DNA of 64,000 bases from Candidatus Dormiibacterota bacterium (GCA_041691155.1 JBEPVD010000015.1:76-64075); one strand, 5' to 3'. Positions 1 through 64,000 are shown, counted from the first letter of the stretch. Numbers and translations: made by a program. The notes: a model not told the origin generated them from the sequence alone.

Positions 1-59
1 CGGCGGGCGGGGTCGGCTCCTGGACAGGCATCGATTGAGAATAGCCTGGCTCGGAACTC

Positions 60-1127
60 TCAAACCTCTATGGGCAGCCCCGAGTCCCAATCTCGACGCC
101 AGGCGGCGGCGTAGTACGAGGCGGCTCCCGCATGTCCGATATGGAGGGCCGCCTCCCAATTGCCGCCAAGGCCAGGCGTGCTCCAGTTCGCCGAGGAGAC
201 CAGCACCGCTCCGTCGGCGACCATCCCCTTGGCGTGGCCGGCAGTCGATCGGAGGGGATCCATGTGCCGCACGGCGAAGGGCAGCACCCCCAAGGCCGCG
301 GCGTCGCCCGCGTCCGGCGCCCCACCGAGGAGCAGTGCGCAGGCAACGCCTCGCGACGAGGCGGCGCTCATACGAGTGAGCAGGTCACGAACCGGGATGG
401 CCGAAGCCCGCGCATACGGCACGGTGACCAGGATCCGCAGGTGTGCCGTCGCGACCATTGCAGCGAGCGCCGCCCCGATGGCGCGTCCCCCAGTGATCAG
501 GTGCACACGGCGGGAAGCGACGCACCGGACGGCGGGAGCGACCTGCGGCATGGGGGTCCCCACGCTCGGGGCTGCAAGGTGTGGCGCAGCCGACCAGGCG
601 GTGGGAGGCACTGTCGCGGCGCTCCAGTGCGCGGCGAAGATCTCCGCGCCGGTGCGGGTGAGCCGCCGCGAACCCGCCGCTGTTGCCCACCATTCGCGCG
701 TCCCGGCGAGTGGTGGCGCAGCAGGAGGAAGCCGCAGACGCGGATCACGTGGCGCGTCGCGCCAGATGAGATTCCCGGTACCGACGGCGACGGTGTTGTC
801 GACCAGGATCAATTTGCCGTGGGCCGCATCAGCGCCCACACCGGCGACGCGGCACTCGCCGCCCGCCGCGATCACCGCACGCGACGTCGCGGCATTGCCG
901 TCGGAACGATGCGCATCCAGGACGACACGAACGCGCACGCCGCGCTCGACCGCACGAACCAGCGCCCAGCGATAGGACGGACCCACTTCGTAGATGGCCG
1001 CGTCAATGCTGTGGCGCGCGTCCCGCAGGAGACGCATGAGCACCGTTCCCGCCGCGTCAGGACCGAGCGCGCACGTCAGTACCGTCACGCCGCATGACGC
1101 TGGACGCCCGCGAACCGCACACGACAA
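60..1127 (-). CDS. phospholipase D-superfamily protein with two HKD motifs (phosphodiesterase/nuclease/cardiolipin-synthase-like)
   Basis: ORF 60..1127(-). Two HxKxxxxD motifs (HGKLILVD and HAKGMVAD) are separated by an Ala/Pro-rich linker. No obvious N-terminal TM helices. The first in-frame start is TTG at 1127; GTG at 1088 is an alternative. Confidence 0.75.
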   Translation of the reverse strand: MSCAVRGRPASCGVTVLTCALGPDAAGTVLMRLLRDARHSIDAAIYEVGPSYRWALVRAVERGVRVRVVLDAHRSDGNAATSRAVIAAGGECRVAGVGADAAHGKLILVDNTVAVGTGNLIWRDAPRDPRLRLPPAAPPLAGTREWWATAAGSRRLTRTGAEIFAAHWSAATVPPTAWSAAPHLAAPSVGTPMPQVAPAVRCVASRRVHLITGGRAIGAALAAMVATAHLRILVTVPYARASAIPVRDLLTRMSAASSRGVACALLLGGAPDAGDAAALGVLPFAVRHMDPLRSTAGHAKGMVADGAVLVSSANWSTPGLGGNWEAALHIGHAGAASYYAAAWRRDWDSGLPIEV

Positions 1128-1203
1128 CGCTACCTGCAGCGGACGCCGGTGACGCGTACGGTCTCAGGGCTCCGGACGCGTCGTCGGGTGTTCGCAAACG
1201 GAC

Positions 1204-1722
1204 TCAGACGGTGGCCGGACCTTGCTTCAGGTTGAGGGCTTTCAGCGCCTCCGCATGCTGCTTCACATGCGCAACAACATCGTCGAGCACGGTGTCCTGC
1301 GCCTGCAGATGTTGCTGCAGCTGCAGGCATTCGCTGAGGATCGCCTCGGCATCCTTGTAGGTCTGCTCCGAGCGCTTGTCAGACGCCTTGCCCTGAATGT
1401 TCTGCCCCACGATGATGATCGGGAGCAGGACCAACTGGATGAACGTCTGCGCGATCCACGCGATGATGACGATCAGTGATCCGCTCTTGATCGCCTCAGG
1501 AAGACTGATGAACGCGAGGAGGGTGAAGGCATACGCGCACCACATGGTTCCGACGACCGCAGTGATGATCAAGGCGACCTTGCCGTTGACACCGACGCTC
1601 TCGTCCTTGATCTTCACCGGCTTGTCGTGCTTCCGCTGCGCGATGCGCGGATGTTCGATGTGCTGGAACAGCTCCTCGACCTTGGGAATTGGAAGGGGCC
1701 TCTGCAATGGCTGATCGGTCAT
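1204..1722 (-). CDS. DUF1003-like small membrane protein
   Basis: 172-aa ORF with two central hydrophobic helices followed by VGQNIQGKASDKRSEQTYKDAEAI and a coiled C-terminus. This layout resembles the DUF1003 family. Third codon positions are GC-rich. Confidence 0.65.
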   Translation of the reverse strand: MTDQPLQRPLPIPKVEELFQHIEHPRIAQRKHDKPVKIKDESVGVNGKVALIITAVVGTMWCAYAFTLLAFISLPEAIKSGSLIVIIAWIAQTFIQLVLLPIIIVGQNIQGKASDKRSEQTYKDAEAILSECLQLQQHLQAQDTVLDDVVAHVKQHAEALKALNLKQGPATV

Positions 1723-1833
1723 CTACCGTCTCCTGACATTGGGCACTCGGAGGTGAGCGCCCGATTCGCGCGCAATCGTGCACGATGCGATCACGTTTGA
1801 GTGCGGCGCGGCGACTAGGTGCAACGCGCCTCC

Positions 1834-2559
1834 TTAGCCCCGACGGCGCAACATCGCCGGTGGTCGCGACCGGCGCAGGCTCCACGCCGGCTGTCGCTCG
1901 ACGAATTCGTACATGGCGGCGGGCCGTCCCGGACCACCTTTTGCAAACGTTCCGGTGGCGCGCACGAGCCCCGACTGCTCGAGCTCGCGCCGGAAATTCG
2001 AGGGCTCGTAGGTCACGCCGCTGATGGCCTCGAAGACGCCACGCGCTTGCGGCATGGTGAATTGCTCGGGGAGCAGTCCCACGGCGATGTTCGACCACCA
2101 CAGCTTGCCGCGGAGGCGCTCGACCGCGTCGTTGACGATGCGAGGGTGGTCGAAGCCCAGCGGGGGCGACGCATCGACCGGCTCCCACCTGGCGCCGGTC
2201 CCTTCGGGCCTCAGCACCGCCGCGTCGATCAACGCGAGGTATGCAACGGTCGGAATCCAGCCGCGCGGATCGCGGTCGGGATCGCCATAGGTCTCAAGTT
2301 GCTCGAGATAGACCGCACCGACGCCTGTCTTCTCGGTGAGTTTCCGCTGGGCGGTCTCCTCCGGACGCTCGCTCGGGCTCATGAAGCCGCCCGGAAGCAC
2401 CCACTTCCCGGCAAACGGCGCCTCCGCACGCTGCACGAGCAACACATGGAGCCGGCCGGAAAGTGGCGCGAGCACGACGGGGACCGCATACACGCCTGCC
2501 GGGGCCGGGAACCCGGCCGAGTTGACGGCAGTCCAGTTGGCGTCGTCTGTCGGGGCCAT
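1834..2559 (-). CDS. NrtR-like transcriptional regulator (degenerate Nudix domain plus C-terminal winged helix)
   Basis: This is the C-terminal 242 codons of ORF 1834..3537(-), starting at ATG 2559 (MAPTDDANW). The Nudix box is degenerate (GGFMSPSERPEETAQRKLTEKTGV, RKLTEK in place of RExxEE). The C-terminus (LLPEQFTMPQARGVFEAISG..NFRRELEQSGLV..GRPAAMYEF) matches the NrtR wHTH pattern. Confidence 0.8.
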   Translation of the reverse strand: MAPTDDANWTAVNSAGFPAPAGVYAVPVVLAPLSGRLHVLLVQRAEAPFAGKWVLPGGFMSPSERPEETAQRKLTEKTGVGAVYLEQLETYGDPDRDPRGWIPTVAYLALIDAAVLRPEGTGARWEPVDASPPLGFDHPRIVNDAVERLRGKLWWSNIAVGLLPEQFTMPQARGVFEAISGVTYEPSNFRRELEQSGLVRATGTFAKGGPGRPAAMYEFVERQPAWSLRRSRPPAMLRRRG

Positions 2560-2595
2560 CGCGATCGATTGTGGCGACGCGCTAGGCTGCGTGCG

Positions 2596-3423
2596 ATGGA
2601 GAGCGGGAACATCACCACCGCCCTGGGCTTCCAAGCCGCCTACGCGGAGGTCTTTTCGAACGTCGAAGCCCTGGCGGCAGCACTGGACGAGCGGCGCGGG
2701 ATGCTCCCGACGGGGTGCGCGGGCTGGACCGTCCGCGACCACGTCGCCCACATCGTCGACCTGGAGAGCGTGCTGCTCGGCCGGCCTCGCGCCGACCACA
2801 CGGTGCCCGAGGGCCTTCCGTACATCCGCAACAAGCCCGGCGAGTTCATGGAGATCGGCGTCGATGCCCGCCGCGCCATGCCCCTCCCGGATCTGCTCGC
2901 GGAATACCGGGAAGTCACCGCCGAGCGCCTGGCACGTCTCGCGACGCTGGAGGATTCGCAGCTCGACGAGATGGGACCGGGCTTCTTCGGCACTCGCAAA
3001 CGCGGCTCCTTCCTCGCCATCCGTGTCTTCGATATCTGGGCGCACGAGCAGGACATGCGCCGCGCCCTCAGCGAACCCGGTGGACTCGACGGAGTCGCCG
3101 CGCCGCACGGCCGCGAGCGGATGTTGATGGGTGCCGGCAGCGAGATCCAGGAGCGCATGGCGCCTGCTGCGGGCACCGTCGTCGTTTTCAAGGTCACCGG
3201 GCCAGGCGGCGCTCTGCGGTCGATCACGTTCGACGGAGAGCGCGGGCGCTCGGGCGTGGACGTGCCCGAGGCTGCGACGACCACCCTGCGCCTGGACCTG
3301 CCCACCTTGACCGTGCTCGCCTGCGGTCGCTCTGACGATCCCGCTGCGCGCTCGCGGGTTGTCGTCGAAGGTGACCAGAACTTCGGACATCGGGTCCTCG
3401 AGGACCTCGCAGTCACGCCGTGA
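2596..3423 (+). CDS. maleylpyruvate-isomerase-family mycothiol-dependent enzyme (DinB fold, MDMPI_N)
   Basis: ATG at 2596 inside ORF 1819..3423(+). The N-terminal WTVRDHVAHIVDLE motif is typical of the MDMPI/DinB family. The upstream part of the long ORF is antisense to the Nudix gene. Confidence 0.8.
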   Translation: MESGNITTALGFQAAYAEVFSNVEALAAALDERRGMLPTGCAGWTVRDHVAHIVDLESVLLGRPRADHTVPEGLPYIRNKPGEFMEIGVDARRAMPLPDLLAEYREVTAERLARLATLEDSQLDEMGPGFFGTRKRGSFLAIRVFDIWAHEQDMRRALSEPGGLDGVAAPHGRERMLMGAGSEIQERMAPAAGTVVVFKVTGPGGALRSITFDGERGRSGVDVPEAATTTLRLDLPTLTVLACGRSDDPAARSRVVVEGDQNFGHRVLEDLAVTP

Positions 3424-3929
3424 ACAGGGCGCTCGCTGCCGCGCTGGCAACGTCGACGCTGATGCTCGCGGGCTGTGGACTCCAGCAGGATCTGTCGAAG
3501 GTGCCGTTCGGTACCGGGCCGGTTGGGCCTGCCCCACCGATCACCGCGCCGACACTGGAGGGAACGCAGTTCGACTGGTCAGCCACCCGTGGCCATGTGC
3601 TCGTCGTCGATTTCTGGGGCTCCTGGTGTGGGCCCTGCCGTGACGAGCAACCGGACTTGAACAAGCTGGTGACCGACTACGCAACGAAAGGGGTCGTGTT
3701 TGTGGGCGTGGACATGAAAGACAACAATCCGGCCGGAATTGCATACGAGCGCAACCTCACCGTCGCATATCCGAGCGTCAACGACTCGAGTGAAGTCATT
3801 GCGTCGGAGTACAACGTGATCGATCCACCGACGGTGATCATCGTGGACGCGAAAGGCAACATCGTGGATCGGTTTCTCGGCACACTATCTGGCGTGAGCG
3901 CAGACCTCAACCGCCTGCTGCCCTCATGA
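3420..3929 (+). CDS. TlpA/ResA-family thiol-disulfide oxidoreductase lipoprotein
   Basis: The GTG start overlaps the upstream stop (GTGA). Lipobox LMLAGCG. Thioredoxin-fold active site WCGPC. Confidence 0.9.
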   Translation: MNRALAAALATSTLMLAGCGLQQDLSKVPFGTGPVGPAPPITAPTLEGTQFDWSATRGHVLVVDFWGSWCGPCRDEQPDLNKLVTDYATKGVVFVGVDMKDNNPAGIAYERNLTVAYPSVNDSSEVIASEYNVIDPPTVIIVDAKGNIVDRFLGTLSGVSADLNRLLPS

Positions 3930-5140
3930 CCCAGATCACCGTCTACGGGGCGCCCTGGTGCCCGGACTGCAAGCGCGCCAAGAAGTTCCTCGGCGAGCAG
4001 CGGGTCACGTTCGACTGGGTCGACATCGACCAGGACGCCGCGGGCCTCCAGCACGTGGAGGAGTTGCAGAAGGGTGGCCGCACCATCCCGACGATCGTCT
4101 TCGACGGGACCGAGGTGCTCATCGACCCTACCAACGAGGATCTCGCGCGCAAGCTCGGCCTGACGCTCGAGGCCAAGCGTGGCTGCTACGACCTCGCGAT
4201 CATCGGCGGTGGGCCCGCGGGGCTGGCAGCTGCCATCTATGCGGCGCGTGAGGGCATCGACGCCGTCGTTGTCGAGCGCAGCGGACTCGGGGGACAGGCG
4301 GGCGTCACCGAGCGAATCGACAACTACCCGGGCTTTCCCGACGGCGTCGGCGGCGCCGACCTGGCGGAGCGCTTCATCGCCCAGGCGCGGCGGTACGAGG
4401 TCGAACTGCTCAGCGCCGTGAGTGTCGAGAGCATCTCGACCGCAGGGTCGGAGCAGGGTGACGTGTGCCTGAGGTTGGCGAGCGGCCAGGAGATCGAGAC
4501 CCACGCGGCGCTCATCGCGACCGGCTCGTCGTACCGTCGCCTCGGCGTCCCCGGCGAGGACGACCTCATCGGCGCGGGTGTGCATTTCTGTGCCACCTGC
4601 GACGGTCCCTTCTACCGCGGCTCCGAGGAGCTTCTTGTCATCGGTGGCGGTAACTCGGCGCTCGAGGAAGGGCTCTTCCTGCTGAAGTTCGCCGAGCGTA
4701 TCCGCATCGTGCAGCGCGACCCGGAGCTGACCGCATCGCGGTTGTTGCAGGACAAGATCAATCACGACCCGCGTTTCGTCGTCCACTGCAACACCGAGGT
4801 CGTCGAGCTCACCGGCAAGGGCAAGCTCGAATCCGTTCGGATTCGCGACCGCGCCACCGGTGCAGAGGAGGTCATCACTCCGAAGGCCGCCTTCGTGTTC
4901 ATCGGCCAAGACCCCAACACGGCTTTCCTTCGCGGCAGTGTCGATCTCGACGCCCGCGGCTTTGTCGACGACAAGGGCGGTTTCAAGACCTCGATCCCCG
5001 GTGTCTTCGCCGCCGGCGACGTCCGGCGCGGCTCCACGAAGCAGCTCGGATCAGCGGTTGGCGATGGCATCGCGGCGCTGATCGCCATCCGCGAGTACCT
5101 CCAGGAACACCACGAGGTCGCCCCGCACCCCGAGGATTGA
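3926..5140 (+). CDS. trxB: glutaredoxin-like domain fused to thioredoxin-disulfide reductase
   Basis: ATGA overlap with the TlpA gene. The N-terminal ~80 aa are a Grx/NrdH-like fold with a CPDC site. They are followed by TrxR motifs GGGPAG (FAD), CATCDG (redox disulfide), GGGNSA (NADPH) and GDV. Confidence 0.9.
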   Translation: MTQITVYGAPWCPDCKRAKKFLGEQRVTFDWVDIDQDAAGLQHVEELQKGGRTIPTIVFDGTEVLIDPTNEDLARKLGLTLEAKRGCYDLAIIGGGPAGLAAAIYAAREGIDAVVVERSGLGGQAGVTERIDNYPGFPDGVGGADLAERFIAQARRYEVELLSAVSVESISTAGSEQGDVCLRLASGQEIETHAALIATGSSYRRLGVPGEDDLIGAGVHFCATCDGPFYRGSEELLVIGGGNSALEEGLFLLKFAERIRIVQRDPELTASRLLQDKINHDPRFVVHCNTEVVELTGKGKLESVRIRDRATGAEEVITPKAAFVFIGQDPNTAFLRGSVDLDARGFVDDKGGFKTSIPGVFAAGDVRRGSTKQLGSAVGDGIAALIAIREYLQEHHEVAPHPED

Positions 5141-5178
5141 GCCAGGGCTGTGCGTAGTGCTATAGTGCGGCACGCAAT

Positions 5179-5892
5179 ATGGAAATCCGCACGCAACCCA
5201 AGGATATGGTGGCGCTCACGACCCTCGGCCTGCTCAGTGAGCAGCCATGCCACCCGTACGAGATCCAGCGCCTGCTCCGAGAGCGGCACAAGTCGTACGC
5301 GGTCGGCAAGACCCGGACGCTGTACCGCGCCATCGAGGAGCTGGAGGCGGCGGGATTCATCGAGCCGCTCGAGACCAGCCGCGACGGCCGCCGGCCTGAG
5401 CGCACCGTCTACCGCATCACCGCGGAGGGCTGCGAGGAACTCGAGAACTGGCTGGGAGACCTGCTCGCCACCCCGGTGCACGAGGTGCCCGTGTTCAGCG
5501 TCGCGGTGGGACTGCTCGGGTACATCAGCCAGGACCGGGCGGAAGCAGCGCTCGCCAGCCGGCTGGTGGCACTGCAGGCACACAACCTCAGCCTCGATGC
5601 GACCTTGCGTCTCGCCCAGGACGACCTGGGGCTGCCCCGCCTGGTGCTCCTCGAGCTCGAGCATGCCATCGCGCTCGGAACTGCCGAACTGTCCTGGGTA
5701 CGCTCGTTGATCGCCGACATGCAGTCGGGCGCGCTCGTCTGGAACGAAGAGCTCATCCGTGCCCATTTCGAGGCAATGCATGCCGCGGACGCCGAGCGCC
5801 GGAATCGCCACAAAGAGACCCATTTCGCGAAGCTTTTGCACACCGAGGAGCCGGGCGCGCATTCAGCCGGTGCACGGGAGGAGACGCAATGA
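5179..5892 (+). CDS. PadR-family transcriptional regulator
   Basis: N-terminal wHTH (LLSEQPCHPYEIQRLL..RTLYRAIEELEAAGFIE..RTVYRITAEG) plus a long C-terminal dimerisation region. Its stop overlaps the next start (ATGA). Confidence 0.9.
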   Translation: MEIRTQPKDMVALTTLGLLSEQPCHPYEIQRLLRERHKSYAVGKTRTLYRAIEELEAAGFIEPLETSRDGRRPERTVYRITAEGCEELENWLGDLLATPVHEVPVFSVAVGLLGYISQDRAEAALASRLVALQAHNLSLDATLRLAQDDLGLPRLVLLELEHAIALGTAELSWVRSLIADMQSGALVWNEELIRAHFEAMHAADAERRNRHKETHFAKLLHTEEPGAHSAGAREETQ

Positions 5893-6833
5893 TCGAGACA
5901 CACAATCTGCGACGAACATTCAAGAGCCGCAAGGGGCCTGTGGAGGCGGTCGCCGGGGTGGATCTGGATGTCAAGAAGGGTGAGATCTTCGGCTTCCTCG
6001 GCCCCAACGGCGCCGGCAAGACGACCACGCTCCGGATGCTCTCGACATTGCTCCCACCCACCAGCGGCGAGGCGACGGTCGCCGGCTTCGACCTCCGACG
6101 TGACGCCGCCAAGGTGCGCTACCAGATCGGATACGTGAGCCAGGCAGGCAGCAGCGCCCCGGAGGTACCAGGGAGAACCGAACTGGTGATTCAGGGTCGC
6201 CTCTATGGCATGACCAAGGCGCGAGCGCAGGCGCGCGCTCAGGAGCTCATCGCCTCGCTCGAGCTCGAGGATTGTGCGGACCGGCAGACCAAGACCTACT
6301 CAGGTGGCCAGAAGCGCCGGCTCGACATCGGCGTCGGGTTGATGCACCTGCCTCAACTGCTATTCCTCGACGAGCCCACCACGGGACTCGATCCACAAAG
6401 CCGCGCGCGCATGTGGGACGAGGTGCGCCGGCTGCGCGACACGGGCACGACGGTGTTCCTGACGACGCACTACCTCGAGGAGGCGGACGCTCTCTCCGAC
6501 CGCATCGCGATCATCGACCGCGGCAAGATCGTGGCGCTGGGTACGCCTGACGAGCTGAAGCGGCAGGTCGCGGGCGACGTGGTCGTGGTGGGCACCGACA
6601 ACGCGAGCGATCGCGTGCTCGAGTTGCTGAAGGGACAGCCGTTCGTGCGCGAGGCAACCAGCGGCGACGGCGTGGTGCGCCTCTACGTCGATCGCGGCGA
6701 GACCGCGATGCCGCAGATCATTCGGTCGCTCGACGCCGCTGGCATTCCACTCGCATCCCTGTCACTCAACCGACCCAGTCTCGACGACGTGTTCCTGCGT
6801 CAGACCGGACGATCGCTCCGCGAAGCGGCTTAG
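5889..6833 (+). CDS. ABC transporter ATP-binding protein (DrrA-like)
   Basis: Walker A GPNGAGKTT, signature YSGGQKRRL, Walker B LLFLDEPT, H-loop and a C-terminal DrrA-type domain. Confidence 0.95.
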   Translation: MIETHNLRRTFKSRKGPVEAVAGVDLDVKKGEIFGFLGPNGAGKTTTLRMLSTLLPPTSGEATVAGFDLRRDAAKVRYQIGYVSQAGSSAPEVPGRTELVIQGRLYGMTKARAQARAQELIASLELEDCADRQTKTYSGGQKRRLDIGVGLMHLPQLLFLDEPTTGLDPQSRARMWDEVRRLRDTGTTVFLTTHYLEEADALSDRIAIIDRGKIVALGTPDELKRQVAGDVVVVGTDNASDRVLELLKGQPFVREATSGDGVVRLYVDRGETAMPQIIRSLDAAGIPLASLSLNRPSLDDVFLRQTGRSLREAA

Positions 6834-6845
6834 GAGGGCTACCAC

Positions 6846-7607
6846 ATGAAATTGCTGAAAGACACCTGGCTGATGTTCCAGCGCTATCTCTTTGTGTTTC
6901 TTCGCAACCCGGCGTGGGTCGCGATCGGCGTCATTCAGCCGTTGCTGTACCTGGTGCTCTTCGCACCGCTCTTGAAGTCGCTCGTCAACGTGCAGGGCTT
7001 CCCTGCAGGCGGCGCGTACAACGTATTTGTGCCAGGGTTGCTCATCCAGCTCGGCCTTTTCGGCGCGAGTGGCGTCGGTTTCGGACTCATCGCGGAGTTG
7101 CGCGCCGGTGTCATCGAGCGGTTCCGCGTGACGCCGGTCAGCCGGTTCGCGCTGCTCCTCGGCCGTGCATTGCGCGACATCCTCACGCTGGTCGTGCAGT
7201 CGTTGATCCTGCTGCTGCTCGCGATTCCGTTCGGACTGAAGCCGACGTTCATCGGTGTGGTGATCATGCTCGGACTGGTCGCGTTGATCGGTCTCGGTAT
7301 GTCGTCACTGGCGTACGCTGCCGCCCTCGCGCTGAAGAGCGAGGACTCCTACGCTCCACTCATCTTCACGCTGTCGCTACCGCTCCTGCTCCTGAGCGGT
7401 GTGCTGTTGCCGTTGAACCTCGCACCGCAATGGTTGCAGGACATCGGGAAGGCAAATCCGCTCTCCTACGCCGTCAACGCCGCGCGCGATCTCTTCAACG
7501 GCAAGGGTGCCGACTCAGCGGTCTTCGAAGGGCTTGCCATCATGGCTGTGCTGGCTGTGGTGGGGGTCGTGATCGGCGCGCGCCGGTTCAGCCGGGCGAT
7601 CGCCTGA
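6846..7607 (+). CDS. ABC-2 type transporter permease (DrrB-like)
   Basis: 253-aa, six-helix hydrophobic protein directly after the ATPase. An AGGAGGG Shine-Dalgarno sits upstream of the ATG. Confidence 0.9.
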   Translation: MKLLKDTWLMFQRYLFVFLRNPAWVAIGVIQPLLYLVLFAPLLKSLVNVQGFPAGGAYNVFVPGLLIQLGLFGASGVGFGLIAELRAGVIERFRVTPVSRFALLLGRALRDILTLVVQSLILLLLAIPFGLKPTFIGVVIMLGLVALIGLGMSSLAYAAALALKSEDSYAPLIFTLSLPLLLLSGVLLPLNLAPQWLQDIGKANPLSYAVNAARDLFNGKGADSAVFEGLAIMAVLAVVGVVIGARRFSRAIA

Positions 7608-7616
7608 GCCGCGCCC

Positions 7617-8006
7617 TCAGCTCTTGAGAGCGGGAGCGTTCTCAAAGCAGGAGCGGACCACCGCGCCAAGGCCTGGGAGACTGAAAGGCTTGGTGATCAG
7701 GTGGTTCGCTCCGGCGAGCCGGGCGCGCTCCACATCTGCGTCTGCCGAAAGCGAGGTGAACACGAGCACCGGCATCGAATGCGTCTCCGGCTTTGCGCGG
7801 ATGCTTCTGCAGACCTCGATACCGTCAACCCCCGGCATCATGACGTCGAGAATCGCCAGATCGAACTGCTCCGTCTCGAGCACGGACAGCGCTTCGGTGC
7901 CGTCCTGTACCTCTCTGACTTCGAATCCTTCCATGCTGAGATACAGCCCGACGACGTGCAGCAGGCGCGGTTCGTCGTCAGCGAGAAGGATGCGCTGCTG
8001 GGTCAA
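7617..8006 (-). CDS. stand-alone CheY-like response regulator receiver protein
   Basis: Receiver motifs ILLADDEP, DLAILDVMMPGVDG and ITKPF. I favour the TTG start at 8006, which gives MTQQRILLADDE and has GGAGG 9 nt upstream. The longer ATG options (8162, 8240) add sequence whose third-position GC is visibly lower than in real genes here. Confidence 0.75.
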   Translation of the reverse strand: MTQQRILLADDEPRLLHVVGLYLSMEGFEVREVQDGTEALSVLETEQFDLAILDVMMPGVDGIEVCRSIRAKPETHSMPVLVFTSLSADADVERARLAGANHLITKPFSLPGLGAVVRSCFENAPALKS

Positions 8007-8062
8007 CGGATGCGGCCTCCAGGGCGCGTGGACAGGTGCGTCACGCCAGTATCGAGCGGGAG

Positions 8063-8079
8063 GCCCAATCGAATTGGGC
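8063..8079. repeat. 17-bp inverted repeat gcccaat-cga-attgggc in the response-regulator/MFS intergenic region
   Basis: Read directly: 7-bp perfect arms and a 3-nt centre. It lies in the ~275-bp divergent region 8007..8281. Confidence 0.3.
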
Positions 8080-8281
8080 GACCATCGTTCCGTCACCGGG
8101 TGGCGACATGTGGCCAGGGTTTGGGCGGCCCTGGAGCCGACTGTGCCGGATGATGTGGCCATGGTGGTCCTTCCGGCGTCCCGTGAACGAGGAATGACCA
8201 TCAGTGGGTGATCCCGAAGCGCCTCGCCGGGGAGCTGCAAGGATCCTCACCGAACCCCGGCGCCCGGCATGGATCCGCGAT

Positions 8282-9628
8282 ATGCCATCGGCGCCGTGGC
8301 TCGCCGTCGGCACGGTGTGTGTCGGCGCGTTCATGGGCCAGCTCGACGCGAGCATCGTGGCCACCGCGCTGCCGGTCATCCGCACCAACCTACACGCATC
8401 CATCGCCGCTGTCGAATGGGTGGTGCTCATCTATGTGCTCGTGCTGGCCGGCACCGTCGCGGCAGTGGGCAAGATCGCCGATCGAATCGGCCGCAAGTTG
8501 CTCTACACCTATGGCTTCGCGATCTTCGTCGTCGGGTCCGCGGCGTGCGCGTTCGCGCCGTCGCTCGGACTGCTCGTGGCAGCGCGATTCGTGCAGGCGA
8601 TCGGTGCCGTGATGCTCCAGGCCAACTCCTATGCGCTGATTCGCGACGTACTCCCGAGTTCGCGCCTCGGCGCGGGGCTCGGCATACAGGGCGCCGCGCA
8701 GGCGGTTGGCCTGAGCTTCGGCCCGGCGCTCGGCGGCGCGCTCACCGCGCTCGGTGGCTGGCGTCTGATCTTCCTGGTGAATGTGCCGATCGGCCTCATC
8801 GGACTCGGGCTCGGGTGGTTCCTGCTGCCGAGGAGCACGCATCACGACCCGGAGAGCCGCATCGATCCATCCGGGACACTCCTGCTCGCGGCAATTCCAG
8901 CCGCGCTGCTGGCTGCCCTGTCTTTCGCAGCGCAAGCGGACACACCGATATGGACCGAACCGATCCTGATCGGTGTCGCAGTGGTACTCCTCATCGCGGC
9001 AGTGCTGCGCCAGCGAGGTGTCCCCGGATCGGTGGTCGACGCGGGGCTGATTCGCGTTCCCGCATTCATCGCGGGCATCAGCGCGGCGTTGCTTTCCTAC
9101 ACCGTCCTGTTCGGGTGTTTGGTGGCGGTTCCCTTCTTCCTCGAGAACAAGCGCCACATCGATACGTTCACCGCGGGACTGGAGCTGACCGTTTTGCCGG
9201 TGACGCTGGCGCTCGTGGCGCCACTCGGCGGCCTGATCCGCGACCGCGCGGGACCTCGCGTGCCGACCGGCGCCGGGATGCTGATCACGGCAGCGGGCAT
9301 GGGGGTGCTCGCGGCATCGGAGACGCGACCAGGTCTGCTCGTCGCGGGCCTGGTGATCGCGGGCGCCGGGATGGGACTCTTCGTGGCAGCCAACAACGCT
9401 GCGACCATGTTCGCCGCACCTCGGCAGCGTGCCGGGGCCGCCGGTGGGCTCCTCAACATGGCCCGCGGTCTCGGCACCGCGCTTGGTGTGTCGCTCACAT
9501 CGCTGGTCTTCGCCACCGGGCGAGGCCTCACCTCGGTCGCGATCCTGCTGCTTGCACTCGCCGTGCTCGCCGGCGCCGTCAGCGTGACCTGGACGAAGTC
9601 GACGGCCGGCGAGCGATCCGCGGCCTGA
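8282..9628 (+). CDS. MFS transporter (DHA2/EmrB-QacA-like drug:H+ antiporter)
   Basis: ATG at 8282 (MPSAPWLAVG). Motifs GKIADRIGRK and LIFLVNVPIG and many TM helices. The upstream part of ORF 8204 is unlikely to be coding. Confidence 0.9.
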   Translation: MPSAPWLAVGTVCVGAFMGQLDASIVATALPVIRTNLHASIAAVEWVVLIYVLVLAGTVAAVGKIADRIGRKLLYTYGFAIFVVGSAACAFAPSLGLLVAARFVQAIGAVMLQANSYALIRDVLPSSRLGAGLGIQGAAQAVGLSFGPALGGALTALGGWRLIFLVNVPIGLIGLGLGWFLLPRSTHHDPESRIDPSGTLLLAAIPAALLAALSFAAQADTPIWTEPILIGVAVVLLIAAVLRQRGVPGSVVDAGLIRVPAFIAGISAALLSYTVLFGCLVAVPFFLENKRHIDTFTAGLELTVLPVTLALVAPLGGLIRDRAGPRVPTGAGMLITAAGMGVLAASETRPGLLVAGLVIAGAGMGLFVAANNAATMFAAPRQRAGAAGGLLNMARGLGTALGVSLTSLVFATGRGLTSVAILLLALAVLAGAVSVTWTKSTAGERSAA

Positions 9629-9686
9629 CGCGGCCCGACGTCGCGGAAGGCGCCTCCAGTCACCCGTCCTCGGGAGAGCACTACCG

Positions 9687-10751
9687 TTAGGCGGCGGCGG
9701 GCTCCGCGGGATACCAACGCTCGGGTCGTCCCGCTTTGCGCCGCGCGCGCCCCGTGCTCTCCAGCAGCACCAGGTGGGCGAGTGTCTCCCCGACGGCAGC
9801 CCGGCGCATGAAACCGCGGATCTGGCTCCAGTCCCGCGACCAGTGCATGTGCAGGGTGATGTCCCAGCAGGTTGCGCCGGGCGACGCCGCCACGACGGCG
9901 GCAGCCTCATCGAGGCGGCTGCGGTGATGCTCGAGCAGTTCGTCGACCCGAGCATCCAGCCCCCGGAAGCGCCATTGATGGGCGGGGAGCACCTCATCGA
10001 CATCGAGGTCACGGACGCCTCGCAGCGCGTCGAGGAAGTCGGCGAGTGGGTTGATCGGCTGCTGCACGTGGACGGCCACGCTGGGACTGATCCGCGGGAG
10101 GACGTGATCGCCGCTGAACAGCAGCCGCCTATGCCGGTCGAGGAAGCAGACATGACCAGGCGAGTGACCTGGGGTGTGCAAGGTCACAAGATCCCAACCC
10201 GGAATGGGGACGGCCACTTGGTCCTCGAGGAGCACGTCGGGCTCAGCCACTGCGACGAGCTCGCGAATCCCCAACGAGGCGCTGGTGAGGTCGCCTCTGA
10301 TCTCCTCGGGCACCCCGGCGACCACCAGGAGGTCGTCCATGTCGGCCATGAGCCGGTCCATGCCCAGCCCATACCTCCCGGTGATCAGCGCCGCGTCGGC
10401 CGGGTGGAGCGCCACCCAGGCCCCCGAGGCCTCGCGCAACCGGCCGGCGAGCCCGTAGTGATCGGGGTGGATGTGCGTGATGAGGATCGCCTGCACATCA
10501 CTCGGCGTGTAGCCAGCGACCGCCATCCCCGCCACGAGCTCGCTCCATGCCTCCTCGGTGCTCCACCCGGTGTCGATCACGGCAAGGCCGCGGTCCAGCT
10601 CCAGCAGATAGACGAGGACGTAGCGCAGCGGGTTGTTCGGTATGGGCACCGGCACCGACCAGAGGCCGGGACGCACGCGCTCCACCTCGGGAAGTCCGAC
10701 GGAATCCCAGGAGCGCCGCTGGTCGATTCCGGTGACTTCGACGCCGCCCAC
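9687..10751 (-). CDS. MBL-fold metallo-hydrolase
   Basis: This is the C-terminal 355 codons of ORF 9687..11381(-). HIHPDHYG and TPGHSPGH metal-binding motifs. The GTG start at 10751 lies 10 nt after the stop of the upstream hydrolase gene. Confidence 0.85.
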   Translation of the reverse strand: MGGVEVTGIDQRRSWDSVGLPEVERVRPGLWSVPVPIPNNPLRYVLVYLLELDRGLAVIDTGWSTEEAWSELVAGMAVAGYTPSDVQAILITHIHPDHYGLAGRLREASGAWVALHPADAALITGRYGLGMDRLMADMDDLLVVAGVPEEIRGDLTSASLGIRELVAVAEPDVLLEDQVAVPIPGWDLVTLHTPGHSPGHVCFLDRHRRLLFSGDHVLPRISPSVAVHVQQPINPLADFLDALRGVRDLDVDEVLPAHQWRFRGLDARVDELLEHHRSRLDEAAAVVAASPGATCWDITLHMHWSRDWSQIRGFMRRAAVGETLAHLVLLESTGRARRKAGRPERWYPAEPAAA

Positions 10752-10761
10752 GCGCCCGGTC

Positions 10762-11607
10762 TCAGCCCTTGCCGATCGGATTCGCGGCGAGGTGGTCGAG
10801 CACCACGTCCGCCACATCGTCCCAGTGCTCGTCAGGGATCCAATGCGAGCCGCCCTCGAGCTCGAGCAAGTGGTAGTCGCCCGTGCAGTGTTTGGCGGTG
10901 AGCTCGGTTGCCTCGCGCGTGAACACCGGCTCCTGGTCTCCCCAGATATGCAGCACGGGGATGCCGACCGAGCCCGACGGCACGCGCTCCTCGCCCATCG
11001 CTCGATACCAGTTGAAGGCGCCGGTGGGGCCGATGGCTCGAAGCGCGGCCACGTCGCGATGGGCGTGCTCCGGGCTGAGCCCGGTCGCGGTGAACACGGT
11101 CTCGGCGACGATCCCGCCCGCTGCGTCGAAGAGCGTCTCCGCGACATGGGGGAGGCGCATCGCCCCGATGTACGCCATTCGGACTCGCTGCTTCGCGCCG
11201 TGGAGGGCCTCGCGCAGCGCGGCGCTGTGCGGTGTGGCAACGGCGATGAGCGATCGGACGCGCTGGGGATGCGTTCCCGCAAGGGTCCAGGCCACAACGC
11301 CGCCCCAGTCGTGGCCGGCGAGGTGGAAGCGCTCGCGTCCCAGGACGGAAGCGATGGCGAGCGCGTCCTCGGTGAGCTCACTCATCCGGTACGCATCGAC
11401 AGCGGCGGGATACGCTCCGGCGGAGTACCCACGCTGGCTCGGCGCCACGGCCCGGTAGCCGGCGTTCCCAAGTGTTGTCAGCGCGTTGTGCCAGCACGTG
11501 GCCATCTGGGGGAAGCCGTGCAACAGGAGGACCAGCTCGCCGTCCGCCGGGCCTGCGATGAGCGCGTCAAAGCGCAGACCGCGCGCAGCTATGGTCGTGT
11601 GTTTCAC
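10762..11607 (-). CDS. alpha/beta hydrolase (epoxide-hydrolase/haloalkane-dehalogenase-like)
   Basis: HGFPQ oxyanion region, nucleophile elbow GHDWGG and C-terminal GSHW. The GTG start at 11607 (VKHTTIAARGLRF) is preferred over the ORF-track start at 11685. Confidence 0.85.
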   Translation of the reverse strand: MKHTTIAARGLRFDALIAGPADGELVLLLHGFPQMATCWHNALTTLGNAGYRAVAPSQRGYSAGAYPAAVDAYRMSELTEDALAIASVLGRERFHLAGHDWGGVVAWTLAGTHPQRVRSLIAVATPHSAALREALHGAKQRVRMAYIGAMRLPHVAETLFDAAGGIVAETVFTATGLSPEHAHRDVAALRAIGPTGAFNWYRAMGEERVPSGSVGIPVLHIWGDQEPVFTREATELTAKHCTGDYHLLELEGGSHWIPDEHWDDVADVVLDHLAANPIGKG

Positions 11608-11675
11608 CGCCACTGCATGGGAGCGTACCAGGCAGGCCGGCGCCGCACTCCGCAGCCGGCGCCGGTTGCGGCACC

Positions 11676-12479
11676 ATGCCGTCAATGACCGATGCGCTCT
11701 TCACTCCCGACAAGGGTCGATTCATGCCCAGCGACCACACGCGTGGGCCCTGGGATCGCGCGGCGATGCACGGTGGGCCCCCGGCGGCGCTGCTGGGCCG
11801 GGCGATGGAAACCCTGGCGACGGACATCCCGATGGCGGTCGTCCGCACCACCGTCGAGATCTTCCGTCCCGTGCCGCTCCGACCCGTCGAGGTCAAGGCA
11901 CGCATCGAGCGCGAAGGCCGGCGCGTCCAGCTGCTGAGCGCGACGCTCACCGACGGCAATACCGAACTCTGCCGCGCGACCGCGTGGCGAATGCGCATCG
12001 CCGACCTCGGCCTGGATGGGACCGAGTCCGAGATGCCGGTTTCCTCACCCGCCGAGTCGACGCCGCACGTGCCCGAAAGCAGCGATCCCGCATTCCATCG
12101 GACCGGGGTCGAGATGCGCTACGCGCATGGGTCTTTCGCTGAGCAGGGTCCGGCCGCAGCGTGGATCCGCCTCGCGATGCCGCTGGTCGCCGGCGAGACG
12201 CCGTCCCCGCTGCAGCGCGCACTCGCCGCAGCCGATTTCGGCAACGGCGTCAGCTCAGCCTTGCCCTGGGGAGAGTTCCGCTTCATCAACACTGACCTGA
12301 CCGTCTACTTGCACCGCGAGCCGGAAGGTGAGTGGGTCTGCCTCGACGCCGCGACGGTTGTGGAGTCGCGGGGTATCGGCCTTGCGCAAAGTCAGCTCTA
12401 CGACGAGCGCGGACCGGTCGGCCGGTCGCTCCAGGCGCTGTTCATCGATCGGGTGACCACCGCACCACCGAGGGTGTGA
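11676..12479 (+). CDS. acyl-CoA thioesterase-family (double hotdog) protein
   Basis: 267-aa ORF. The GPWDRAAMHGGPPAALL region is typical of TesB-like/thioesterase-family proteins. Divergent from the hydrolase operon. Confidence 0.7.
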   Translation: MPSMTDALFTPDKGRFMPSDHTRGPWDRAAMHGGPPAALLGRAMETLATDIPMAVVRTTVEIFRPVPLRPVEVKARIEREGRRVQLLSATLTDGNTELCRATAWRMRIADLGLDGTESEMPVSSPAESTPHVPESSDPAFHRTGVEMRYAHGSFAEQGPAAAWIRLAMPLVAGETPSPLQRALAAADFGNGVSSALPWGEFRFINTDLTVYLHREPEGEWVCLDAATVVESRGIGLAQSQLYDERGPVGRSLQALFIDRVTTAPPRV

Positions 12480-12489
12480 GGCCCGCGGA

Positions 12490-13200
12490 TCAGGCGCCGA
12501 GCAGGCTCTGCACGCGCGGGTCATCGCGGATCGGAGTCAGGTCCGCGTCCTCGAGCGCGAACGGCACGAGGTCCGGGCTCACGCGCAGCGCTTCGCGCAG
12601 CAGCGGCAGGGCATCGTCGGCCCGTCCGTTGCGCCCATAGAAGCAGGCGAGGTTGTAATCGGCGATCACCTTCTCCTCGGGAAAGAGTTCGACACCGATT
12701 TGATACGCCCACAGCGCCACTGCTTCTGCGCCTTCGGGATCCTCATGCTCCCCCGCCCACGAGGACACGTGCTGCGCCACATGCCCGTGCCCGTTGCCGG
12801 GGATGAGGTGCCAGAGCGCCGAACCACCCGGCCGGTCGCGCAGCAGATTTTCCTCGCTGCTCGCGGACACGGCTTCCATCAAGGCCGCGTAACTCGCCGT
12901 CGCCCCGGCACGGACTTCGGCTGCGGACTCACCGCGGTGCGCCTCGTAGATGACCGCGTTGCGCGCGTCCAGGTCGCGATCGTCAACGGGTCCCTCTGGC
13001 TCTTCGCCGCGACCCACAGCATCAAGGATGTGTGCCGCGTGTTCGCGCCACGCGTTCAGGTGCGCGACGTTATCCTTCGCGGTCCACTGTCCCGCCACGG
13101 GCGTGGGCGTGTCATCGCACAATGCAAGCAGCGCCTCTTCCTTGGCGCGCGCCCGATCGAGCGATTCGAGCAGCCGGTCGCGCAGCGATGCTTCGGTCAC
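12490..13200 (-). CDS. DinB-family protein with C-terminal TPR-like tail
   Basis: The GTG start at 13200 overlaps the helicase stop (GTGA). DinB-type His positions (WTAKDNVAHLNAWREH, HGHVAQH). The C-terminus YNLACFYGRNGRADDALPLLREAL..DLTPIRDDPRV is TPR-like. The N-terminal part of ORF 12490..13527 is rejected. Confidence 0.7.
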   Translation of the reverse strand: MTEASLRDRLLESLDRARAKEEALLALCDDTPTPVAGQWTAKDNVAHLNAWREHAAHILDAVGRGEEPEGPVDDRDLDARNAVIYEAHRGESAAEVRAGATASYAALMEAVSASSEENLLRDRPGGSALWHLIPGNGHGHVAQHVSSWAGEHEDPEGAEAVALWAYQIGVELFPEEKVIADYNLACFYGRNGRADDALPLLREALRVSPDLVPFALEDADLTPIRDDPRVQSLLGA

Positions 13201-16200
13201 GCGGGCAGCATAACGGCGCTCACCCCAGCGTCGCTCCACGCCGCCGCCATCTCGACGAAACGGCAGAGCGCATTGACCAGTCGCATCTGCTCGGGGGTGT
13301 GACAGCGAGCGCGGAGTAACTCCGGCGAGCACACCAGCACTGAGAGACCGCGCGCTCGCGATACCGCGACGTTGAGCCGGTTCAGGCTGAACAGGAACTC
13401 GAGGTTTCGCGGCAGGTCCTCGACGCTCGAGGTCGCCATCGAAAAGATGCTGACCGCAGCCTCCTGTCCCTGAAAACGGTCGACGGTGCCGACTCGCGCG
13501 CCGGCTGGCAACGCTTCGCCCAGACATGCCACCTGCGCGTTGTACGGCGCGACGACGACAATGTCGTCCAGCGTGAGTCGGCGCTCAATGCCCGCGCTGT
13601 CTCGCCACATGGAACTGGTCAGCTGATCGACGATCTCGCCCACCCGCGATGCCTCTGCGTCGGAGTGCACACGGTCGCCCGCGTGTACAACCGGCGCGGT
13701 GCGGAGCCCTGTCAGCAACGTCCTGTGTTCAAGCACGGCCTGGGTGGCGCACTCCGGTTCCGAGCCGAGCTTGCTCCCATAGAACGACCGCGAGACGAAA
13801 GCGCACACGTCCGGGTGCATGCGCCATGTGCGGTCGAGGAGCACGCCGCGATCGGGCGCGATGATCACGCCCCCACCGAGGAGATGGTCGAGGGCCGACA
13901 CACCCACGCCGGTCGGGTGGCTTCCCTGCAGCGGCTGCGCAAGCTGGCGGGGATCACCGACGAGGACAATGTGCTGCCCGGCACGTGAGACTGCGAGCAC
14001 GTCGGCCAGCGACATCTGGCCGGCCTCGTCGACGATGAGGGTGTCGAAACGGCCCTCGACGCCCGGGCGCGCGAAATGCCACGAGGTCGCGCCCACGACG
14101 TCGACGGCCGCTTCATCAAGCGCGGCTTCGACGTCGCCGTTCGTCCTCGCCATGTGAATGAACTCGGTGCCCTCGCGCGATGACCGCAGGTGGAGCATCC
14201 GCGGCATCCAGCCATGCGCCGGCGCGAGCTCCTCGACTTTGGCGAGCAGCGTCCGTATGGCGCTGTGCGAAAGCGCCGTGACACCGATCGGCCCGCGGCC
14301 CTCCTTGAGCAAGGCGAGGATCGCCTCAGCGGCAGTGTGAGTCTTCCCGGCACCGGGCGGGCCCTGGATCGGCAGACAGCCCTCATCCAACGAAAGGATG
14401 AGCCGGATCGCCGCTGCGCTCGCCGATTCATCCGGTTCTCGAGCGGCACAGACGACCCCGTTCAGGAGCCGGGGTGGCACGCGAACGAGGAGGTCTCTCG
14501 CGGGCCGCCAATCGCCCACCGCGTCGATGCCGTTGGCCGCCACCCAACGGCCGAGGTCGAGCAGCGATTCCTGCTGCGCGTTGGTCGGAATCGGCCGTGC
14601 CGGGATCAAGAACTGCACCATTCCCAAGCGCGCACTGGCTGCGGAGCGCGACAGGGTGATCTCCCCGCGGCCCGAGTCGATCTCGATGACCTCCCCGACG
14701 GCAGCCGGGCCACCGCCCCTGGACTTCAACTGCGGATCGAGCGGATGGTCACCGGCCGCGATGTGGTGCTCCTGCGGTTCGAACCGGTAGCGCTCGATGG
14801 CGCGGCCTTCCTCGTCGTGGGCACCGATCAACGTCAGCGGCCCGAGCGCGTAGGTGTCCCGCTCGAGCTCCTCGCGCGTCATCGCCAGCTGGTCGAAGTG
14901 ACGCCACCATCCCACCTTGCCTTCGCGCCGGTGAAACGAGAGCAGCGGCGCGAGCAGACCGGTCGCGCGCTGCGCGTCGGTCCGCTCCTCCGGGTCCTCT
15001 GGTAATGAAGTCAGCAGCGCGTCGGCGACGGCCTGCGTGGCAGCGATCTTCGCGTCCTGCGTCTCCGATGTCTCGTCGATCGTCGGCGGTCGTTCGATCG
15101 GCGCACCACGCAGTCGCTCCTCCTCGACACGACGTGCTTCGAGCCAGTTGCGCAGCAGGCGGGTCGACTCGCAGTCACGCTCGTTGTACAAGGCGATCTC
15201 GTCGAGGAGCTCGCTATTACCGCTACCGCCGTCCTCGCGGCTGACCAGCCAGCGCTCGTACATCACCATGCTGCCTGCGGCATCGGCGATCGACTCCGCG
15301 CGCGCCGGCATGTACAGCCGCTCCACTTTCTTGAGCGAATACGAGTCGGTGGAGAGGCGTATCCCCTGGCGAACCACGCGATAGAGATCGACGAGGATCT
15401 CGTTGCGCAGCAACCGATCCACCTCCTCCTCACGGGTGCCGTGACGGCTCATCAGCCGTCGCACCGCCGTCTTCTCGTAGGCGGCGTAGTGGTAAATGTG
15501 CATATCGGGAAAACGGTTGAGCTTTGCGATGGCAAAATCGACGAAATCCTCGAATGCCTGCCGTTCTCCGGCATCGTCGTGCCCCCACCAGGCGTGGTAC
15601 TCACCGTTGGGCTCGACCGCCCCGAAGAGATACTCGAGCGGTGTGTCACGCGCAAGTCCGTCGCCTTCCATGTCGAAAAAGATGTCCCCCGCCGACGGCG
15701 ACGGCAGCGAGCAGAGCCCCAGTCCAACCTCCCAGGCGTCGAGCAGTTCGTGGCGCGGCGAGCCGTCCGGGTAGGGGCCCTCATGCTGGAGCGCTGCCTG
15801 CGCGCGCAACTCGCGAAACGTTGCGGGGTCCATGTTCCCCGGTGGGTCTCGGTCGGGCGACTGCTGCGCCAGGGCCGTCATGGTCGGAACGCCGTACGAC
15901 CGCAGGGCGACCGCCTGTCCGGATCGCATACGCGCGACCTGGGACAGATGATCGTCGTTGCGCCGCTGCGCGACGCAGCGTGCGTTATACCCGCAGGTGT
16001 TGCAGTGGTCGACGGGGTTGGGATAAGTGTCACCGACCTCGACGAGCATCGTCGTCTCGAAATCGCATTTCACAGTCGCGTGGTACGCGGAGAATTCGTC
16101 CAGGCGGTACGAATGCTCAACGCCGTCGCCGAGGATGACGTGCATCATGGCGGGAGCGGTTCCCTGGAGCCGGTCGAGATGCGCCGAGTACTCGCACAGT

Positions 16201-16664
16201 TGCAGCAACGCTTCGGAGCGCACACGACGGGCCAGCTTGGCGTCGGCGGCCTCGTAGGAGAACGGCCAGCGAGCACTCGGCGTCTCGACCCGCAGCAGGA
16301 AGTCCGCCCGGCCCATCCATCGGCCGTCAAAGAACGTGGGCTGATAGATGACGTCGTAGCCGGCGCTCATCGCCTGGACGGTGTCGGCTTCCAGCGCGTG
16401 CAGCTCGGATGCCGAGCTCGCGAATCGATCCTGTTCGTCGTCGAAGGCCTTGATATGCAGACCGCGCGCTCGCAGAGCCTCGAGGTGGCCCTGTTCGTGC
16501 CCGGCGCCGAGCCGGGAGAGCACTTCGCTGAGCGCCGACTCATCGCGCTCGATGACCTCACCGCCGGCGGCCCGCCGCTTCAGTGTCACCAGGTGACCGC
16601 AGGCGAGAAAGTCGCAGAGGTCGGTCGCCGTGTAGACGGGCCTGCCGTCCTTGAGGTAGCGCAT
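13197..16664 (-). CDS. three-module nuclease-helicase: Cas4/RecB-like PD-(D/E)XK nuclease with Cys cluster, RNase-H-like exonuclease fold (TM0106-family) and SF1 DNA2/UPF1-type helicase
   Basis: 1155 aa. The N-terminus has DLCDFLACGH, EAADAKL and CNTCGYNARC (an Fe-S style Cys cluster). The middle has IFFDMEGD, YHYAAYE and YNERDC (DEDD/RNase-H-like). The C-terminus has GPPGAGKTH (Walker A), IVDEAGQ, LVGDPRQL, VDRFQGQE and LNVAVSRAR (SF1 AAA_11/AAA_12 motifs). Confidence 0.9.
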   Translation of the reverse strand: MRYLKDGRPVYTATDLCDFLACGHLVTLKRRAAGGEVIERDESALSEVLSRLGAGHEQGHLEALRARGLHIKAFDDEQDRFASSASELHALEADTVQAMSAGYDVIYQPTFFDGRWMGRADFLLRVETPSARWPFSYEAADAKLARRVRSEALLQLCEYSAHLDRLQGTAPAMMHVILGDGVEHSYRLDEFSAYHATVKCDFETTMLVEVGDTYPNPVDHCNTCGYNARCVAQRRNDDHLSQVARMRSGQAVALRSYGVPTMTALAQQSPDRDPPGNMDPATFRELRAQAALQHEGPYPDGSPRHELLDAWEVGLGLCSLPSPSAGDIFFDMEGDGLARDTPLEYLFGAVEPNGEYHAWWGHDDAGERQAFEDFVDFAIAKLNRFPDMHIYHYAAYEKTAVRRLMSRHGTREEEVDRLLRNEILVDLYRVVRQGIRLSTDSYSLKKVERLYMPARAESIADAAGSMVMYERWLVSREDGGSGNSELLDEIALYNERDCESTRLLRNWLEARRVEEERLRGAPIERPPTIDETSETQDAKIAATQAVADALLTSLPEDPEERTDAQRATGLLAPLLSFHRREGKVGWWRHFDQLAMTREELERDTYALGPLTLIGAHDEEGRAIERYRFEPQEHHIAAGDHPLDPQLKSRGGGPAAVGEVIEIDSGRGEITLSRSAASARLGMVQFLIPARPIPTNAQQESLLDLGRWVAANGIDAVGDWRPARDLLVRVPPRLLNGVVCAAREPDESASAAAIRLILSLDEGCLPIQGPPGAGKTHTAAEAILALLKEGRGPIGVTALSHSAIRTLLAKVEELAPAHGWMPRMLHLRSSREGTEFIHMARTNGDVEAALDEAAVDVVGATSWHFARPGVEGRFDTLIVDEAGQMSLADVLAVSRAGQHIVLVGDPRQLAQPLQGSHPTGVGVSALDHLLGGGVIIAPDRGVLLDRTWRMHPDVCAFVSRSFYGSKLGSEPECATQAVLEHRTLLTGLRTAPVVHAGDRVHSDAEASRVGEIVDQLTSSMWRDSAGIERRLTLDDIVVVAPYNAQVACLGEALPAGARVGTVDRFQGQEAAVSIFSMATSSVEDLPRNLEFLFSLNRLNVAVSRARGLSVLVCSPELLRARCHTPEQMRLVNALCRFVEMAAAWSDAGVSAVMLPA

Positions 16665-16912
16665 CAGCGCACCATCCTCGCGCGCCGGAGGCCGCGTTCG
16701 CGCGGAAGGGGGAGGCTGAGCTGGCGGCTCGACCGCCGGTCCGTCCGTGCTCGATCGGGTGGCGGGCCGGATGTGCCGGCGAGCCTGGTCGAGCGTGCGG
16801 ATGCGGTTCCGAAGAGGTCGGCTCTCGCGGCCAGGAGCGCCTGAGCGCGCCGGAGATACGAACCCTCCGGCGTCACATCGCTGTCGGCCGGTGTCGTCGC
16901 GGAGGTGGCCAT
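16664..16912 (-). CDS. possible 82-aa Arg-rich small protein upstream of the nuclease-helicase
   Basis: ATG at 16912. Its TGA shares one base with the helicase ATG (TGATG at 16662..16666). Hand-counted third-position GC is about 80 percent in a region with no gene on the other strand. The sequence is low-complexity and I recognise no family. Confidence 0.3.
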   Translation of the reverse strand: MATSATTPADSDVTPEGSYLRRAQALLAARADLFGTASARSTRLAGTSGPPPDRARTDRRSSRQLSLPLPRERGLRRARMVR

Positions 16913-16933
16913 GCCGAGACGATGCGGGGGCAC

Positions 16934-16960
16934 CGCGACAGGTGCCTGTCGCGATAGGGT
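16934..16960 (+). promoter_or_regulatory. perfect 20-bp palindrome (cgcgacagg-tg-cctgtcgcg) abutting a TAGGGT -10 box for a leaderless GNAT-WYL-msrB-recQ transcript
   Basis: The palindrome is at 16934..16953. TAnnnT (tagggt) is at 16955..16960 and ends 6 nt before the ATG at 16967. That spacing is expected for actinobacterial leaderless mRNAs. Confidence 0.45.
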
Positions 16961-16966
16961 GCGCGG

Positions 16967-17491
16967 ATGGCTGTGGAGATCAAAATCCGGCCGGTCCGCG
17001 CCACCGAATACGCCGCCGCCGGCGAGGCGACCGCCCTCGCGTACCAGGAGTTCGCACCGTCGAGATCGCCGGGATGGCGCGCCTACATCGCGAGGATCGC
17101 CGACGTCGCCGCCCGCGTTGACCGGACCACGGTGCTGGTCGTACATGTCGACGGCGTCCTCGCGGGGTCGGCGACGCTGGAACTCGACCAGCGCATGAAT
17201 ACGTCAGCCGTACCACTCGCCGAAGACGAGGCGCACCTCCGCATGCTCGGCGTCCACCCGGACTTTCGTGGACGGGGCGTGGGACGAGCCCTGGTCATCG
17301 CCTGCATCGACCTTGCGCGAGCGCGCGGGAAACACCGGCTGACCCTCGACACGTCCCCGGTGATGCTCGCCGCCCAGCAGATGTACGCGGCGATGGGCTT
17401 CGCCGCAACCGGCGCGTACCGCACCCCGGACGGCGTCGACCTGCTCGGCTACAGGCGCGACCTCGTGTCAGAGGCCTCGACGACTCGCTAG
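16967..17491 (+). CDS. GNAT-family N-acetyltransferase
   Basis: Acetyl-CoA motif LGVHPDFRGRGVGRALV, followed by YAAMGF. Confidence 0.9.
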   Translation: MAVEIKIRPVRATEYAAAGEATALAYQEFAPSRSPGWRAYIARIADVAARVDRTTVLVVHVDGVLAGSATLELDQRMNTSAVPLAEDEAHLRMLGVHPDFRGRGVGRALVIACIDLARARGKHRLTLDTSPVMLAAQQMYAAMGFAATGAYRTPDGVDLLGYRRDLVSEASTTR

Positions 17492-17500
17492 GCTCATCGC

Positions 17501-18499
17501 GTGCCAGGCGACTACGAGAAGGGAGAGAAGGAATACCGCGTCATCAAGCTCTACGCTCGCCTGTGCGAGACGGAGAGGGGCCTGTCGACGCGGCAGCTTG
17601 CCGAAGAGCTGGAGGTCGAACAGCGAACCATCCAGCGCTACGTCGCCACCCTGCGCGACAGCGCCGGCATCGACATCGAGTCCCATGGCGGTCGGTGGCG
17701 CATCGGCAAGCGCAGCCTGCTCCCTCCGCTCCAGCTTGATCAGTACCAGGCGACACTCCTGCTGGTCGCGGTTCGCCTCTTGCAGCAGGTCCGCACCGAG
17801 CAGGATCCCGCCCTCATCGGTGCGCTCGCCCAGCTGTCGCGCGCGCTGAGCGTCCCCATCGTCAGCGAGTACCTCCTGCGCACACTCGCCGCAGCCGAGC
17901 GGCAACCGTCGAACAGCGCGCGCTTGAAGGTCGAGCGCGCGGTCATCGACGGCTTCGTGCATCACCGTGAGGTCGAGGTCCGCTACGTCGACGGCAAGGG
18001 GAACGAAAGCAAGCGCGAGTTGCGCCCGTACTTCATCCAACCGACTGCGGAAGGACGCCACATCTACGTGCTCGCACGTGATTCCGTCTCTCGCGAGGTG
18101 CGCTCCTGGCGTCTCGATCGCATCCGCGACGCCCATGTCCTGCCCACGACGTTCACGGTCCCCGAGGGGTTCGACATCGACGCCGCCCTCGGCGCCTCCT
18201 GGGGCATCTGGCAGGGTCAGGTCGGCGATCGAATCGTGCTGCGCTTTCCCGCCGCGGTTCGCCAGTGGGTGGATGAAAGCCCGTGGCCGGCGAAGACAAG
18301 GCGGAAGGACCTGCCCGACGGCAGCATCGAGGTCCGGCTGGAGGTGGCCGGCGAGGCCGAGATGCGACCCTGGCTCCTGCGCTGGGGCGAAAACGTCGAG
18401 GTCGTGGGGCCGGAGTCGCTGCGGACCTTCATGGCGGAGACCCATGCGGCGGCGGCGGCACTGTACGCGTCGAATCACCGTGATCGGGGTAGAAAATAG
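17501..18499 (+). CDS. WYL-domain transcriptional regulator (HTH-WYL-WCX architecture)
   Basis: GTG start 9 nt after the GNAT stop. N-terminal HTH (LSTRQLAEELEVEQRTIQRYVATLR). Central WYL-type segment (VEVRYVDGKGNESKRELRPYFI..HIYVLARD..REVRSWRLDRI). C-terminal extension. Confidence 0.85.
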   Translation: MPGDYEKGEKEYRVIKLYARLCETERGLSTRQLAEELEVEQRTIQRYVATLRDSAGIDIESHGGRWRIGKRSLLPPLQLDQYQATLLLVAVRLLQQVRTEQDPALIGALAQLSRALSVPIVSEYLLRTLAAAERQPSNSARLKVERAVIDGFVHHREVEVRYVDGKGNESKRELRPYFIQPTAEGRHIYVLARDSVSREVRSWRLDRIRDAHVLPTTFTVPEGFDIDAALGASWGIWQGQVGDRIVLRFPAAVRQWVDESPWPAKTRRKDLPDGSIEVRLEVAGEAEMRPWLLRWGENVEVVGPESLRTFMAETHAAAAALYASNHRDRGRK

Positions 18500-18503
18500 C
18501 CAT

Positions 18504-18905
18504 ATGGACGACAAGATCACCCTCACCGACGACGAATGGCGTCAGAAGCTCACCCCTGAGCAGTACAACGTGCTCCGCAAGGCGAGCACCGAGCGCGCCT
18601 TCACCGGCCAGTACGTGCATGTGGACGACAAGGGCGTCTACCACTGCGCAGGCTGTGGCGCCGAGCTCTTCAACTCCGACACCAAGTTCGACTCCGGCAC
18701 CGGCTGGCCGAGCTTCTACGAGCCGATGTTCGAAGGTGCGGTCGAGAAGCACCGCGACTGGAGCATGGGTCTCCCGCGCACGGAGATTCGCTGCGCGAAG
18801 TGCGGCGGCCACCTGGGGCACGTGTTCAACGACGGACCGCAGCCGACCGGGGAGCGCTACTGCATGAACTCCTGCGCCCTCAAGCTGGAAAAGACCCCCA
18901 GCTGA
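18504..18905 (+). CDS. msrB: peptide-methionine (R)-S-oxide reductase
   Basis: ATG at 18504. Zinc CxxC pairs (CAGCG, CAKCG) and the active-site region GHLGHVFNDGP..RYCMNS. Confidence 0.95.
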   Translation: MDDKITLTDDEWRQKLTPEQYNVLRKASTERAFTGQYVHVDDKGVYHCAGCGAELFNSDTKFDSGTGWPSFYEPMFEGAVEKHRDWSMGLPRTEIRCAKCGGHLGHVFNDGPQPTGERYCMNSCALKLEKTPS

Positions 18906-20950
18906 TCACGCAGCTGGAGCCCTCGGCCCGGGCTCGCGCTGTACTCGAACAGACCTTCGGCTTCGCCGACTTTCGCCCCGGACAGGCGGATGTCATTGCC
19001 GCGGCCGAGGCGCAGTCGGACGTGTTGTTCGTTGCCCCGACCGGCTCCGGCAAGAGCATCGCGTACTGGGTCCCCGGCGTTGTGGGTGGTGGGCTGACGC
19101 TGGTCGTCTCACCGCTCATCGCCCTGATGGTCGATCAGGTGGCCCGTCTCAATGCGCTGGGTATCCCGGCGGCGTGCCTGCACAGTCAGGTGAGCGCCGC
19201 GACCCGGGCCGAGGCGATGCGAGCGGCACTCGCGGGCGAGTTGCGCTTCCTGTACCTCGCGCCGGAGCGGATCGGCGCGGCCGGTGTGCTCGACAGCCTC
19301 GGCAAGCTCACCGTCGCGCGCTTCGTCGTTGACGAGGCGCATTGCATCTCGAGCTGGGGACACGACTTCCGGCCCGACTACCGTCGCCTCGGGGACGCCA
19401 TTGCGGCGTGTGGCCGGCCTCCTGTCGGAGCGTTCACCGCGACAGCAACCCCGCGCGTTCGGCAGGACATCGCCGCGAGCCTTGGGCTCCGAGCGCCGGT
19501 TGAGCGCGTCAGCGGATTCGTGCGCGAGAACCTGACCATGTCCGTCGTCCGCTGCCGTGGTGTGGCGGACAAGCGCAGCGCACTTGCGGGACTGGTTCGA
19601 CGCGACAGCGGTCGCGCGCTCATCTACTGCGGCAGCCGGAAGACGACGGAGGCCGTGACCGAGACGCTGTCGCAGGCAGGCGTGTCGGTCGCCGCGTATC
19701 ACGGTGCGCTCGACGGCGATACGCGTCAGCGCGTCTATGAGCGCTATGCGTCGGGTGATCTGCACGTGATCGCCGCCACATCGGCGTTCGGCATGGGCGT
19801 CGACTTTCCGGATATCCGTCGCGTCATCCACCACGATTTCCCTGGAAGCATCGAGGAGTATTACCAGCAGGCAGGGCGCGCGGGACGCGACGGCGAACCG
19901 TCCGAATGCATCCTGCTCTACAGCGCCGCGGATCGACAGCTGCAGGAGTTCTTCATCGAGCAGGCCTTCCCGGAGCGCGACACGGTTCGCTCGGTGTATC
20001 GAGAATTGTTGCGCGAGGGCAGCGATGCGATCGATGACTGGGACCGTCGCGGTGTCGCCGCCAACGCAGCGCGCGCCGCACTCGACCTGCTTCGTCGCGC
20101 CGACGTGATCCAACCCGACGGCAGCATCCGGCGCCTGACTGGTGCGCCAGTCGACTTCGACGAGCAGGCATTGCTCAAGGCCAACGCCTACGCGCGCGTC
20201 AACCAAGTGATGGACTATGCGGGCTTTCGGGGGTGCCGGCATGCGCGCATTGCCGATTACTTCGGTGAGGAAGGTGTTGCGCGCACCTGCCACGCCTGCG
20301 ATAACTGTCTCGACGAAAACCGCTCGCCTCTCGTGGTCGTCGACGCGGCGGATGTCGGGGCGGTGCTTGCCTGCGTGGCGCGATTCGATGGACACCTCGG
20401 CGGCGTCCGGCTCGCGTCAATCCTTCGCGGTACCACCGACACCTGGACGTCGTCGCGTCAGTGGGTTACGGAGTTGGCGTTTTTCGGCGCACTGCGAGCC
20501 TGGGAACTGGAGCGCATTCGCGACCTGCTCGAGCGACTCGTCGAAGTCGGCTGCGTCAGCCGCGGGCACGGGGAGAAGCCGACACTCGGGATCACCGTAC
20601 GCGGCAGCGCAGTGCTTCGCGGTGACGATGACGTCCAAGTGGACATTGCCGCGCAAACACGACGGCCGCAATCATCAAGTCGCGCCAAGAGCGCCGGCGG
20701 GAGCGCGCTCGACGCCGATACCAGTGACGAAGTCCGCGCCCGATTCGAGGCGCTGCGGGGCTGGCGACTCGAGATCGCGCGCAACGCTCAATTGCCGCCG
20801 TATGTCGTATTCCACGACCGCACTCTCGCCGAGATCGCGCATCGACGACCGGCTTCGATGGCGGCGCTGGGAACGATCTCTGGGGTGGGCCCGGCAAAGC
20901 TGGAGCGCTATGGGGAGTTGGTTCTCACGGTCCTTCGCGACCGCGACTGA
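18800..20950 (+). CDS. recQ: ATP-dependent DNA helicase RecQ
   Basis: FRPGQ Q-motif, APTGSGKS, VVDEAHCISSWGHDFRPDY, a zinc-binding CHACDNC region, and RQC and HRDC domains. The only canonical start (ATG 18800) overlaps msrB by 106 nt. A CTG at 18902 in a CTGA overlap gives an E. coli-like N-terminus (see findings). Confidence 0.9.
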   Translation: MRRPPGARVQRRTAADRGALLHELLRPQAGKDPQLITQLEPSARARAVLEQTFGFADFRPGQADVIAAAEAQSDVLFVAPTGSGKSIAYWVPGVVGGGLTLVVSPLIALMVDQVARLNALGIPAACLHSQVSAATRAEAMRAALAGELRFLYLAPERIGAAGVLDSLGKLTVARFVVDEAHCISSWGHDFRPDYRRLGDAIAACGRPPVGAFTATATPRVRQDIAASLGLRAPVERVSGFVRENLTMSVVRCRGVADKRSALAGLVRRDSGRALIYCGSRKTTEAVTETLSQAGVSVAAYHGALDGDTRQRVYERYASGDLHVIAATSAFGMGVDFPDIRRVIHHDFPGSIEEYYQQAGRAGRDGEPSECILLYSAADRQLQEFFIEQAFPERDTVRSVYRELLREGSDAIDDWDRRGVAANAARAALDLLRRADVIQPDGSIRRLTGAPVDFDEQALLKANAYARVNQVMDYAGFRGCRHARIADYFGEEGVARTCHACDNCLDENRSPLVVVDAADVGAVLACVARFDGHLGGVRLASILRGTTDTWTSSRQWVTELAFFGALRAWELERIRDLLERLVEVGCVSRGHGEKPTLGITVRGSAVLRGDDDVQVDIAAQTRRPQSSSRAKSAGGSALDADTSDEVRARFEALRGWRLEIARNAQLPPYVVFHDRTLAEIAHRRPASMAALGTISGVGPAKLERYGELVLTVLRDRD

Positions 20951-21093
20951 TGGGTTAGCCAGACCCTCGGGACTACCTCCAAAAATCATGAAAACGAACT
21001 GCTACCCGCACTAGCGCCGTAAGCCGCAAGGACTCGCGAGCATCGGCAAAAGCGAATCGCCCCCGACATCCTCCGTTGGGTGGCTGAGGACTG

Positions 21094-21288
21094 CTACTGG
21101 CCCGCCCCCCCACAAGCTGGAGCTTCCGCGGGCTCGCATGATTGCGATCCGCCGATCGTGATGTTCTCGGTAGGCCTGGGGGTGGGGGCGTTGTGAGTTC
21201 CCGGATGGCTGAGAAAGATCACGACCATCAGAGCAGCCAGCGCGACGACGGCGATCGCAGCCGCGATCCGTGCCTTCACGGTCCTCAC
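21094..21288 (-). CDS. possible 64-aa membrane-anchored small protein
   Basis: GTG start, one N-terminal TM helix (IAAAIAVVALAALMVVIFL) and a Cys-containing tail. Coding statistics are weak and there is no clear SD. Confidence 0.25.
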   Translation of the reverse strand: MRTVKARIAAAIAVVALAALMVVIFLSHPGTHNAPTPRPTENITIGGSQSCEPAEAPACGGAGQ

Positions 21289-21445
21289 GCTCGCATGCTC
21301 GCGCGCTCACGGTGTGGGAATCGGGCACCAGGACCGTGACGACCCCGCACGGGTTCACGGCGTGCCCTCGATGCCTTTGTGGCGCCACGACTGTGTTCGT
21401 GCGCCCGACTATCGGCTCATTATTGCCGCGGTGGTCGTCAGTTGA

Positions 21446-22726
21446 TCACGCGCCGGCGATCGACAGCTTCACCTGACCCGTCGCATACGCCGGCGGCCAG
21501 ACAACGACGCTCACCCGGGGCGCCTGCCACTGCCATACGACCGCAGCAGCGCGCACGTTCTGGCCGAGCCGATCCGGTGATGTTGAGAAGAGCACGCCGC
21601 CGCCGTTAGGAAGGCTGCCGTTGGGCAGATCCAGCGTCCGCGCTGCGGCGGCGATGCTCCGCGCGCTACCGCTCTGGGCCTTGTCGAGCACATCGGCAAA
21701 CAGCACCCATGCAGCGCTGAAGCCGGCGATCCCCTCCTCGTCGGGCACGGCTTGACCGGTGCGGTGCTTCCACATCGCGGCGAACTTGTTGTACAGCGCG
21801 CGCGCCTGCGGGTCGAGCGCGTTCGGGTTGAAGTTGGCTTGTGGACGATCCGATGCGAAGACCCCGACCGCGCCAGACCCGAGCACGTTGCCGAAGTCCT
21901 GGTCGCATTGCGCCATCGTGGTGCCCATGAACACTTTCACCTGCAGCCCCGCGGCAAGGAACGCACGCCGGAACGCGATGCCGTCCTGAATGTGTGACGA
22001 GAGCACCAGGATGTCCGGCTTGTCCGTCGCGAGTGCCGTCATGACCGGCGCCCAGTCCGGCGTGTACGGGTTGTAGATGGATTCGCCGCTGATGCGGAGC
22101 CCCCCGGCCTCGAGTGCGGCGCGCGTCGCGTCGGCGACCGAGTGCCCGTACTCATCGTCAGCGGTGACGAACGAGACGCGCAACTTCTTGACGGGAATGC
22201 CGAGACGGGGCACCAGCTGACTGATGATGAACTCGCCGGAGTTGCTCCCCAACTCGGCACCGTCGACACCGACACGGAAGACCAGCGGCGAGCCCTGTCC
22301 GGTCACACGATCGGCGACCGCCCCGGTCTCCCAGTAGACCATGCCGTCGGCCGCCACCGCAGCGGCCGCGGGGATCGAGAGCTGCGACGAGTATGCGCCA
22401 ATCACGGCAGGAACTCCGTCGGCATGGAGACTCGACACCGCAGCGGCGATCTGGCTCTGCTCCTCGACGTTGCGGACATCGATGGAGATCGGGTGCCCAT
22501 TGACGCCCCCGGAAGCGTTGACCATCTGCGCGGCGAGGGTCGCACCGATGTACTCGTCAGTGGACTCCGGTGTGGTGCTCCCGGAGAGCGGGAAGATCGC
22601 GCCGATCCGAAGCGGCACCGGCCCTGCCGCGGCAGCGCTCGCGCAGGCTGCCGCAAGCCCAGGCAGGATCAGCGCAGCGAGCAGTCCCAGGGAGCGAGAA
22701 CGTCCGGCGCCGGAATCCGGTTGCAC
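21446..22726 (-). CDS. LivK/Peripla_BP_6-type ABC substrate-binding lipoprotein (orphan)
   Basis: Signal peptide with AAACAS. The pattern LRIGAIFPLSG..GGVNGHPI..VIGAYSS is typical of branched-chain amino acid/amide binding proteins. No cognate LivHMGF genes are nearby. Confidence 0.85.
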   Translation of the reverse strand: MQPDSGAGRSRSLGLLAALILPGLAAACASAAAAGPVPLRIGAIFPLSGSTTPESTDEYIGATLAAQMVNASGGVNGHPISIDVRNVEEQSQIAAAVSSLHADGVPAVIGAYSSQLSIPAAAAVAADGMVYWETGAVADRVTGQGSPLVFRVGVDGAELGSNSGEFIISQLVPRLGIPVKKLRVSFVTADDEYGHSVADATRAALEAGGLRISGESIYNPYTPDWAPVMTALATDKPDILVLSSHIQDGIAFRRAFLAAGLQVKVFMGTTMAQCDQDFGNVLGSGAVGVFASDRPQANFNPNALDPQARALYNKFAAMWKHRTGQAVPDEEGIAGFSAAWVLFADVLDKAQSGSARSIAAAARTLDLPNGSLPNGGGVLFSTSPDRLGQNVRAAAVVWQWQAPRVSVVVWPPAYATGQVKLSIAGA

Positions 22727-22735
22727 CGGCCGATC

Positions 22736-23632
22736 TTAACCCTCGCCGCCGTGCGGCAGGGTGCGTGCGATTTCACGGCGCTCTGCCCGGACTCTGCGCC
22801 GGCGCGCTCCGAGCGCCTCCGCGAGGCGCACCAGGACATAGATGCCGGTCGAGATGGTCGTGATGTAAAAGCTCACCGGGTAGGGTGTGAAGTACGCGAC
22901 GAAGAGGCCGATCCACGTGGACGCGAGCGCGATCACAACGCCGACAAAGAGCGCCTGGAGCGGACTGCGGCAGACCCGTTCGGCGATCGCTGCCGGGGTG
23001 ACCACGAGCGCGAAGATGAGCAGGATCCCGACGACCTGCACGGAGACGGCGACCGCGAGGCCGACCGTCATGACGAACCCGATCGACAGCGTGCGCACCG
23101 GCACACCTCGCGCTTCAGCGACATCCTCGTCGATCGATGCGAACAGTAACGGTCGGTACATCGCCGCGATGAGTACCAGCGTGACCACACCGATGACCAG
23201 CGTCAGTCCCACCTGACTCTGCTCGACCCCGAGAATCTGACCAAACAGGATCGAGACGACGAAGTTCGCGTCGAATCCTTTGTAGAGGGCCAGGAACAAC
23301 ACGCCGAGCCCGAGCGCGAAGGCAAGCACGATGCCGATCACCGTGTCGCGATCATGCAGGCGTCGCCCGAGCGCCCCGACCACGCCACCCGCGCACACGC
23401 AGGACACGACGAGCCCGACGATGGGTTGGAGTCCGATCAACGCAGCACCTGCAGCACCGGCGAAGCCGATGTGTGAGAGCGCATGCGCGGCAAACGCGGT
23501 ACGCCGAAGGATCACGAAGTAACCGACCACACCGGCCACCACCGACACGATCGCACCGACCTCGAATGCGCTGACCATGAACTGGTACGACAGCATCTGG
23601 CCGATATCCGAGAAGAGATTCCAGGTGAACAT
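22736..23632 (-). CDS. metal ABC transporter permease (ABC-3/ZnuB-MntB family)
   Basis: ATG at 23632 (MFTWNLF). Hydrophobic ABC-3 pattern with HALSHIGFAGAAGA. Located 4 nt after the ATPase stop. Confidence 0.9.
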   Translation of the reverse strand: MFTWNLFSDIGQMLSYQFMVSAFEVGAIVSVVAGVVGYFVILRRTAFAAHALSHIGFAGAAGAALIGLQPIVGLVVSCVCAGGVVGALGRRLHDRDTVIGIVLAFALGLGVLFLALYKGFDANFVVSILFGQILGVEQSQVGLTLVIGVVTLVLIAAMYRPLLFASIDEDVAEARGVPVRTLSIGFVMTVGLAVAVSVQVVGILLIFALVVTPAAIAERVCRSPLQALFVGVVIALASTWIGLFVAYFTPYPVSFYITTISTGIYVLVRLAEALGARRRRVRAERREIARTLPHGGEG

Positions 23633-23636
23633 CGCG

Positions 23637-24464
23637 TCAGTGCCCGTGCGCGTGGGGATGCGCGGTTTCCTCGTCGAGTCCCACGACGAAGCGACGGCCA
23701 CGGCTGTCGGTCAGCACCTCGATCGGAGCGCCGTAGAGCGCTGAAAGCACGGGGCCGGAGACCACCTCATCGGGTGTCCCGGTCGCGACGCCGCCACCGG
23801 CCACGTAGCAGACCCGGTCGATCGCGCGACGGAGCGGATTGAGATCGTGCGCGACCAGCATGACCGCGATCCCGCGGTCGCGAGCAACGTCCTCAATCAC
23901 CTCGACCATCGCGGCCTCGTTGCGCACATCGAGATTGGCGAGCGGCTCATCGAGCAACAGCAGTTTCGGACCGCCGACCAAAGCCTGCGCGAGCAGCAGG
24001 CGCTGGCGTTCGCCGCCCGACATCTCGCTGACGCGACGCCCGGCGTACTCGGTCGCCCGCACCGCGCTGACGGCAGTCGCGACGGTGGCCTGCAGGTCGC
24101 GCGACTGCATCGGCAGCCGGAATCCCCAGCGGTGACCATCGATGCCGAAGCCGACGAGGTCGGTGCCTCGCACCGCCGCGCCGGCATCGAGCGTGCGGCC
24201 CTGGGGGACGTACCCGATCTCAGGGCTGCCTCGCCGTGGCGGCGACCCGAGCACCGTCAACTCCCCCGCCAGGGGCGGCAGCAATCCCAGCAGCATGCGG
24301 AGCAACGTCGACTTGCCTGCCCCGTTCGGGCCGAGCACCGCGACGAACTCGCCCTGGGCGATCGAGAAGTTCGCCCCACTCCAGACCGTGTGCCCCGGGT
24401 AGCCGGCCGCGAGATCAACCGCAGCGATCACTGGGACGCCCGGCGCCGGGACGATCTCGCTCAC
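23637..24464 (-). CDS. metal ABC transporter ATP-binding protein (ZnuC/MntA-like)
   Basis: The GTG start at 24464 overlaps the binding-protein stop (GTGA). Walker A GPNGAGKST, signature MSGGERQRL, Walker B LLLLDEP. Confidence 0.9.
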   Translation of the reverse strand: MSEIVPAPGVPVIAAVDLAAGYPGHTVWSGANFSIAQGEFVAVLGPNGAGKSTLLRMLLGLLPPLAGELTVLGSPPRRGSPEIGYVPQGRTLDAGAAVRGTDLVGFGIDGHRWGFRLPMQSRDLQATVATAVSAVRATEYAGRRVSEMSGGERQRLLLAQALVGGPKLLLLDEPLANLDVRNEAAMVEVIEDVARDRGIAVMLVAHDLNPLRRAIDRVCYVAGGGVATGTPDEVVSGPVLSALYGAPIEVLTDSRGRRFVVGLDEETAHPHAHGH

Positions 24465-25384
24465 TGGCCGAGCACGCCGGCGTTCAGCCCATGGATGACC
24501 GCACTCAGCTGGCCGCGCATCCACCCTTCGAACGTCGCCATCGGAGGCTGAATTGTCTCTGACACGCCGATCGCCGGAATGCCTCGCTGCGCGGCCTCCT
24601 CCTTGAGCTGGGTCGTGAGGGGCGTCACCGTCTGGCTGTTGAACACCAGCACTCGGAAGGAATTGGCGCGGATCTGGTCGGTGAAAGTCACCACGCTCGA
24701 TGCCGGAGGATCGTTGCCCTCGGCGACCGCATCCATGAACGTTTGTGGGGTGACGAGGTCGAGCTGCGTGACCTGCGCCATGTACTGGAAGATGCTCTCG
24801 GTCGACGCCACCGGCATATTCGCGAAGTGTTGCTGGATGTAGGCGACGCTCTGTTTGTACGGTGCGAGCAGCAACGTGAAGGCGGACGCCTGCGCCTCGA
24901 AGTACGCGAACTCGGCAGGCCGCAGCGCTTCGTAGGCGGTCGTGATTCGCGCGACAACCTGATCGACAAACCCGGGGTCGTACCAGAGGTGCGGATTGTC
25001 GCCAGGGACCTTGCCGACCAGGTTCGCGACGTCGAGCACCTTGCGACTCGCCTCCGGCTGAGCGGCCAGCAGCTGGTCGGCCCAGGTGTCGTACCCGGCG
25101 CCGTTGACGATGACGTAGTTGGCCGACGCCATCAGCCGGGCATCGGCGGGGCTGCTCTCGTATTCATGGGGATCCGCGTTGGGATCGCTGACGATGCTGG
25201 TCACCTGGACCTGGCTCCCACCGAGCTGCGCCGCGATGCTGCCCCACGTGTTCTCAGCGGCGACGACCACGAGCCGGCCACCCTTCGATGTATGGCCGAC
25301 ACCACCGCCGGCTGCGCAGCCCGAGATCAGTGAGGGCACCACCAGGGCCGCGAGCAGCGTGAGAGCGGTCGGTCGGCGAGTCAT
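24461..25384 (-). CDS. metal ABC transporter substrate-binding lipoprotein (TroA/ZnuA family)
   Basis: Lipobox LISGCA. DPHEYE and NPHLWYDP metal-site motifs. No His-rich loop, so the metal specificity is unassigned. Confidence 0.9.
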   Translation of the reverse strand: MTRRPTALTLLAALVVPSLISGCAAGGGVGHTSKGGRLVVVAAENTWGSIAAQLGGSQVQVTSIVSDPNADPHEYESSPADARLMASANYVIVNGAGYDTWADQLLAAQPEASRKVLDVANLVGKVPGDNPHLWYDPGFVDQVVARITTAYEALRPAEFAYFEAQASAFTLLLAPYKQSVAYIQQHFANMPVASTESIFQYMAQVTQLDLVTPQTFMDAVAEGNDPPASSVVTFTDQIRANSFRVLVFNSQTVTPLTTQLKEEAAQRGIPAIGVSETIQPPMATFEGWMRGQLSAVIHGLNAGVLGQ

Positions 25385-25416
25385 GAGACCGGAGTCTACA
25401 TGACACTCAGTATCGT

Positions 25417-26184
25417 TTAGCCGCGCAAGCTCATCAATGCGACCAGTTCGTCATGGAGCAGCCCGTTGCTGGTGACGACGTTCCCGGAATCGATCCGACC
25501 AGCCCCTGCGAAATCGCTGAACCGTCCGCCCGCCTCGGTGACGATGACCTGCACGGCGGCCACGTCCCAGGGGTTGACTCGTGCCTCGACAGCGACGTCA
25601 ATGACCCCTTCGGCGACGAGCATATGCGACCAGAAATCACCGAACGCCCGGAATACCCGCGCCCGGTCCAGCAGTGCGCGGAAGCCCGGCTCCGCCGGGT
25701 CCGATGCGAAGTCGCGAACGTCGGTGCAGGAGACGTACGCGTCCTCGAGGTTGGCGGTTCGGGATACGTGTACGCGCTGCCTGGAACCGGTGAACGCGCC
25801 CTGACCGGTCGCCGCCCACCAACGCCGGCCCAACGCGGCAGCGGACACCACGCCGCAGACGGCATGCTCACCCCGGACCAGCGCGATCAAGGTGGCCCAC
25901 ACCGGAACGCCGTTGGCGTAGTTCACCGTCCCGTCGATCGGGTCGAGCATCCATCGCCACTCCGTTTCGCCCTCGCCCCCGTACTCCTCGCCGACGATTG
26001 CCTGCTCGGGACGCAAGCGCTGCAGTGCTTCACGCAACGCCTCCTCGGTGGCTTTGTCGGCGTCGGTCACAGGACTGCTGTCGGACTTGGTCTCGACGCG
26101 CAGATCCGGAGCGCGAAAACGAGCGAGCGTGATCGTGTCGGCGATATCCGCCAGTTCGAGGGCTATCTCGAGGTGGGACTTCAT
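25417..26184 (-). CDS. hisN: inositol-monophosphatase-family enzyme, probably histidinol-phosphatase HisN
   Basis: ATG at 26184 (MKSHLEIALELAD). Motifs WMLDPIDGT and NPWDVAA. It is collinear with my recollection of actinobacterial HisN. The 330 codons upstream in ORF 25417..27180 are rejected. Confidence 0.75.
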   Translation of the reverse strand: MKSHLEIALELADIADTITLARFRAPDLRVETKSDSSPVTDADKATEEALREALQRLRPEQAIVGEEYGGEGETEWRWMLDPIDGTVNYANGVPVWATLIALVRGEHAVCGVVSAAALGRRWWAATGQGAFTGSRQRVHVSRTANLEDAYVSCTDVRDFASDPAEPGFRALLDRARVFRAFGDFWSHMLVAEGVIDVAVEARVNPWDVAAVQVIVTEAGGRFSDFAGAGRIDSGNVVTSNGLLHDELVALMSLRG

Positions 26185-27437
26185 GGTTGGACCACTAGTT
26201 TCGCGAGCGGTATGGGCGATGCGTCGGACGGCGCCGGCGCATCGGCGGCTGGCAAGGTGCGGAGGAGATCCACCGTCACCAAGCCCACGACGAAAGCCAG
26301 GATCGCCGAGGACGTGATGCCCTCGATATCCCCCCACACGCCGGAGGCGCCGCTCGCGACGATATTGGTGAGCAACGTGTCCGCGGTGAGTAACAGCGGC
26401 ACGAGCACGCGCCAGTTGCGCGCGGTGCCTGGGCGCGCGAGCCACCACACGACTCCGAGCACGTACGGCTCGAAGAGGTAGTAGGGGAACACGGTTTTGG
26501 CGAACAACGGGAAGGTGCAGGACGCGATGAGCAGCAGACCGAGGAGTCCTGCGGTTGGTGTCGCGAGGTCCGGCCGGCAGCGCAGGGCGAACGCAGTGAT
26601 CACCGTCGCGACAGCCGCCGCACAGTACACGTCGCCGTGTTGGGCTATTCCTGCGAGCGACGTGTCGCGCGCAACGATCCAGAACGACCCGCCGCCGATG
26701 GGCAGACTTCCCCGATACGTGATCAGCGAATGCACGACCGCGGGCGCGTCGGCAATGACGAAGGGCGCAAGCCCAGCCGCGACAGTGACGGCGAACGCGA
26801 CCGTGGTAACCAGCGTCGCTGCCGGCCGACGTCTTGCCAGCAAACCCAGCAGGAACGGAATCAGCAAGACTGCCGCCGTTGTGCGAGCGAGCACGGCGGC
26901 GCCGATCGCGACGCCGGAGCCGATTTGTCGCTCGGCGAGTGACCAGCGCACCGCGAGCAGGACGAGGCAGAGCTCGACAGGCTGCTCGATGTGACCGAAG
27001 TCGAGGCCGGAGATCCACAGCGTGGGGGCCAGCAGAATAGTCGCAGCGGCGACTCGGCGCCACTCGAGCGCACCGCGAGCAACGGCGATGAGCGTCACCG
27101 ACTGGTATGCCAGCAGCAGCGCGAACGCCGCCACCATCGTGTCGGTCAGCGCGGCGCGAGTACGCAGGTCGGCGGCCCATCCAAGGACGTTCGCGAGCGC
27201 CGCCACTGGAACGAGCGGCACGAGCCCGAGCGGACCGTTCGCGTTCGGATAGAGCTCATGGCCGCGAGACGCGTAGATGAGGAGCGGATGTCCGGCGACC
27301 ACGGTCTGTGCCGACGGCCAGAAGAAGATGTCGAGGTCCGATGGTGCGGTCTTCAGGGCCAGCCCACCAAGCGCCCAGGCAACGATGTAGAGCACCGCGA
27401 GGCCCGGTGTGATGACGCGCCAGCTCATCGGCGCCAT
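26181..27437 (-). CDS. polytopic membrane protein, GT-C-like (possibly DUF2029/GT87 glycosyltransferase)
   Basis: 418 aa with more than 9 predicted TM helices. Its stop overlaps the hisN start (ATGA). The family assignment is tentative. Confidence 0.6.
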   Translation of the reverse strand: MAPMSWRVITPGLAVLYIVAWALGGLALKTAPSDLDIFFWPSAQTVVAGHPLLIYASRGHELYPNANGPLGLVPLVPVAALANVLGWAADLRTRAALTDTMVAAFALLLAYQSVTLIAVARGALEWRRVAAATILLAPTLWISGLDFGHIEQPVELCLVLLAVRWSLAERQIGSGVAIGAAVLARTTAAVLLIPFLLGLLARRRPAATLVTTVAFAVTVAAGLAPFVIADAPAVVHSLITYRGSLPIGGGSFWIVARDTSLAGIAQHGDVYCAAAVATVITAFALRCRPDLATPTAGLLGLLLIASCTFPLFAKTVFPYYLFEPYVLGVVWWLARPGTARNWRVLVPLLLTADTLLTNIVASGASGVWGDIEGITSSAILAFVVGLVTVDLLRTLPAADAPAPSDASPIPLAKLVVQP

Positions 27438-27520
27438 TCTGCCCGGTCGCGGTGGCCGCAGCGAGGCACCAATCGACTTCGCGGTACGGCCCGCGCTTCG
27501 TTGCTCGTACGCTGCCTGCG

Positions 27521-28219
27521 ATGAGTGATCCGGTCAACGACCTGCTCACGCCCGCCAGCACGGTCGCGCTCCTGCGCGACGTCGAGGGAGGTGTCGAGGT
27601 CTGCATGCTCCGGCGCCCGAACCTGAGCAGTTTCGCCGCGGACGCCTTCGTCTTTCCGGGCGGCGCGGTCGACGAGAACGACGGAGCCGGCGACTCGGCC
27701 TACATGATGGCCGGAGTCCGCGAAGTCCTGGAGGAGGTGGGCATTCTCATCGGGGGCTCAGCGCCGGGAGGCGGTGATGACGAGCTCGACGCGCGCATCG
27801 CCTTGACGCGCGCCGAGGTGCTCGCAGGGTCGGACTTCGCAGAGACGCTCGCCGCGCACGACCTCGTCGTGACCCCGGAGCGCCTCGTCTACATCGGGCA
27901 CTTCATCACACCGCCACGTGAGGGGCGTCGCTACGACACTCGCTTCTTTGCGCTCCCGGTCCGCAATCGCCAGGAAATACGCGTGCATGCGGCGGAGGCG
28001 GTCGAAGGCGGCTGGCACCGTCCTGAATCGATGCTGTCCCTCACGATGCCGGCGATCATGCCGCCCACACGCATGCTGTGCCACGAGTTCGCGCGATTGG
28101 GTTCCGCGCAGGCGATCGTCGACACCCTGGGTGCTCACCCGATCGAGGTGACGACCATCACACCGGAGATCATCGCCACCTGGCTCGCGCTCGAGCACGA
28201 GCCGACCGCGCCGCCGTGA
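27521..28219 (+). CDS. NUDIX hydrolase (CoA-pyrophosphatase-like)
   Basis: ATG at 27521. Intact Nudix box GGAVDEN..GVREVLEEVGI. Confidence 0.8.
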   Translation: MSDPVNDLLTPASTVALLRDVEGGVEVCMLRRPNLSSFAADAFVFPGGAVDENDGAGDSAYMMAGVREVLEEVGILIGGSAPGGGDDELDARIALTRAEVLAGSDFAETLAAHDLVVTPERLVYIGHFITPPREGRRYDTRFFALPVRNRQEIRVHAAEAVEGGWHRPESMLSLTMPAIMPPTRMLCHEFARLGSAQAIVDTLGAHPIEVTTITPEIIATWLALEHEPTAPP

Positions 28220-29031
28220 ACGCAACGACGCGTCTGCTCGCCCCGAACCCGTCAGTGTTCACCGGGCGTGGGACCAACACCTACCTGGTCGGCAGCGGGC
28301 CATCGCTGGTGTGCATCGACCCGGGGCCGGACGACGACGCCCATCTCGCCGCCATCATCGCTGCGGCTGAGACGCGAGACGCGCGCATCGACGTCATTGC
28401 GCTAACCCACTCGCACTCCGACCATCGGCCGCTCGCACGCCGGCTCGCGGCGGCAACGGGAGCAACCGTGCGCTGCTTCGACCCGTCGGCCGGTGACGAG
28501 CACGCCGTCGCTCTGGGCGATGGCGACATCGTGCGCAGCGGTGACACACACCTTGCTGCGGTGCACACCCCGGGCCACACCCGCGACCATCTCTGCTTCT
28601 TCGACGCTGCATCGCGGACTATGTACACCGGTGATCACATTCTCAACGGCACGACGTCCGTGGTGATCCCTGGCGACGGGGACATGACCGAGTACATGGA
28701 GTCATTGCGCCGCATTCAGTCGCTCGAGCCGGCGACGCTCTACCCCGGGCACGGTGAGCGAGTCGATGACGCCGCGGCCCTGATCGCCGAGTACATCGCG
28801 CACCGACAGGAGCGCGAAGCGCAGGTGCTCGCCGCAGCGCAGGGCCGTCCCGCGTTCACCCCGATGGACCTGGTCCCGACCCTGTACGCCGGTTACCCGG
28901 AGGCTGTGTATCCGCTTGCCGCGATGACGGTCCAATCGCACCTGGAGAAATTGGTTCGTGACGGACGTGTCGACCAGGTCGATGCCGGCAATGGTGACTC
29001 CCCACCGCGCTTTCTGGCGCGTCGCGACTGA
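28216..29031 (+). CDS. MBL-fold metallo-hydrolase (glyoxalase-II-like) with C-terminal winged-helix-like tail
   Basis: The GTG start overlaps the Nudix stop (GTGA). THSHSDH and TPGHTRDH motifs. Confidence 0.85.
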   Translation: MNATTRLLAPNPSVFTGRGTNTYLVGSGPSLVCIDPGPDDDAHLAAIIAAAETRDARIDVIALTHSHSDHRPLARRLAAATGATVRCFDPSAGDEHAVALGDGDIVRSGDTHLAAVHTPGHTRDHLCFFDAASRTMYTGDHILNGTTSVVIPGDGDMTEYMESLRRIQSLEPATLYPGHGERVDDAAALIAEYIAHRQEREAQVLAAAQGRPAFTPMDLVPTLYAGYPEAVYPLAAMTVQSHLEKLVRDGRVDQVDAGNGDSPPRFLARRD

Positions 29032-30204
29032 TCAGCTTCTGCGGATCTTCCCAAGCGCGGTGCGGTCGAGATGGTCGACGATGATCACTTCGCGCGGGAG
29101 TTTGTGGCGCGCCATCGTCGTGGCCGCAAACTCGCGAAGGGATTCGAGCGATGGGGGCGCCGACGCGTTGCGCGGCACCACGCGAGCGACCACGCGCTGG
29201 CCCCACTCGCTGTCGGTCGCGCCGGAGACCAGGACTGCCACGACATCCTCGTGTCGTGAAAGCGCTGTCTCGACCTCCGCGGGCCAGATCTTCTCCCCAC
29301 CGCTGACGATGACGTCGCCGAGCCGGCCCTTCACCAGCACCGTTCCGTCGGCGGTGACCTCGCCACCGTCGCCAGTGCGGAGCCAGCCGTCCTCGGTGAA
29401 TGCAGCCGCAGTGGCCTTGGGATCCAACCGGTAGCCGCGCATCAGGGTGGCTCCGCTGACCAGGAGTTCGCCGGTGGGCGCGCAGCGAACCGAAACGCCC
29501 GCGAGCGGCCGTCCGCCGTACACGACACCGCCGCACGTCTCGGACATCCCGTAGGTCTGCACCGCCCGCACGCCTGCACTGGCGGCGCGAATCGCCAACC
29601 CGGCATCCATGCCGGAGCCGCCGATGAGCACCGTCCGGAAGTGACTCAATCCCGCTTCGGCGTCGAGGAGGCGAACGAGCTGGGTCGGCACCATCGACGT
29701 GAACCGCGCGTCAGTGGTCGCGGCAACCACTGCCGGGCTGAGCCGGCGGCGAAAGGTGATCGGGGCACCGAGGAGCAGGTGCCGGTACACGACGAGGAGC
29801 CCGCCGATGTGGGCCAGCGGCAGGCATGACAGCCACCGGTCCTTGAGGCGGGCTCCGATCGCGCTTGCCGATGCAGTGATCGCCGCCTCGAGCGATGCCA
29901 TCGTCAACTCGGCAAGCCGTGGCTGTCCCGAAGTCCCCGAGGTGGCAATCACCAGCGCGACCTCGGGATCGACGGCGACACCGTCGACGCGACGGGTCCC
30001 GTCAGCGTCGATCACCACCGTCGGTCGTGCGCGGTCGAGCAGGGCCTGCTGTTCGGTCGGTGACAACCGCACGTCGACCGGGAGCACGGCGGCGCCGATC
30101 TCCCGCGCTGCGCGGAGCACGGGAATCCACGAACGCCCTGGGGGGAGCGCAACCGAGATGAGATCCCCGGATCGGATGGCGTGCCCCAACGCAGACGATG
30201 ACAT
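29032..30204 (-). CDS. menE: o-succinylbenzoate-CoA ligase
   Basis: AMP-binding family (ATSGTSGQP, QTYGMSE, GDxG..D). It is short, as is typical of MenE, and sits in the men cluster. Confidence 0.8.
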   Translation of the reverse strand: MSSSALGHAIRSGDLISVALPPGRSWIPVLRAAREIGAAVLPVDVRLSPTEQQALLDRARPTVVIDADGTRRVDGVAVDPEVALVIATSGTSGQPRLAELTMASLEAAITASASAIGARLKDRWLSCLPLAHIGGLLVVYRHLLLGAPITFRRRLSPAVVAATTDARFTSMVPTQLVRLLDAEAGLSHFRTVLIGGSGMDAGLAIRAASAGVRAVQTYGMSETCGGVVYGGRPLAGVSVRCAPTGELLVSGATLMRGYRLDPKATAAAFTEDGWLRTGDGGEVTADGTVLVKGRLGDVIVSGGEKIWPAEVETALSRHEDVVAVLVSGATDSEWGQRVVARVVPRNASAPPSLESLREFAATTMARHKLPREVIIVDHLDRTALGKIRRS

Positions 30205-30283
30205 CGCCGCCGAGGGTACCCCGGCCGCCCGCCCGGAGCCCGTCGGGATACCATCCGAAGCGTCCGATTGAGTTCAGCGTGAG

Positions 30284-31108
30284 GTGTATCGCATCGTGGA
30301 ATGGGTCGCATCCGGCGAGTGGGAAGACATTCGCTATGAGACCGCGGGCGGCATCGCCAAGCTGACCATCAACCGGCCCGAGGTTCGCAACGCCTTTCGA
30401 CCGACCACGCTCTTCGAGCTCACTCGAGCGTTCGAGCGCGCCCGCGACGATCCTGAGATCGGTGTGATCATCCTCACCGGCGAGGGCACCAAGGCCTTCT
30501 GCTCGGGTGGTGACCAGCGGATTCGTGGCGACGACGGCTACCGCGACCCGTCCGGTATCGGCCGGCTCAACGTGCTCGACCTGCAGGTGCAGATCCGCCG
30601 TTTGCCCAAGCCGGTGGTCGCGATGGTGGCGGGATTCGCCATCGGCGGCGGTCATGTCCTCCATCTGGTGTGCGACTTGACCATCGCGGCGGACAACGCG
30701 CGTTTTGGACAGACTGGACCGAAAGTGGGGTCGTTCGACGCCGGTTACGGCGCGGGGTTGCTGGCACGAACCATCGGTCTCAAGCGCGCCAAGGAGATCT
30801 GGTTCCTCTGCGAGCAGTACGACGCGGAGACCGCCGAGCGCTGGGGTCTGGTGAATCGGGTGGTCCCGATCGACAAGCTCGAAGAGGAAACCGTTGCCGT
30901 CTGTAACCGGATGCTCGAGATGAGCCCGCTGGCGCTCCGCCTGCTCAAGGCCGGATTCAATGCCGACAGCGATGGTCTGGCGGGTGTGCAGCAGCTCGCC
31001 GGCGATGCCACGCTCCTCTTCTACATGAGCGAGGAGGCCCAGGAGGGTCGCAACGCCTACATTGAGAAGCGCAAACCCGACTTTGCGAAGTTCCCGCACC
31101 GTCCGTGA
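30284..31108 (+). CDS. menB: 1,4-dihydroxy-2-naphthoyl-CoA synthase
   Basis: Crotonase fold with FCSGGDQ, GYAIGGG-like [13 protein letters not shown], and the C-terminal [14 protein letters not shown] characteristic of MenB. Confidence 0.95.
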
Positions 31109-32004
31109 TCGCTGAAGCGGCGCCCGCCCCGGGACCGCTCGCCGTCTGGTGGATCGGCGCCCGACCGCGCACCCTGGTCGCCGCGGTCGTGCCGGTGCTC
31201 GTGGGTGCATCGTGGGCCGGACGGCACGCGATCTCGATTCCCCGGTCGCTGCTCGCGCTGCTCGTCGCGATTGCGCTGCAGATCGCCGTGAATTACGCGA
31301 ACGACTATTTCGACGGCGTCAGTGGCGTCGACACCGCCGCGCGCACCGGCCCGCGACGGCTGGTCGCTTCGGGCCTGGCACCTCCGCGAGCGGTGGCGGC
31401 CGCTGCCGTCGTGATGGTGTGCATTGCCGCAGCGGCGGGCCTTGTCCTGGCGTTGCTCACCACACCGTGGCTCATCGCGGCCGGGGCCGCAGCGGTGGTC
31501 GCGCTGGTCCTGTACTCGGGTGGGCCCCGCCCCTACGCGGCCAGCGGCCTCGGGGAAATCTCGGTCTTTGTGTTCTTCGGGCTGGTGGCGACCTGCGGTA
31601 CCGCGTTTGTGCAGCAGGATCGTCTTGACGCGGGCGTCCTCTGGCTTGCGGTTCCAGTCGGGCTGCTGGCCTGCGCCCTGCTGATGGCCAACAACCTGCG
31701 CGACATTCCGACCGACGCGGCAGTGGGAAAGCGCACCCTGGCAGTCCGTATCGGCGCGCGGCGCAGCCGCGCGTTGCTGGTTGCGACGGTCGTGATCGCC
31801 TTGATGCTGCCGTCGGTGGGTGCCCTGGTGCGGTCGCTGCCGTGGCTGGTGCTGCTCACGCTGGTGACGCTGCCGCTGGCGATTGCGCCACTCCGCACGG
31901 TGCGAACCGCCGAGGGCCGTGCACTGGTGCCGGCGTTGATCGGTATCACCCGCCTGCAACTCGTGTTCGGCGTCATGCTCGCCGGAGCGTTGCTCGCGTC
32001 ATGA
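31105..32004 (+). CDS. menA: 1,4-dihydroxy-2-naphthoate polyprenyltransferase
   Basis: The GTG start overlaps the menB stop (GTGA). UbiA-family motif NYANDYFDG. Multi-TM protein. Confidence 0.9.
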
Positions 32005-32858
32005 GACGTCTCGCGTTCACAGTCGCGCTACGCCATCCTGTGATGGGTGTGACCGAGCGCACCGGATGGCTCATCGAAGGACTGCATGGTTGGGGCGAAT
32101 TTTCACCGCTCCCGAGCTGGAGCGACGATGAACGGACGGCAGCGATGCGATCCGCTGTCGAGGCGGCCGAGGTGCCGTTTCCCACCGCGCTGCGTGCGCG
32201 TGTCGCCGTCAACGCGATGGTTCCACGTCTGGCTCCCGATGTCGCCGCGGCGCTCGCCCTGAGTTCCGGCTGCGGCACCATCAAAATCAAGGTCGGCGAC
32301 GAGGACTCTGTCGACCGCGTTGCAGCCATCCGCTCGGCATGCGGTCCCGGCGTGAAAATCCGCCTCGATGCCAACGGCGCGTGGGACGTCGACACCGCGC
32401 TGCGAATGATCGGGCAGCTGCGCGCCCACGACATCGAGCTGATCGAGGATCCTGTCGCGACACTCGAGGAACTCGTGGCGGTACGCGGCCGTGCGGGCGT
32501 CCCCGTCGCAGCGGAGTCGCGCATCCGCACCATCGCGGACGTGCGCCGGCTGCGAGAACTCGAGGCCGCCGACGCCATCGTCCTCAAGCCGCAACGCATC
32601 GGCGGCGTGCGTCAGGCACTGCGCGCGGCGGAGCTCAGCGGTGTTCCGGCAATCGCCTCGAGCGCGCTCGAGACATCGGTCGGCCTCGCCGCGGTGGTCG
32701 CGCTTGCGGCATCGCTGCCCGACTCGCCGTTCGCGCACGGCGCCGGCACCGCATTGTTGCTGGCGTCCGACGTGGTTACCGATCCGCTCATCCCCGTGGA
32801 CGGGTGGCTGACGCCGCACCGGCCCGACGTCGATCTGGGCACCCTGATCGCCCGATGA
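32001..32858 (+). CDS. menC: o-succinylbenzoate synthase
   Basis: ATGA overlap with menA. Enolase-superfamily metal ligands (KIKVG, RLDANGAW, IEDP). Confidence 0.85.
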   Translation: MRRLAFTVALRHPVMGVTERTGWLIEGLHGWGEFSPLPSWSDDERTAAMRSAVEAAEVPFPTALRARVAVNAMVPRLAPDVAAALALSSGCGTIKIKVGDEDSVDRVAAIRSACGPGVKIRLDANGAWDVDTALRMIGQLRAHDIELIEDPVATLEELVAVRGRAGVPVAAESRIRTIADVRRLRELEAADAIVLKPQRIGGVRQALRAAELSGVPAIASSALETSVGLAAVVALAASLPDSPFAHGAGTALLLASDVVTDPLIPVDGWLTPHRPDVDLGTLIAR

Positions 32859-34588
32859 CCGAGCCTGGCGAAGGCGAGATTGCGCTGTCGTGCGTGACGG
32901 CGCTGCTGAACCAACTCGTCCACGGTGGCGTGATGCACATGTGCATGACCCCCGGTTCTCGTTCGACGCCGATCGCGCTTGCGGCGGCGCGCCATCCCGG
33001 CATCACGCTGCATGTCCATGTGGATGAGCGGTCGTCGGCCTATTTCGGTCTGGGGATAGCGCGAGCATCTGGCGTACCGGTCGCGGTGTTCTGCACCTCC
33101 GGAACCGCGGCGGCCAATCACTTCCCCGCAGTGGTCGAGGCCGCGATGTCTCGCGTGCCGCTCATTGTGATCACTGCCGACCGGCCACCGGAGATGCATG
33201 GGGTCGGGGCCAATCAGACCATCGACCAACAGCATCTTTTCGGCAAGTACGTCAAGTGGTTCCACGATCCGGGAGTCCCGCAGCCCGGTGAGCAAGCGCG
33301 CCAACTGTGGGCATCGGTGGGCGCACGTGCTATCACCCATGCCGTCTGGTTTCCGCCGCCCGGTCCTGTGCACCTCAACCTGCCGTTTCGCGAGCCCCTG
33401 CTGCCTTCAGGCGGTGCCGGGTCAATCGAAACGCCAGTCGCACCACCTGCCACGTTTTCCGCGACTCATCCGGGTCCTGATCGCACCCCTGGGTTCGCGC
33501 GCGAGGTGAGCACCGGACATCGCATCCTCGTTGTCGCGGGCGGACTTCGCGTGCCCCCGGTGGGTCTGGCGGAACTCTGTTACGAGCGCGGCTGGCCACT
33601 CCTTGCGGAACCAATCTCGGGCGCTCGCAACCTTGCGGCGTCGGACGGTTTCGGCGGCGCGCTCACGGCCGGAACACTGCTCGCTGCCGACCCCGGCTTC
33701 GTCGCTGAACATCGACCCGACCTCGTCATTCAGTTCGGCGCGGCGCCGACGTCGCGCAGCGTGCAAACCCTCGTGCGCACGGCCGACCGCCTGCTGATCG
33801 TCGACCCGGACTCCGTCGTCGCGGATCCCGATCGGCGCTCAACGCTCACGCTCGAGCGCGATGCGTCCGAGGTCATCGCATCGTTGCGCGCCAACCGGTC
33901 GACGCTGCCGCCGATCAGCGCCGAGTGGTACAGCCACTGGCACAACGCCGACGCGACCGTGCGCACCACGGTCGACACGCTGATCGACGGGTGGGATGAA
34001 CCCTTTGAGGGACGGATCGCGCGTGATCTCGCTGCAGCGATTCCGGATGGCGGCGTGCTGTTCGCTGGATCGAGCATGCCCATCCGCGACCTCGACGCCT
34101 ACGTGGCGCCACGCGACGGCCTTCGCATCCTTGCGAACCGCGGTGTCAGTGGGATCGACGGACTGGTGTCCACGACGTTCGGCATCGCCGCGGTGACGCA
34201 GCCCACCTACGCGCTGCTTGGCGATCTGTCAGTGCTGCACGACGCATCGGGGTTGCTGTGGGGCGCACGACGCTGCCCTGGTGCCGTGATCGTGGTCGTG
34301 GACAACGACGGTGGCGGCATCTTCTCGATGCTGCCGCAAGCGTCGCTTTCACACGACGAGTTCGAATTGCTGTTCGGAACACCGCACGGACTCGACGTCG
34401 AGTCGATAGCGCGCAACGCGGGCGCCGGAGTTCGGACGGTGGATCGCGCGCAGGTGCTCTTTCCTGCGATTCACGAGGCGGCGACGGCCGGCGGCGTACA
34501 GGTTGTTCGCGTGCGTGTGGATCGAGCCCGTGCGGTCGACTTACGCCAGCATGTCACCAATGCAGTCGCGTCGGCACTGGCCACGTAG
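32855..34588 (+). CDS. menD: 2-succinyl-5-enolpyruvyl-6-hydroxy-3-cyclohexene-1-carboxylate (SEPHCHC) synthase
   Basis: ATGA overlap with menC. ThDP enzyme pattern (GSRSTP, ERSAAYFGLG, TSGTAAAN, TADRP, GDLS..HD). Confidence 0.9.
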   Translation: MTEPGEGEIALSCVTALLNQLVHGGVMHMCMTPGSRSTPIALAAARHPGITLHVHVDERSSAYFGLGIARASGVPVAVFCTSGTAAANHFPAVVEAAMSRVPLIVITADRPPEMHGVGANQTIDQQHLFGKYVKWFHDPGVPQPGEQARQLWASVGARAITHAVWFPPPGPVHLNLPFREPLLPSGGAGSIETPVAPPATFSATHPGPDRTPGFAREVSTGHRILVVAGGLRVPPVGLAELCYERGWPLLAEPISGARNLAASDGFGGALTAGTLLAADPGFVAEHRPDLVIQFGAAPTSRSVQTLVRTADRLLIVDPDSVVADPDRRSTLTLERDASEVIASLRANRSTLPPISAEWYSHWHNADATVRTTVDTLIDGWDEPFEGRIARDLAAAIPDGGVLFAGSSMPIRDLDAYVAPRDGLRILANRGVSGIDGLVSTTFGIAAVTQPTYALLGDLSVLHDASGLLWGARRCPGAVIVVVDNDGGGIFSMLPQASLSHDEFELLFGTPHGLDVESIARNAGAGVRTVDRAQVLFPAIHEAATAGGVQVVRVRVDRARAVDLRQHVTNAVASALAT

Positions 34589-34594
34589 CCCAGG

Positions 34595-35773
34595 TCAGTC
34601 CTCGGCGGGTTCCACTCCGAGCGCGCGCAGCATGATGCCGAACTTGGCCTCCGTCTCCAGATCCTCTGCGGCCGGATCCGACCCCGCGACGATGCCCGCA
34701 CCTGCATGCAGACGCGCTGTTGCACCGGAGACTTCGGCGCATCGCAACGTGATCGCCCATTCACCATCGCCCTTCGCGTCCACCCATCCAACCAGGCCGG
34801 AGTAGAAGCGGCGTTCAACGCTTTCCAGCTGTGCGATCAGCGCGGCCGCTGCGGCTTGCGGCGTCCCACAGATCGCGGGCGTGGGATGCAGGGCGGCGGC
34901 GAGTGTCAACGCGTCGGGTGCGTCCGGCTTGAGTGTTCCGCGCACTGCAGTGCGCAGATGCCAGAGCGTCCCCGTCGGCGACAGCGATGGTTCCGCATCC
35001 ACCACGAGGTCAGAGCAGAACGGTGCGAGCGCGTCAGCGACCGCATCGGCAACCAGTCGGTGTTCACGCCGCTCCTTCAAGGTTCCGAGCAGTTGCCGCG
35101 CAATCTCGGCGTCCTTGACGGGGTCGGCGCTCCGCCGCGCCGTCCCGGCAAGCGGATCGCTGGAGACGATCCTGCCCTCGCGGCCCACCAGCAATTCCGG
35201 CGAGGCTCCGACGAGGGTCGACGCACCGGGCAGCGCAACCAGGAACACGAAGCTCCCCGGCTCGGCATCACGAAGACGCCGGGCGATTACCCGTGGATCG
35301 ATCGGTGAGCCCGCCGTGACCACGAGCGATCGAGCGAGCACCACCTTCTCGACGTCGCCGGCCTCGATCGCCGCCAGCGCGGCCTCGACAGCAGCCTCGT
35401 ATTCGACGGGCAATGGGTCGGGAATCAACCCGGTCACCGCCCACTCGAGTTCAGTGCTGCCACTGCGGTGCGGCCGATCCCCCTCGAGGTCGGGAATCCG
35501 GAGCACGGCGTCGCAGGAGCCGTCATACGGCAACGCACCCATCGCGACGCCCGTCCCACCGCTCCCGGCGAGGGCGCGCTGCGCGAGGCTCGCGGCGCGC
35601 CGCACGTGGTCGGATCCGGCAGGCACGACCACGGTCGTCGATCTCCTCCCCGCACTGAACTGCGTGTCCCCATGCTGGAGGACGACTCCTTGTTGACGGT
35701 CGTAGAGATCGAACGAATCGCTCGTGTTCTGCCGCGGGGTCACCGCGACTTCGGCGGGTCGGGTCGCGCTCAC
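34595..35773 (-). CDS. menF: isochorismate synthase
   Basis: Chorismate-binding family motifs (SPELL, PLAGT, LHPTPAICG, YSGLVGW, GAGIV). The GTG start overlaps the menG stop (GTGA). Confidence 0.85.
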   Translation of the reverse strand: MSATRPAEVAVTPRQNTSDSFDLYDRQQGVVLQHGDTQFSAGRRSTTVVVPAGSDHVRRAASLAQRALAGSGGTGVAMGALPYDGSCDAVLRIPDLEGDRPHRSGSTELEWAVTGLIPDPLPVEYEAAVEAALAAIEAGDVEKVVLARSLVVTAGSPIDPRVIARRLRDAEPGSFVFLVALPGASTLVGASPELLVGREGRIVSSDPLAGTARRSADPVKDAEIARQLLGTLKERREHRLVADAVADALAPFCSDLVVDAEPSLSPTGTLWHLRTAVRGTLKPDAPDALTLAAALHPTPAICGTPQAAAAALIAQLESVERRFYSGLVGWVDAKGDGEWAITLRCAEVSGATARLHAGAGIVAGSDPAAEDLETEAKFGIMLRALGVEPAED

Positions 35774-36462
35774 GCTCTGGCTCCGATCAGCAACTGCGCC
35801 GCGCCGAAGCCGAGCGAAACCCGGCGGCAGTGCGTGAAACCGGCCTCGCTCAGCAGTTGGACGAGTTCCTTCGGCGATGGCAGGTACGCGGTCGACGCCG
35901 GGAGATACTGGTACGCGCTCCGATCGGAGATCAGTCCACCCACCAGCGGGACGATCCGGCGGAAATACACTCCATGCAGGGCGCGCACGAGCGGGTTGGG
36001 TGGTTCAGACACTTCTAGAAAGACGGCCCTGCCGCCCGGGCGGATCACGCGGGCTGCCTCGCGGAAGCAGACGGTGATGTCGACGACATTGCGCAACGCG
36101 AAGCCGCTGACCGCGCCGTCGACCGACTCGTCACGGAACGGCAGCTGCAACGCGTCAGCACGAACCAACGGCGCCGACGTGTGTGCTTTGGCGAGCATGC
36201 CGGCGGCCATGTCGACGCCAATCCCCCGGTGCCCTTCACGCCCCAACACCCGGCAGAAGTCGCCCGTCCCGCAGCCGATGTCCACCACGTGCGACCCGGG
36301 CTCGAGGCGCAATTCACGCACCGCGCGACGGCGCCAGCCCGCATCCAGGCCAAAGGTCATGATTCGGTTCACCAGCTCGTAGCGGGGCGCGATGCGGTCG
36401 AACATCTCCTCGACGGCTCGCGCCTTCCGCTCGCCGATGGGAAGTTCGGCCGCGGTCACCAA
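35770..36462 (-). CDS. menG: demethylmenaquinone methyltransferase
   Basis: UbiE/MenG pattern: FDRIAPRYELVNRIMTFG, SAM motif VDIGCGTG, FALRNV. GTG start at 36462. Confidence 0.9.
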   Translation of the reverse strand: MVTAAELPIGERKARAVEEMFDRIAPRYELVNRIMTFGLDAGWRRRAVRELRLEPGSHVVDIGCGTGDFCRVLGREGHRGIGVDMAAGMLAKAHTSAPLVRADALQLPFRDESVDGAVSGFALRNVVDITVCFREAARVIRPGGRAVFLEVSEPPNPLVRALHGVYFRRIVPLVGGLISDRSAYQYLPASTAYLPSPKELVQLLSEAGFTHCRRVSLGFGAAQLLIGARA

Positions 36463-36677
36463 TCCACTCTAACAATCGGTCCCCAAAAGACTGCGCGGCC
36501 CGAGCACGGTTCGGGGCCACGCTCGAGTTCGGCGTCGCCTCGGTCCTGCTCTGAGGCTACTTCAGGGGACGGCGCGCTTGATTTGTTCGCGCACCGCGTC
36601 TGCCGATGGAGTTCGGCGCTCGCCGGCGCTTCGTCTACCCTGGGACCCGTGACAGCGGCGATTGCGAGGCACCCGAA

Positions 36678-37451
36678 ATGACCGTCACGGAGGCGGCCGG
36701 CGCGACCACCGCGGCGCCTGACGCCCGCCCGGTTGCGGCACGAACGACTGACGCGGTCAAGGAATACGGTCGGGGCGATGCGCTCGTGCGCGCGCTCGAC
36801 GGGATCACCATCTCGTTCGCGAAGGGCCAGTTCAGCGCGATCATGGGGCCGTCCGGGTCTGGCAAGTCCACGTTGCTCCACTGCCTCGCCGGTCTCGATC
36901 GGCTCACCTCGGGGACCATCCACATCGGTGACGTGGAACTGGGTCGTCTCAATGATCGTCAACTGACGCTGCTCCGCCGTGTGCGGGTCGGATTCATCTT
37001 TCAATCCTTCAACCTGGTGCCGACACTTTCCGCACTCGACAACATCGTGCTGCCGCTGACGATCGCGGGACGCAAACCCGATCCCGCTGCCCTCGCTGAC
37101 GTGGTACGCATCACCGGGCTCGGCGATCGCCTCAAACACCGACCCAATCAGCTGTCGGGCGGACAGCAGCAACGTGTCGCGGCCGCGCGTGCGATCGTCA
37201 GCCGCCCCGAAATCATCTTTGCCGACGAGCCCACGGGGAACCTTGACTCCAAGGCGAGCAGCGACCTGCTCGACTTCCTCCGTCACGCGGTGGACGAGTT
37301 GGGCCAGACCATCATCATGGTGACGCACGATCCGCTTGCTGCGGCCCACGCCGACCGGGTCGTCTTTCTCGCCGACGGGCACGTCGTGAGCGAGTTGCAA
37401 TCACCCACAGCAGACAGCATCCTCGACGTCATGCGTCATCTCGGTGGCTGA
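36678..37451 (+). CDS. ABC transporter ATP-binding protein (MacB/LolD/FtsE-like)
   Basis: ATG at 36678. Walker [10 protein letters not shown], signature LSGGQQQR, Walker [13 protein letters not shown]. Confidence 0.9.
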
Positions 37452-37473
37452 CGCGCTCGCGAGGCGCTGAACG

Positions 37474-40011
37474 ATGATCGGCGTCAGTCTGCGAAGCCTG
37501 TTGAGCCACAAGCTCCGGCTCGCACTCACCACGATTGCGGTGATTCTCGGCGTGTCGTTTGTCGCGGGGACGTTCATTCTCACCGACACCATCAACTCGA
37601 CGTTCATGAGCATCTTCGCGACCGCCAACGCGGGTGTCGCGGTGACCGTGCACGGACATCCCATCGCCGGCCAAACCGGTGGCGTCGGCGGCGGACAGAA
37701 TCACCCCGTCCCAACCTCGCTGCTGGCCACGGTCCGTGCGGTTCCCGGCGTCAAGGATGCGGTTGGCAACATCTTTCGCGAAGGCGCAACCCTGATCGGC
37801 AATGAGGGCAAACCGATCGGCGGCAACGGGCCTCCGACGTTCGGTGCCAACTGGATCACGGACAGCGAGATCTCCCCGTACCACCTGCGCAGTGGCACGC
37901 CACCCGCGCAGGCAGACGATGTCGTGGTCGACGCAGGCACCGCGGCCAAGAACGCGCTGGTGCTCGGCCAGTCGCTCCCCATCGTGTTTCTCGGCGGAGT
38001 CGAGGAGCACTTCACGATCACGGGGATCGCGGGGTATGGCACGTCGGACAACCTCGCCGGCGCGACCATCGCGCTGTTCACGGAAGCGACCGCAGGGCGC
38101 GTGCTCGAAGCCGGCAACAAGTACGACAGCATTCTGGTCAGCGCGCAGACAGGAGTCACCGACGTCGTGCTGCGCGAGCGTCTCGCCAAAGCGCTGCCGA
38201 GCTACACGGAGGCGGAGACCGGACAGCAGGCTGCCGCGGCGGCGGAGCAAAGCACCGAATCCACCATCAGCACCTTCATCGGCACACCGTTGCTGGTGTT
38301 CGCGTTCATCTCGCTGTTCGTCGGCAGCTTTCTGATCATCAACACCTTCAACATCCTGGTCGCGCAACGCACCCGCGAGCTGGCGCTGCTGCGCGCGCTG
38401 GGTGCGACCCGCGCACAGGTGATGACCTCGGTGCTTGTCGAGGCGGCGGTGACCGGGCTGATCGCCTCGATTCTTGGCTTTGCCGCGGGCATTCTCATCG
38501 CGCGTGCCCTCCTGTCGTTGTTCGGATCCGCGGCGACCGGCAGCGTGACGCTGCTGCCCCGCACATTCATCGTCGCGGTGCTGGTCGGCACCATCGTCAC
38601 CCTCATTGCCGCGACATTACCGGCGCGGCGGGCCACGCGCATCGCCCCGGTGGCAGCGCTGTCCGAGGCGCTTCCGGAGACACAACCGCTGCCGCGCCGG
38701 CGCGTGCTCATCGGACTGGGCATTTTCGTGCTCGGCGCCGCGGCGCTCGTCGCCGGACTCTTCACCTCGAACAGCGTGACCCTGCAGCTCATCGGCGTGG
38801 GATTCCTCGGTGTCTTCCTTGGCGTTGCGCTCCTGGCTCCCTTGTTGGTGGTCCCAGTCGCCACGGTGATCGGATGGCCGGTGCGGCGCTTGCGCGGCGC
38901 TTCCGGCCTGCTTGCCGGCGAGAACGCGCGTCGGAACCCGAGACGGACCGCGCTCACGGCGGCCGCGCTGATGATCGGACTCGCCTTGGTCACATGCGTC
39001 GCCGTGCTCACCGACTCCGTGCGCGTTTCGACCAACAACGCCATCGAAGGCACCTTGAAGGCGGACTACATCGTCTTTGCGCAGGGACCTGGCTTCAACA
39101 CGCAAGCCGCCCAGGCGCTAGCTCAGGACTCAGCGCTCACCGACGTGACCGAGGTCCGGACCACATCGGTGCTGATCGGGGGAAGCTCGCAGAACATTTT
39201 CGCCATCGATCCGGCGAGCCTCGGATCTGTGCTGTCGCTGACGATGATCTCCGGCGACCCGTCGGTGATCGCGTCGACCAACACCGCGTTGCTCGACTCC
39301 ACGGAAGCGGCCGCCTCGGGGGTGCACCAGGGGCAGACCGTGACCTTCGCTTTTCCTCAGGGCGCCGCTGTGCGCATGCGGGTCGGTGGCATCTACACGG
39401 CGAATGCGCTGGTGAGCGGGTACATCGTGTCGCTGGCGACCATGCAACCCAACGTGCCCGACGCACGTGACGACATCGTGCTCGCCAACGCCGCGCGGGG
39501 CGTTTCTGCAGGCACGGCGGAGCGCGCATTGCATCAGGACGTCAACGCCTTTCCGTTGCTGAAGGCGATGAGCCGGTCCGAATATCGGAGCTTCGTTGGC
39601 GCCTCCCTCGACAGCTTCCTCAACCTGATCACCACGCTGCTGGCGTTTGCAATCATCATCGCCGTGCTCGGCATCGCCAACACCCTCGCACTCAGCGTGC
39701 TGGAGCGGACGCGCGAGATCGGTGTGTTGCGCGCACTCGGGATGACGCGGTCGCAGACGCGGTCAATGGTGCGCTGGGAGTCCGTGATCATCTCGCTGCT
39801 TGGGGCCGTGCTCGGGCTGACCGTGGGCCTCGGCCTCGGCGTGGTGGTGGCGGGTTCACTCCACGACCTCGGCATCACCAACGTCGCGATACCGGGCGGC
39901 AACCTGATTCTCTACGCGGTGGCCGCTGGGGTTTTCGGTGTGCTGGCAGCGATCATTCCGACCATCCGCGCAGCGCGGGTCGACATCCTCCGAGCGATCG
40001 CCACCGAGTAG
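37474..40011 (+). CDS. ABC transporter permease with two FtsX/MacB-type domains
   Basis: 845 aa. There are two repeats, each an extracytoplasmic domain plus a 4-TM FtsX module (RTRELALLRALGA and RTREIGVLRALGM). Confidence 0.9.
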   Translation: MIGVSLRSLLSHKLRLALTTIAVILGVSFVAGTFILTDTINSTFMSIFATANAGVAVTVHGHPIAGQTGGVGGGQNHPVPTSLLATVRAVPGVKDAVGNIFREGATLIGNEGKPIGGNGPPTFGANWITDSEISPYHLRSGTPPAQADDVVVDAGTAAKNALVLGQSLPIVFLGGVEEHFTITGIAGYGTSDNLAGATIALFTEATAGRVLEAGNKYDSILVSAQTGVTDVVLRERLAKALPSYTEAETGQQAAAAAEQSTESTISTFIGTPLLVFAFISLFVGSFLIINTFNILVAQRTRELALLRALGATRAQVMTSVLVEAAVTGLIASILGFAAGILIARALLSLFGSAATGSVTLLPRTFIVAVLVGTIVTLIAATLPARRATRIAPVAALSEALPETQPLPRRRVLIGLGIFVLGAAALVAGLFTSNSVTLQLIGVGFLGVFLGVALLAPLLVVPVATVIGWPVRRLRGASGLLAGENARRNPRRTALTAAALMIGLALVTCVAVLTDSVRVSTNNAIEGTLKADYIVFAQGPGFNTQAAQALAQDSALTDVTEVRTTSVLIGGSSQNIFAIDPASLGSVLSLTMISGDPSVIASTNTALLDSTEAAASGVHQGQTVTFAFPQGAAVRMRVGGIYTANALVSGYIVSLATMQPNVPDARDDIVLANAARGVSAGTAERALHQDVNAFPLLKAMSRSEYRSFVGASLDSFLNLITTLLAFAIIIAVLGIANTLALSVLERTREIGVLRALGMTRSQTRSMVRWESVIISLLGAVLGLTVGLGLGVVVAGSLHDLGITNVAIPGGNLILYAVAAGVFGVLAAIIPTIRAARVDILRAIATE

Positions 40012-40025
40012 CCCCTCGGCGCTGG

Positions 40026-40964
40026 TCAGGACGCGGTGTGGCCCCGATCAGGCACGAGCCGCTCGATCTGCAGGAATTCGGCCGGCGCGTGATCAACTTG
40101 CAGCGTGGTGTGCTCCACGTGAAAGCGGTCATCGAGAAATCGCTCCAGGTCGAGGCGGATCTGGTGGCAGTCGTCCTTGGGATGCACGAGGACATGCGCT
40201 GACAGCGACGGGAAACCGGAGGTCAACTCCCAGACATGGAGGTCGTGCACGTTGACAACGTGTGGATGGGCGGCGAGCGCCGCTCCGATCTCCTCGGGAT
40301 CAAGGTCGGCCGGCGACGCTTCGAGCAGCACGCGACCGGCCTGACCGAGGAGCCGCACACCGGCGTAGATCATCAGCGCGGCGACGACGATGGATGCGAT
40401 GGCGTCGGCGCGCTCGAATCCCGTGGTCACGATGACGACCCCCGCGATGAACGTGCCGATCAGCGCGTAGAGGTCGGTGAGAATGTGGCGAAAGCTCGCC
40501 TGGATGTTGAGGCTCCGCCGGTTGGCGTGCGAGAGCTCGCGCGTCACCGCGAGATTGACGACGATCCCCACGGCGGCGGTCGCGATGACGGCACCGCCCT
40601 GCACCGGCGTGGGTGAGGCAAGGCGAAGCGCGGCCTCGAAGATCAGCACCGCGGCGAGGACGAGGAGTGTCGCGCCGCTGATGAGCGCGGCGAGCACCTC
40701 GGCTCGCTTGAGACCGAATGTCAGTCCACCGTTCGGCGGGCGCTGGGCGAGACGGAGCGCCACCAGCGAGACGCCAAGCGCCGCAACGTCGGTGAGCATG
40801 TGCCCTGCGTCCGAAAGCAGCGCGAGTGAGTGCGCGAGGACGGCCACCGCGACCTCGCCGACGATGAAGACGCCGATCAGGCAGAGCGCGACGACGAGTG
40901 GTCGCTGGTCGGCGCCGAGGTCGACCGGGTGTCGATGCATGCCGTCATGCGGTTCGTGGTGCAC
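40026..40964 (-). CDS. cation diffusion facilitator transporter (CzcD/ZitB-like)
   Basis: His-rich N-terminus. The HSLALLSDAGHMLTD and HILTDL motifs are CDF metal site A. C-terminal cytoplasmic domain. Confidence 0.9.
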   Translation of the reverse strand: MHHEPHDGMHRHPVDLGADQRPLVVALCLIGVFIVGEVAVAVLAHSLALLSDAGHMLTDVAALGVSLVALRLAQRPPNGGLTFGLKRAEVLAALISGATLLVLAAVLIFEAALRLASPTPVQGGAVIATAAVGIVVNLAVTRELSHANRRSLNIQASFRHILTDLYALIGTFIAGVVIVTTGFERADAIASIVVAALMIYAGVRLLGQAGRVLLEASPADLDPEEIGAALAAHPHVVNVHDLHVWELTSGFPSLSAHVLVHPKDDCHQIRLDLERFLDDRFHVEHTTLQVDHAPAEFLQIERLVPDRGHTAS

Positions 40965-41009
40965 TCCTCCACCCTACTCCCGTGCCACGTCACGCGAAGG
41001 GCGTCGTGA

Positions 41010-41858
41010 TCACGTCCCGGCGACAGTCCCATCCATGTCCCACCACAAGGTGACCAGCGGCTCGAGTGGCCCTGCGGCGGACCAGTAGTCGTCGTCGCAC
41101 GCCAGACGATCCCCAAGGGCATCCGCGACTTCCGCATCCCGGGCGGCGTCGAGGCAGAGACGGCGGCGGATCGACGCCACCGCGTCCTCGCGGCGTCGAA
41201 ATCCGCCCGGACGCCGCGGCACAGCGCCGGCGTGGCGGGAAACCCGATAGCCGAGGCCGCGAATCAGCGACTCAGCATCGCCGGAGTCCGGCCGCGTGGG
41301 TCGCGGCAGCGCATGAAAGCGTAGCCACAGGTCGGCCATCCAGGCGGTCGGATGCCGGTTGGTGAGTTCAAGCACGACACGCCGTCGCGCGTGGGCCGAC
41401 AGTGCAACCACAAACGGCGCCAGGTCCCCGACGTTGTACACGACGTGGTTGCACACCACGACGTCGGCGACGGACACCTGCGGCGCAACCTCCGGCCAGG
41501 CACCGGCGACCTGGATTGACGCCACACCCACCCGCCCCGCCTGCTGCTGGAATGCCGCGAGCAACTCGGTCGACGAATCGACGCCGATGATCAACGCGCA
41601 GGGCGGATGCAGCGGGATCGACGCGGCCCCGGCGCCGACGCCAACGTCGAGAACGGTTCCTCCGGATGGCAACGCGTCGCGCGCCGTACGGTTCGCGAAG
41701 GTGAGCGCACCCGGCGTCGCCAGCTCGGCCCGCGAGCGGAACAACTCCGTGGGGAATCCCCAGGGCGCCTCCGGCGCGGCGGCGAGGATGCTCTCGGGGA
41801 GCGCCCACTGACGCATCGCCGCCCGCCACTCCTCAGCGTTCATCGCGCGATCATGCAC
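41010..41858 (-). CDS. class I SAM-dependent methyltransferase
   Basis: Motif I VLDVGVGAGA followed by IGVDSS. Substrate unknown. Confidence 0.7.
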   Translation of the reverse strand: MHDRAMNAEEWRAAMRQWALPESILAAAPEAPWGFPTELFRSRAELATPGALTFANRTARDALPSGGTVLDVGVGAGAASIPLHPPCALIIGVDSSTELLAAFQQQAGRVGVASIQVAGAWPEVAPQVSVADVVVCNHVVYNVGDLAPFVVALSAHARRRVVLELTNRHPTAWMADLWLRFHALPRPTRPDSGDAESLIRGLGYRVSRHAGAVPRRPGGFRRREDAVASIRRRLCLDAARDAEVADALGDRLACDDDYWSAAGPLEPLVTLWWDMDGTVAGT

Positions 41859-41922
41859 ACGCGGCGGCGCTGTCGCTACGGATGGCTGTCCTACCTTTTG
41901 TGGGGTGCTTTCGCCTTCGGAG

Positions 41923-42348
41923 CTAGCGCCTGACCGGAACCACCAGCACGGGACACGGCGAGATCTGGAGGAGGCGGTGCGCGACGCTCCCGAGCAGCAA
42001 GCCCTTCAACGGTCCGCTCCCGACACTGCCGAGCACGATGAGATCTGCACCGGCCTCCGTTGCCGCATCGGCGATCGCGTGGGCGGGTCCGCTCACTTTC
42101 ACCTGATGCGTCTCGAAAGTCGCCTCCAGGCCGCCGGCCGTCAAGGCCGCCACCTGGTCGCTGATCTTGGTGTGAATCTCGGGTTCGAGGGCCTGGGCAT
42201 GGTGCGCCCCGCCGTGACCGGGCACCAGTTCGTCGACGTACACGACGATGACTCGAGCCTTTTGATCGATCGCGAGATCCTTCGCGAACGACACTGCCAG
42301 ATCGCCGGCGTCCGAACCGTCGGTCGCGATCAGTACAACCTTGAACAT
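41923..42348 (-). CDS. universal stress protein (UspA family)
   Basis: 141 aa with the C-terminal ATP-binding motif GSVGSGPLKGLLLGSVAHRLL..PCPVLVV. Confidence 0.85.
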   Translation of the reverse strand: MFKVVLIATDGSDAGDLAVSFAKDLAIDQKARVIVVYVDELVPGHGGAHHAQALEPEIHTKISDQVAALTAGGLEATFETHQVKVSGPAHAIADAATEAGADLIVLGSVGSGPLKGLLLGSVAHRLLQISPCPVLVVPVRR

Positions 42349-42389
42349 GACTTCACCTCAATGACTTTGGCCGGAGTGTAGTCCTGCCG

Positions 42390-42692
42390 TCACAGGGCAT
42401 GCACAGCCGCGGCAGTAGCGCATGCGCCAATCACCACAACGAGAAATGGCGCTCGGACGGCGACCAGGATGAGCGCGACACCCAGCCCAGCGGCACGCGA
42501 GTCGAGATGGAGGTGGTTGCCGGTCGCGAAGGTGGAGACGGCGATCAACGCGCTCAGCAACGTCACCGGGAGCGCCTCGAGTACCCGTCTCGCCACGGGC
42601 GATTCCAGGAATCGGGCCGGTACCACGAATCCCGCGAGCTTCAAGCCGAGGCATCCCACTGATGCGATGACGATCGCAAGCCAGAGTCTCAT
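42390..42692 (-). CDS. azlD: AzlD-family branched-chain amino acid transport protein
   Basis: 100-aa hydrophobic protein. Its ATG at 42692 overlaps the azlC stop (ATGA). The rest of ORF 42390..43541 is rejected. Confidence 0.75.
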   Translation of the reverse strand: MRLWLAIVIASVGCLGLKLAGFVVPARFLESPVARRVLEALPVTLLSALIAVSTFATGNHLHLDSRAAGLGVALILVAVRAPFLVVVIGACATAAAVHAL

Positions 42693-43393
42693 CGGTCCAC
42701 CGCCAGCAGCAGCGCGACGGCGGCAAGTCCCCCGACGAGGATGGGGAGACCGACCGGAACCACAGGAACGGTGGCGAGCGCGATCACACCGGCGCCCAGG
42801 GCACCCAGCCGGGTGCGCGTGGTCGTGAGCCGTGGAACCAGCAGCGCGACGAACGCCGCCGGACCCGCGACGTCCAGCCCGGTCGCGGCGGGCGAGCCAA
42901 ACGCGTTGCCTACCAAGGCGCCGATGATCGTGGACAGGTTCCACAGCACATACACGCACAACGCCGTCGCCCAGAACGCGCGAGCGGGATGCCCCGATGG
43001 CCCTTCCGTCACCGCCATGGCGGTGCTTTCGTCGATGGTGGTCTGCGCCATCAGCAGTTTCCGCCACCCCGAGGGGCGGAGCAACGCGTTGATGCGCGCG
43101 CCGTACAGACCGTTTCGAGCGCCCAACAACAGCGCCGTCCCAACCGCTGAGATATAGGAACCGCCGCCACCGAGGACGCTGACCAGCGCGAACTGTGACG
43201 CACCCGAGAAGAGCACCAGCGACATGAACGACACCTGCAACAGGCTCAGATGCGTCTCGACCGAGACCGCACCGAAGGACAGCCCGAAGGGCACGACGCT
43301 GACGCCGATCGTCAGCGCGCGGTTGCGTATGCGGCGGCGCGCCGCCTGCTCTGATTCGGGTGCGGACGGGCTCCCGTTCGGTGGTGCCGGCAT
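42689..43393 (-). CDS. azlC: AzlC-family branched-chain amino acid exporter subunit
   Basis: 234-aa multi-TM protein with FSGASQFA, typical of AzlC. Confidence 0.85.
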   Translation of the reverse strand: MPAPPNGSPSAPESEQAARRRIRNRALTIGVSVVPFGLSFGAVSVETHLSLLQVSFMSLVLFSGASQFALVSVLGGGGSYISAVGTALLLGARNGLYGARINALLRPSGWRKLLMAQTTIDESTAMAVTEGPSGHPARAFWATALCVYVLWNLSTIIGALVGNAFGSPAATGLDVAGPAAFVALLVPRLTTTRTRLGALGAGVIALATVPVVPVGLPILVGGLAAVALLLAVDR

Positions 43394-43546
43394 GACCGAG
43401 CAAGCCTAGGGAAAGACGGGGTCTCTGGCGCCGCGCGGGGCACCGAGCAGAGCTCGCCGCAGTTGCGGCAAGCTGACATACCGCGTTCATTTGCAGTTCC
43501 GGGCCCACCTGACGCGGGTACGCGCATTTCTGGGAGCACACGACCT

Positions 43547-44485
43547 ATGAGCCGCGAACACGTGATCGACCCGCGTGTCATCCATCACGACTGGGACGAA
43601 ACCGTTCCGCCGCTGCTGGAGATCGAGTCCGGTGACGTCATCCACTTCGACCTCCTCGAGGCAGGGAATCGCCAGGTCAAGCCCGGCGATCGCTTTGAGA
43701 CTGTCACCTTCGACTTCGACACGCTCTACAACCTCAGTGGCCCCGTGACCATCGCCGGTGCGGAACCCGGCGACACGCTCGCGATCGACGTGCTCGACTT
43801 GGAGCACGGCTCGTGGGGATGGACGGCGATCCTTCCCGGATTCGGCTTGCTGCCCGACGATTTCCCGGAAGGCTACCTGCGGACCTTCGACCTCGAAGGC
43901 AAGGAGACGGCGGACTTTGGCGGCGGCATCATGGTGCCGCTGCGTCCGTTCATGGGCGTCATGGGCGTGCAGCCGGGCGGCGGCACGAGGCACTCGCCAT
44001 TCCCGCCGCATGCGGGTGGCGGCAACATCGACAACCGCCATCTCATCAAGGGCTCGCGGCTCTATCTCCCGGTATTCCTGCCAGGTGCGATGTTCTCCTG
44101 CGGCGACCCCCACGCCGTGCAGGGGGACGGCGAAGTGTGCGTCTCGGCACTCGAAGGACCGCTCAAGGGCAGCCTGCGGTTGACGCTGCTGAAACGCAGC
44201 ATTCCCGGCCCGGCGTATGTCACAGCACCGCGCAAGGCGCGCCCGGCCGGTGGCTCCGACTACTGCACCATGGGGATCGCGTCGGACCTCATGGAAGGAT
44301 CGCGGATGGCGGTCCGCGCGATGGTCGCGTGGCTGGGTGACGAGCACGGCCTTGCACCGCGCGACGCCTATATGCTCTGCAGCCTAGCGGGGAACTTGAA
44401 GATCCTGGAGGTCGTCGATGCGGGAATGTGGAACGTGGGAATGTGCATGCCGCTGTCGATCTTTCCGGAGTCAGCCGCGAGCTGA
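43547..44485 (+). CDS. acetamidase/formamidase-family protein
   Basis: ATG at 43547 with GGGAG upstream. GPVTIAGAEPGDTLAIDVLD and GGNIDNRHL motifs of the FmdA/AmdA family. Confidence 0.85.
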   Translation: MSREHVIDPRVIHHDWDETVPPLLEIESGDVIHFDLLEAGNRQVKPGDRFETVTFDFDTLYNLSGPVTIAGAEPGDTLAIDVLDLEHGSWGWTAILPGFGLLPDDFPEGYLRTFDLEGKETADFGGGIMVPLRPFMGVMGVQPGGGTRHSPFPPHAGGGNIDNRHLIKGSRLYLPVFLPGAMFSCGDPHAVQGDGEVCVSALEGPLKGSLRLTLLKRSIPGPAYVTAPRKARPAGGSDYCTMGIASDLMEGSRMAVRAMVAWLGDEHGLAPRDAYMLCSLAGNLKILEVVDAGMWNVGMCMPLSIFPESAAS

Positions 44486-44506
44486 TCACCCGTCGGGGGA
44501 ACGGCG

Positions 44507-46828
44507 ATGAGCGCGCGCACGGAACCTCCCTTTCGCGCCGACCACGTCGGGAGTCTGCTACGGCCAGCGCGCTTGATCGAGGCTCGCGCGCGCAGGTCAT
44601 CGGGCGAGATCGCTGACGACGCGTTACGTGACGTTGAGGATGACGCCATCCGCGACGTCGTCGCCATGCAGCGAGACGTCGGTCTGCAGTCCGCAACCGA
44701 TGGGGAGTTCCGTCGGTCGGCGTGGCACATGGATTTCATCTACGCCCTCGGCGGTGTCACGCAGGCCGATGAGAAGTTACACGTGCAATTCTTCAACGAC
44801 AAGGGGACTCTCGACTTCGCGCCCGCGGCGTTGCGCATCACTGACCGCATTCGTCTGGGCGAGACGATCTTCGCCGACCATTTTCAATTCCTGCAATCGA
44901 TCTGTGCCGCGGGAGTCACGCCGAAGCTCACCATCCCCTCGCCGAGCATGGTGCACTACCGCGGTGGACGCGCCGCCATTGACCCGGCGGTGTATCCGGA
45001 CATGGACGGATTCTGGGACGACCTCATTGCCGCGTATCAGGACGAGGTCACGCGTCTCGGTAAGCTCGGGTGCACGTATCTGCAGCTCGACGACACCAGC
45101 CTCGCGTACCTGAACGACCCGCGGCAGCGCGAACTCATCGCGTCGCTGGGCGGTGACCGCGAGCACCAACACGAGCTCTACATCAACAACATCAACCGCG
45201 TGCTCGCCGCCAAACCCGCGACCATGCGCATCACGACCCACATGTGTCGCGGCAACTTCCGCTCCTCGTGGGCTGCTGAGGGCGGCTACGACTTCGTCGC
45301 GGAGGCATTGTTCGGTGAGCTCGACGTGGACGGTTTCTTCCTGGAATACGACGATGCACGCTCGGGTGGCTTTGAGCCGCTGCGCTTTGTTCCGAATGAC
45401 AAGTACGTGGTGCTCGGCCTCGTGACCACCAAGCGCGGTGTGCTGGAAACCAAGGACACCCTGAAGCGGCGCATCGATGAAGCAGCGAAGTACGTGCCGC
45501 TCGAGCAACTGTGCCTGTCGCCGCAATGCGGCTTTTCCTCCACTGTCGAAGGCAACGTCCTCACGTACGACGAGGAGGTGGCCAAGCTGCAGCTCATCGT
45601 CGAGACGGCGGCCGAAGTCTGGGGGGTAGGCGATATGCCCGGCACGCCTCGCGCCGTGCGCATGGAGACGGCGCGACGGATGGCGGTGGCGTGCCAGCGG
45701 TTGAGCGGGCCGACGCCGGCGCCGGTGACCGCCGAGATCATCGTCGATCTGGTTCGCGCCCTCGGATGCCTGCAACTCGACCCGACCCCCATCGTTGCGC
45801 GCAATCACCTGCTGGTGTTGTTCAGCCGGCTCGGTCTGTTTGATCCGAGACTCGTGGACTCACTGCTGTGGGACCAGCGCCTGCTCTACGAATACTGGGC
45901 GCACCAGGCGTCGATCGTGCCCACCGCTGACCGGGCGTTGCACGCTGCGCTTCCGCCGCACTCAGGAGATTCCCGTCAAACCGCGGCGTGGATGAGCCGG
46001 CACGCGGACAAGGTTGACCTGGTGCTCGAGCGTCTCCGAGTCAACGAGTCGGTGCGCGCGTCGGATTTCGAGGAACACGCGGAGAAGTACGAGTCGGGGT
46101 GGGGCGCGCGGAGCCGGATCGCCGACTCACTCGCGCTGCTGTGGTTGAGGGGTCAGATCGTGCCCGGCGGACGCGCGGGCGGCGGACGGCGCTGGGCGAT
46201 GGCCGATCGGTGGTTCGGAGCGCCGGTCGGCGATATCCCGGATCCTCACGTTGCCGTGCGTATCGCCGCGGTCCGGTCCTTGCGAGCGCTCGGGATCGCC
46301 ACCAAACAACAGGTCCGGAAGCACTTTCTGCGCAGGCGCTACGACGGACTGGACCGCATCTGGGAGGACTTCGAGCGCGAGGGTGTGATCGTTCCGGTCG
46401 ATCCGGGGATCAGAGGCGCGTGGTTTGTGCATGCCGATCATCTCGACCTGCTCGATCGCATCCAGGCGGGCGATTTCGAGCCCCGGACCACCTTCCTGTC
46501 GCCCTTCGACAACCTGATCTGCGACCGAGATCGGACGCTGGCTCTTTGGGGCTTCAATTTCCGGCTCGAGATCTATGTTCCGAAGGCCAAACGCTGGGGG
46601 TATTTCGTGATGCCGCTCCTTCACGGCGATGAGCTGATCGCAAGATTCGATCTCCGCGTGGAGCGCAATCCGCGGCGGGTGGAGATCGTTGGAGAACTGT
46701 GGGAGCCTGGGTGGTCTCGAGGCAAGCGACCGCTGGCGGCTGTGCGTGGCGCACTAAAGGATCTCTCACGATTCGTCGGAGCGAGCGGCGTTTCCGCTGC
46801 GGGGAAGGGGCGCCAGCCGTCAGAATAG
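44507..46828 (+). CDS. in-frame fusion: cobalamin-independent methionine-synthase-like (MetE C-terminal/Meth_synt_2) domain plus AlkZ/YcaQ-like winged-helix DNA glycosylase (DUF1006) domain
   Basis: Residues 1-373 carry MetE-like motifs (FRADHVGSLLRP, THMCRGN, CLSPQCGFSS) ending in ..AAEVWG. Residues ~377-773 are YcaQ/AlkZ-like (YEYWAHQASIVP, FLSPFDNLICDRDR, FRLEIYVPKAKRWGYFVMPLL). The junction is a G6 run at 45621..45626 followed by TAG in the -1 G register. Confidence 0.8.
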   Translation: MSARTEPPFRADHVGSLLRPARLIEARARRSSGEIADDALRDVEDDAIRDVVAMQRDVGLQSATDGEFRRSAWHMDFIYALGGVTQADEKLHVQFFNDKGTLDFAPAALRITDRIRLGETIFADHFQFLQSICAAGVTPKLTIPSPSMVHYRGGRAAIDPAVYPDMDGFWDDLIAAYQDEVTRLGKLGCTYLQLDDTSLAYLNDPRQRELIASLGGDREHQHELYINNINRVLAAKPATMRITTHMCRGNFRSSWAAEGGYDFVAEALFGELDVDGFFLEYDDARSGGFEPLRFVPNDKYVVLGLVTTKRGVLETKDTLKRRIDEAAKYVPLEQLCLSPQCGFSSTVEGNVLTYDEEVAKLQLIVETAAEVWGVGDMPGTPRAVRMETARRMAVACQRLSGPTPAPVTAEIIVDLVRALGCLQLDPTPIVARNHLLVLFSRLGLFDPRLVDSLLWDQRLLYEYWAHQASIVPTADRALHAALPPHSGDSRQTAAWMSRHADKVDLVLERLRVNESVRASDFEEHAEKYESGWGARSRIADSLALLWLRGQIVPGGRAGGGRRWAMADRWFGAPVGDIPDPHVAVRIAAVRSLRALGIATKQQVRKHFLRRRYDGLDRIWEDFEREGVIVPVDPGIRGAWFVHADHLDLLDRIQAGDFEPRTTFLSPFDNLICDRDRTLALWGFNFRLEIYVPKAKRWGYFVMPLLHGDELIARFDLRVERNPRRVEIVGELWEPGWSRGKRPLAAVRGALKDLSRFVGASGVSAAGKGRQPSE

Positions 46829-46912
46829 GCCGGAGCTTGACGCTGGGACTTGTATCCGGCAAAGTAGAGCAAGGGCGTCAAACGGGGCAAAAAGGTAGGA
46901 GGTCGTCGGGGG

Positions 46913-47887
46913 GTGCATATCGATCTTTTCGTGGCGATTGCAGGTTTAATCGTCGGGTTCGCAGTCGGGCTGACCGGCATGGGTGGGGGCGCATTGATGA
47001 CCCCGATCCTCGTGCTCGTCTTCGGCGTCGCGCCGCTTGCCGCCGTCTCGAGCGACCTGGTCGCATCACTCATCATGAAGCCGATCGGCGCCGCCGTCCA
47101 CGCCGGACGGGGCACCGTGCGCTGGAACCTCGCTGGATGGCTCGCGATCGGATCCGTACCCTCCGCCTTCCTGGGCGTCGTGTTCCTCAAGTCGATCGGC
47201 AACGCCACGCGCATTCAGCAGATCGTGAGCGTCGCGCTCGGATCGGTCCTGCTGGTTGCTGTCGGCGCCCTGCTCTTCAAGATGTACCTCGATCATCGCA
47301 ACGGCACCTCGCGCGGCGTTGACGAGAAGCTGCACGTCAAGAAGGTGCCGACGCTTGCGATCGGCGCGTCCATCGGGTTCATCGTCGGGATCACATCGGT
47401 GGGATCCGGAACCCTGGTCATCATTCTGCTGCTGTTCCTCTACCCGCGTCTTCGCGGCTCGCAGATGGTGGGTACCGACCTGGCGCAGGCGATCCCGATG
47501 GTGGGCTCCGCGGCGGTCGCGCACATCGTGTTCGGAGACTTCATGCTCGGGCTGACGCTCTCCATCCTCATCGGGAGCATTCCGGGCGTTCTCATCGGAG
47601 CGAGCGTGTCGTCATACGCACCCACGGCATTCCTCCGTGGCGCGCTGGCGGCAGTGCTACTGGTGTCCGGTCTGAAGCTGGTCAACGTGCCGACGGCGAT
47701 CATCGGCATCGTCTTGCTCGCAGCCCTGATGGTGCTGGCAGGAGCGTGGCTCTACATCCGGTCGAGCGGTCGCACGCTTCGCGAGATCTCCGGTGAGAAC
47801 GTGATCGACACGACGCCTGCCCCGACCGAACCGGTGCACGCACCGGAACCGGCGCTCGCACCGGAACCGGCGCTCTCTCGACCGTAG
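46913..47887 (+). CDS. TauE/SafE-family sulfite/anion exporter
   Basis: GTG start with AGGAGG upstream. GLTGMGGGALMTP and GITSVGSGTL twin motifs. Eight or more TM helices. Confidence 0.85.
   Translation: MHIDLFVAIAGLIVGFAVGLTGMGGGALMTPILVLVFGVAPLAAVSSDLVASLIMKPIGAAVHAGRGTVRWNLAGWLAIGSVPSAFLGVVFLKSIGNATRIQQIVSVALGSVLLVAVGALLFKMYLDHRNGTSRGVDEKLHVKKVPTLAIGASIGFIVGITSVGSGTLVIILLLFLYPRLRGSQMVGTDLAQAIPMVGSAAVAHIVFGDFMLGLTLSILIGSIPGVLIGASVSSYAPTAFLRGALAAVLLVSGLKLVNVPTAIIGIVLLAALMVLAGAWLYIRSSGRTLREISGENVIDTTPAPTEPVHAPEPALAPEPALSRP
47840..47875 (+). repeat. perfect 18-bp tandem duplication (gcaccggaaccggcgctc x2) encoding APEPAL-APEPAL
   Basis: Read directly from the sequence at the 3' end of the TauE gene. 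Confidence 0.9.
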
Positions 47888-47890
47888 GGA

Positions 47891-48707
47891 TCAGCGCGAG
47901 GGCGGACCCGCCTCCAGGCGATGACGCACCTCGCGCATGCGCTTGTCGCTGTGGTGCGGTAGCTCCCAACGGGTCTCGAGCCACCACGTCGCTCCGGCGT
48001 CTGCCCACGGTCTGACCTTCTCGGTAGCGGCGGCTCGATCGTCTGCCGGCGTCTCACCGTCGAGGATCACCTCGAGGTCGTCGCGACCGCGCTCGGCGCA
48101 CCAGGTTCGGAGATCGCGCAGGTCATCGGGAGTGGCGTCGCGACCCTCGATCTGCCACTGCGGCACGACACCGTCGCAGCGCAGCACGCGGGTCATCGAC
48201 TTCGGCCGGGGCCATACGCCGACGACCCAGATGGGAATCCGGGATTGCACCGGCCGGCCGGCTTCGGCGAGGTCTGAGCGCTCAGTTGCGTAGTTGTGGT
48301 GGCGTCCGTGATAGCTCGTGCCGCCATCCCAGAGGGCGCGGATCAGATCGATGCCATCATCCAGATACTCAGCGCGCAGAAAGCTCGAGCACCTCGCCGG
48401 TCAGGGGCAGGTCCGTCTCGATCGCGCCCAGGCCGACGGCGAGGATCGCTCGACCGTTCGAGATCTGATCGAGCGTGACCACCTGGCTTGCCACTTTCCA
48501 GGGACGGCGCCAGGGGAGCGGCGTGAGCATCGTGCCGAGCTTGACGCGGGTCGTACGCGCGCCGATGGCCGCGAGTAACGACCACGCGTCGACGCCGTAG
48601 GCGGCCTCCCACACAAACACGCCGTCCCAGCCCGACTGCTCGGCCAGAATCGCGTGCTCGAGCTGCTGAGCTGCGGTCCCACCCGGAAGCACCACCCCGA
48701 ACTGCAT
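47891..48707 (-). pseudogene. LLM-class (luciferase-like, probably F420-dependent) oxidoreductase interrupted by a frameshift
   Basis: The N-terminal part is in ORF 48369..48731 (MQFGVVLP from 48707) and the C-terminal part is in ORF 47891..48250. The C-terminal frame stays open up to 48400 and encodes ..RAEYLDDGIDLIRALWDGG.., which continues the N-terminal part. Both frames are open only between 48372 and 48400, a stretch that contains a GCGCGC run and an AAA run. Confidence 0.6.
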
Positions 48708-48841
48708 TCGATCCTCCTCATCCGGCCCCAACGCGAGTGCGACGGTATCACCCGATCTCGTGACCAGCGTTCCTTTTCTGGGTAGGCTCGCGTATCACCC
48801 TCGTGTTCAGCGGTCCCCGACACCCGTACCGCCGTCTCGGC

Positions 48842-50002
48842 ATGACTACCGCGCTCGCCGTCGCGGCGGTTGCCGGGTGCGGCAGTCCTGCGGCGACGTC
48901 GCCGAGCGTGGTGCCCGCGACACCGACCGCGAGCCACACGCCGGCGCCCTCTCCGACGCCGACCGCCGTGGTCTGCTCGAACGCGACGATGCTCGCGACC
49001 TGGAGCCTCACGCGGCTTGCGGAGCAGACGCTGGTGGTACCGGTCGCGGAGACCGACGTGTCATCGATCACGACCGAGATCGCGGCGGGTGCGGGCGGCG
49101 TGATCCTGTTCGGATCGACTGCTCCCTCGAATTTGGGGACCGCGCTGCACACGCTCGAAGCCGCCGCACCGGGTGGCATCACACCGTTTGTGATGACCGA
49201 CGAGGAGGGGGGCGTCGTGCAACGGATGGCCAACCTGGTCGGATCGATTCCGTCGGCGCGTGAGATGGCGGCAACCATGACCGCCGCACAGATCCAGGCG
49301 CTCGCGACCACGGTCGCCAGGCGGATGCGAGCCGCGGGTGTGACCATGGACCTGGCCCCTGTGCTCGACCTCGACAACGGCATCGGTCCGAACAATCAGG
49401 ACCCGGACGGCACGAGATCGTTCAGCCTCAATGCCACAGTGGCGGCGGCTGACGGTACAGCCTTCATGGCCGGGCTCCGTGCCGGTGGGATTGTGCCCGT
49501 GATCAAGCACTTCCCCGGTCTTGGACAGGCGAGCCGCAATACGGACGTTGGCCCTGCCACGACGCTGCCGTGGAGCACGCTGGAACACGCTGGTTTGTTG
49601 CCGTTCGAGCAGGCGATCACAGCGGGGGCGCCAGTCGTGATGATCGCCAACGCGGTCGTGCCGGGGCTGTCGACGCTGCCGGCGAGCATCTCCCCCGCCG
49701 TGATCACCCACGAGCTCCGGGAGCAGCTCGCCTACAAGGGTCTTGTCATGACCGACTCGCTGTCTTCCGGTGCGCTGGTCGACATCGGCTATTCGGTGCC
49801 CAAGGCCGTGGTCGCTGCCGAAGCGGCAGGCGCCGACATGGTGCTGTACACAGCGCCTGCGGCGCAGGTCGCATCACTGACCAGCCAGACGGCTGCGGCG
49901 CTGGTCGCGGCGGTGGATGCGAACACGCTGAGCTACACGCAGTTGGTCAGTGCGGTCGAGCAGATCCTCGCCCTGAAAGGAGTCAATCTCTGTACCGGTT
50001 GA
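48842..50002 (+). CDS. glycoside hydrolase family 3 lipoprotein (NagZ/LpqI-like beta-N-acetylhexosaminidase)
   Basis: ATG at 48842 and lipobox VAGCGS. GH3 N-terminal motifs DEEGGVVQR, KHFPGLG and VMTDSL. Confidence 0.85.
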   Translation: MTTALAVAAVAGCGSPAATSPSVVPATPTASHTPAPSPTPTAVVCSNATMLATWSLTRLAEQTLVVPVAETDVSSITTEIAAGAGGVILFGSTAPSNLGTALHTLEAAAPGGITPFVMTDEEGGVVQRMANLVGSIPSAREMAATMTAAQIQALATTVARRMRAAGVTMDLAPVLDLDNGIGPNNQDPDGTRSFSLNATVAAADGTAFMAGLRAGGIVPVIKHFPGLGQASRNTDVGPATTLPWSTLEHAGLLPFEQAITAGAPVVMIANAVVPGLSTLPASISPAVITHELREQLAYKGLVMTDSLSSGALVDIGYSVPKAVVAAEAAGADMVLYTAPAAQVASLTSQTAAALVAAVDANTLSYTQLVSAVEQILALKGVNLCTG

Positions 50003-51231
50003 CGTCCTGCAGTCGTCATGCTGCGGCGTGGAACGCGCGCCGAGAATGCGCAATCGGCGGACGTTTCGCGCTGGTTGCGTTGGGGGCGGCATTGCTGTCC
50101 GCATGTGGGTCGACGGCGAGGGCAGTGCCCTCCGACTCGCCGACACCTGCGCAGACGCTGACCCCACTGCCGAGCGCGACGCCGACCGGCACACCGACGC
50201 CTGCGCCGGCGCTCAACGTCATGCCGCTCATCCCTGTGCTCGGCGCCGATGGCACCCTGCACTTGCTCGGTGAAGACGGCACCGCGTCAGCGTCGATCCC
50301 CGCCGCAACCAGTCTCGAGCTGTTCTCACCATTCGGGAATGCATTTCTGGCCGGGACAGTCTCGAATGGGCAGCTTTCGGCGCTGGTCGCTTTGCAGCCC
50401 GATGGGACCGTGCAAGCACTCCAGAGCATCGCCGGCCCGTCGAGGGTGTTCACACCGAGCGGAGCGATCGACGGGCACGCCTTCGCGTGGCTCGCTGGGA
50501 CGCCCTATTCGAGTCTCTGCAACAACGGCATGAGCAGCGGGACGGTCGACGTCGAGACACCGGGCGGGCCGATGACGGTCATCGCGCAGCTGCCGAATAG
50601 CGGCGCCACCTCGGCGTGGACGATCGGCGGATGGATCGGCGACGACGTCTGGCTTGTGCAAACGACAGGCTGCGTGGCCCCCGGAGGCGGCGGGACGACG
50701 ACCGCATACATCGCCCACCACTCGGGTGGTGCACTCACTCCAGTGCAATCGCAACTCGGTGCGGGGTGCGTGCTCACGGCAGTCGCGGTCAACGGTTCGA
50801 TGCTGTGCACGACGGAACCCAGATTGCCGTCGGCTACCACATGGCGTTTCCTCAACAACAGCGTGGGCGTGATTCGGAACTTCAACGTCAGTTCGCTCGG
50901 CGCGCTCTGCACGGGACATGGATCGCTGCACGACTTCGAGGGGGTGACGTTGTCGGCCGACTCGCAATACCTGACCGTCGACGCCGGCTGTCTGCTGGGC
51001 AACACGCGCTTCGATCAGCTCTTCATCATCACCACCGCCACCGGCGCCGCACAACCGGTCGCGACGAGCACGTATCTGGCGGCGGACTCATGGCTCCCCG
51101 ACGACACGTTGCTGTGCAACGACCTGAGCAATCCAAGTGGGGCCGTCGCCTATCTCGTGTCACGCGAAGGCGTCGTCAGCGCGTTCAGCGCCGGTGACGC
51201 CACCTGGGTCGGCGGCGGAGTCGACTGGTAG
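49999..51231 (+). CDS. uncharacterised Cys-rich lipoprotein
   Basis: This is the downstream part of ORF 49570..51231. A TTG at 49999 overlaps the GH3 stop (TTGA). Lipobox LLSACGS and a Pro/Thr linker. The body is rich in Gly, Thr and Ser, contains seven Cys, and matches no family I recognise. Confidence 0.6.
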   Translation: MTSCSRHAAAWNARRECAIGGRFALVALGAALLSACGSTARAVPSDSPTPAQTLTPLPSATPTGTPTPAPALNVMPLIPVLGADGTLHLLGEDGTASASIPAATSLELFSPFGNAFLAGTVSNGQLSALVALQPDGTVQALQSIAGPSRVFTPSGAIDGHAFAWLAGTPYSSLCNNGMSSGTVDVETPGGPMTVIAQLPNSGATSAWTIGGWIGDDVWLVQTTGCVAPGGGGTTTAYIAHHSGGALTPVQSQLGAGCVLTAVAVNGSMLCTTEPRLPSATTWRFLNNSVGVIRNFNVSSLGALCTGHGSLHDFEGVTLSADSQYLTVDAGCLLGNTRFDQLFIITTATGAAQPVATSTYLAADSWLPDDTLLCNDLSNPSGAVAYLVSREGVVSAFSAGDATWVGGGVDW

Positions 51232-51237
51232 GCGGCG

Positions 51238-52104
51238 TCAGCTGTTGGTCTCGTCGGGAGGAAACAACGCGGGATCGGGAAAGGCGGCTGCAGGCGCCGC
51301 TATGTCGGGATGCGTCGGGCAGTGCGCGTCCAGCGTGTACGAGGTCATCGACAGCGATCCGAATGTGTACCCGTCGACGAGCACGTCGAGAGTTTCAGCG
51401 GTTGCCCCGGCGACACCTGCGAGGTAGAGCAAGGGGAGAAAGTGATCAGGGGTCGGCACGGCGAGCCGGAATTCCGGACGCGCGTCAAGGGTGAGCACGT
51501 CGGTCGGCGCGTCCTGCATCTTCTCGCGCACGGCCTCGTCAAAACGATGCGCCCAGTCGAAGCCACCGTCCGGGTTGCCGAAATCCATGCCGCCGAGGTT
51601 GTGCACCACGTTGCCGCTGCTGACGATGAGCACACCGGAGTTGCGGAGCGGTGCGAGTCGCGCGCCGATGTCGACGTGATAGTCGAACGGCTTCGCAGCG
51701 TTGATGGACAGCTGGACGACCGGGATGTCTGCTGCCGGAAACGCGTGCGCGAGGACCGACCAGGTGCCGTGGTCGATCCCCCAGCTGTCGTGATCGAGTC
51801 CTACCCACACCGGTTTGACGATCTCCGCAACCTCTTCCGCGAAGACGGTCGACCCAGGTGCGGGGTACTCGAAATCGAACAGCGCCTGCGGAAAGCCGTA
51901 GAAGTCATGGATGGTGCGCGGGGTCGGCATCGCGGTCACGGCCGTCGACCCGATGTACCAGTGCGCGGAGACGACGAGAATCGCGCGCGGGCGTGGTACC
52001 GACGCGCCGAATCCCGCCCACGCGGCGGTGTAGCGATTCGTCTCCAGCGCGTTCATCGGGCTGCCATGCCCGAGAAACACCGCCGGCATTGGGGCGTCAG
52101 CCAT
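51238..52104 (-). CDS. 4,5-DOPA dioxygenase extradiol-like (LigB/YgiD family)
   Basis: PAVFLGHGSPMNA, VVSAHW, HDFYGFP and GNVVHNL motifs. Confidence 0.85.
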   Translation of the reverse strand: MADAPMPAVFLGHGSPMNALETNRYTAAWAGFGASVPRPRAILVVSAHWYIGSTAVTAMPTPRTIHDFYGFPQALFDFEYPAPGSTVFAEEVAEIVKPVWVGLDHDSWGIDHGTWSVLAHAFPAADIPVVQLSINAAKPFDYHVDIGARLAPLRNSGVLIVSSGNVVHNLGGMDFGNPDGGFDWAHRFDEAVREKMQDAPTDVLTLDARPEFRLAVPTPDHFLPLLYLAGVAGATAETLDVLVDGYTFGSLSMTSYTLDAHCPTHPDIAAPAAAFPDPALFPPDETNS

Positions 52105-52139
52105 GCCCGTATCCTACTGGCTGGTCCGGGCCGAGAGAT

Positions 52140-53093
52140 TCAACTCTGGCGCTGAAACGCCATAGCCCTTCCCTGGGCGGAAATGGTGAGCGTGGTGCCC
52201 GCAACCCATGCCGGAGCCGCCTCATCCTTCCCGAACACGTCCGAGCGCAACTGCCCTTCTGCGTCGACCGTCCACTGCCCGCTCATCTGGTGTCCGTTCG
52301 GCATCGATCCGCTGACGGTACCGTCGGCGCCGAACACGACCGAGAGGAAGCCGTTGCTCCACGAGCCGACGATCGCTTCGGCGAGCGGGCGCGCATCCTG
52401 CTGATCTGCCGGCGGCGGCGTTGTGGACCCCTCCATCTGCGCCTTCATCTGGGCACCCATCGCCGCCATCTGTGCGCGCGTTTCGGCGAGGGAGACCTCG
52501 TCATGTTTGTGCGTTCCGGCAACGAGGTTCCGCATCATCGATTGCGCCGACGCAGCGGTCAGGTCCGGAATCACGGGGTCGGGCAGTCGCTGGAGGTTGA
52601 CGACTCGCTTGCTGCGTGGCAGATAGAAGATCCGGACGTAGCCCGCATCCGGAGCCGCATGGAAACCGGCGCGCCCGGTCTGGAAATGCATGCCGGCAAC
52701 GTCGAGGAGGTAGGTTTCGCTGCTGCTCTTTCCGGTCTCGCTCTGGAGCATGCGCTTGATGATCGCGCCGTCGACCGACACGACCTTTCCGGCTCGTACG
52801 TCATTGGTGATCGAATCACCGCCGGTCAGCGCACGCACGATCAAGAGGGCCGCGATCACGAAGCAGACGATGCCCACGATGGGCTTGAGGGTTGCGTCCT
52901 TCGCGGGGCCGGCGGTGAACGCCACCAGCGCGCCGATGATCACGAGGATGGCGGCGAGACTCAACTCGGTCTTCCGAACTCCACGCGACCGGCTCCGCCA
53001 GTTGCTGCGTTGCTGATCGGTCAGGCGTCCGGCCTGGTTGGTCTCGATCGCGCTCTGAGGGAACGGGCCCTCGTCGCTCGCGGATGTGGTCAT
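52140..53093 (-). CDS. hypothetical membrane protein (two TM helices, C-terminal soluble domain)
   Basis: 317-aa ORF with ATG at 53093. Two adjacent TM helices (LAAILVIIGALVAF, IVGIVCFVIAALLIV). No recognised family. Confidence 0.6.
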   Translation of the reverse strand: MTTSASDEGPFPQSAIETNQAGRLTDQQRSNWRSRSRGVRKTELSLAAILVIIGALVAFTAGPAKDATLKPIVGIVCFVIAALLIVRALTGGDSITNDVRAGKVVSVDGAIIKRMLQSETGKSSSETYLLDVAGMHFQTGRAGFHAAPDAGYVRIFYLPRSKRVVNLQRLPDPVIPDLTAASAQSMMRNLVAGTHKHDEVSLAETRAQMAAMGAQMKAQMEGSTTPPPADQQDARPLAEAIVGSWSNGFLSVVFGADGTVSGSMPNGHQMSGQWTVDAEGQLRSDVFGKDEAAPAWVAGTTLTISAQGRAMAFQRQS

Positions 53094-53163
53094 TGCGGTT
53101 CCCTCGAAATGATCCGGCGCGAACCATACGCTACCGGTTCAATGGTCGAAGAGCACGACCTTC

Positions 53164-53706
53164 TCAGCCCAAGGGCGGCAGGGCGATGGCATACCGCGTC
53201 TCCGGAATCGAGTACCCCGAACGGTCCTCATCGCGCTCCTCACCGGTGACCGACCAACCGCGCGCCTCATAGAAGCGGCGGGCGTCCTGGTTGTCTCGGA
53301 GCACCCAGAGCACAACGCGCTCGAAGCCACGGTTCGCGAGTCGCCGCAGCGCGTCGTCGAGCAGCATCCGTCCGATGCCCCGGCGCCATAGGTTCGGACC
53401 GATGTGCAGCGAGTAGATCTCGCCGATGGTCGCTGCGAGCGGGTCAACCCTGGGCCCGAAGCTGCACAGGCCGAGGATGTTGTCGCCTTCAACGGCGAGG
53501 GTCGTCTCAATGACTTCCACCTCCTCGGGTGAGAAGGTGCGCTCCCATCTGGCAACACGGCTCTCGTGGGTAACCCGGTCGAGGTATTCGTCCGAGATGA
53601 GGCCGCGATACGCGGCCAACCAACTCGCGAGATGCATCGTCGCGATCGCGTCGACGTCGGCAGGCGTCGCGCGGCGGATCGTCGCGTTGGGGTGCAGCTG
53701 CGGCAT
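53164..53706 (-). CDS. GNAT-family N-acetyltransferase
   Basis: ATG at 53706 (MPQLHPNATIRRATPADV). Acetyl-CoA motif HIGPNLWRRGIGRMLL, followed by FYEARGW. Confidence 0.85.
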   Translation of the reverse strand: MPQLHPNATIRRATPADVDAIATMHLASWLAAYRGLISDEYLDRVTHESRVARWERTFSPEEVEVIETTLAVEGDNILGLCSFGPRVDPLAATIGEIYSLHIGPNLWRRGIGRMLLDDALRRLANRGFERVVLWVLRDNQDARRFYEARGWSVTGEERDEDRSGYSIPETRYAIALPPLG

Positions 53707-53767
53707 GCTCCCGATCCTACCCAGTCGCGTCGATCGCACTCCCCGGGGTTCGCGAGCCGCTGGTAGC

Positions 53768-54610
53768 ATGGCCCGGGCTGTCGTGGACGCCCGATGCGGC
53801 GACGATCTCCAGGAGGCCCAGTTCTTGGCTCACCGCGGTGCGCGGATCGCGACCGTCGCGATCGCACTCTCGACGTTCGGTTCGGTGCTGATTGCGCAGC
53901 ACGGTGACGCGGCACACCGCGCCACGCTGGAAGCGCAGGTGAGCGCGACATCATCGACGGGCGCCTTGTGGGGCATCGACACCGTGGACAACGTGCAGAC
54001 GAGCAATATCCTTGCGCAGACCACCAGCGAACTCGGCAGCCCGCAGTTCGTGGGGCGATACCTCATCTACAGCAGCAGGATCTCGAGCACGGAAGCGCAA
54101 TACATTCACGGGCAAGGCCTCTCGATCCTGCTCATCGACGACCCGAATCGCGCGTTCACTTCCGGCTCGGTCGATGCGCGACAGGCGATCGCGCAAGCGC
54201 ACACGCTGGCCGTGCCGCAGGGCATTGCGATCTTTCGCGACGTCGAGACCAGCGATCCGATTTCGTCCCCATACATCACCGCGTACGTTGCCGCCTTCGC
54301 CGGGTCCGGCTACATCCCAGGGTTCTACGAGAATCCGATCAACGGAGTGTTCGCGGACGCGTATTGCGGGCTGGTGGCCGCCAATCCCGCCGCGGTGCGA
54401 GGTGCATTGCTGTACTCGAGTGAGCCGGAGCGCACCGGGAGCGACCCGCACCGCGCCCTGCGACCAAACTACAAACCCGATCAGCCTGGCTGCTCCAATC
54501 ACACCGCTGCGTGGCAGTACCTGGAGCGGGGACTCTTTCCGTCCGGGACATTCCCGAACGTGGATGTCGACGAACTGCCCGCGCGGTTTTCGCACGTCCT
54601 CTGGTCCTGA
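53768..54610 (+). CDS. DUF1906 (Rv2525c-like glycoside-hydrolase-fold) domain protein
   Basis: ATG at 53768 and one N-terminal hydrophobic segment. GIDT..FVGRYL..EAQYIHGQGLSILLI pattern of DUF1906. Confidence 0.7.
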   Translation: MARAVVDARCGDDLQEAQFLAHRGARIATVAIALSTFGSVLIAQHGDAAHRATLEAQVSATSSTGALWGIDTVDNVQTSNILAQTTSELGSPQFVGRYLIYSSRISSTEAQYIHGQGLSILLIDDPNRAFTSGSVDARQAIAQAHTLAVPQGIAIFRDVETSDPISSPYITAYVAAFAGSGYIPGFYENPINGVFADAYCGLVAANPAAVRGALLYSSEPERTGSDPHRALRPNYKPDQPGCSNHTAAWQYLERGLFPSGTFPNVDVDELPARFSHVLWS

Positions 54611-54622
54611 ACCAGAGGAGCC

Positions 54623-55207
54623 CTACACCGCGTTTCGTCGTGGACGGTAGATCAGGATCAAGGTTTCGCCGGCCGGGCGCGAGGCAGCCAGTTCAAAGCT
54701 CAGCGGCGCGTCAGTGTCGTTGAACAACCGCGTTCCTTTCCCGAGCACGACTGGGTAGACCATCAACCGGTACTCGTCGATCAGGTCGTGCTCTTGCAAC
54801 GTCCGGACAAGTTGCCCGCTCCCGTTGACCAGGATGTCGGCGTCGATCCGATTTTTCAACGACCGCACCGCTGCCGGTACATCACCGTTGATCACCGTCG
54901 AGTTGTTCCAGGTGCCCTCACGGAGTGTCGACGACACGACGTACTTCGGCATCCCATTCATCTTGTCGGCGAACTCGTCGTGCATCGTGGGCCACGCCTT
55001 CGCGAAGCCCTCATAGGTCTGGCGACCAAGCAGGAGCGCGGCCGCCGCCATGACCTCGTCGAACTTGAATTTGTCGCCCTCGGCGCCGCGGTTGAACTTG
55101 AACGCCCACCCACCTCGGTGGAACTCACCGGAGCCGCCCGGATCCTGGAAGACACCGTCCATCGTGACGAACTGCGAAACCACAATGCTGCCCACGAAGC
55201 ACCTCAC
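54623..55207 (-). CDS. dihydrofolate-reductase-family protein (RibD C-terminal domain)
   Basis: The FVTMDGV..GR.TYE..KYVVSSTL..GSGQLV..DEYRLMVYPVVLG pattern. The start may be GTG at 55195. Confidence 0.85.
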   Translation of the reverse strand: MRCFVGSIVVSQFVTMDGVFQDPGGSGEFHRGGWAFKFNRGAEGDKFKFDEVMAAAALLLGRQTYEGFAKAWPTMHDEFADKMNGMPKYVVSSTLREGTWNNSTVINGDVPAAVRSLKNRIDADILVNGSGQLVRTLQEHDLIDEYRLMVYPVVLGKGTRLFNDTDAPLSFELAASRPAGETLILIYRPRRNAV

Positions 55208-55353
55208 AACTCACATTCGCTGACCGTCGAGTCGCACGTCGGGCGCACGGCGCACGCGACATCAAGCCTGATCGGAGGCGCCATTCTGACGGGTGTGGGC
55301 CGCGTCATAGACGGCGCGCAACGCGATCATGTTCCCGACCCCGGTGCGGGGAC

Positions 55354-55590
55354 TCAGCAGTCCACGCACGGAGTGAGGTCGCTCGACTTCGGGTCGCCGG
55401 CCGACGAGCGGTGCACCAGCACCACGCCACGCGGCGCCCAGAAGGCTGTCCACGCGCGCGCCACCCGACCTGGCCCAAGCAACTGACGTTGCGCCCGGCG
55501 CTGCTGCGCGCGAGCCGTCGCCATGATCGCGTTGCGCATGTGCTCCTGCTCGGCGAGCTGAGCCATCTCGATCAACTGGGGTCCGTACAT
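55354..55590 (-). CDS. hypothetical 78-aa protein
   Basis: ATG at 55590 with GGAGG 7 nt upstream. Hand-counted third-position GC is about 86 percent. The N-terminal half looks helical (MYGPQLIEMAQLAEQEHMRNAIMATARAQQRRAQRQ). No family recognised. Confidence 0.45.
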   Translation of the reverse strand: MYGPQLIEMAQLAEQEHMRNAIMATARAQQRRAQRQLLGPGRVARAWTAFWAPRGVVLVHRSSAGDPKSSDLTPCVDC

Positions 55591-55628
55591 CTCACTGCCT
55601 CCGGTATGAATCACCATCGAAGGTGGTT

Positions 55629-55684
55629 TACTGGTGACATTGTACCGTGGCCACCATCACTTGTCAAATGCGTATACTGGTGAC
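55629..55684. repeat. two copies of tactggtgac spaced 46 bp apart in the divergent promoter region
   Basis: The copies are at 55629..55638 and 55675..55684. The second overlaps a TATACT -10-like hexamer (55673..55678) upstream of the CGNR gene. Confidence 0.3.
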
Positions 55685-55713
55685 GATGACTACCACGACC
55701 AGCCCCGTCTGAT

Positions 55714-56292
55714 ATGAGCGAACCCGAGAGTCGCGACCCCGCGCCGGGCACGCTGCGCCTGGTCCAGCGGTTCATCAACAGCACCGAGATGCTCGATGGC
55801 GTGGACCAACTTCGCACCGTCCCGCTCGCGACCGAGTGGCTGCACGACGCGATCGGGGTATGGCTGAAGCTATCGGAGAAGGACCGTGACCGGCTGATCG
55901 CAACGCGCGAATCGCTTCGAGATCTCCTCGAGGCACACAACGGAGAGAACGTCGACCCGGCGGTGACTGTGAGATTGCAGAAGCTGCTCGGGCGCGCCCC
56001 GCTGCGCCCGATCCTCTCTGCCGACGGCGCCGCGCTGGCGGTGGACTGCGCCGGCGTGAATCAGTTTCTCGGCATGATCTCCACGGCGATCGTCGAGGCG
56101 ACACTCATGGGGACATGGTCGAGATTCAAGGTCTGCCGGAGTGAGCCCTGCCGGTGGGCGTACTTCGACCACTCCAAAAACGGCTGCAGTTGCTGGTGCT
56201 CGATGCGCGTCTGTGGCTCGCGGGAGAAGGCGCGCACCTACCGCGCTCGGCAGAAGGCCGTCGTCATCCCGGAGCCCGTCCCTCAGAGCTGA
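55714..56292 (+). CDS. CGNR zinc-finger (ABATE domain) putative regulator
   Basis: The C-terminal C..C..F.D.S.N....WCSM..CG(S)REKARTYR motif is typical of zf-CGNR. Confidence 0.85.
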   Translation: MSEPESRDPAPGTLRLVQRFINSTEMLDGVDQLRTVPLATEWLHDAIGVWLKLSEKDRDRLIATRESLRDLLEAHNGENVDPAVTVRLQKLLGRAPLRPILSADGAALAVDCAGVNQFLGMISTAIVEATLMGTWSRFKVCRSEPCRWAYFDHSKNGCSCWCSMRVCGSREKARTYRARQKAVVIPEPVPQS

Positions 56293-57869
56293 GCGACGAT
56301 CTCTGTCGCCGCGCGTCCGCCCGACTCCACCGCGCCGTCCAGGAATCCCTGGTTGTTGTTCGACGTGTGCTCGCCGGCGAAGTGAACCCGCCCGGCTGCC
56401 GACGCCGCAATCGCTCCGTAGGTCGCGTACTGGCCGACTTTGTAGAACGAGTACGCGCCCTTGACCCACGGGTCGCGGACCCAGTGATCCTCGTACGAGG
56501 CGCCCGTGAAGGCGGAACGCGTACCGGGAAAGATCGGCTCGATGCGGTCGAGCAACCAGTTCGTGTCCCTGGCCGGCGTCGGGCCGTGCGCGCCACCGGT
56601 GAGCGTGTTCCGCCCGACGTCAGCTCCCGGGAATGCAAGGAGGAGCGCCGGAGCGCCGTTCGGACCGAGCGGCACCGAGTCGTCCCAGCACACGTCGAAG
56701 CTGTCGTGCGAGGTATAGGCAACACCGCTGTACCCGTGCCGTGCCCAGGTCTTCTCCGCGACTTCGATGTGGATCTTCGCGTTGGAGCCCATGCCCATCG
56801 TGTCGATCACGCGCACTTTCTCGGCGCCGAATCCCGAGCGGCGGAGGTCGACCTCGCGCAGCAGCGTGAAGGGCAATGCGAGCGCCACGTAGTCGGCGGT
56901 CACATCTTTGGTCCCGCTGTCGACGTCGAACGTCAAGGTGTGCGACCCGTCGCTGTTCTCACAAAGCGCGACAAGGCGATGGCCCATCTCGATCGACCCC
57001 TGCGGCAGTTGCCCGGCCATGCCGTGCACCATCTGATCGTTGCCGCCGACGATGTGCCACTTCTCGTCGTACCCGGGCAACGGGTCCAGCGAGGTTCGCG
57101 GGTTCGCGCCGGTGAGCCCGATGAGGTCGAGCGCCGACTGCTCACCCGGGTCACCGCCGTTCCCCGACACAGTATTCGCGAGCATCAGCTGACCGAACCG
57201 TGAGGTGCTGCCGATAAGTGTCTCGTCGAGCCACTCGGGAGCCGAAAGCTGGTCCAGGCGCGCTGCACCGCGCACCGTGTTTCCTTCCTTGAGCGCGTGG
57301 TGGAATGCCTTGTAGCCGAAGTGCTCCCAGTCTGCACTCGCCTGTGCGTAGGTATATGCGCCGCCGTCGAACCAGTAGATCTCGGGAAGGCCCATGAGCT
57401 CGCCGCCGTTGAAATCCTCGAGCTCGAGCCCCAGCTCCGCGGCGAGATTCAGCGCCGCGACCTGATTGGAGTCGATGAATGCGCCGCCGTGCTCGGTGAT
57501 CAGCCCGTTGGAGAAGAAATCACGGAGCGACCAGCATCGCCCGCCGATCCGATCGGCCTGCCCTTCGTAGACCGTCGACTGCACATGGTGTCGTGTCCAG
57601 AGCACGTGGCTGCAGCGCAACCCGGCGAGGCCCGCGCCAACCACGGCGATACGCGGCTTCGTCCCTGTTGACGGTCGCGCCGCTGCGAGCGCACGGGTCG
57701 CGGCGGACCCGAGCGCAAACCCCGCTCCGGCTACCGCTGCCCCGGCGAGGAAGCGGCGGCGCGTCACCGGCCGGCTTGCAATCTTCTTCAGCTCGAGTTC
57801 CTCGAGCACCGCGTCCACCGGGAGAGCACGGGCTTCCGCTGACGCGTGGACAGCGAACAGATGCCGCAT
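56283..57869 (-). CDS. Tat-exported flavin-containing amine oxidase family protein
   Basis: ATG at 57869. Twin-arginine signal TRRRFLAGAAVAGAGF. FAD motif VVGAGLAGL..YEGQADRIGGR. C-terminal FAGEHTS. Its stop overlaps the CGNR gene end by 10 nt (convergent). Confidence 0.85.
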   Translation of the reverse strand: MRHLFAVHASAEARALPVDAVLEELELKKIASRPVTRRRFLAGAAVAGAGFALGSAATRALAAARPSTGTKPRIAVVGAGLAGLRCSHVLWTRHHVQSTVYEGQADRIGGRCWSLRDFFSNGLITEHGGAFIDSNQVAALNLAAELGLELEDFNGGELMGLPEIYWFDGGAYTYAQASADWEHFGYKAFHHALKEGNTVRGAARLDQLSAPEWLDETLIGSTSRFGQLMLANTVSGNGGDPGEQSALDLIGLTGANPRTSLDPLPGYDEKWHIVGGNDQMVHGMAGQLPQGSIEMGHRLVALCENSDGSHTLTFDVDSGTKDVTADYVALALPFTLLREVDLRRSGFGAEKVRVIDTMGMGSNAKIHIEVAEKTWARHGYSGVAYTSHDSFDVCWDDSVPLGPNGAPALLLAFPGADVGRNTLTGGAHGPTPARDTNWLLDRIEPIFPGTRSAFTGASYEDHWVRDPWVKGAYSFYKVGQYATYGAIAASAAGRVHFAGEHTSNNNQGFLDGAVESGGRAATEIVAQL

Positions 57870-57877
57870 CGCTGCTG

Positions 57878-57913
57878 TGAGTGGCGTGCGAGCCGAGCGG
57901 CGTCCGCCACTCA
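57878..57913. other. 9-bp perfect inverted repeat (tgagtggcg / cgccactca) with an 18-nt loop
   Basis: Read directly. It lies between the ABC-2 permease stop and the amine oxidase start. There is no U-tract, so it is not a canonical terminator. Confidence 0.3.
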
Positions 57914-58051
57914 AGCCACCGAATGGTGCACTCACCCCCGAGAACCCCCTGCCTCGCTGCCGATCGATCACCGTATCGCAGGATAGCCAACGCCGCAGAG
58001 TCACGGAAAGCGCCGCCAGTCTCAAGCCGTGCGCGTTTCCTCGGGCGCGGC

Positions 58052-58909
58052 TCAGACCTCCCGGCGCCGGAAACTCCAGACCGCACAGCCGACGACCGCG
58101 ATCACCCAGCACACCGCCCAGATCAGGAACGCGAGCGAGGGTGGCGACTGCACGAAGAAGGGGTTCCCGGCGCGCGCCCGCGTCGCCCCCAGGACGTCGC
58201 GGTACAGCACCGGTTCGAGCTCAAAGACGGATCCCCGCCAGAGTGCGTCGGTCGGCAGCAGCAGCTGGCTGGTGGTCCCTGCGTTGGAGATGCCCGCGTT
58301 CCCGAACACCTCACCGATCGCTCCGGCGACGCCGCCGATCCAGGCCAGAAAGAACAGGACGAGCGCAACCACACCGGCGGTCATTCCCGAGAGCAGCGTA
58401 CTCAGCAGCAACGCGAGCGACATCACGACGATACCCTCGCCGCTGAGATACGCGGCGAGCGCCACCGGTCCAGGCGGTACGTAGCTGGTGGTGAGCCCGA
58501 CGACGACGAGTTCGAGCGCTGTGGTCGCCGCGACGTAGATGACGATGAGCGCCGCGAGTCCAAGCCACTTGCCAAGCACGACCTGATAGCGACTCACCGG
58601 ACGCGCGAGCACCGCGAGGGCGACTCCCGACTCCAGTTCGCTCGAGATCGATGGCGACGCGACCACCACCGCGCTCAGGGCAAGGACGCCGCTGAACATG
58701 AATTCGACGAGGATGAGTACCTGCGACGTGGCAAGACGCAACTCCGACGCCGGAATCGGCGTGCCGTCGGAATTGGTGAGAGTCGTCAGATGCTGAAAGC
58801 CCCACCCCGTGAGCCCGATCACGATGATGGTGAGAATCGCGAGCGCCAGCAACAGCTTTCTTCTCGATGCCTCGCGAATCGTCAAGCGCGCGATGGTCAG
58901 CGCTGCCAC
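58052..58909 (-). CDS. ABC-2 family transporter permease
   Basis: 285-aa, six-TM protein. The GTG start overlaps the ATPase end by 13 nt. Confidence 0.8.
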   Translation of the reverse strand: MAALTIARLTIREASRRKLLLALAILTIIVIGLTGWGFQHLTTLTNSDGTPIPASELRLATSQVLILVEFMFSGVLALSAVVVASPSISSELESGVALAVLARPVSRYQVVLGKWLGLAALIVIYVAATTALELVVVGLTTSYVPPGPVALAAYLSGEGIVVMSLALLLSTLLSGMTAGVVALVLFFLAWIGGVAGAIGEVFGNAGISNAGTTSQLLLPTDALWRGSVFELEPVLYRDVLGATRARAGNPFFVQSPPSLAFLIWAVCWVIAVVGCAVWSFRRREV

Positions 58910-59856
58910 GCTCCGTCCTCCGCACCGAGCAGCGCCAGGAAGCGCTCTTCCAGCGTCTGACGCACCGGCTCCACCGCGTACACCCGCGCGCCGCCGGCGA
59001 CGACCTCGGCAACCAGCTCCGGCACCGTCGCTGCCTCGACACCGTCGACGACGACCCAGCCTTCGTTCTCGCTGACGTGACCGCGACGCGCGAGCGCGGT
59101 CCGCATCGGATCAGTGAATCCGGCCAGGCGCATGCGCACGCCGCCGGTGCCGAGAAGGTCGTCGAGTTTCCCGGTGGCGAGCACTCTGCCGTTGGACACG
59201 ATGGCCGCGCGATCGCAGACCTGCTCCACCTCGCCCAGCAGGTGCGAATTGAGGAATACAGCAGACCCGCGATCACGCAGCTTCCGGATGATGGTGCGGG
59301 TATCCGCCCGACCGACCGGATCGAGGGCGGACGTCGGTTCATCGAGGATGACGAGTTCGGGGTTGCCGATCAGCGCGACTCCCAGGCCGAGGCGTTGCTG
59401 CATCCCTTTCGAGAATGTCTGCACCTTGGCGTCCGCATGACCGATGAGGCCGACGGTCGCCAGGGCATCCTTGATCTCGCCGGGCCACAGCGGCCGCGCG
59501 ATGCCGGCGAGCTTGCAATGCAAAGCGAGCACCTCTCGAGCGCTCAACCAGCTCTGATAGCGAAACAACTCGGGCAGGTACCCCACCCGGCTTCGCGTTC
59601 CGCGGTCGCCTGCCGGCCGGCCCAAAACCCATGCCTCGCCACCGGTGGCACGCGTGAGACCGAGCAACAACTTGACCGCGGTCGTCTTGCCGCTGCCGTT
59701 CGGTCCGAGGAACCCGAACACCTCACCGCGAGGCACGACCATCGAAAGCCCGGAGAGCGCGACCTCGGAGCCGTAGTGCTTGGTGAGCTCCAGGGTCCGG
59801 ACCGCGGGCTCGTCGCCCGGCGGTGTCTCGCGGGACGTGATCGACCCGACCGCCAT
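58897..59856 (-). CDS. ABC transporter ATP-binding protein
   Basis: Walker A GPNGSGKTT, signature FSKGMQQRL, Walker B LVILDEPT. Its ATG shares one base with the anti-sigma stop (TGATG). Confidence 0.9.
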   Translation of the reverse strand: MAVGSITSRETPPGDEPAVRTLELTKHYGSEVALSGLSMVVPRGEVFGFLGPNGSGKTTAVKLLLGLTRATGGEAWVLGRPAGDRGTRSRVGYLPELFRYQSWLSAREVLALHCKLAGIARPLWPGEIKDALATVGLIGHADAKVQTFSKGMQQRLGLGVALIGNPELVILDEPTSALDPVGRADTRTIIRKLRDRGSAVFLNSHLLGEVEQVCDRAAIVSNGRVLATGKLDDLLGTGGVRMRLAGFTDPMRTALARRGHVSENEGWVVVDGVEAATVPELVAEVVAGGARVYAVEPVRQTLEERFLALLGAEDGAWQR

Positions 59857-60983
59857 CAGTGCACGGAACGCGCAACCGCGAGCGACTGATCCGCGCTGAG
59901 CGTTCCGGCGACCGCGTACACGATGTGATTGTGCTGCCAGAGCACTGCGCTGCCGATCCCTGTCGCATCTCCGATCAGCAATCCGGCGGAGCCGTTGATG
60001 TTCGCCGGGGAAGCGCTCGCGAGGTCAATGGGAATCGGCACCGGGATCGTCTGCTCGGGATCACCGAGCGCGCGGATCTCCGAGGCGACACCGGGCGGGA
60101 TACCAGGCAGCGACAGGATGTAGTGCTCGAGTTGCTCCACGGTGACTCCGGTGGAGGACACCATCGGTGTGCGCGATGCCACGACGACGAACGCGTCGCC
60201 GGAGGGAAGCCCACCGCCATGCAACAGCGCATTGATGTCAAAGCCGTATGACACTGCGACTGCCGGCGCAATCGTGACCGTCAGCGTACTGCCATCGAGA
60301 CCGGGGGGAAGTGGCGGCAACGGCTTGCCGGCCGAGGCGGCCGCGGCCCGGGCGAGCGCTGCGTCGAACCGGAACGACACGACTGTCCCCGAGATGTCGG
60401 CGTAGGTCGGTGCTGTCGTGATCCCTGCGGGGACACCGCCGATCGTCAGGGCCGGAAGTCCCGCACCCTCAGCTGCACTCGCCGCGTCTGGCTCTGGAGT
60501 GAAGTTGAGTGGCGACGAGCCCCCACTGACGGTGCCATAGCTGTCGAGTCCCGCGAGCGAACGGACATCCGCGCTCGTAACCGGAACGGCCGCAATTCGC
60601 GAAGGCTGGAACAGGCTGAGGAAGTCCTGCGCGCCACCCGTGGCCACGAGCAGCGCGCTCGCGACGCCGGCGACACCGACCCCCGCAAGGACACGACCGG
60701 CCAGCTGGTTGCGCGTGCGAACCGGTGCCACCCGTGCGTGGCGGGTGCCGGCACCGGGCGCGAGGGCCTCCGACCGCGCCAGGCGTTCATGCGCCGCGGC
60801 AACATCGACGGTCGCCCCAGGGAGCGCGAGCATCGACCAGGCGACGTGCGCATCCGAGCGCAGACGCTCCACTCGATGAGCGCAGCGCTCGCAGGTCGCC
60901 AGGTGCTGACGCTGCGCCGGGTCCAGTGCCACCGGCTCGTCCATCGAACGGCGAAGCGTTCCACTAGCTGGATGCATGCACAA
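59856..60983 (-). CDS. anti-sigma factor (zf-HC2 HxxxCxxC motif, one TM helix, large extracytoplasmic domain)
   Basis: HLATCERC motif ~27 aa from the N-terminus. TM helix VLAGVGVAGVASALLVA. ~250-aa Ala/Gly/Pro-rich external domain. The start is uncertain (60983, 60977 or 60944). Confidence 0.75.
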   Translation of the reverse strand: MCMHPASGTLRRSMDEPVALDPAQRQHLATCERCAHRVERLRSDAHVAWSMLALPGATVDVAAAHERLARSEALAPGAGTRHARVAPVRTRNQLAGRVLAGVGVAGVASALLVATGGAQDFLSLFQPSRIAAVPVTSADVRSLAGLDSYGTVSGGSSPLNFTPEPDAASAAEGAGLPALTIGGVPAGITTAPTYADISGTVVSFRFDAALARAAAASAGKPLPPLPPGLDGSTLTVTIAPAVAVSYGFDINALLHGGGLPSGDAFVVVASRTPMVSSTGVTVEQLEHYILSLPGIPPGVASEIRALGDPEQTIPVPIPIDLASASPANINGSAGLLIGDATGIGSAVLWQHNHIVYAVAGTLSADQSLAVARSVH

Positions 60984-61533
60984 TCTCCTTCCGCAGGCGC
61001 GCCTCTGCGCGCCGCAATCTTGTTCCCACGGCGTTCACGCCGATCCCCAGCGCCGAGGACATCTCCGCGTAGCTGAGACCGCTGTAACGCAGCGCGAGCA
61101 CCGTGGCCTGTCGTTTCGGGATGCGGGCCAGTGCATCCCGGAGGGTCTGTCCCGTCTCGGCCGCCTCGACCGCGCTGGTCGGGTCTTCGACGGCCCTCGG
61201 TTGGCGCGCGTACTGCTCCTCGCGGGTGGCGCGACGTCGATCGGTCCGGATCTTGTTGAGCGCCGTATGCGCAGCGGCGGTGCGCAGCCACGCGGGGGCG
61301 TTGGCGCCGGGGTCATCACCAAATCGTCGATGGAGATCGAGAAAGACCTCCTGCGCCACATCCTCGGCGGCGCTGGGATCGCCGAGTACGCGACGAGCGA
61401 TCGACGCGACTTTCGCGTACTCGTCGGCAAAGAGCCGATCGAACGGTGACGGCCTCGTTTCCCCCGCGGCGGGGCGGCCCGCTCCGGTCACGCGCTGCAA
61501 CTCGAAGGTCTGAACGGCTCGGTATTCGACCAC
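60964..61533 (-). CDS. ECF-type RNA polymerase sigma-70 family factor
   Basis: Region 2 (DVAQEVFLDLHRR) and region 4 HTH (ATVLALRYSGLSYAEMSSALGIGVNAVGTRLRRA). GTG start at 61533. Confidence 0.9.
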   Translation of the reverse strand: MVEYRAVQTFELQRVTGAGRPAAGETRPSPFDRLFADEYAKVASIARRVLGDPSAAEDVAQEVFLDLHRRFGDDPGANAPAWLRTAAAHTALNKIRTDRRRATREEQYARQPRAVEDPTSAVEAAETGQTLRDALARIPKRQATVLALRYSGLSYAEMSSALGIGVNAVGTRLRRAEARLRKEIVHASS

Positions 61534-61615
61534 ATCATGTCAGCACCACGGAGCTCCCATTTGTGACATCCAGGTTCGAAGGCCGGGCCGATCGTCCCAC
61601 TGAGTACCCTTCGGC

Positions 61616-63130
61616 GTGATGTCCGCCGCCGTTGGTCAACGGATTCGACGCATCACGCCGGGGCAGATCGTGGTGATCGCGGCCTTCGTGGTGATTCTCT
61701 GCGTGCTGGTCCGTCGAGGTGGCGACCCAGACGTGTTCTGGCACCTCATCACCGGTCAGTGGATGGTCGACAACCACCGGGTGGTGTCGCAGGACCTTTT
61801 CACGTTCACGGTCGCGGGCAAGCAGTGGATCGACCCCGAATACACGACCGAAATCATCACCTACCTGTTTTTCAAAGTCGGCGGCTTCACGGCCGTATCA
61901 CTCGGCTTCGGCGCCCTGACCTTCATCGCATTCCTGCTCATCTGGCGGCGGGTCCGTCTCGAGAGGACCAACCTGTTCATCGCCGCGCTGGTGATCGGCC
62001 TCGCCGCACTCGGCGGCGCCGCGGTCTGGGGCCCGCGCCCGCAGATGATCACGTTCACGTTCACGTGCCTCGAGTTGTTCTGGCTCGACCGCTACCTTCG
62101 CGGCACCTCGCGAGCGATCTACTGGCTCCCGCTGGTGATGATCGCGTGGGCCAATCTGCACGGCGGATTCCTCTTCGGCCTGGTGCCGGTCGGCGTTGCG
62201 GCGTTCGTGGAGGTCGTGCACTGGATCCGCCGCGTTGACGGCGATACGCACAAGCGGCGCACTCGCAATCTGGCGCTTATCTTTGTCGGGTGCGTGGCTG
62301 CGGCCGTGATCAATCCTCACGGCATTCACCTCTATGGATATGTGATCCAGCCGCAGTTCTCGGCCGTGCAGCAGCACTTCATCGCGGAATGGCAGTCACC
62401 GAACTTTCACGTCCTCGAGGAGCGCGGGTTCGAAGCGATGCTGCTTCTGTTGCCCGTCGCGTTCGTTTTGCGCCGCCCGTCGTTGTGGGAAGTCTGCCTC
62501 ACGGCTGTCGTCACCTACGCGGCGCTCTCGGCGGTTCGCCATTCCGCACTGTTCATCGCCGCCGAAGCGCCGCTGCTCATCTGGTCGTTCACGGCCGGGT
62601 GGGAACGGATGGCACTCGCGCGCCCCATCCAAGACTGGCTCGCACCCCGGACCGCAGCGTTACTCGGCGGCGCGGTTGCCGTCCTGGTGATTGCGGTCGC
62701 AGGAACCGGGGTGTTCGTTCATTCGACGCTGTCCAACCAGGCCGAGGCGACCACGAAAAACTTCCCGGTCGGTGCCACGGACTGGCTTGTGGCGCACCCG
62801 ACTGTCGGCACGCACATGTTCAATCAATACGGTTGGGGTGGTTACCTGATCAATCGCCTGTATCCCACCGTCAACCGGCGTGTGTTCTCGTTCGGGGAGG
62901 CGACCCTCCTCGGCAACACGGTGATGCAGCAGGTCAGCGATGTCGAGACGGGCGATCCGGACTGGCAGCAGATCTTTGCTGAGTACCGCATTGACTACGT
63001 CATCGATGTGCCAGGTGCACCCGCGGTGCTTGCCCTGGAGGTCGATCCGCAATGGACCAAGGTGTATGACGACGGCCTCGCCGTGATCATGGTGAAGAAC
63101 ACAGCGCTCGGCGCGCTGTCGACCGGCTGA
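61616..63130 (+). CDS. large polytopic membrane protein (GT-C/ArnT-like fold suspected)
   Basis: 504 aa with ~11 TM helices and a C-terminal soluble domain. Divergent from the ECF operon. The family assignment is weak. Confidence 0.6.
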   Translation: MMSAAVGQRIRRITPGQIVVIAAFVVILCVLVRRGGDPDVFWHLITGQWMVDNHRVVSQDLFTFTVAGKQWIDPEYTTEIITYLFFKVGGFTAVSLGFGALTFIAFLLIWRRVRLERTNLFIAALVIGLAALGGAAVWGPRPQMITFTFTCLELFWLDRYLRGTSRAIYWLPLVMIAWANLHGGFLFGLVPVGVAAFVEVVHWIRRVDGDTHKRRTRNLALIFVGCVAAAVINPHGIHLYGYVIQPQFSAVQQHFIAEWQSPNFHVLEERGFEAMLLLLPVAFVLRRPSLWEVCLTAVVTYAALSAVRHSALFIAAEAPLLIWSFTAGWERMALARPIQDWLAPRTAALLGGAVAVLVIAVAGTGVFVHSTLSNQAEATTKNFPVGATDWLVAHPTVGTHMFNQYGWGGYLINRLYPTVNRRVFSFGEATLLGNTVMQQVSDVETGDPDWQQIFAEYRIDYVIDVPGAPAVLALEVDPQWTKVYDDGLAVIMVKNTALGALSTG

Positions 63131-63214
63131 CCTCGTTCCGCACACCACCGGCCGTCGAGCGGCTGGTAGCAACGCAGCCGGTGACGCCCTCTCGACTCGA
63201 TGCGCTCTGGGAAG

Positions 63215-64000
63215 ATGGCGCCGGTGATCACCTCGCCGTCGCACCCTGCCTTGCGAGACGCCGCGCCGTCGGTGTTCTGGCTCGACGACCCCGACGCACC
63301 GACGCCGGCGCCGCGCCTCGAAACGCACACCGACTGCGATCTGGCCGTCGTCGGCGCCGGGTTCACCGGGTTGTGGGCCGCGTTCCTGGCGAAGGAGCGC
63401 GAGCCATCCCGTGACATCGTGGTCCTCGAGGGACGAACTGCCGCCGCCGCCGCGTCCGGTCGAAACGGCGGCTTCTGCGACGCAAGTCTCACGCACGGAT
63501 TCGCCAACGGGATGAGCCGCTTCGCCGGCGAGCTCGACACCCTCGACCGCCTCGGCATCGAGAACCTGAATGCCATTGAGGCCACGGTGCGCGAGCACGA
63601 CATTGACTGCAACTTCGAACGCAACGGGATGCTGGACGTCGCGACGGCGCCCTATCAATACGACGAGCTCACCGTGATGGCGACCGAAATGCGGGAGCAC
63701 GGTTACCGCGTCGACGTGCTCGACGCCGACGCCATGCGCGACCAGGTGGCCTCGCCGACGTATCACGGTGGCGCGTGGATTCACGACCAGACGGCAATCG
63801 TGAATCCCGCGCGACTCGCCTGGGGCCTGCGACGTCTGTGCATCGAGGCCGGCGTACGCGTCTACGACCACTCAGCGGTCACGAAGCTGCGCACCGAAGC
63901 TGATCGCGTGGTGCTCACCACCCGCCACGGGAGTGTCTCGACACGGCGAGTTTCCCTGGCCACCAACGCGGATCGTCCGTTGCTGGCCCGCCTGCGCCCA
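63215..64000 (+). CDS. FAD-dependent oxidoreductase (DAO family), 3'-truncated by the window end
   Basis: It is absent from the ORF track because no stop is reached. I translated 262 codons by hand without a stop. Dinucleotide motif DLAVVGAGFTGLWAA, followed by ASGRNGG. Confidence 0.8.
   Translation, partial: MAPVITSPSHPALRDAAPSVFWLDDPDAPTPAPRLETHTDCDLAVVGAGFTGLWAAFLAKEREPSRDIVVLEGRTAAAAASGRNGGFCDASLTHGFANGMSRFAGELDTLDRLGIENLNAIEATVREHDIDCNFERNGMLDVATAPYQYDELTVMATEMREHGYRVDVLDADAMRDQVASPTYHGGAWIHDQTAIVNPARLAWGLRRLCIEAGVRVYDHSAVTKLRTEADRVVLTTRHGSVSTRRVSLATNADRPLLARLRP

Follow-up and report, generated by a model that had tools for sequence, protein, structure and literature searches.

On balance, we favor reading this divergent locus, from an uncultured soil bacterium of Candidatus Dormibacterota, as a local stress switch of the WYL class that would govern a small protein carrying a sliding-clamp-type motif and a DNA-processing nuclease-helicase. 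Gene content, catalytic residues, conservation of the operator, the geometry between operator and ATG, and synteny are direct observations on which this reading is built. As judged from sequence comparisons, the most constant partner of the predicted operator is the 82-aa small ORF and not a helicase. The features referred to below lie within the window, the whole 64-kb stretch of DNA that was analysed, and are as follows.

12490..13200, minus strand: DinB_2/DUF1706-fold protein with a C-terminal TPR end-of-group domain, 236 aa (Pfam/NCBIfam)
13197..16664, minus strand: nuclease-helicase, 1155 aa (TIGR03491, RNase_H_2, AAA_11/AAA_12 SF1 helicase)
16664..16912, minus strand: small protein, 82 aa (conservation and coding signal)
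16706..16723, minus strand: QLSLPL codons (Q64-L69), candidate beta-sliding-clamp-binding motif (invariant residues)
16919..16924, minus strand: leftward -10-like hexamer CATCGT, 10 nt from the operator and 6 nt before the small-ORF ATG
16935..16952, no strand assigned: operator, 18-bp inverted repeat GCGACAG-gtgc-CTGTCGC, predicted binding site of a WYL dimer
16955..16960, plus strand: rightward -10-like hexamer TAGGGT, 2 nt past the 18-mer operator and 6 nt before the GNAT ATG
16967..17491, plus strand: GNAT acetyltransferase, 174 aa, first rightward gene (Pfam)
17501..18499, plus strand: wHTH-WYL-WCX transcription factor, 332 aa (HTH_11, WYL and WCX Pfam matches)
18504..18905, plus strand: MsrB methionine-R-sulfoxide reductase, 133 aa (TIGR00357, 184 bits against a cut-off of 113)
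18800..20950, plus strand: RecQ-family helicase with Zn-binding, RQC and HRDC domains, start at GTG 18800 or ATC 18905

The initial annotation had described two divergent strings of genes whose outward start codons lie 54 bp apart (16913-16966), and the strings, their coordinates, their junctions and this spacing were all recovered. An ORF check confirmed all seven genes, and profile searches with Pfam and NCBIfam backed every domain call (DinB-TPR, nuclease/RNase-H/SF1 helicase, GNAT, WYL, MsrB and RecQ). The small ORF and the nuclease-helicase gene meet at TGATG, where the stop codon overlaps the ATG, and the nuclease-helicase and DinB-TPR genes meet at GTGA, where the stop overlaps a GTG start; from these overlaps the three genes are taken to form a single transcription unit here. 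In the rightward string the GNAT-WYL gap is 9 nt and the WYL-MsrB gap 4 nt. The overlap proposed for RecQ and MsrB stands with either RecQ start, but a canonical start at the position used by relatives, next to the MsrB stop, does not: no ATG, GTG or TTG is found there, the codon being ATC (18905). A start from GTG 18800, the sole canonical one in frame, would run over 106 nt of MsrB. The RecQ protein has all five expected domains (the DEAD/Helicase_C core, Zn-binding, RQC and HRDC) and scores 371 bits with recQ_fam (cut-off 220) and 543 bits with the RecQ equivalog model, under the cut-off of 640. The flanks consist of housekeeping genes that are syntenic across dozens of species. The assignment of the sequence to Actinomycetota was mistaken; the host belongs to Candidatus Dormibacterota, and all 78 loci from a scan of species representatives are in Dormibacterota- or Chloroflexota-type MAGs, a few of them deposited under other names.

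The regulator has HTH_11 (residues 13-65, E 1e-8), WYL (147-213, E 3e-10) and WCX (244-319, E 2e-15) domains. Within the WYL domain R201, R204, D206 and R207 are invariant among 32 homologues, and the arginines align with the WRLDR segment of DriD. Its nearest solved structures are DriD (8tp8, E 1.5e-21) and then PafC/PafBC, and no chain named CapW or BrxR was returned at E<=0.01 in the search of solved structures. By analogy with its characterized relatives, the protein would be expected to bind DNA and to have ssDNA as its ligand.

The view that the locus is built around this regulator is supported by the palindrome between the two strings. Its half-sites, GCGACAG and CTGTCGC, are kept beside the WYL gene in relatives whose WYL proteins share 44-100% identity, with a variable 4-nt center, and the site remains near the WYL gene even where adjoining genes change; in loci L026 and L028, where a 1.4-kb insertion splits the two operons, it stays beside the small ORF. 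Because GCGACAG-N4-CTGTCGC adjoins the WYL gene in most of 85 related loci, we read it as the predicted operator of the WYL protein itself. The site extends to 16934-16953 as CGCGACAGG-tg-CCTGTCGCG (9+2+9), so that what had been called a perfect 20-bp palindrome is indeed a palindrome but, with 9-nt arms and two unpaired central bases, not a perfect 20-mer. The perfect form, CGACAG-N4-CTGTCG, has its sole copy in the 64-kb window here, and matches with 2 mismatches occur at chance (8 observed against 8.5 expected).

The geometry of the leftward arm is regular. In 61 of 86 sources the small-ORF ATG lies 22-23 nt from the operator, in the constant order operator, 10 nt, nAnnnT, 6-7 nt, ATG, and in most of these 61 the hexamer has its A at position 2 and T at position 6 in the same place (CATCGT, CATCCT, CACGAT, TATCTT, GATCAT and others). 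Conservation of this hexamer just upstream of the ATG suggests that the small-ORF mRNA is leaderless and that the hexamer is a putative promoter element; the promoter-proximal half-site of the predicted leftward promoter would then be centered at about -26. On the rightward side a TAnnGT or TATCGT hexamer lies 0-4 nt past the operator wherever a right-hand gene is present and is missing where there is none. In the window this is TAGGGT, a putative -10 element that could also serve in ribosome binding. The -10 box said to abut the palindrome therefore survives in part: TAGGGT fits TAnnnT and abuts it, but a generic sigma-70 scan of 12300-21200 found no consensus promoter, as would be expected of activator-dependent promoters. 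An operator that overlaps the core promoter fits repression, as with CapW/BrxR, where ssDNA lifts it, equally well as activation, and it is the geometry alone that points to co-regulation of both arms.

The largest product of the locus combines an N-terminal 4Fe-4S PD-(D/E)xK nuclease of the RecB/Cas4/Dna2 type, a central DEDDy exonuclease and a C-terminal Upf1/Dna2-like SF1B helicase. Residues 12-508 match TIGR03491 ('TM0106 RecB-like nuclease') at 237.1 bits, against a cut-off of 97.45, and there are weak matches to Cas4 models. Invariant among 24 homologues are C22, C221, C224 and C230 of the Fe-S nuclease (C...CX2CX5C), its PD-(D/E)xK and QxxxY residues (D121, E138, D141, K143, Q155 and Y159), the DEDDy residues D331, E333, D426, Y493 and D497 (RNase_H_2, 328-508), and, in the helicase, GPPGxGKT (G768-T775), G903-L908 and E880/A881 of DEAGQ, with D879 nearly so. 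The three catalytic centers are intact, an Fe-S cluster is predicted from the four cysteines, and DNA ends, gaps or flaps are the proposed substrate. The fusion in one chain of a four-cysteine Fe-S PD-(D/E)xK nuclease to an SF1B helicase recalls Dna2, whereas the extra, intact DEDDy exonuclease between the two distinguishes the protein from Dna2/AddB/Cas4-type enzymes. A text search for TM0106 found no characterized member of TIGR03491, and the literature searched does not describe a WYL regulator paired with such a nuclease-helicase. In PADLOC-DB 2.0 no model spans the whole protein and no complete known system was detected at the locus: the helicase domains of the nuclease-helicase (MkoA, MkoC, DpdJ) and of RecQ (DpdF, PsyrT) are matched, and generic WYL models match the regulator, the second component of any system being absent. 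Assignment to a known anti-phage system in that database was rejected, the matches being to helicase domains and generic WYL models only.

It had been remarked that WYL regulators often sit beside helicases and nucleases, and for this pair of genes the remark is sound, as four arrangements, spread over at least three phylum-level groups, link the nuclease-helicase to WYL factors. The two genes are divergent in the window's clade and on a Rhizobium etli plasmid; they are in tandem in L085/L086 and L046, where the operator lies about 26 nt before the nuclease-helicase start and there is no small ORF; and they are in tandem in L087, with ARPP-1, AIPR and ResIII adjoining. Chloroflexota-type contigs are among those with the pair. 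Since the small ORF is absent where the nuclease-helicase sits in L085/L086, L087 and plasmids, the enzyme apparently works without the small-protein partner in those lineages. The full-length plasmid homologues (31-42% identity) lie beside defence-type genes: multiubiquitin/ThiF/DUF6527 and a dGTPase, together with the divergent WYL gene, on R. etli pRsp8C3a; multiubiquitin/E2/E1 on Phenylobacterium pA; DUF2357 on a Caballeronia plasmid; and DUF3375/DUF4194/ATPase, which we take to be Wadjet-like, on an Arthrobacter plasmid. Such defence-island-like contexts point to another biological role.

That role would be an anti-phage or anti-plasmid module, in which a CapW/BrxR-like repressor is freed by ssDNA arising during infection, the enzyme degrades DNA and the small protein blocks replication. 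For the locus in the window we consider this unlikely, although it is the alternative with the most to commend it. WYL repressors of defence systems do sense ssDNA (PMC11662680), and CapW/BrxR share with the present regulator the wHTH-WYL-WCX architecture and a palindrome overlapping the promoter of adjacent effectors, along with the ssDNA signal proposed here (PMC11662680). The plasmid homologues and the ARPP-1, AIPR and ResIII genes of L087 are joined by distant Dormibacterota loci with ARPP-1-like proteins and a DEDD exonuclease behind the same operator, and by the MkoA, MkoC and DpdJ matches of the helicase part. However, CapW and BrxR are repressors next to recognized CBASS/BREX systems, whereas PADLOC recognizes neither the protein as a whole nor a complete defence system here, and no solved CapW or BrxR is as near in sequence to the regulator as DriD/PafBC are. 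The nuclease-helicase of the window's clade has a stable housekeeping neighborhood and is vertically inherited (37 of the 42 related loci have it at 72-90% identity), its companions in operons are DinB-fold, MsrB and RecQ genes, and loci without the nuclease-helicase still keep the small ORF and operator.

The proposal that the seven genes constitute one regulon or system fared poorly, and a check of neighborhood conservation gave a divided answer: the link between WYL gene and nuclease-helicase recurs, but DinB-TPR is patchy and GNAT goes with the WYL gene only in closer relatives. RecQ joins the operon in no clade but that of the window (WYL identity at least 73%). The DinB_2/DUF1706-TPR gene, third in its operon, is present in most nuclease-helicase-bearing relatives at WYL identities of at least 73%, is often missing at 64% or less, and is absent from many relatives that keep the operator. 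GNAT is the gene immediately before the WYL gene in every relative at or above 73% and in about 15 of 33 at 54-64%, and in a sister clade a DUF1345-like membrane protein takes its place; MsrB lies about 1-5 kb from the WYL gene in most relatives of at least 54% WYL identity, sometimes on the opposite strand. RecQ, DinB-TPR and GNAT are lineage-specific passengers. These losses, and the strand flips of MsrB, would also suit a regulator that controls the small ORF only, perhaps together with its own operon, the other genes being neighbors by descent, as would the L007-type sister clade, where the small ORF served by the operator is monocistronic and 2 kb away from the WYL gene, and the synteny of close relatives, which extends well beyond the locus through MFS, Lactamase_B and ABC transporter genes. 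We think this distinctly improbable, as the TGATG and GTGA overlaps tie the small ORF, nuclease-helicase and DinB-TPR genes together, the operator stands directly before the nuclease-helicase in L085/L086 and L046, and the WYL/nuclease-helicase pair recurs in other phyla.

What had been listed as a possible 82-aa ORF proved to be a real gene, as its frame stays open, with no stops, across 59 relatives in spite of indels, its length changing in frame, and it carries a codon-position signal. Differences per codon position are 0.445, 0.414 and 0.548, the third being the most variable, and the GC fractions are 0.78, 0.63 and 0.83 (GC3 > GC1 > GC2). Alternative frames carry stops in 14-50 of the 59 loci, and the antisense frame r0 is open in 45. 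Two separate blocks are conserved at the amino-acid level. The protein has an N-terminal amphipathic helix at Y19-F34 (YLRRAQALLAARxxLF) and a disordered, Arg-rich tail; its AlphaFold2 model has a helix at 15-35 and low confidence elsewhere, including the segment with QLSLPL, which lacks regular secondary structure. The stretch that encodes RARMVR, conserved at the C-terminus, overlaps the ribosome-binding region of the nuclease-helicase gene. The small ORF is left uncalled in most source annotations; it has no Pfam family, and 38 and 19 database matches are named only 'hypothetical protein'. About 14 loci keep the small ORF, the 22-23-nt spacing and QLxLP[LIM] with no downstream nuclease-helicase, and the ORF is likewise kept where both nuclease-helicase and GNAT are missing (for example L007, L047, L049, L055 and L056, and further L059-L061, L068, L025 and L027).

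Residues Q64, L65, L67, P68 and L69 are invariant, and QLxLP[LIM] is present in 61 of 61 operator-linked small ORFs, a count that is true by construction of the search. The clamp-binding consensus is QL[SD]LF, and Hda of E. coli binds the clamp through PAQLSLPLYL with a KD of 0.38 uM (PMC11139829). QLSLPL at 64-69 conforms to QL[SD]LF / QLxLxL in an accessible, disordered segment, and the hexapeptide is identical to that of Hda. Whereas Hda is an AAA+ protein that regulates DnaA and has its motif at the N-terminus, the present motif sits toward the C-terminal end of an 82-residue protein in which no other domain can be recognized. On the strength of this six-residue match, QLSLPL is a candidate beta-clamp-binding motif. 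That the small ORF is instead a leader or uORF tuning translation of the nuclease-helicase, its QLxLPL match coincidental, is very improbable: the low-complexity, Arg-rich sequence, low model confidence, missing gene calls, open r0 frame and RARMVR overlap would all allow it, but the 14 or so loci that lack the downstream gene, the in-frame length changes, the variable third positions, the GC order and the two conserved amino-acid blocks argue against it.

The combination of genes had not been recognized as a described system, and this is true of the effectors; the principle of the switch is already known, as SiwR (PMC10693628), PafBC (PMC11804915), and DriD and CapW (PMC11662680) unite wHTH-WYL-WCX architecture, a promoter palindrome and an ssDNA ligand. 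SiwR (MSMEG_1359) controls the msmeg_1357-56 DinB-superfamily operon of Mycobacterium smegmatis (Keller et al., 2023, PMC10693628), and its R204 and R207 are required for ssDNA binding and activation (PMC10693628). It is likewise a single wHTH-WYL-WCX protein of about 330 aa, with domain limits of 13-65/146-215/245-320 against 13-65/147-213/244-319 here, and the numbering of R204/R207 is shared by invariant arginines of the present regulator, a comparison by domain limits and residue numbers only. In both systems a divergent promoter has an imperfect palindrome, about 19-20 bp long, placed between its -35 and -10 positions, the divergent operon includes a DinB-fold gene, regulation is local rather than global, and the theme is oxidative and genotoxic stress. 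Unlike SiwR, the present system belongs to another phylum, its first and most conserved predicted target is the small QLxLPL protein, followed by the nuclease-helicase, neither of them in the SiwR regulon, its DinB-fold gene has a TPR domain and is dispensable in relatives, and its regulator is co-transcribed with GNAT, MsrB and RecQ.

Both SiwR and PafBC work by sigma adaptation, for which they use a -26 element (PMC10693628, PMC11804915). PafBC is also a WYL/WCX ssDNA sensor whose promoters lack a -35 and have a factor-specific -26 element (PMC11804915), and here, as in PafBC, the proximal half-site of the predicted leftward promoter would lie at about -26. PafBC, which as master activator runs the DNA damage response of mycobacteria, pairs two paralogues from the Pup-proteasome locus in a heterodimer and has a large regulon. 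Here a single gene goes with a symmetric operator that occurs once in 64 kb, and the similarity is weak (E 3e-12 to 9e-9). Membership in PafBC was rejected, as the WYL gene is single copy, flanked by GNAT and MsrB rather than arranged as tandem pafB/pafC paralogues, and its operator is symmetric. By sequence no solved relative is closer than DriD of Caulobacter crescentus, a WYL activator that works as a homodimer and responds to ssDNA. Its principal target is the small damage-induced division inhibitor DidA, which sits in the membrane and acts on the divisome. Unlike DidA, the small protein of the present locus is soluble and Arg-rich with a clamp-binding-type motif, and the operator and target genes differ from those of DriD.

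In the local stress switch that we favor, a wHTH-WYL-WCX homodimer would bind the single operator between back-to-back, probably leaderless, -35-less promoters. By analogy with SiwR, PafBC and DriD, ssDNA from damage or stalled replication would bind the WYL domains, and the ssDNA-bound dimer, its proximal half-site at about -26, would switch on the leftward promoter; we infer activation rather than repression. The same operator would modulate the regulator's own GNAT-WYL-MsrB-RecQ operon. The leftward transcript would encode a mostly disordered small protein that docks through QLSLPL on the beta sliding clamp, with the nuclease-helicase and the DinB-fold/TPR protein translationally coupled to it, and the small protein may be a recruiter of the nuclease-helicase or a brake on clamp clients. 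The MsrB, RecQ and DinB-fold genes fit a theme of oxidative or genotoxic stress like that of the SiwR regulon. What is new here lies with the effectors rather than the switch, and in this bacterium their job would be to process DNA ends, gaps or flaps where a clamp marks the site.

All seven ORFs described in the initial annotation are present at their described positions in the window (G+C 65-69%), each domain assignment is supported by profile searches, and the junctions are as claimed (TGATG and GTGA couplings, gaps of 9 nt and 4 nt). The earlier observation was largely right. The locus comprises the following features, assigned by profile search except for the small ORF, which is an ORF call.

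12490-13200, minus strand: DUF1706/DinB_2 domain plus TPR end-of-group domain (DinB-TPR)
13197-16664, minus strand: nuclease-helicase (1155 aa), TIGR03491 'TM0106 RecB-like nuclease' (237 bits, cut-off 97) with RNase_H_2 (residues 328-508), then AAA_11/AAA_12 helicase
16664-16912, minus strand: 82-aa ORF, no family
16967-17491, plus strand: GNAT
17501-18499, plus strand: HTH_11-WYL-WCX regulator
18504-18905, plus strand: MsrB
up to 20950, plus strand: RecQ family, with Zn-binding, RQC and HRDC domains

The RecQ gene lacks a canonical start codon where its relatives begin and has ATC at 18905 instead; the sole canonical in-frame start is a GTG at 18800, 106 nt inside msrB. At 18895-18915 the window reads TGATC in place of the TGATG-type junction at which the RecQ start of relatives overlaps the MsrB stop. 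A rare ATC start, a long overlap and a recent loss of the start codon are the possibilities. The GC3-minus-GC2 gene finder mis-called several genes and was replaced by a codon-usage model, which missed MsrB and mis-called some distant loci, and homology or the depositors' gene calls were preferred wherever possible. The tRNA and Rfam scans returned nothing informative.

A one-genome-per-species scan with the WYL alignment yielded 78 loci (WYL identity to the window's protein 44-85%), which together with loci fetched by protein look-up make 85 comparison loci. Nearly all relatives of the WYL protein belong to Candidatus Dormibacterota MAGs, which are abundant in peat or permafrost, and the Actinomycetota frame in which the locus had been placed is therefore wrong. 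Synteny was tabulated by tblastn over the 85 loci, grouped by WYL identity.

Genes accompanying the WYL gene
WYL identity at least 73%, 42 loci: nuclease-helicase in 37, three contigs too short, L025 and L027 without it; GNAT and MsrB in 42/42, RecQ in 41, DinB-TPR in most
WYL identity 54-64%, 33 loci: nuclease-helicase divergent to GNAT and WYL in about 11; operon RecQ in none; DinB-TPR often missing
WYL identity below 52%, 10 loci: nuclease-helicase in new positions

The rest of the middle group lacks both the nuclease-helicase and GNAT, and there the gene ahead of WYL encodes a DUF1345-like membrane protein. Among the more distant arrangements, the nuclease-helicase directly follows the WYL gene in L085 and L086, where an operator stands roughly 26 nt upstream of the enzyme's start codon. 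In L046 it is 5.7 kb downstream and has an operator copy of its own, and in L087, a Chloroflexota-type contig, 9 nt separate it from the WYL gene. The Rhizobium etli plasmid pRsp8C3a encodes a 330-aa WYL protein (26% identity to the window's, E 1e-16) divergently from a TM0106 nuclease-helicase, with 61 bp between them. Because the pair reappears in these settings, the WYL and nuclease-helicase pairing is a module that recurs; RecQ, DinB-TPR and GNAT are additions specific to particular lineages. The proposal of a WYL-centred regulon was right in spirit, but its list of members was wrong. MsrB is a persistent neighbour, at times on the opposite strand.

Several relatives also carry MsrA (PMSR) on the opposite strand near the MsrB/WYL region (L002 14117-14596; L005 11453-11926), so both methionine sulfoxide reductases cluster near the regulator. 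In L007, a sister-clade locus without the nuclease-helicase, an Lhr helicase (1456 aa) is followed by a Fapy/Nei DNA glycosylase fragment, and an MDMPI_N/DinB_2 gene is convergent with the operator-driven small ORF; all three lie 2-8 kb upstream of the WYL gene (L007 2091-7770). Toxin-antitoxin-type pairs occur a few kilobases away in some relatives (TacA1 and GNAT, L002 4098-4878; PhdYeFM and ParE, L086 1904-2454), with none in the window.

The palindrome between the two gene strings, the putative operator of the WYL factor, is real, but it is not the perfect 20-mer first reported, its arms being arranged 9+2+9 as CGCGACAGG-tg-CCTGTCGCG. The perfect core CGACAG-N4-CTGTCG occurs once in the 64 kb; matches with two mismatches appear only at chance frequency, and these degenerate copies therefore give no support to a larger regulon. 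Half-sites GCGACAG and CTGTCGC adjoin the WYL gene in most of the 85 loci while the four central bases vary, a pattern easier to reconcile with a protein-binding site than with an RNA hairpin. Where relatives share the window's gene order (WYL identity 55-100%), the site stands ahead of GNAT, approximately 540-600 bp upstream of the WYL gene; in the sister clade (54-58%) it is 0.04-2 kb upstream of the WYL gene, and in the most distant loci it comes directly after the stop codon of the WYL gene and ahead of the gene that follows. The exact operator is absent from L087 and L088. The related repeat GACAGC-tag-GCTGTC in L087, with its different spacing, and GACA-N5-TGTC in the R. etli intergenic region resemble the operator too loosely to be taken as the same site.

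In distant Dormibacterota-type loci (WYL identity 44-54%), with up to 3-5 operator copies per locus, the operator precedes proteins with an ARPP-1 domain, one full-length (E 1e-78) and several shorter divergent forms of 250-290 aa, as well as a 419-aa partner without a family and, in L076, an RNase_T/DEDD exonuclease (L046 1497-3148; L076 7611-9929 and 10963-12608; L084 741-1653; L067 11216-13519; L080 3676-4509).

The gene bound most tightly to the operator is the small ORF. Of the 86 sources, 61 have an ATG (rarely GTG) 22-23 nt from the 18-mer that opens a frame of 63-89 codons with QLxLP[LIM], a motif present by construction of the search; many contigs among the remaining 25 are too short on that side. 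The 61 include about 14 loci without a nearby nuclease-helicase (e.g. L007, L047, L049, L055, L056, L059-L061, L068, L025 and L027). The ORF changes length only in frame, the other five frames have stops in 14-50 of 59 loci, differences are highest at third codon positions (0.55 versus 0.45 and 0.41), and GC3 exceeds GC1, which exceeds GC2. The depositors' annotation omits it in the four look-up loci that share the arrangement (L001, L002, L005 and L006). The protein has two conserved blocks, Y-x-x-R-A-x-x-L towards the N-terminus and R-x(4)-QLxLPL towards the C-terminus. Its family has 38 matches among 5.8 billion clustered proteins and 19 among 1.84 billion representatives, all of them lacking a Pfam domain and any name beyond 'hypothetical protein'. 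AlphaFold2 predicts one confident helix (residues 15-35) and low confidence elsewhere, which would place the window's motif, QLSLPL, in a flexible segment. E. coli Hda binds the beta clamp through QLSLPL (PAQLSLPLYL, KD 0.38 uM; PMC11139829), and the identity of the two motifs may be read as a pointer to clamp binding, a lead rather than a demonstration.

At the predicted leftward promoter most loci have, in the same place of the 22-23-nt spacer, a hexamer whose second base is A and whose sixth is T (e.g. CATCGT, CATCCT, CACGAT, TATCTT or GATCAT), separated from the operator by 10 nt and from the ATG by 6-7 nt. This position predicts a leaderless mRNA and would put the operator at about -40 to -23, with its proximal half-site near -26. 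At the putative rightward promoter TAGGGT (TAnnGT or TATCGT in relatives) follows the operator by 0-4 nt and precedes the GNAT start by 6-7 nt, and this hexamer is missing where no gene stands right of the operator. A generic sigma-70 scan found no consensus promoter in 12300-21200, and it and the terminator scan were uninformative. In L026 and L028 an insertion of about 1.4 kb splits the two operons and the operator remains with the small ORF; the insertion lies approximately 2.0 kb upstream of the WYL gene, between the small-ORF/operator side and GNAT-WYL, and the rightward TAnnnT hexamer is lost.

Among solved structures DriD is the best match to the WYL profile (E 1.5e-21), followed by PafC and PafBC; no chain named CapW or BrxR matches at E<=0.01. 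SiwR has almost the same domain limits as the window's WYL protein, and its R204 and R207, essential there for ssDNA binding and activation (PMC10693628), are invariant in the window's WYL family. SiwR recognizes a 19-bp imperfect palindrome between -35 and -10, with the -26 region required, and in response to H2O2 or zeocin it activates a DinB-superfamily operon that lies divergently (PMC10693628). PafBC, switched on by ssDNA, acts by sigma adaptation at -26 (PMC11804915), and in CapW-type factors the same ligand relieves repression (PMC11662680). Membership of PafBC is rejected because the locus has a single WYL gene and a symmetric operator. Sequence relatedness and the missing -35 elements favour activation over repression, geometry alone being indecisive. 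The switch itself is of a known kind; what is new is the small protein with its clamp motif, together with the repeated association of WYL and TM0106 nuclease-helicase genes.

Across 24 aligned nuclease-helicase homologues (47-75% identity) the Fe-S cluster residues C22, C221, C224 and C230 (C...CX2CX5C), the PD-(D/E)xK nuclease with QxxxY (D121, E138, D141, K143, Q155 and Y159), the DEDDy exonuclease (D331, E333, D426, Y493 and D497) and the helicase motifs (Walker A GPPGxGKT, DEAGQ and GDPxQL) are all kept, and the helicase part is nearest to the SF1B helicases Upf1, Sen1, IGHMBP2 and Dna2; its polarity is expected to be 5'-3'. A clamp motif within the enzyme is not systematic, with candidates in two homologues only, both in C-terminal tails (QLPLLM, residues 1161-1166 of P0172; QMSMAL, residues 1154-1159 of P0217), and none in the other 22 examined, the window's protein included. 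The family has more than 4,000 database matches at E<=1e-30 and is widespread on plasmids; no characterized member was found, and a literature search gave no paper joining TM0106, nuclease and helicase. On two unrelated alphaproteobacterial plasmids the gene lies directly beside a multiubiquitin/(E2)/ThiF-E1/DUF6527 cluster (L094, R. etli pRsp8C3a, 2917-9166; L090, Phenylobacterium pA, 624-7357), accompanied in pRsp8C3a by the WYL gene and a dGTP triphosphohydrolase, and these clusters may be composite defence islands. On an Arthrobacter sp. ERGS1:01 plasmid (L093, 3689-11285) a homologue is immediately upstream of a DUF3375/DUF4194/ATP-binding trio, which we take to resemble the Wadjet (JetABC) anti-plasmid system.

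For the window a stress response is the reading to which we incline by a little. Its neighbourhood is housekeeping and vertically inherited, its partners include MsrB, RecQ and DinB-fold genes, SiwR provides a precedent, and a clamp motif is common to many repair proteins. A defence module is a serious rival, albeit an unlikely one: plasmid homologues adjoin multiubiquitin/E1/E2 systems, dGTPase, DUF3375/DUF4194 (Wadjet-like) and DUF2357 genes, L087 contains ARPP-1, AIPR and ResIII, the operator of distant Dormibacterota loci precedes ARPP-1-like proteins and a DEDD exonuclease, and the helicase domain matches the PADLOC models MkoA, MkoC and DpdJ. PADLOC models identify no complete known defence system at the locus. 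Under the stress-response and the defence reading alike, ssDNA would be the trigger.

A bolder joint reading, which we offer tentatively and with some doubt, is that the conserved core is an unrecognized Dormibacterota damage-response pair, in which an ssDNA-sensing WYL factor would act at a leaderless promoter to produce a disordered protein of about 80 residues that docks on the clamp via the Hda-type QLSLPL, either halting clamp clients as a replication checkpoint or bringing the Fe-S nuclease/DEDDy exonuclease/SF1B helicase enzyme to clamps left on damaged DNA, and that WYL plus TM0106 nuclease-helicase would form a cross-phylum two-gene module (Dormibacterota, Chloroflexota and rhizobial plasmids) for repair or defence.

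The small proteins form a new family, and a peptide of canonical clamp-binding type is their only recognizable feature. Should the window's member bind the beta sliding clamp DnaN, it would represent a novel kind of clamp regulator or adaptor induced by damage. There is a lesson for annotation as well, in that the most conserved element of the locus is an ORF mostly skipped by gene callers. The TM0106 nuclease-helicase is a priority for biochemistry because it is repeatedly paired with WYL factors. WYL regulators are emerging as the main LexA-independent route from ssDNA to transcription, with only a handful of targets known, and the locus offers an operator defined by sequence, a geometry for the promoter and a set of targets, and thus a testable regulon, in a phylum without a cultured model.
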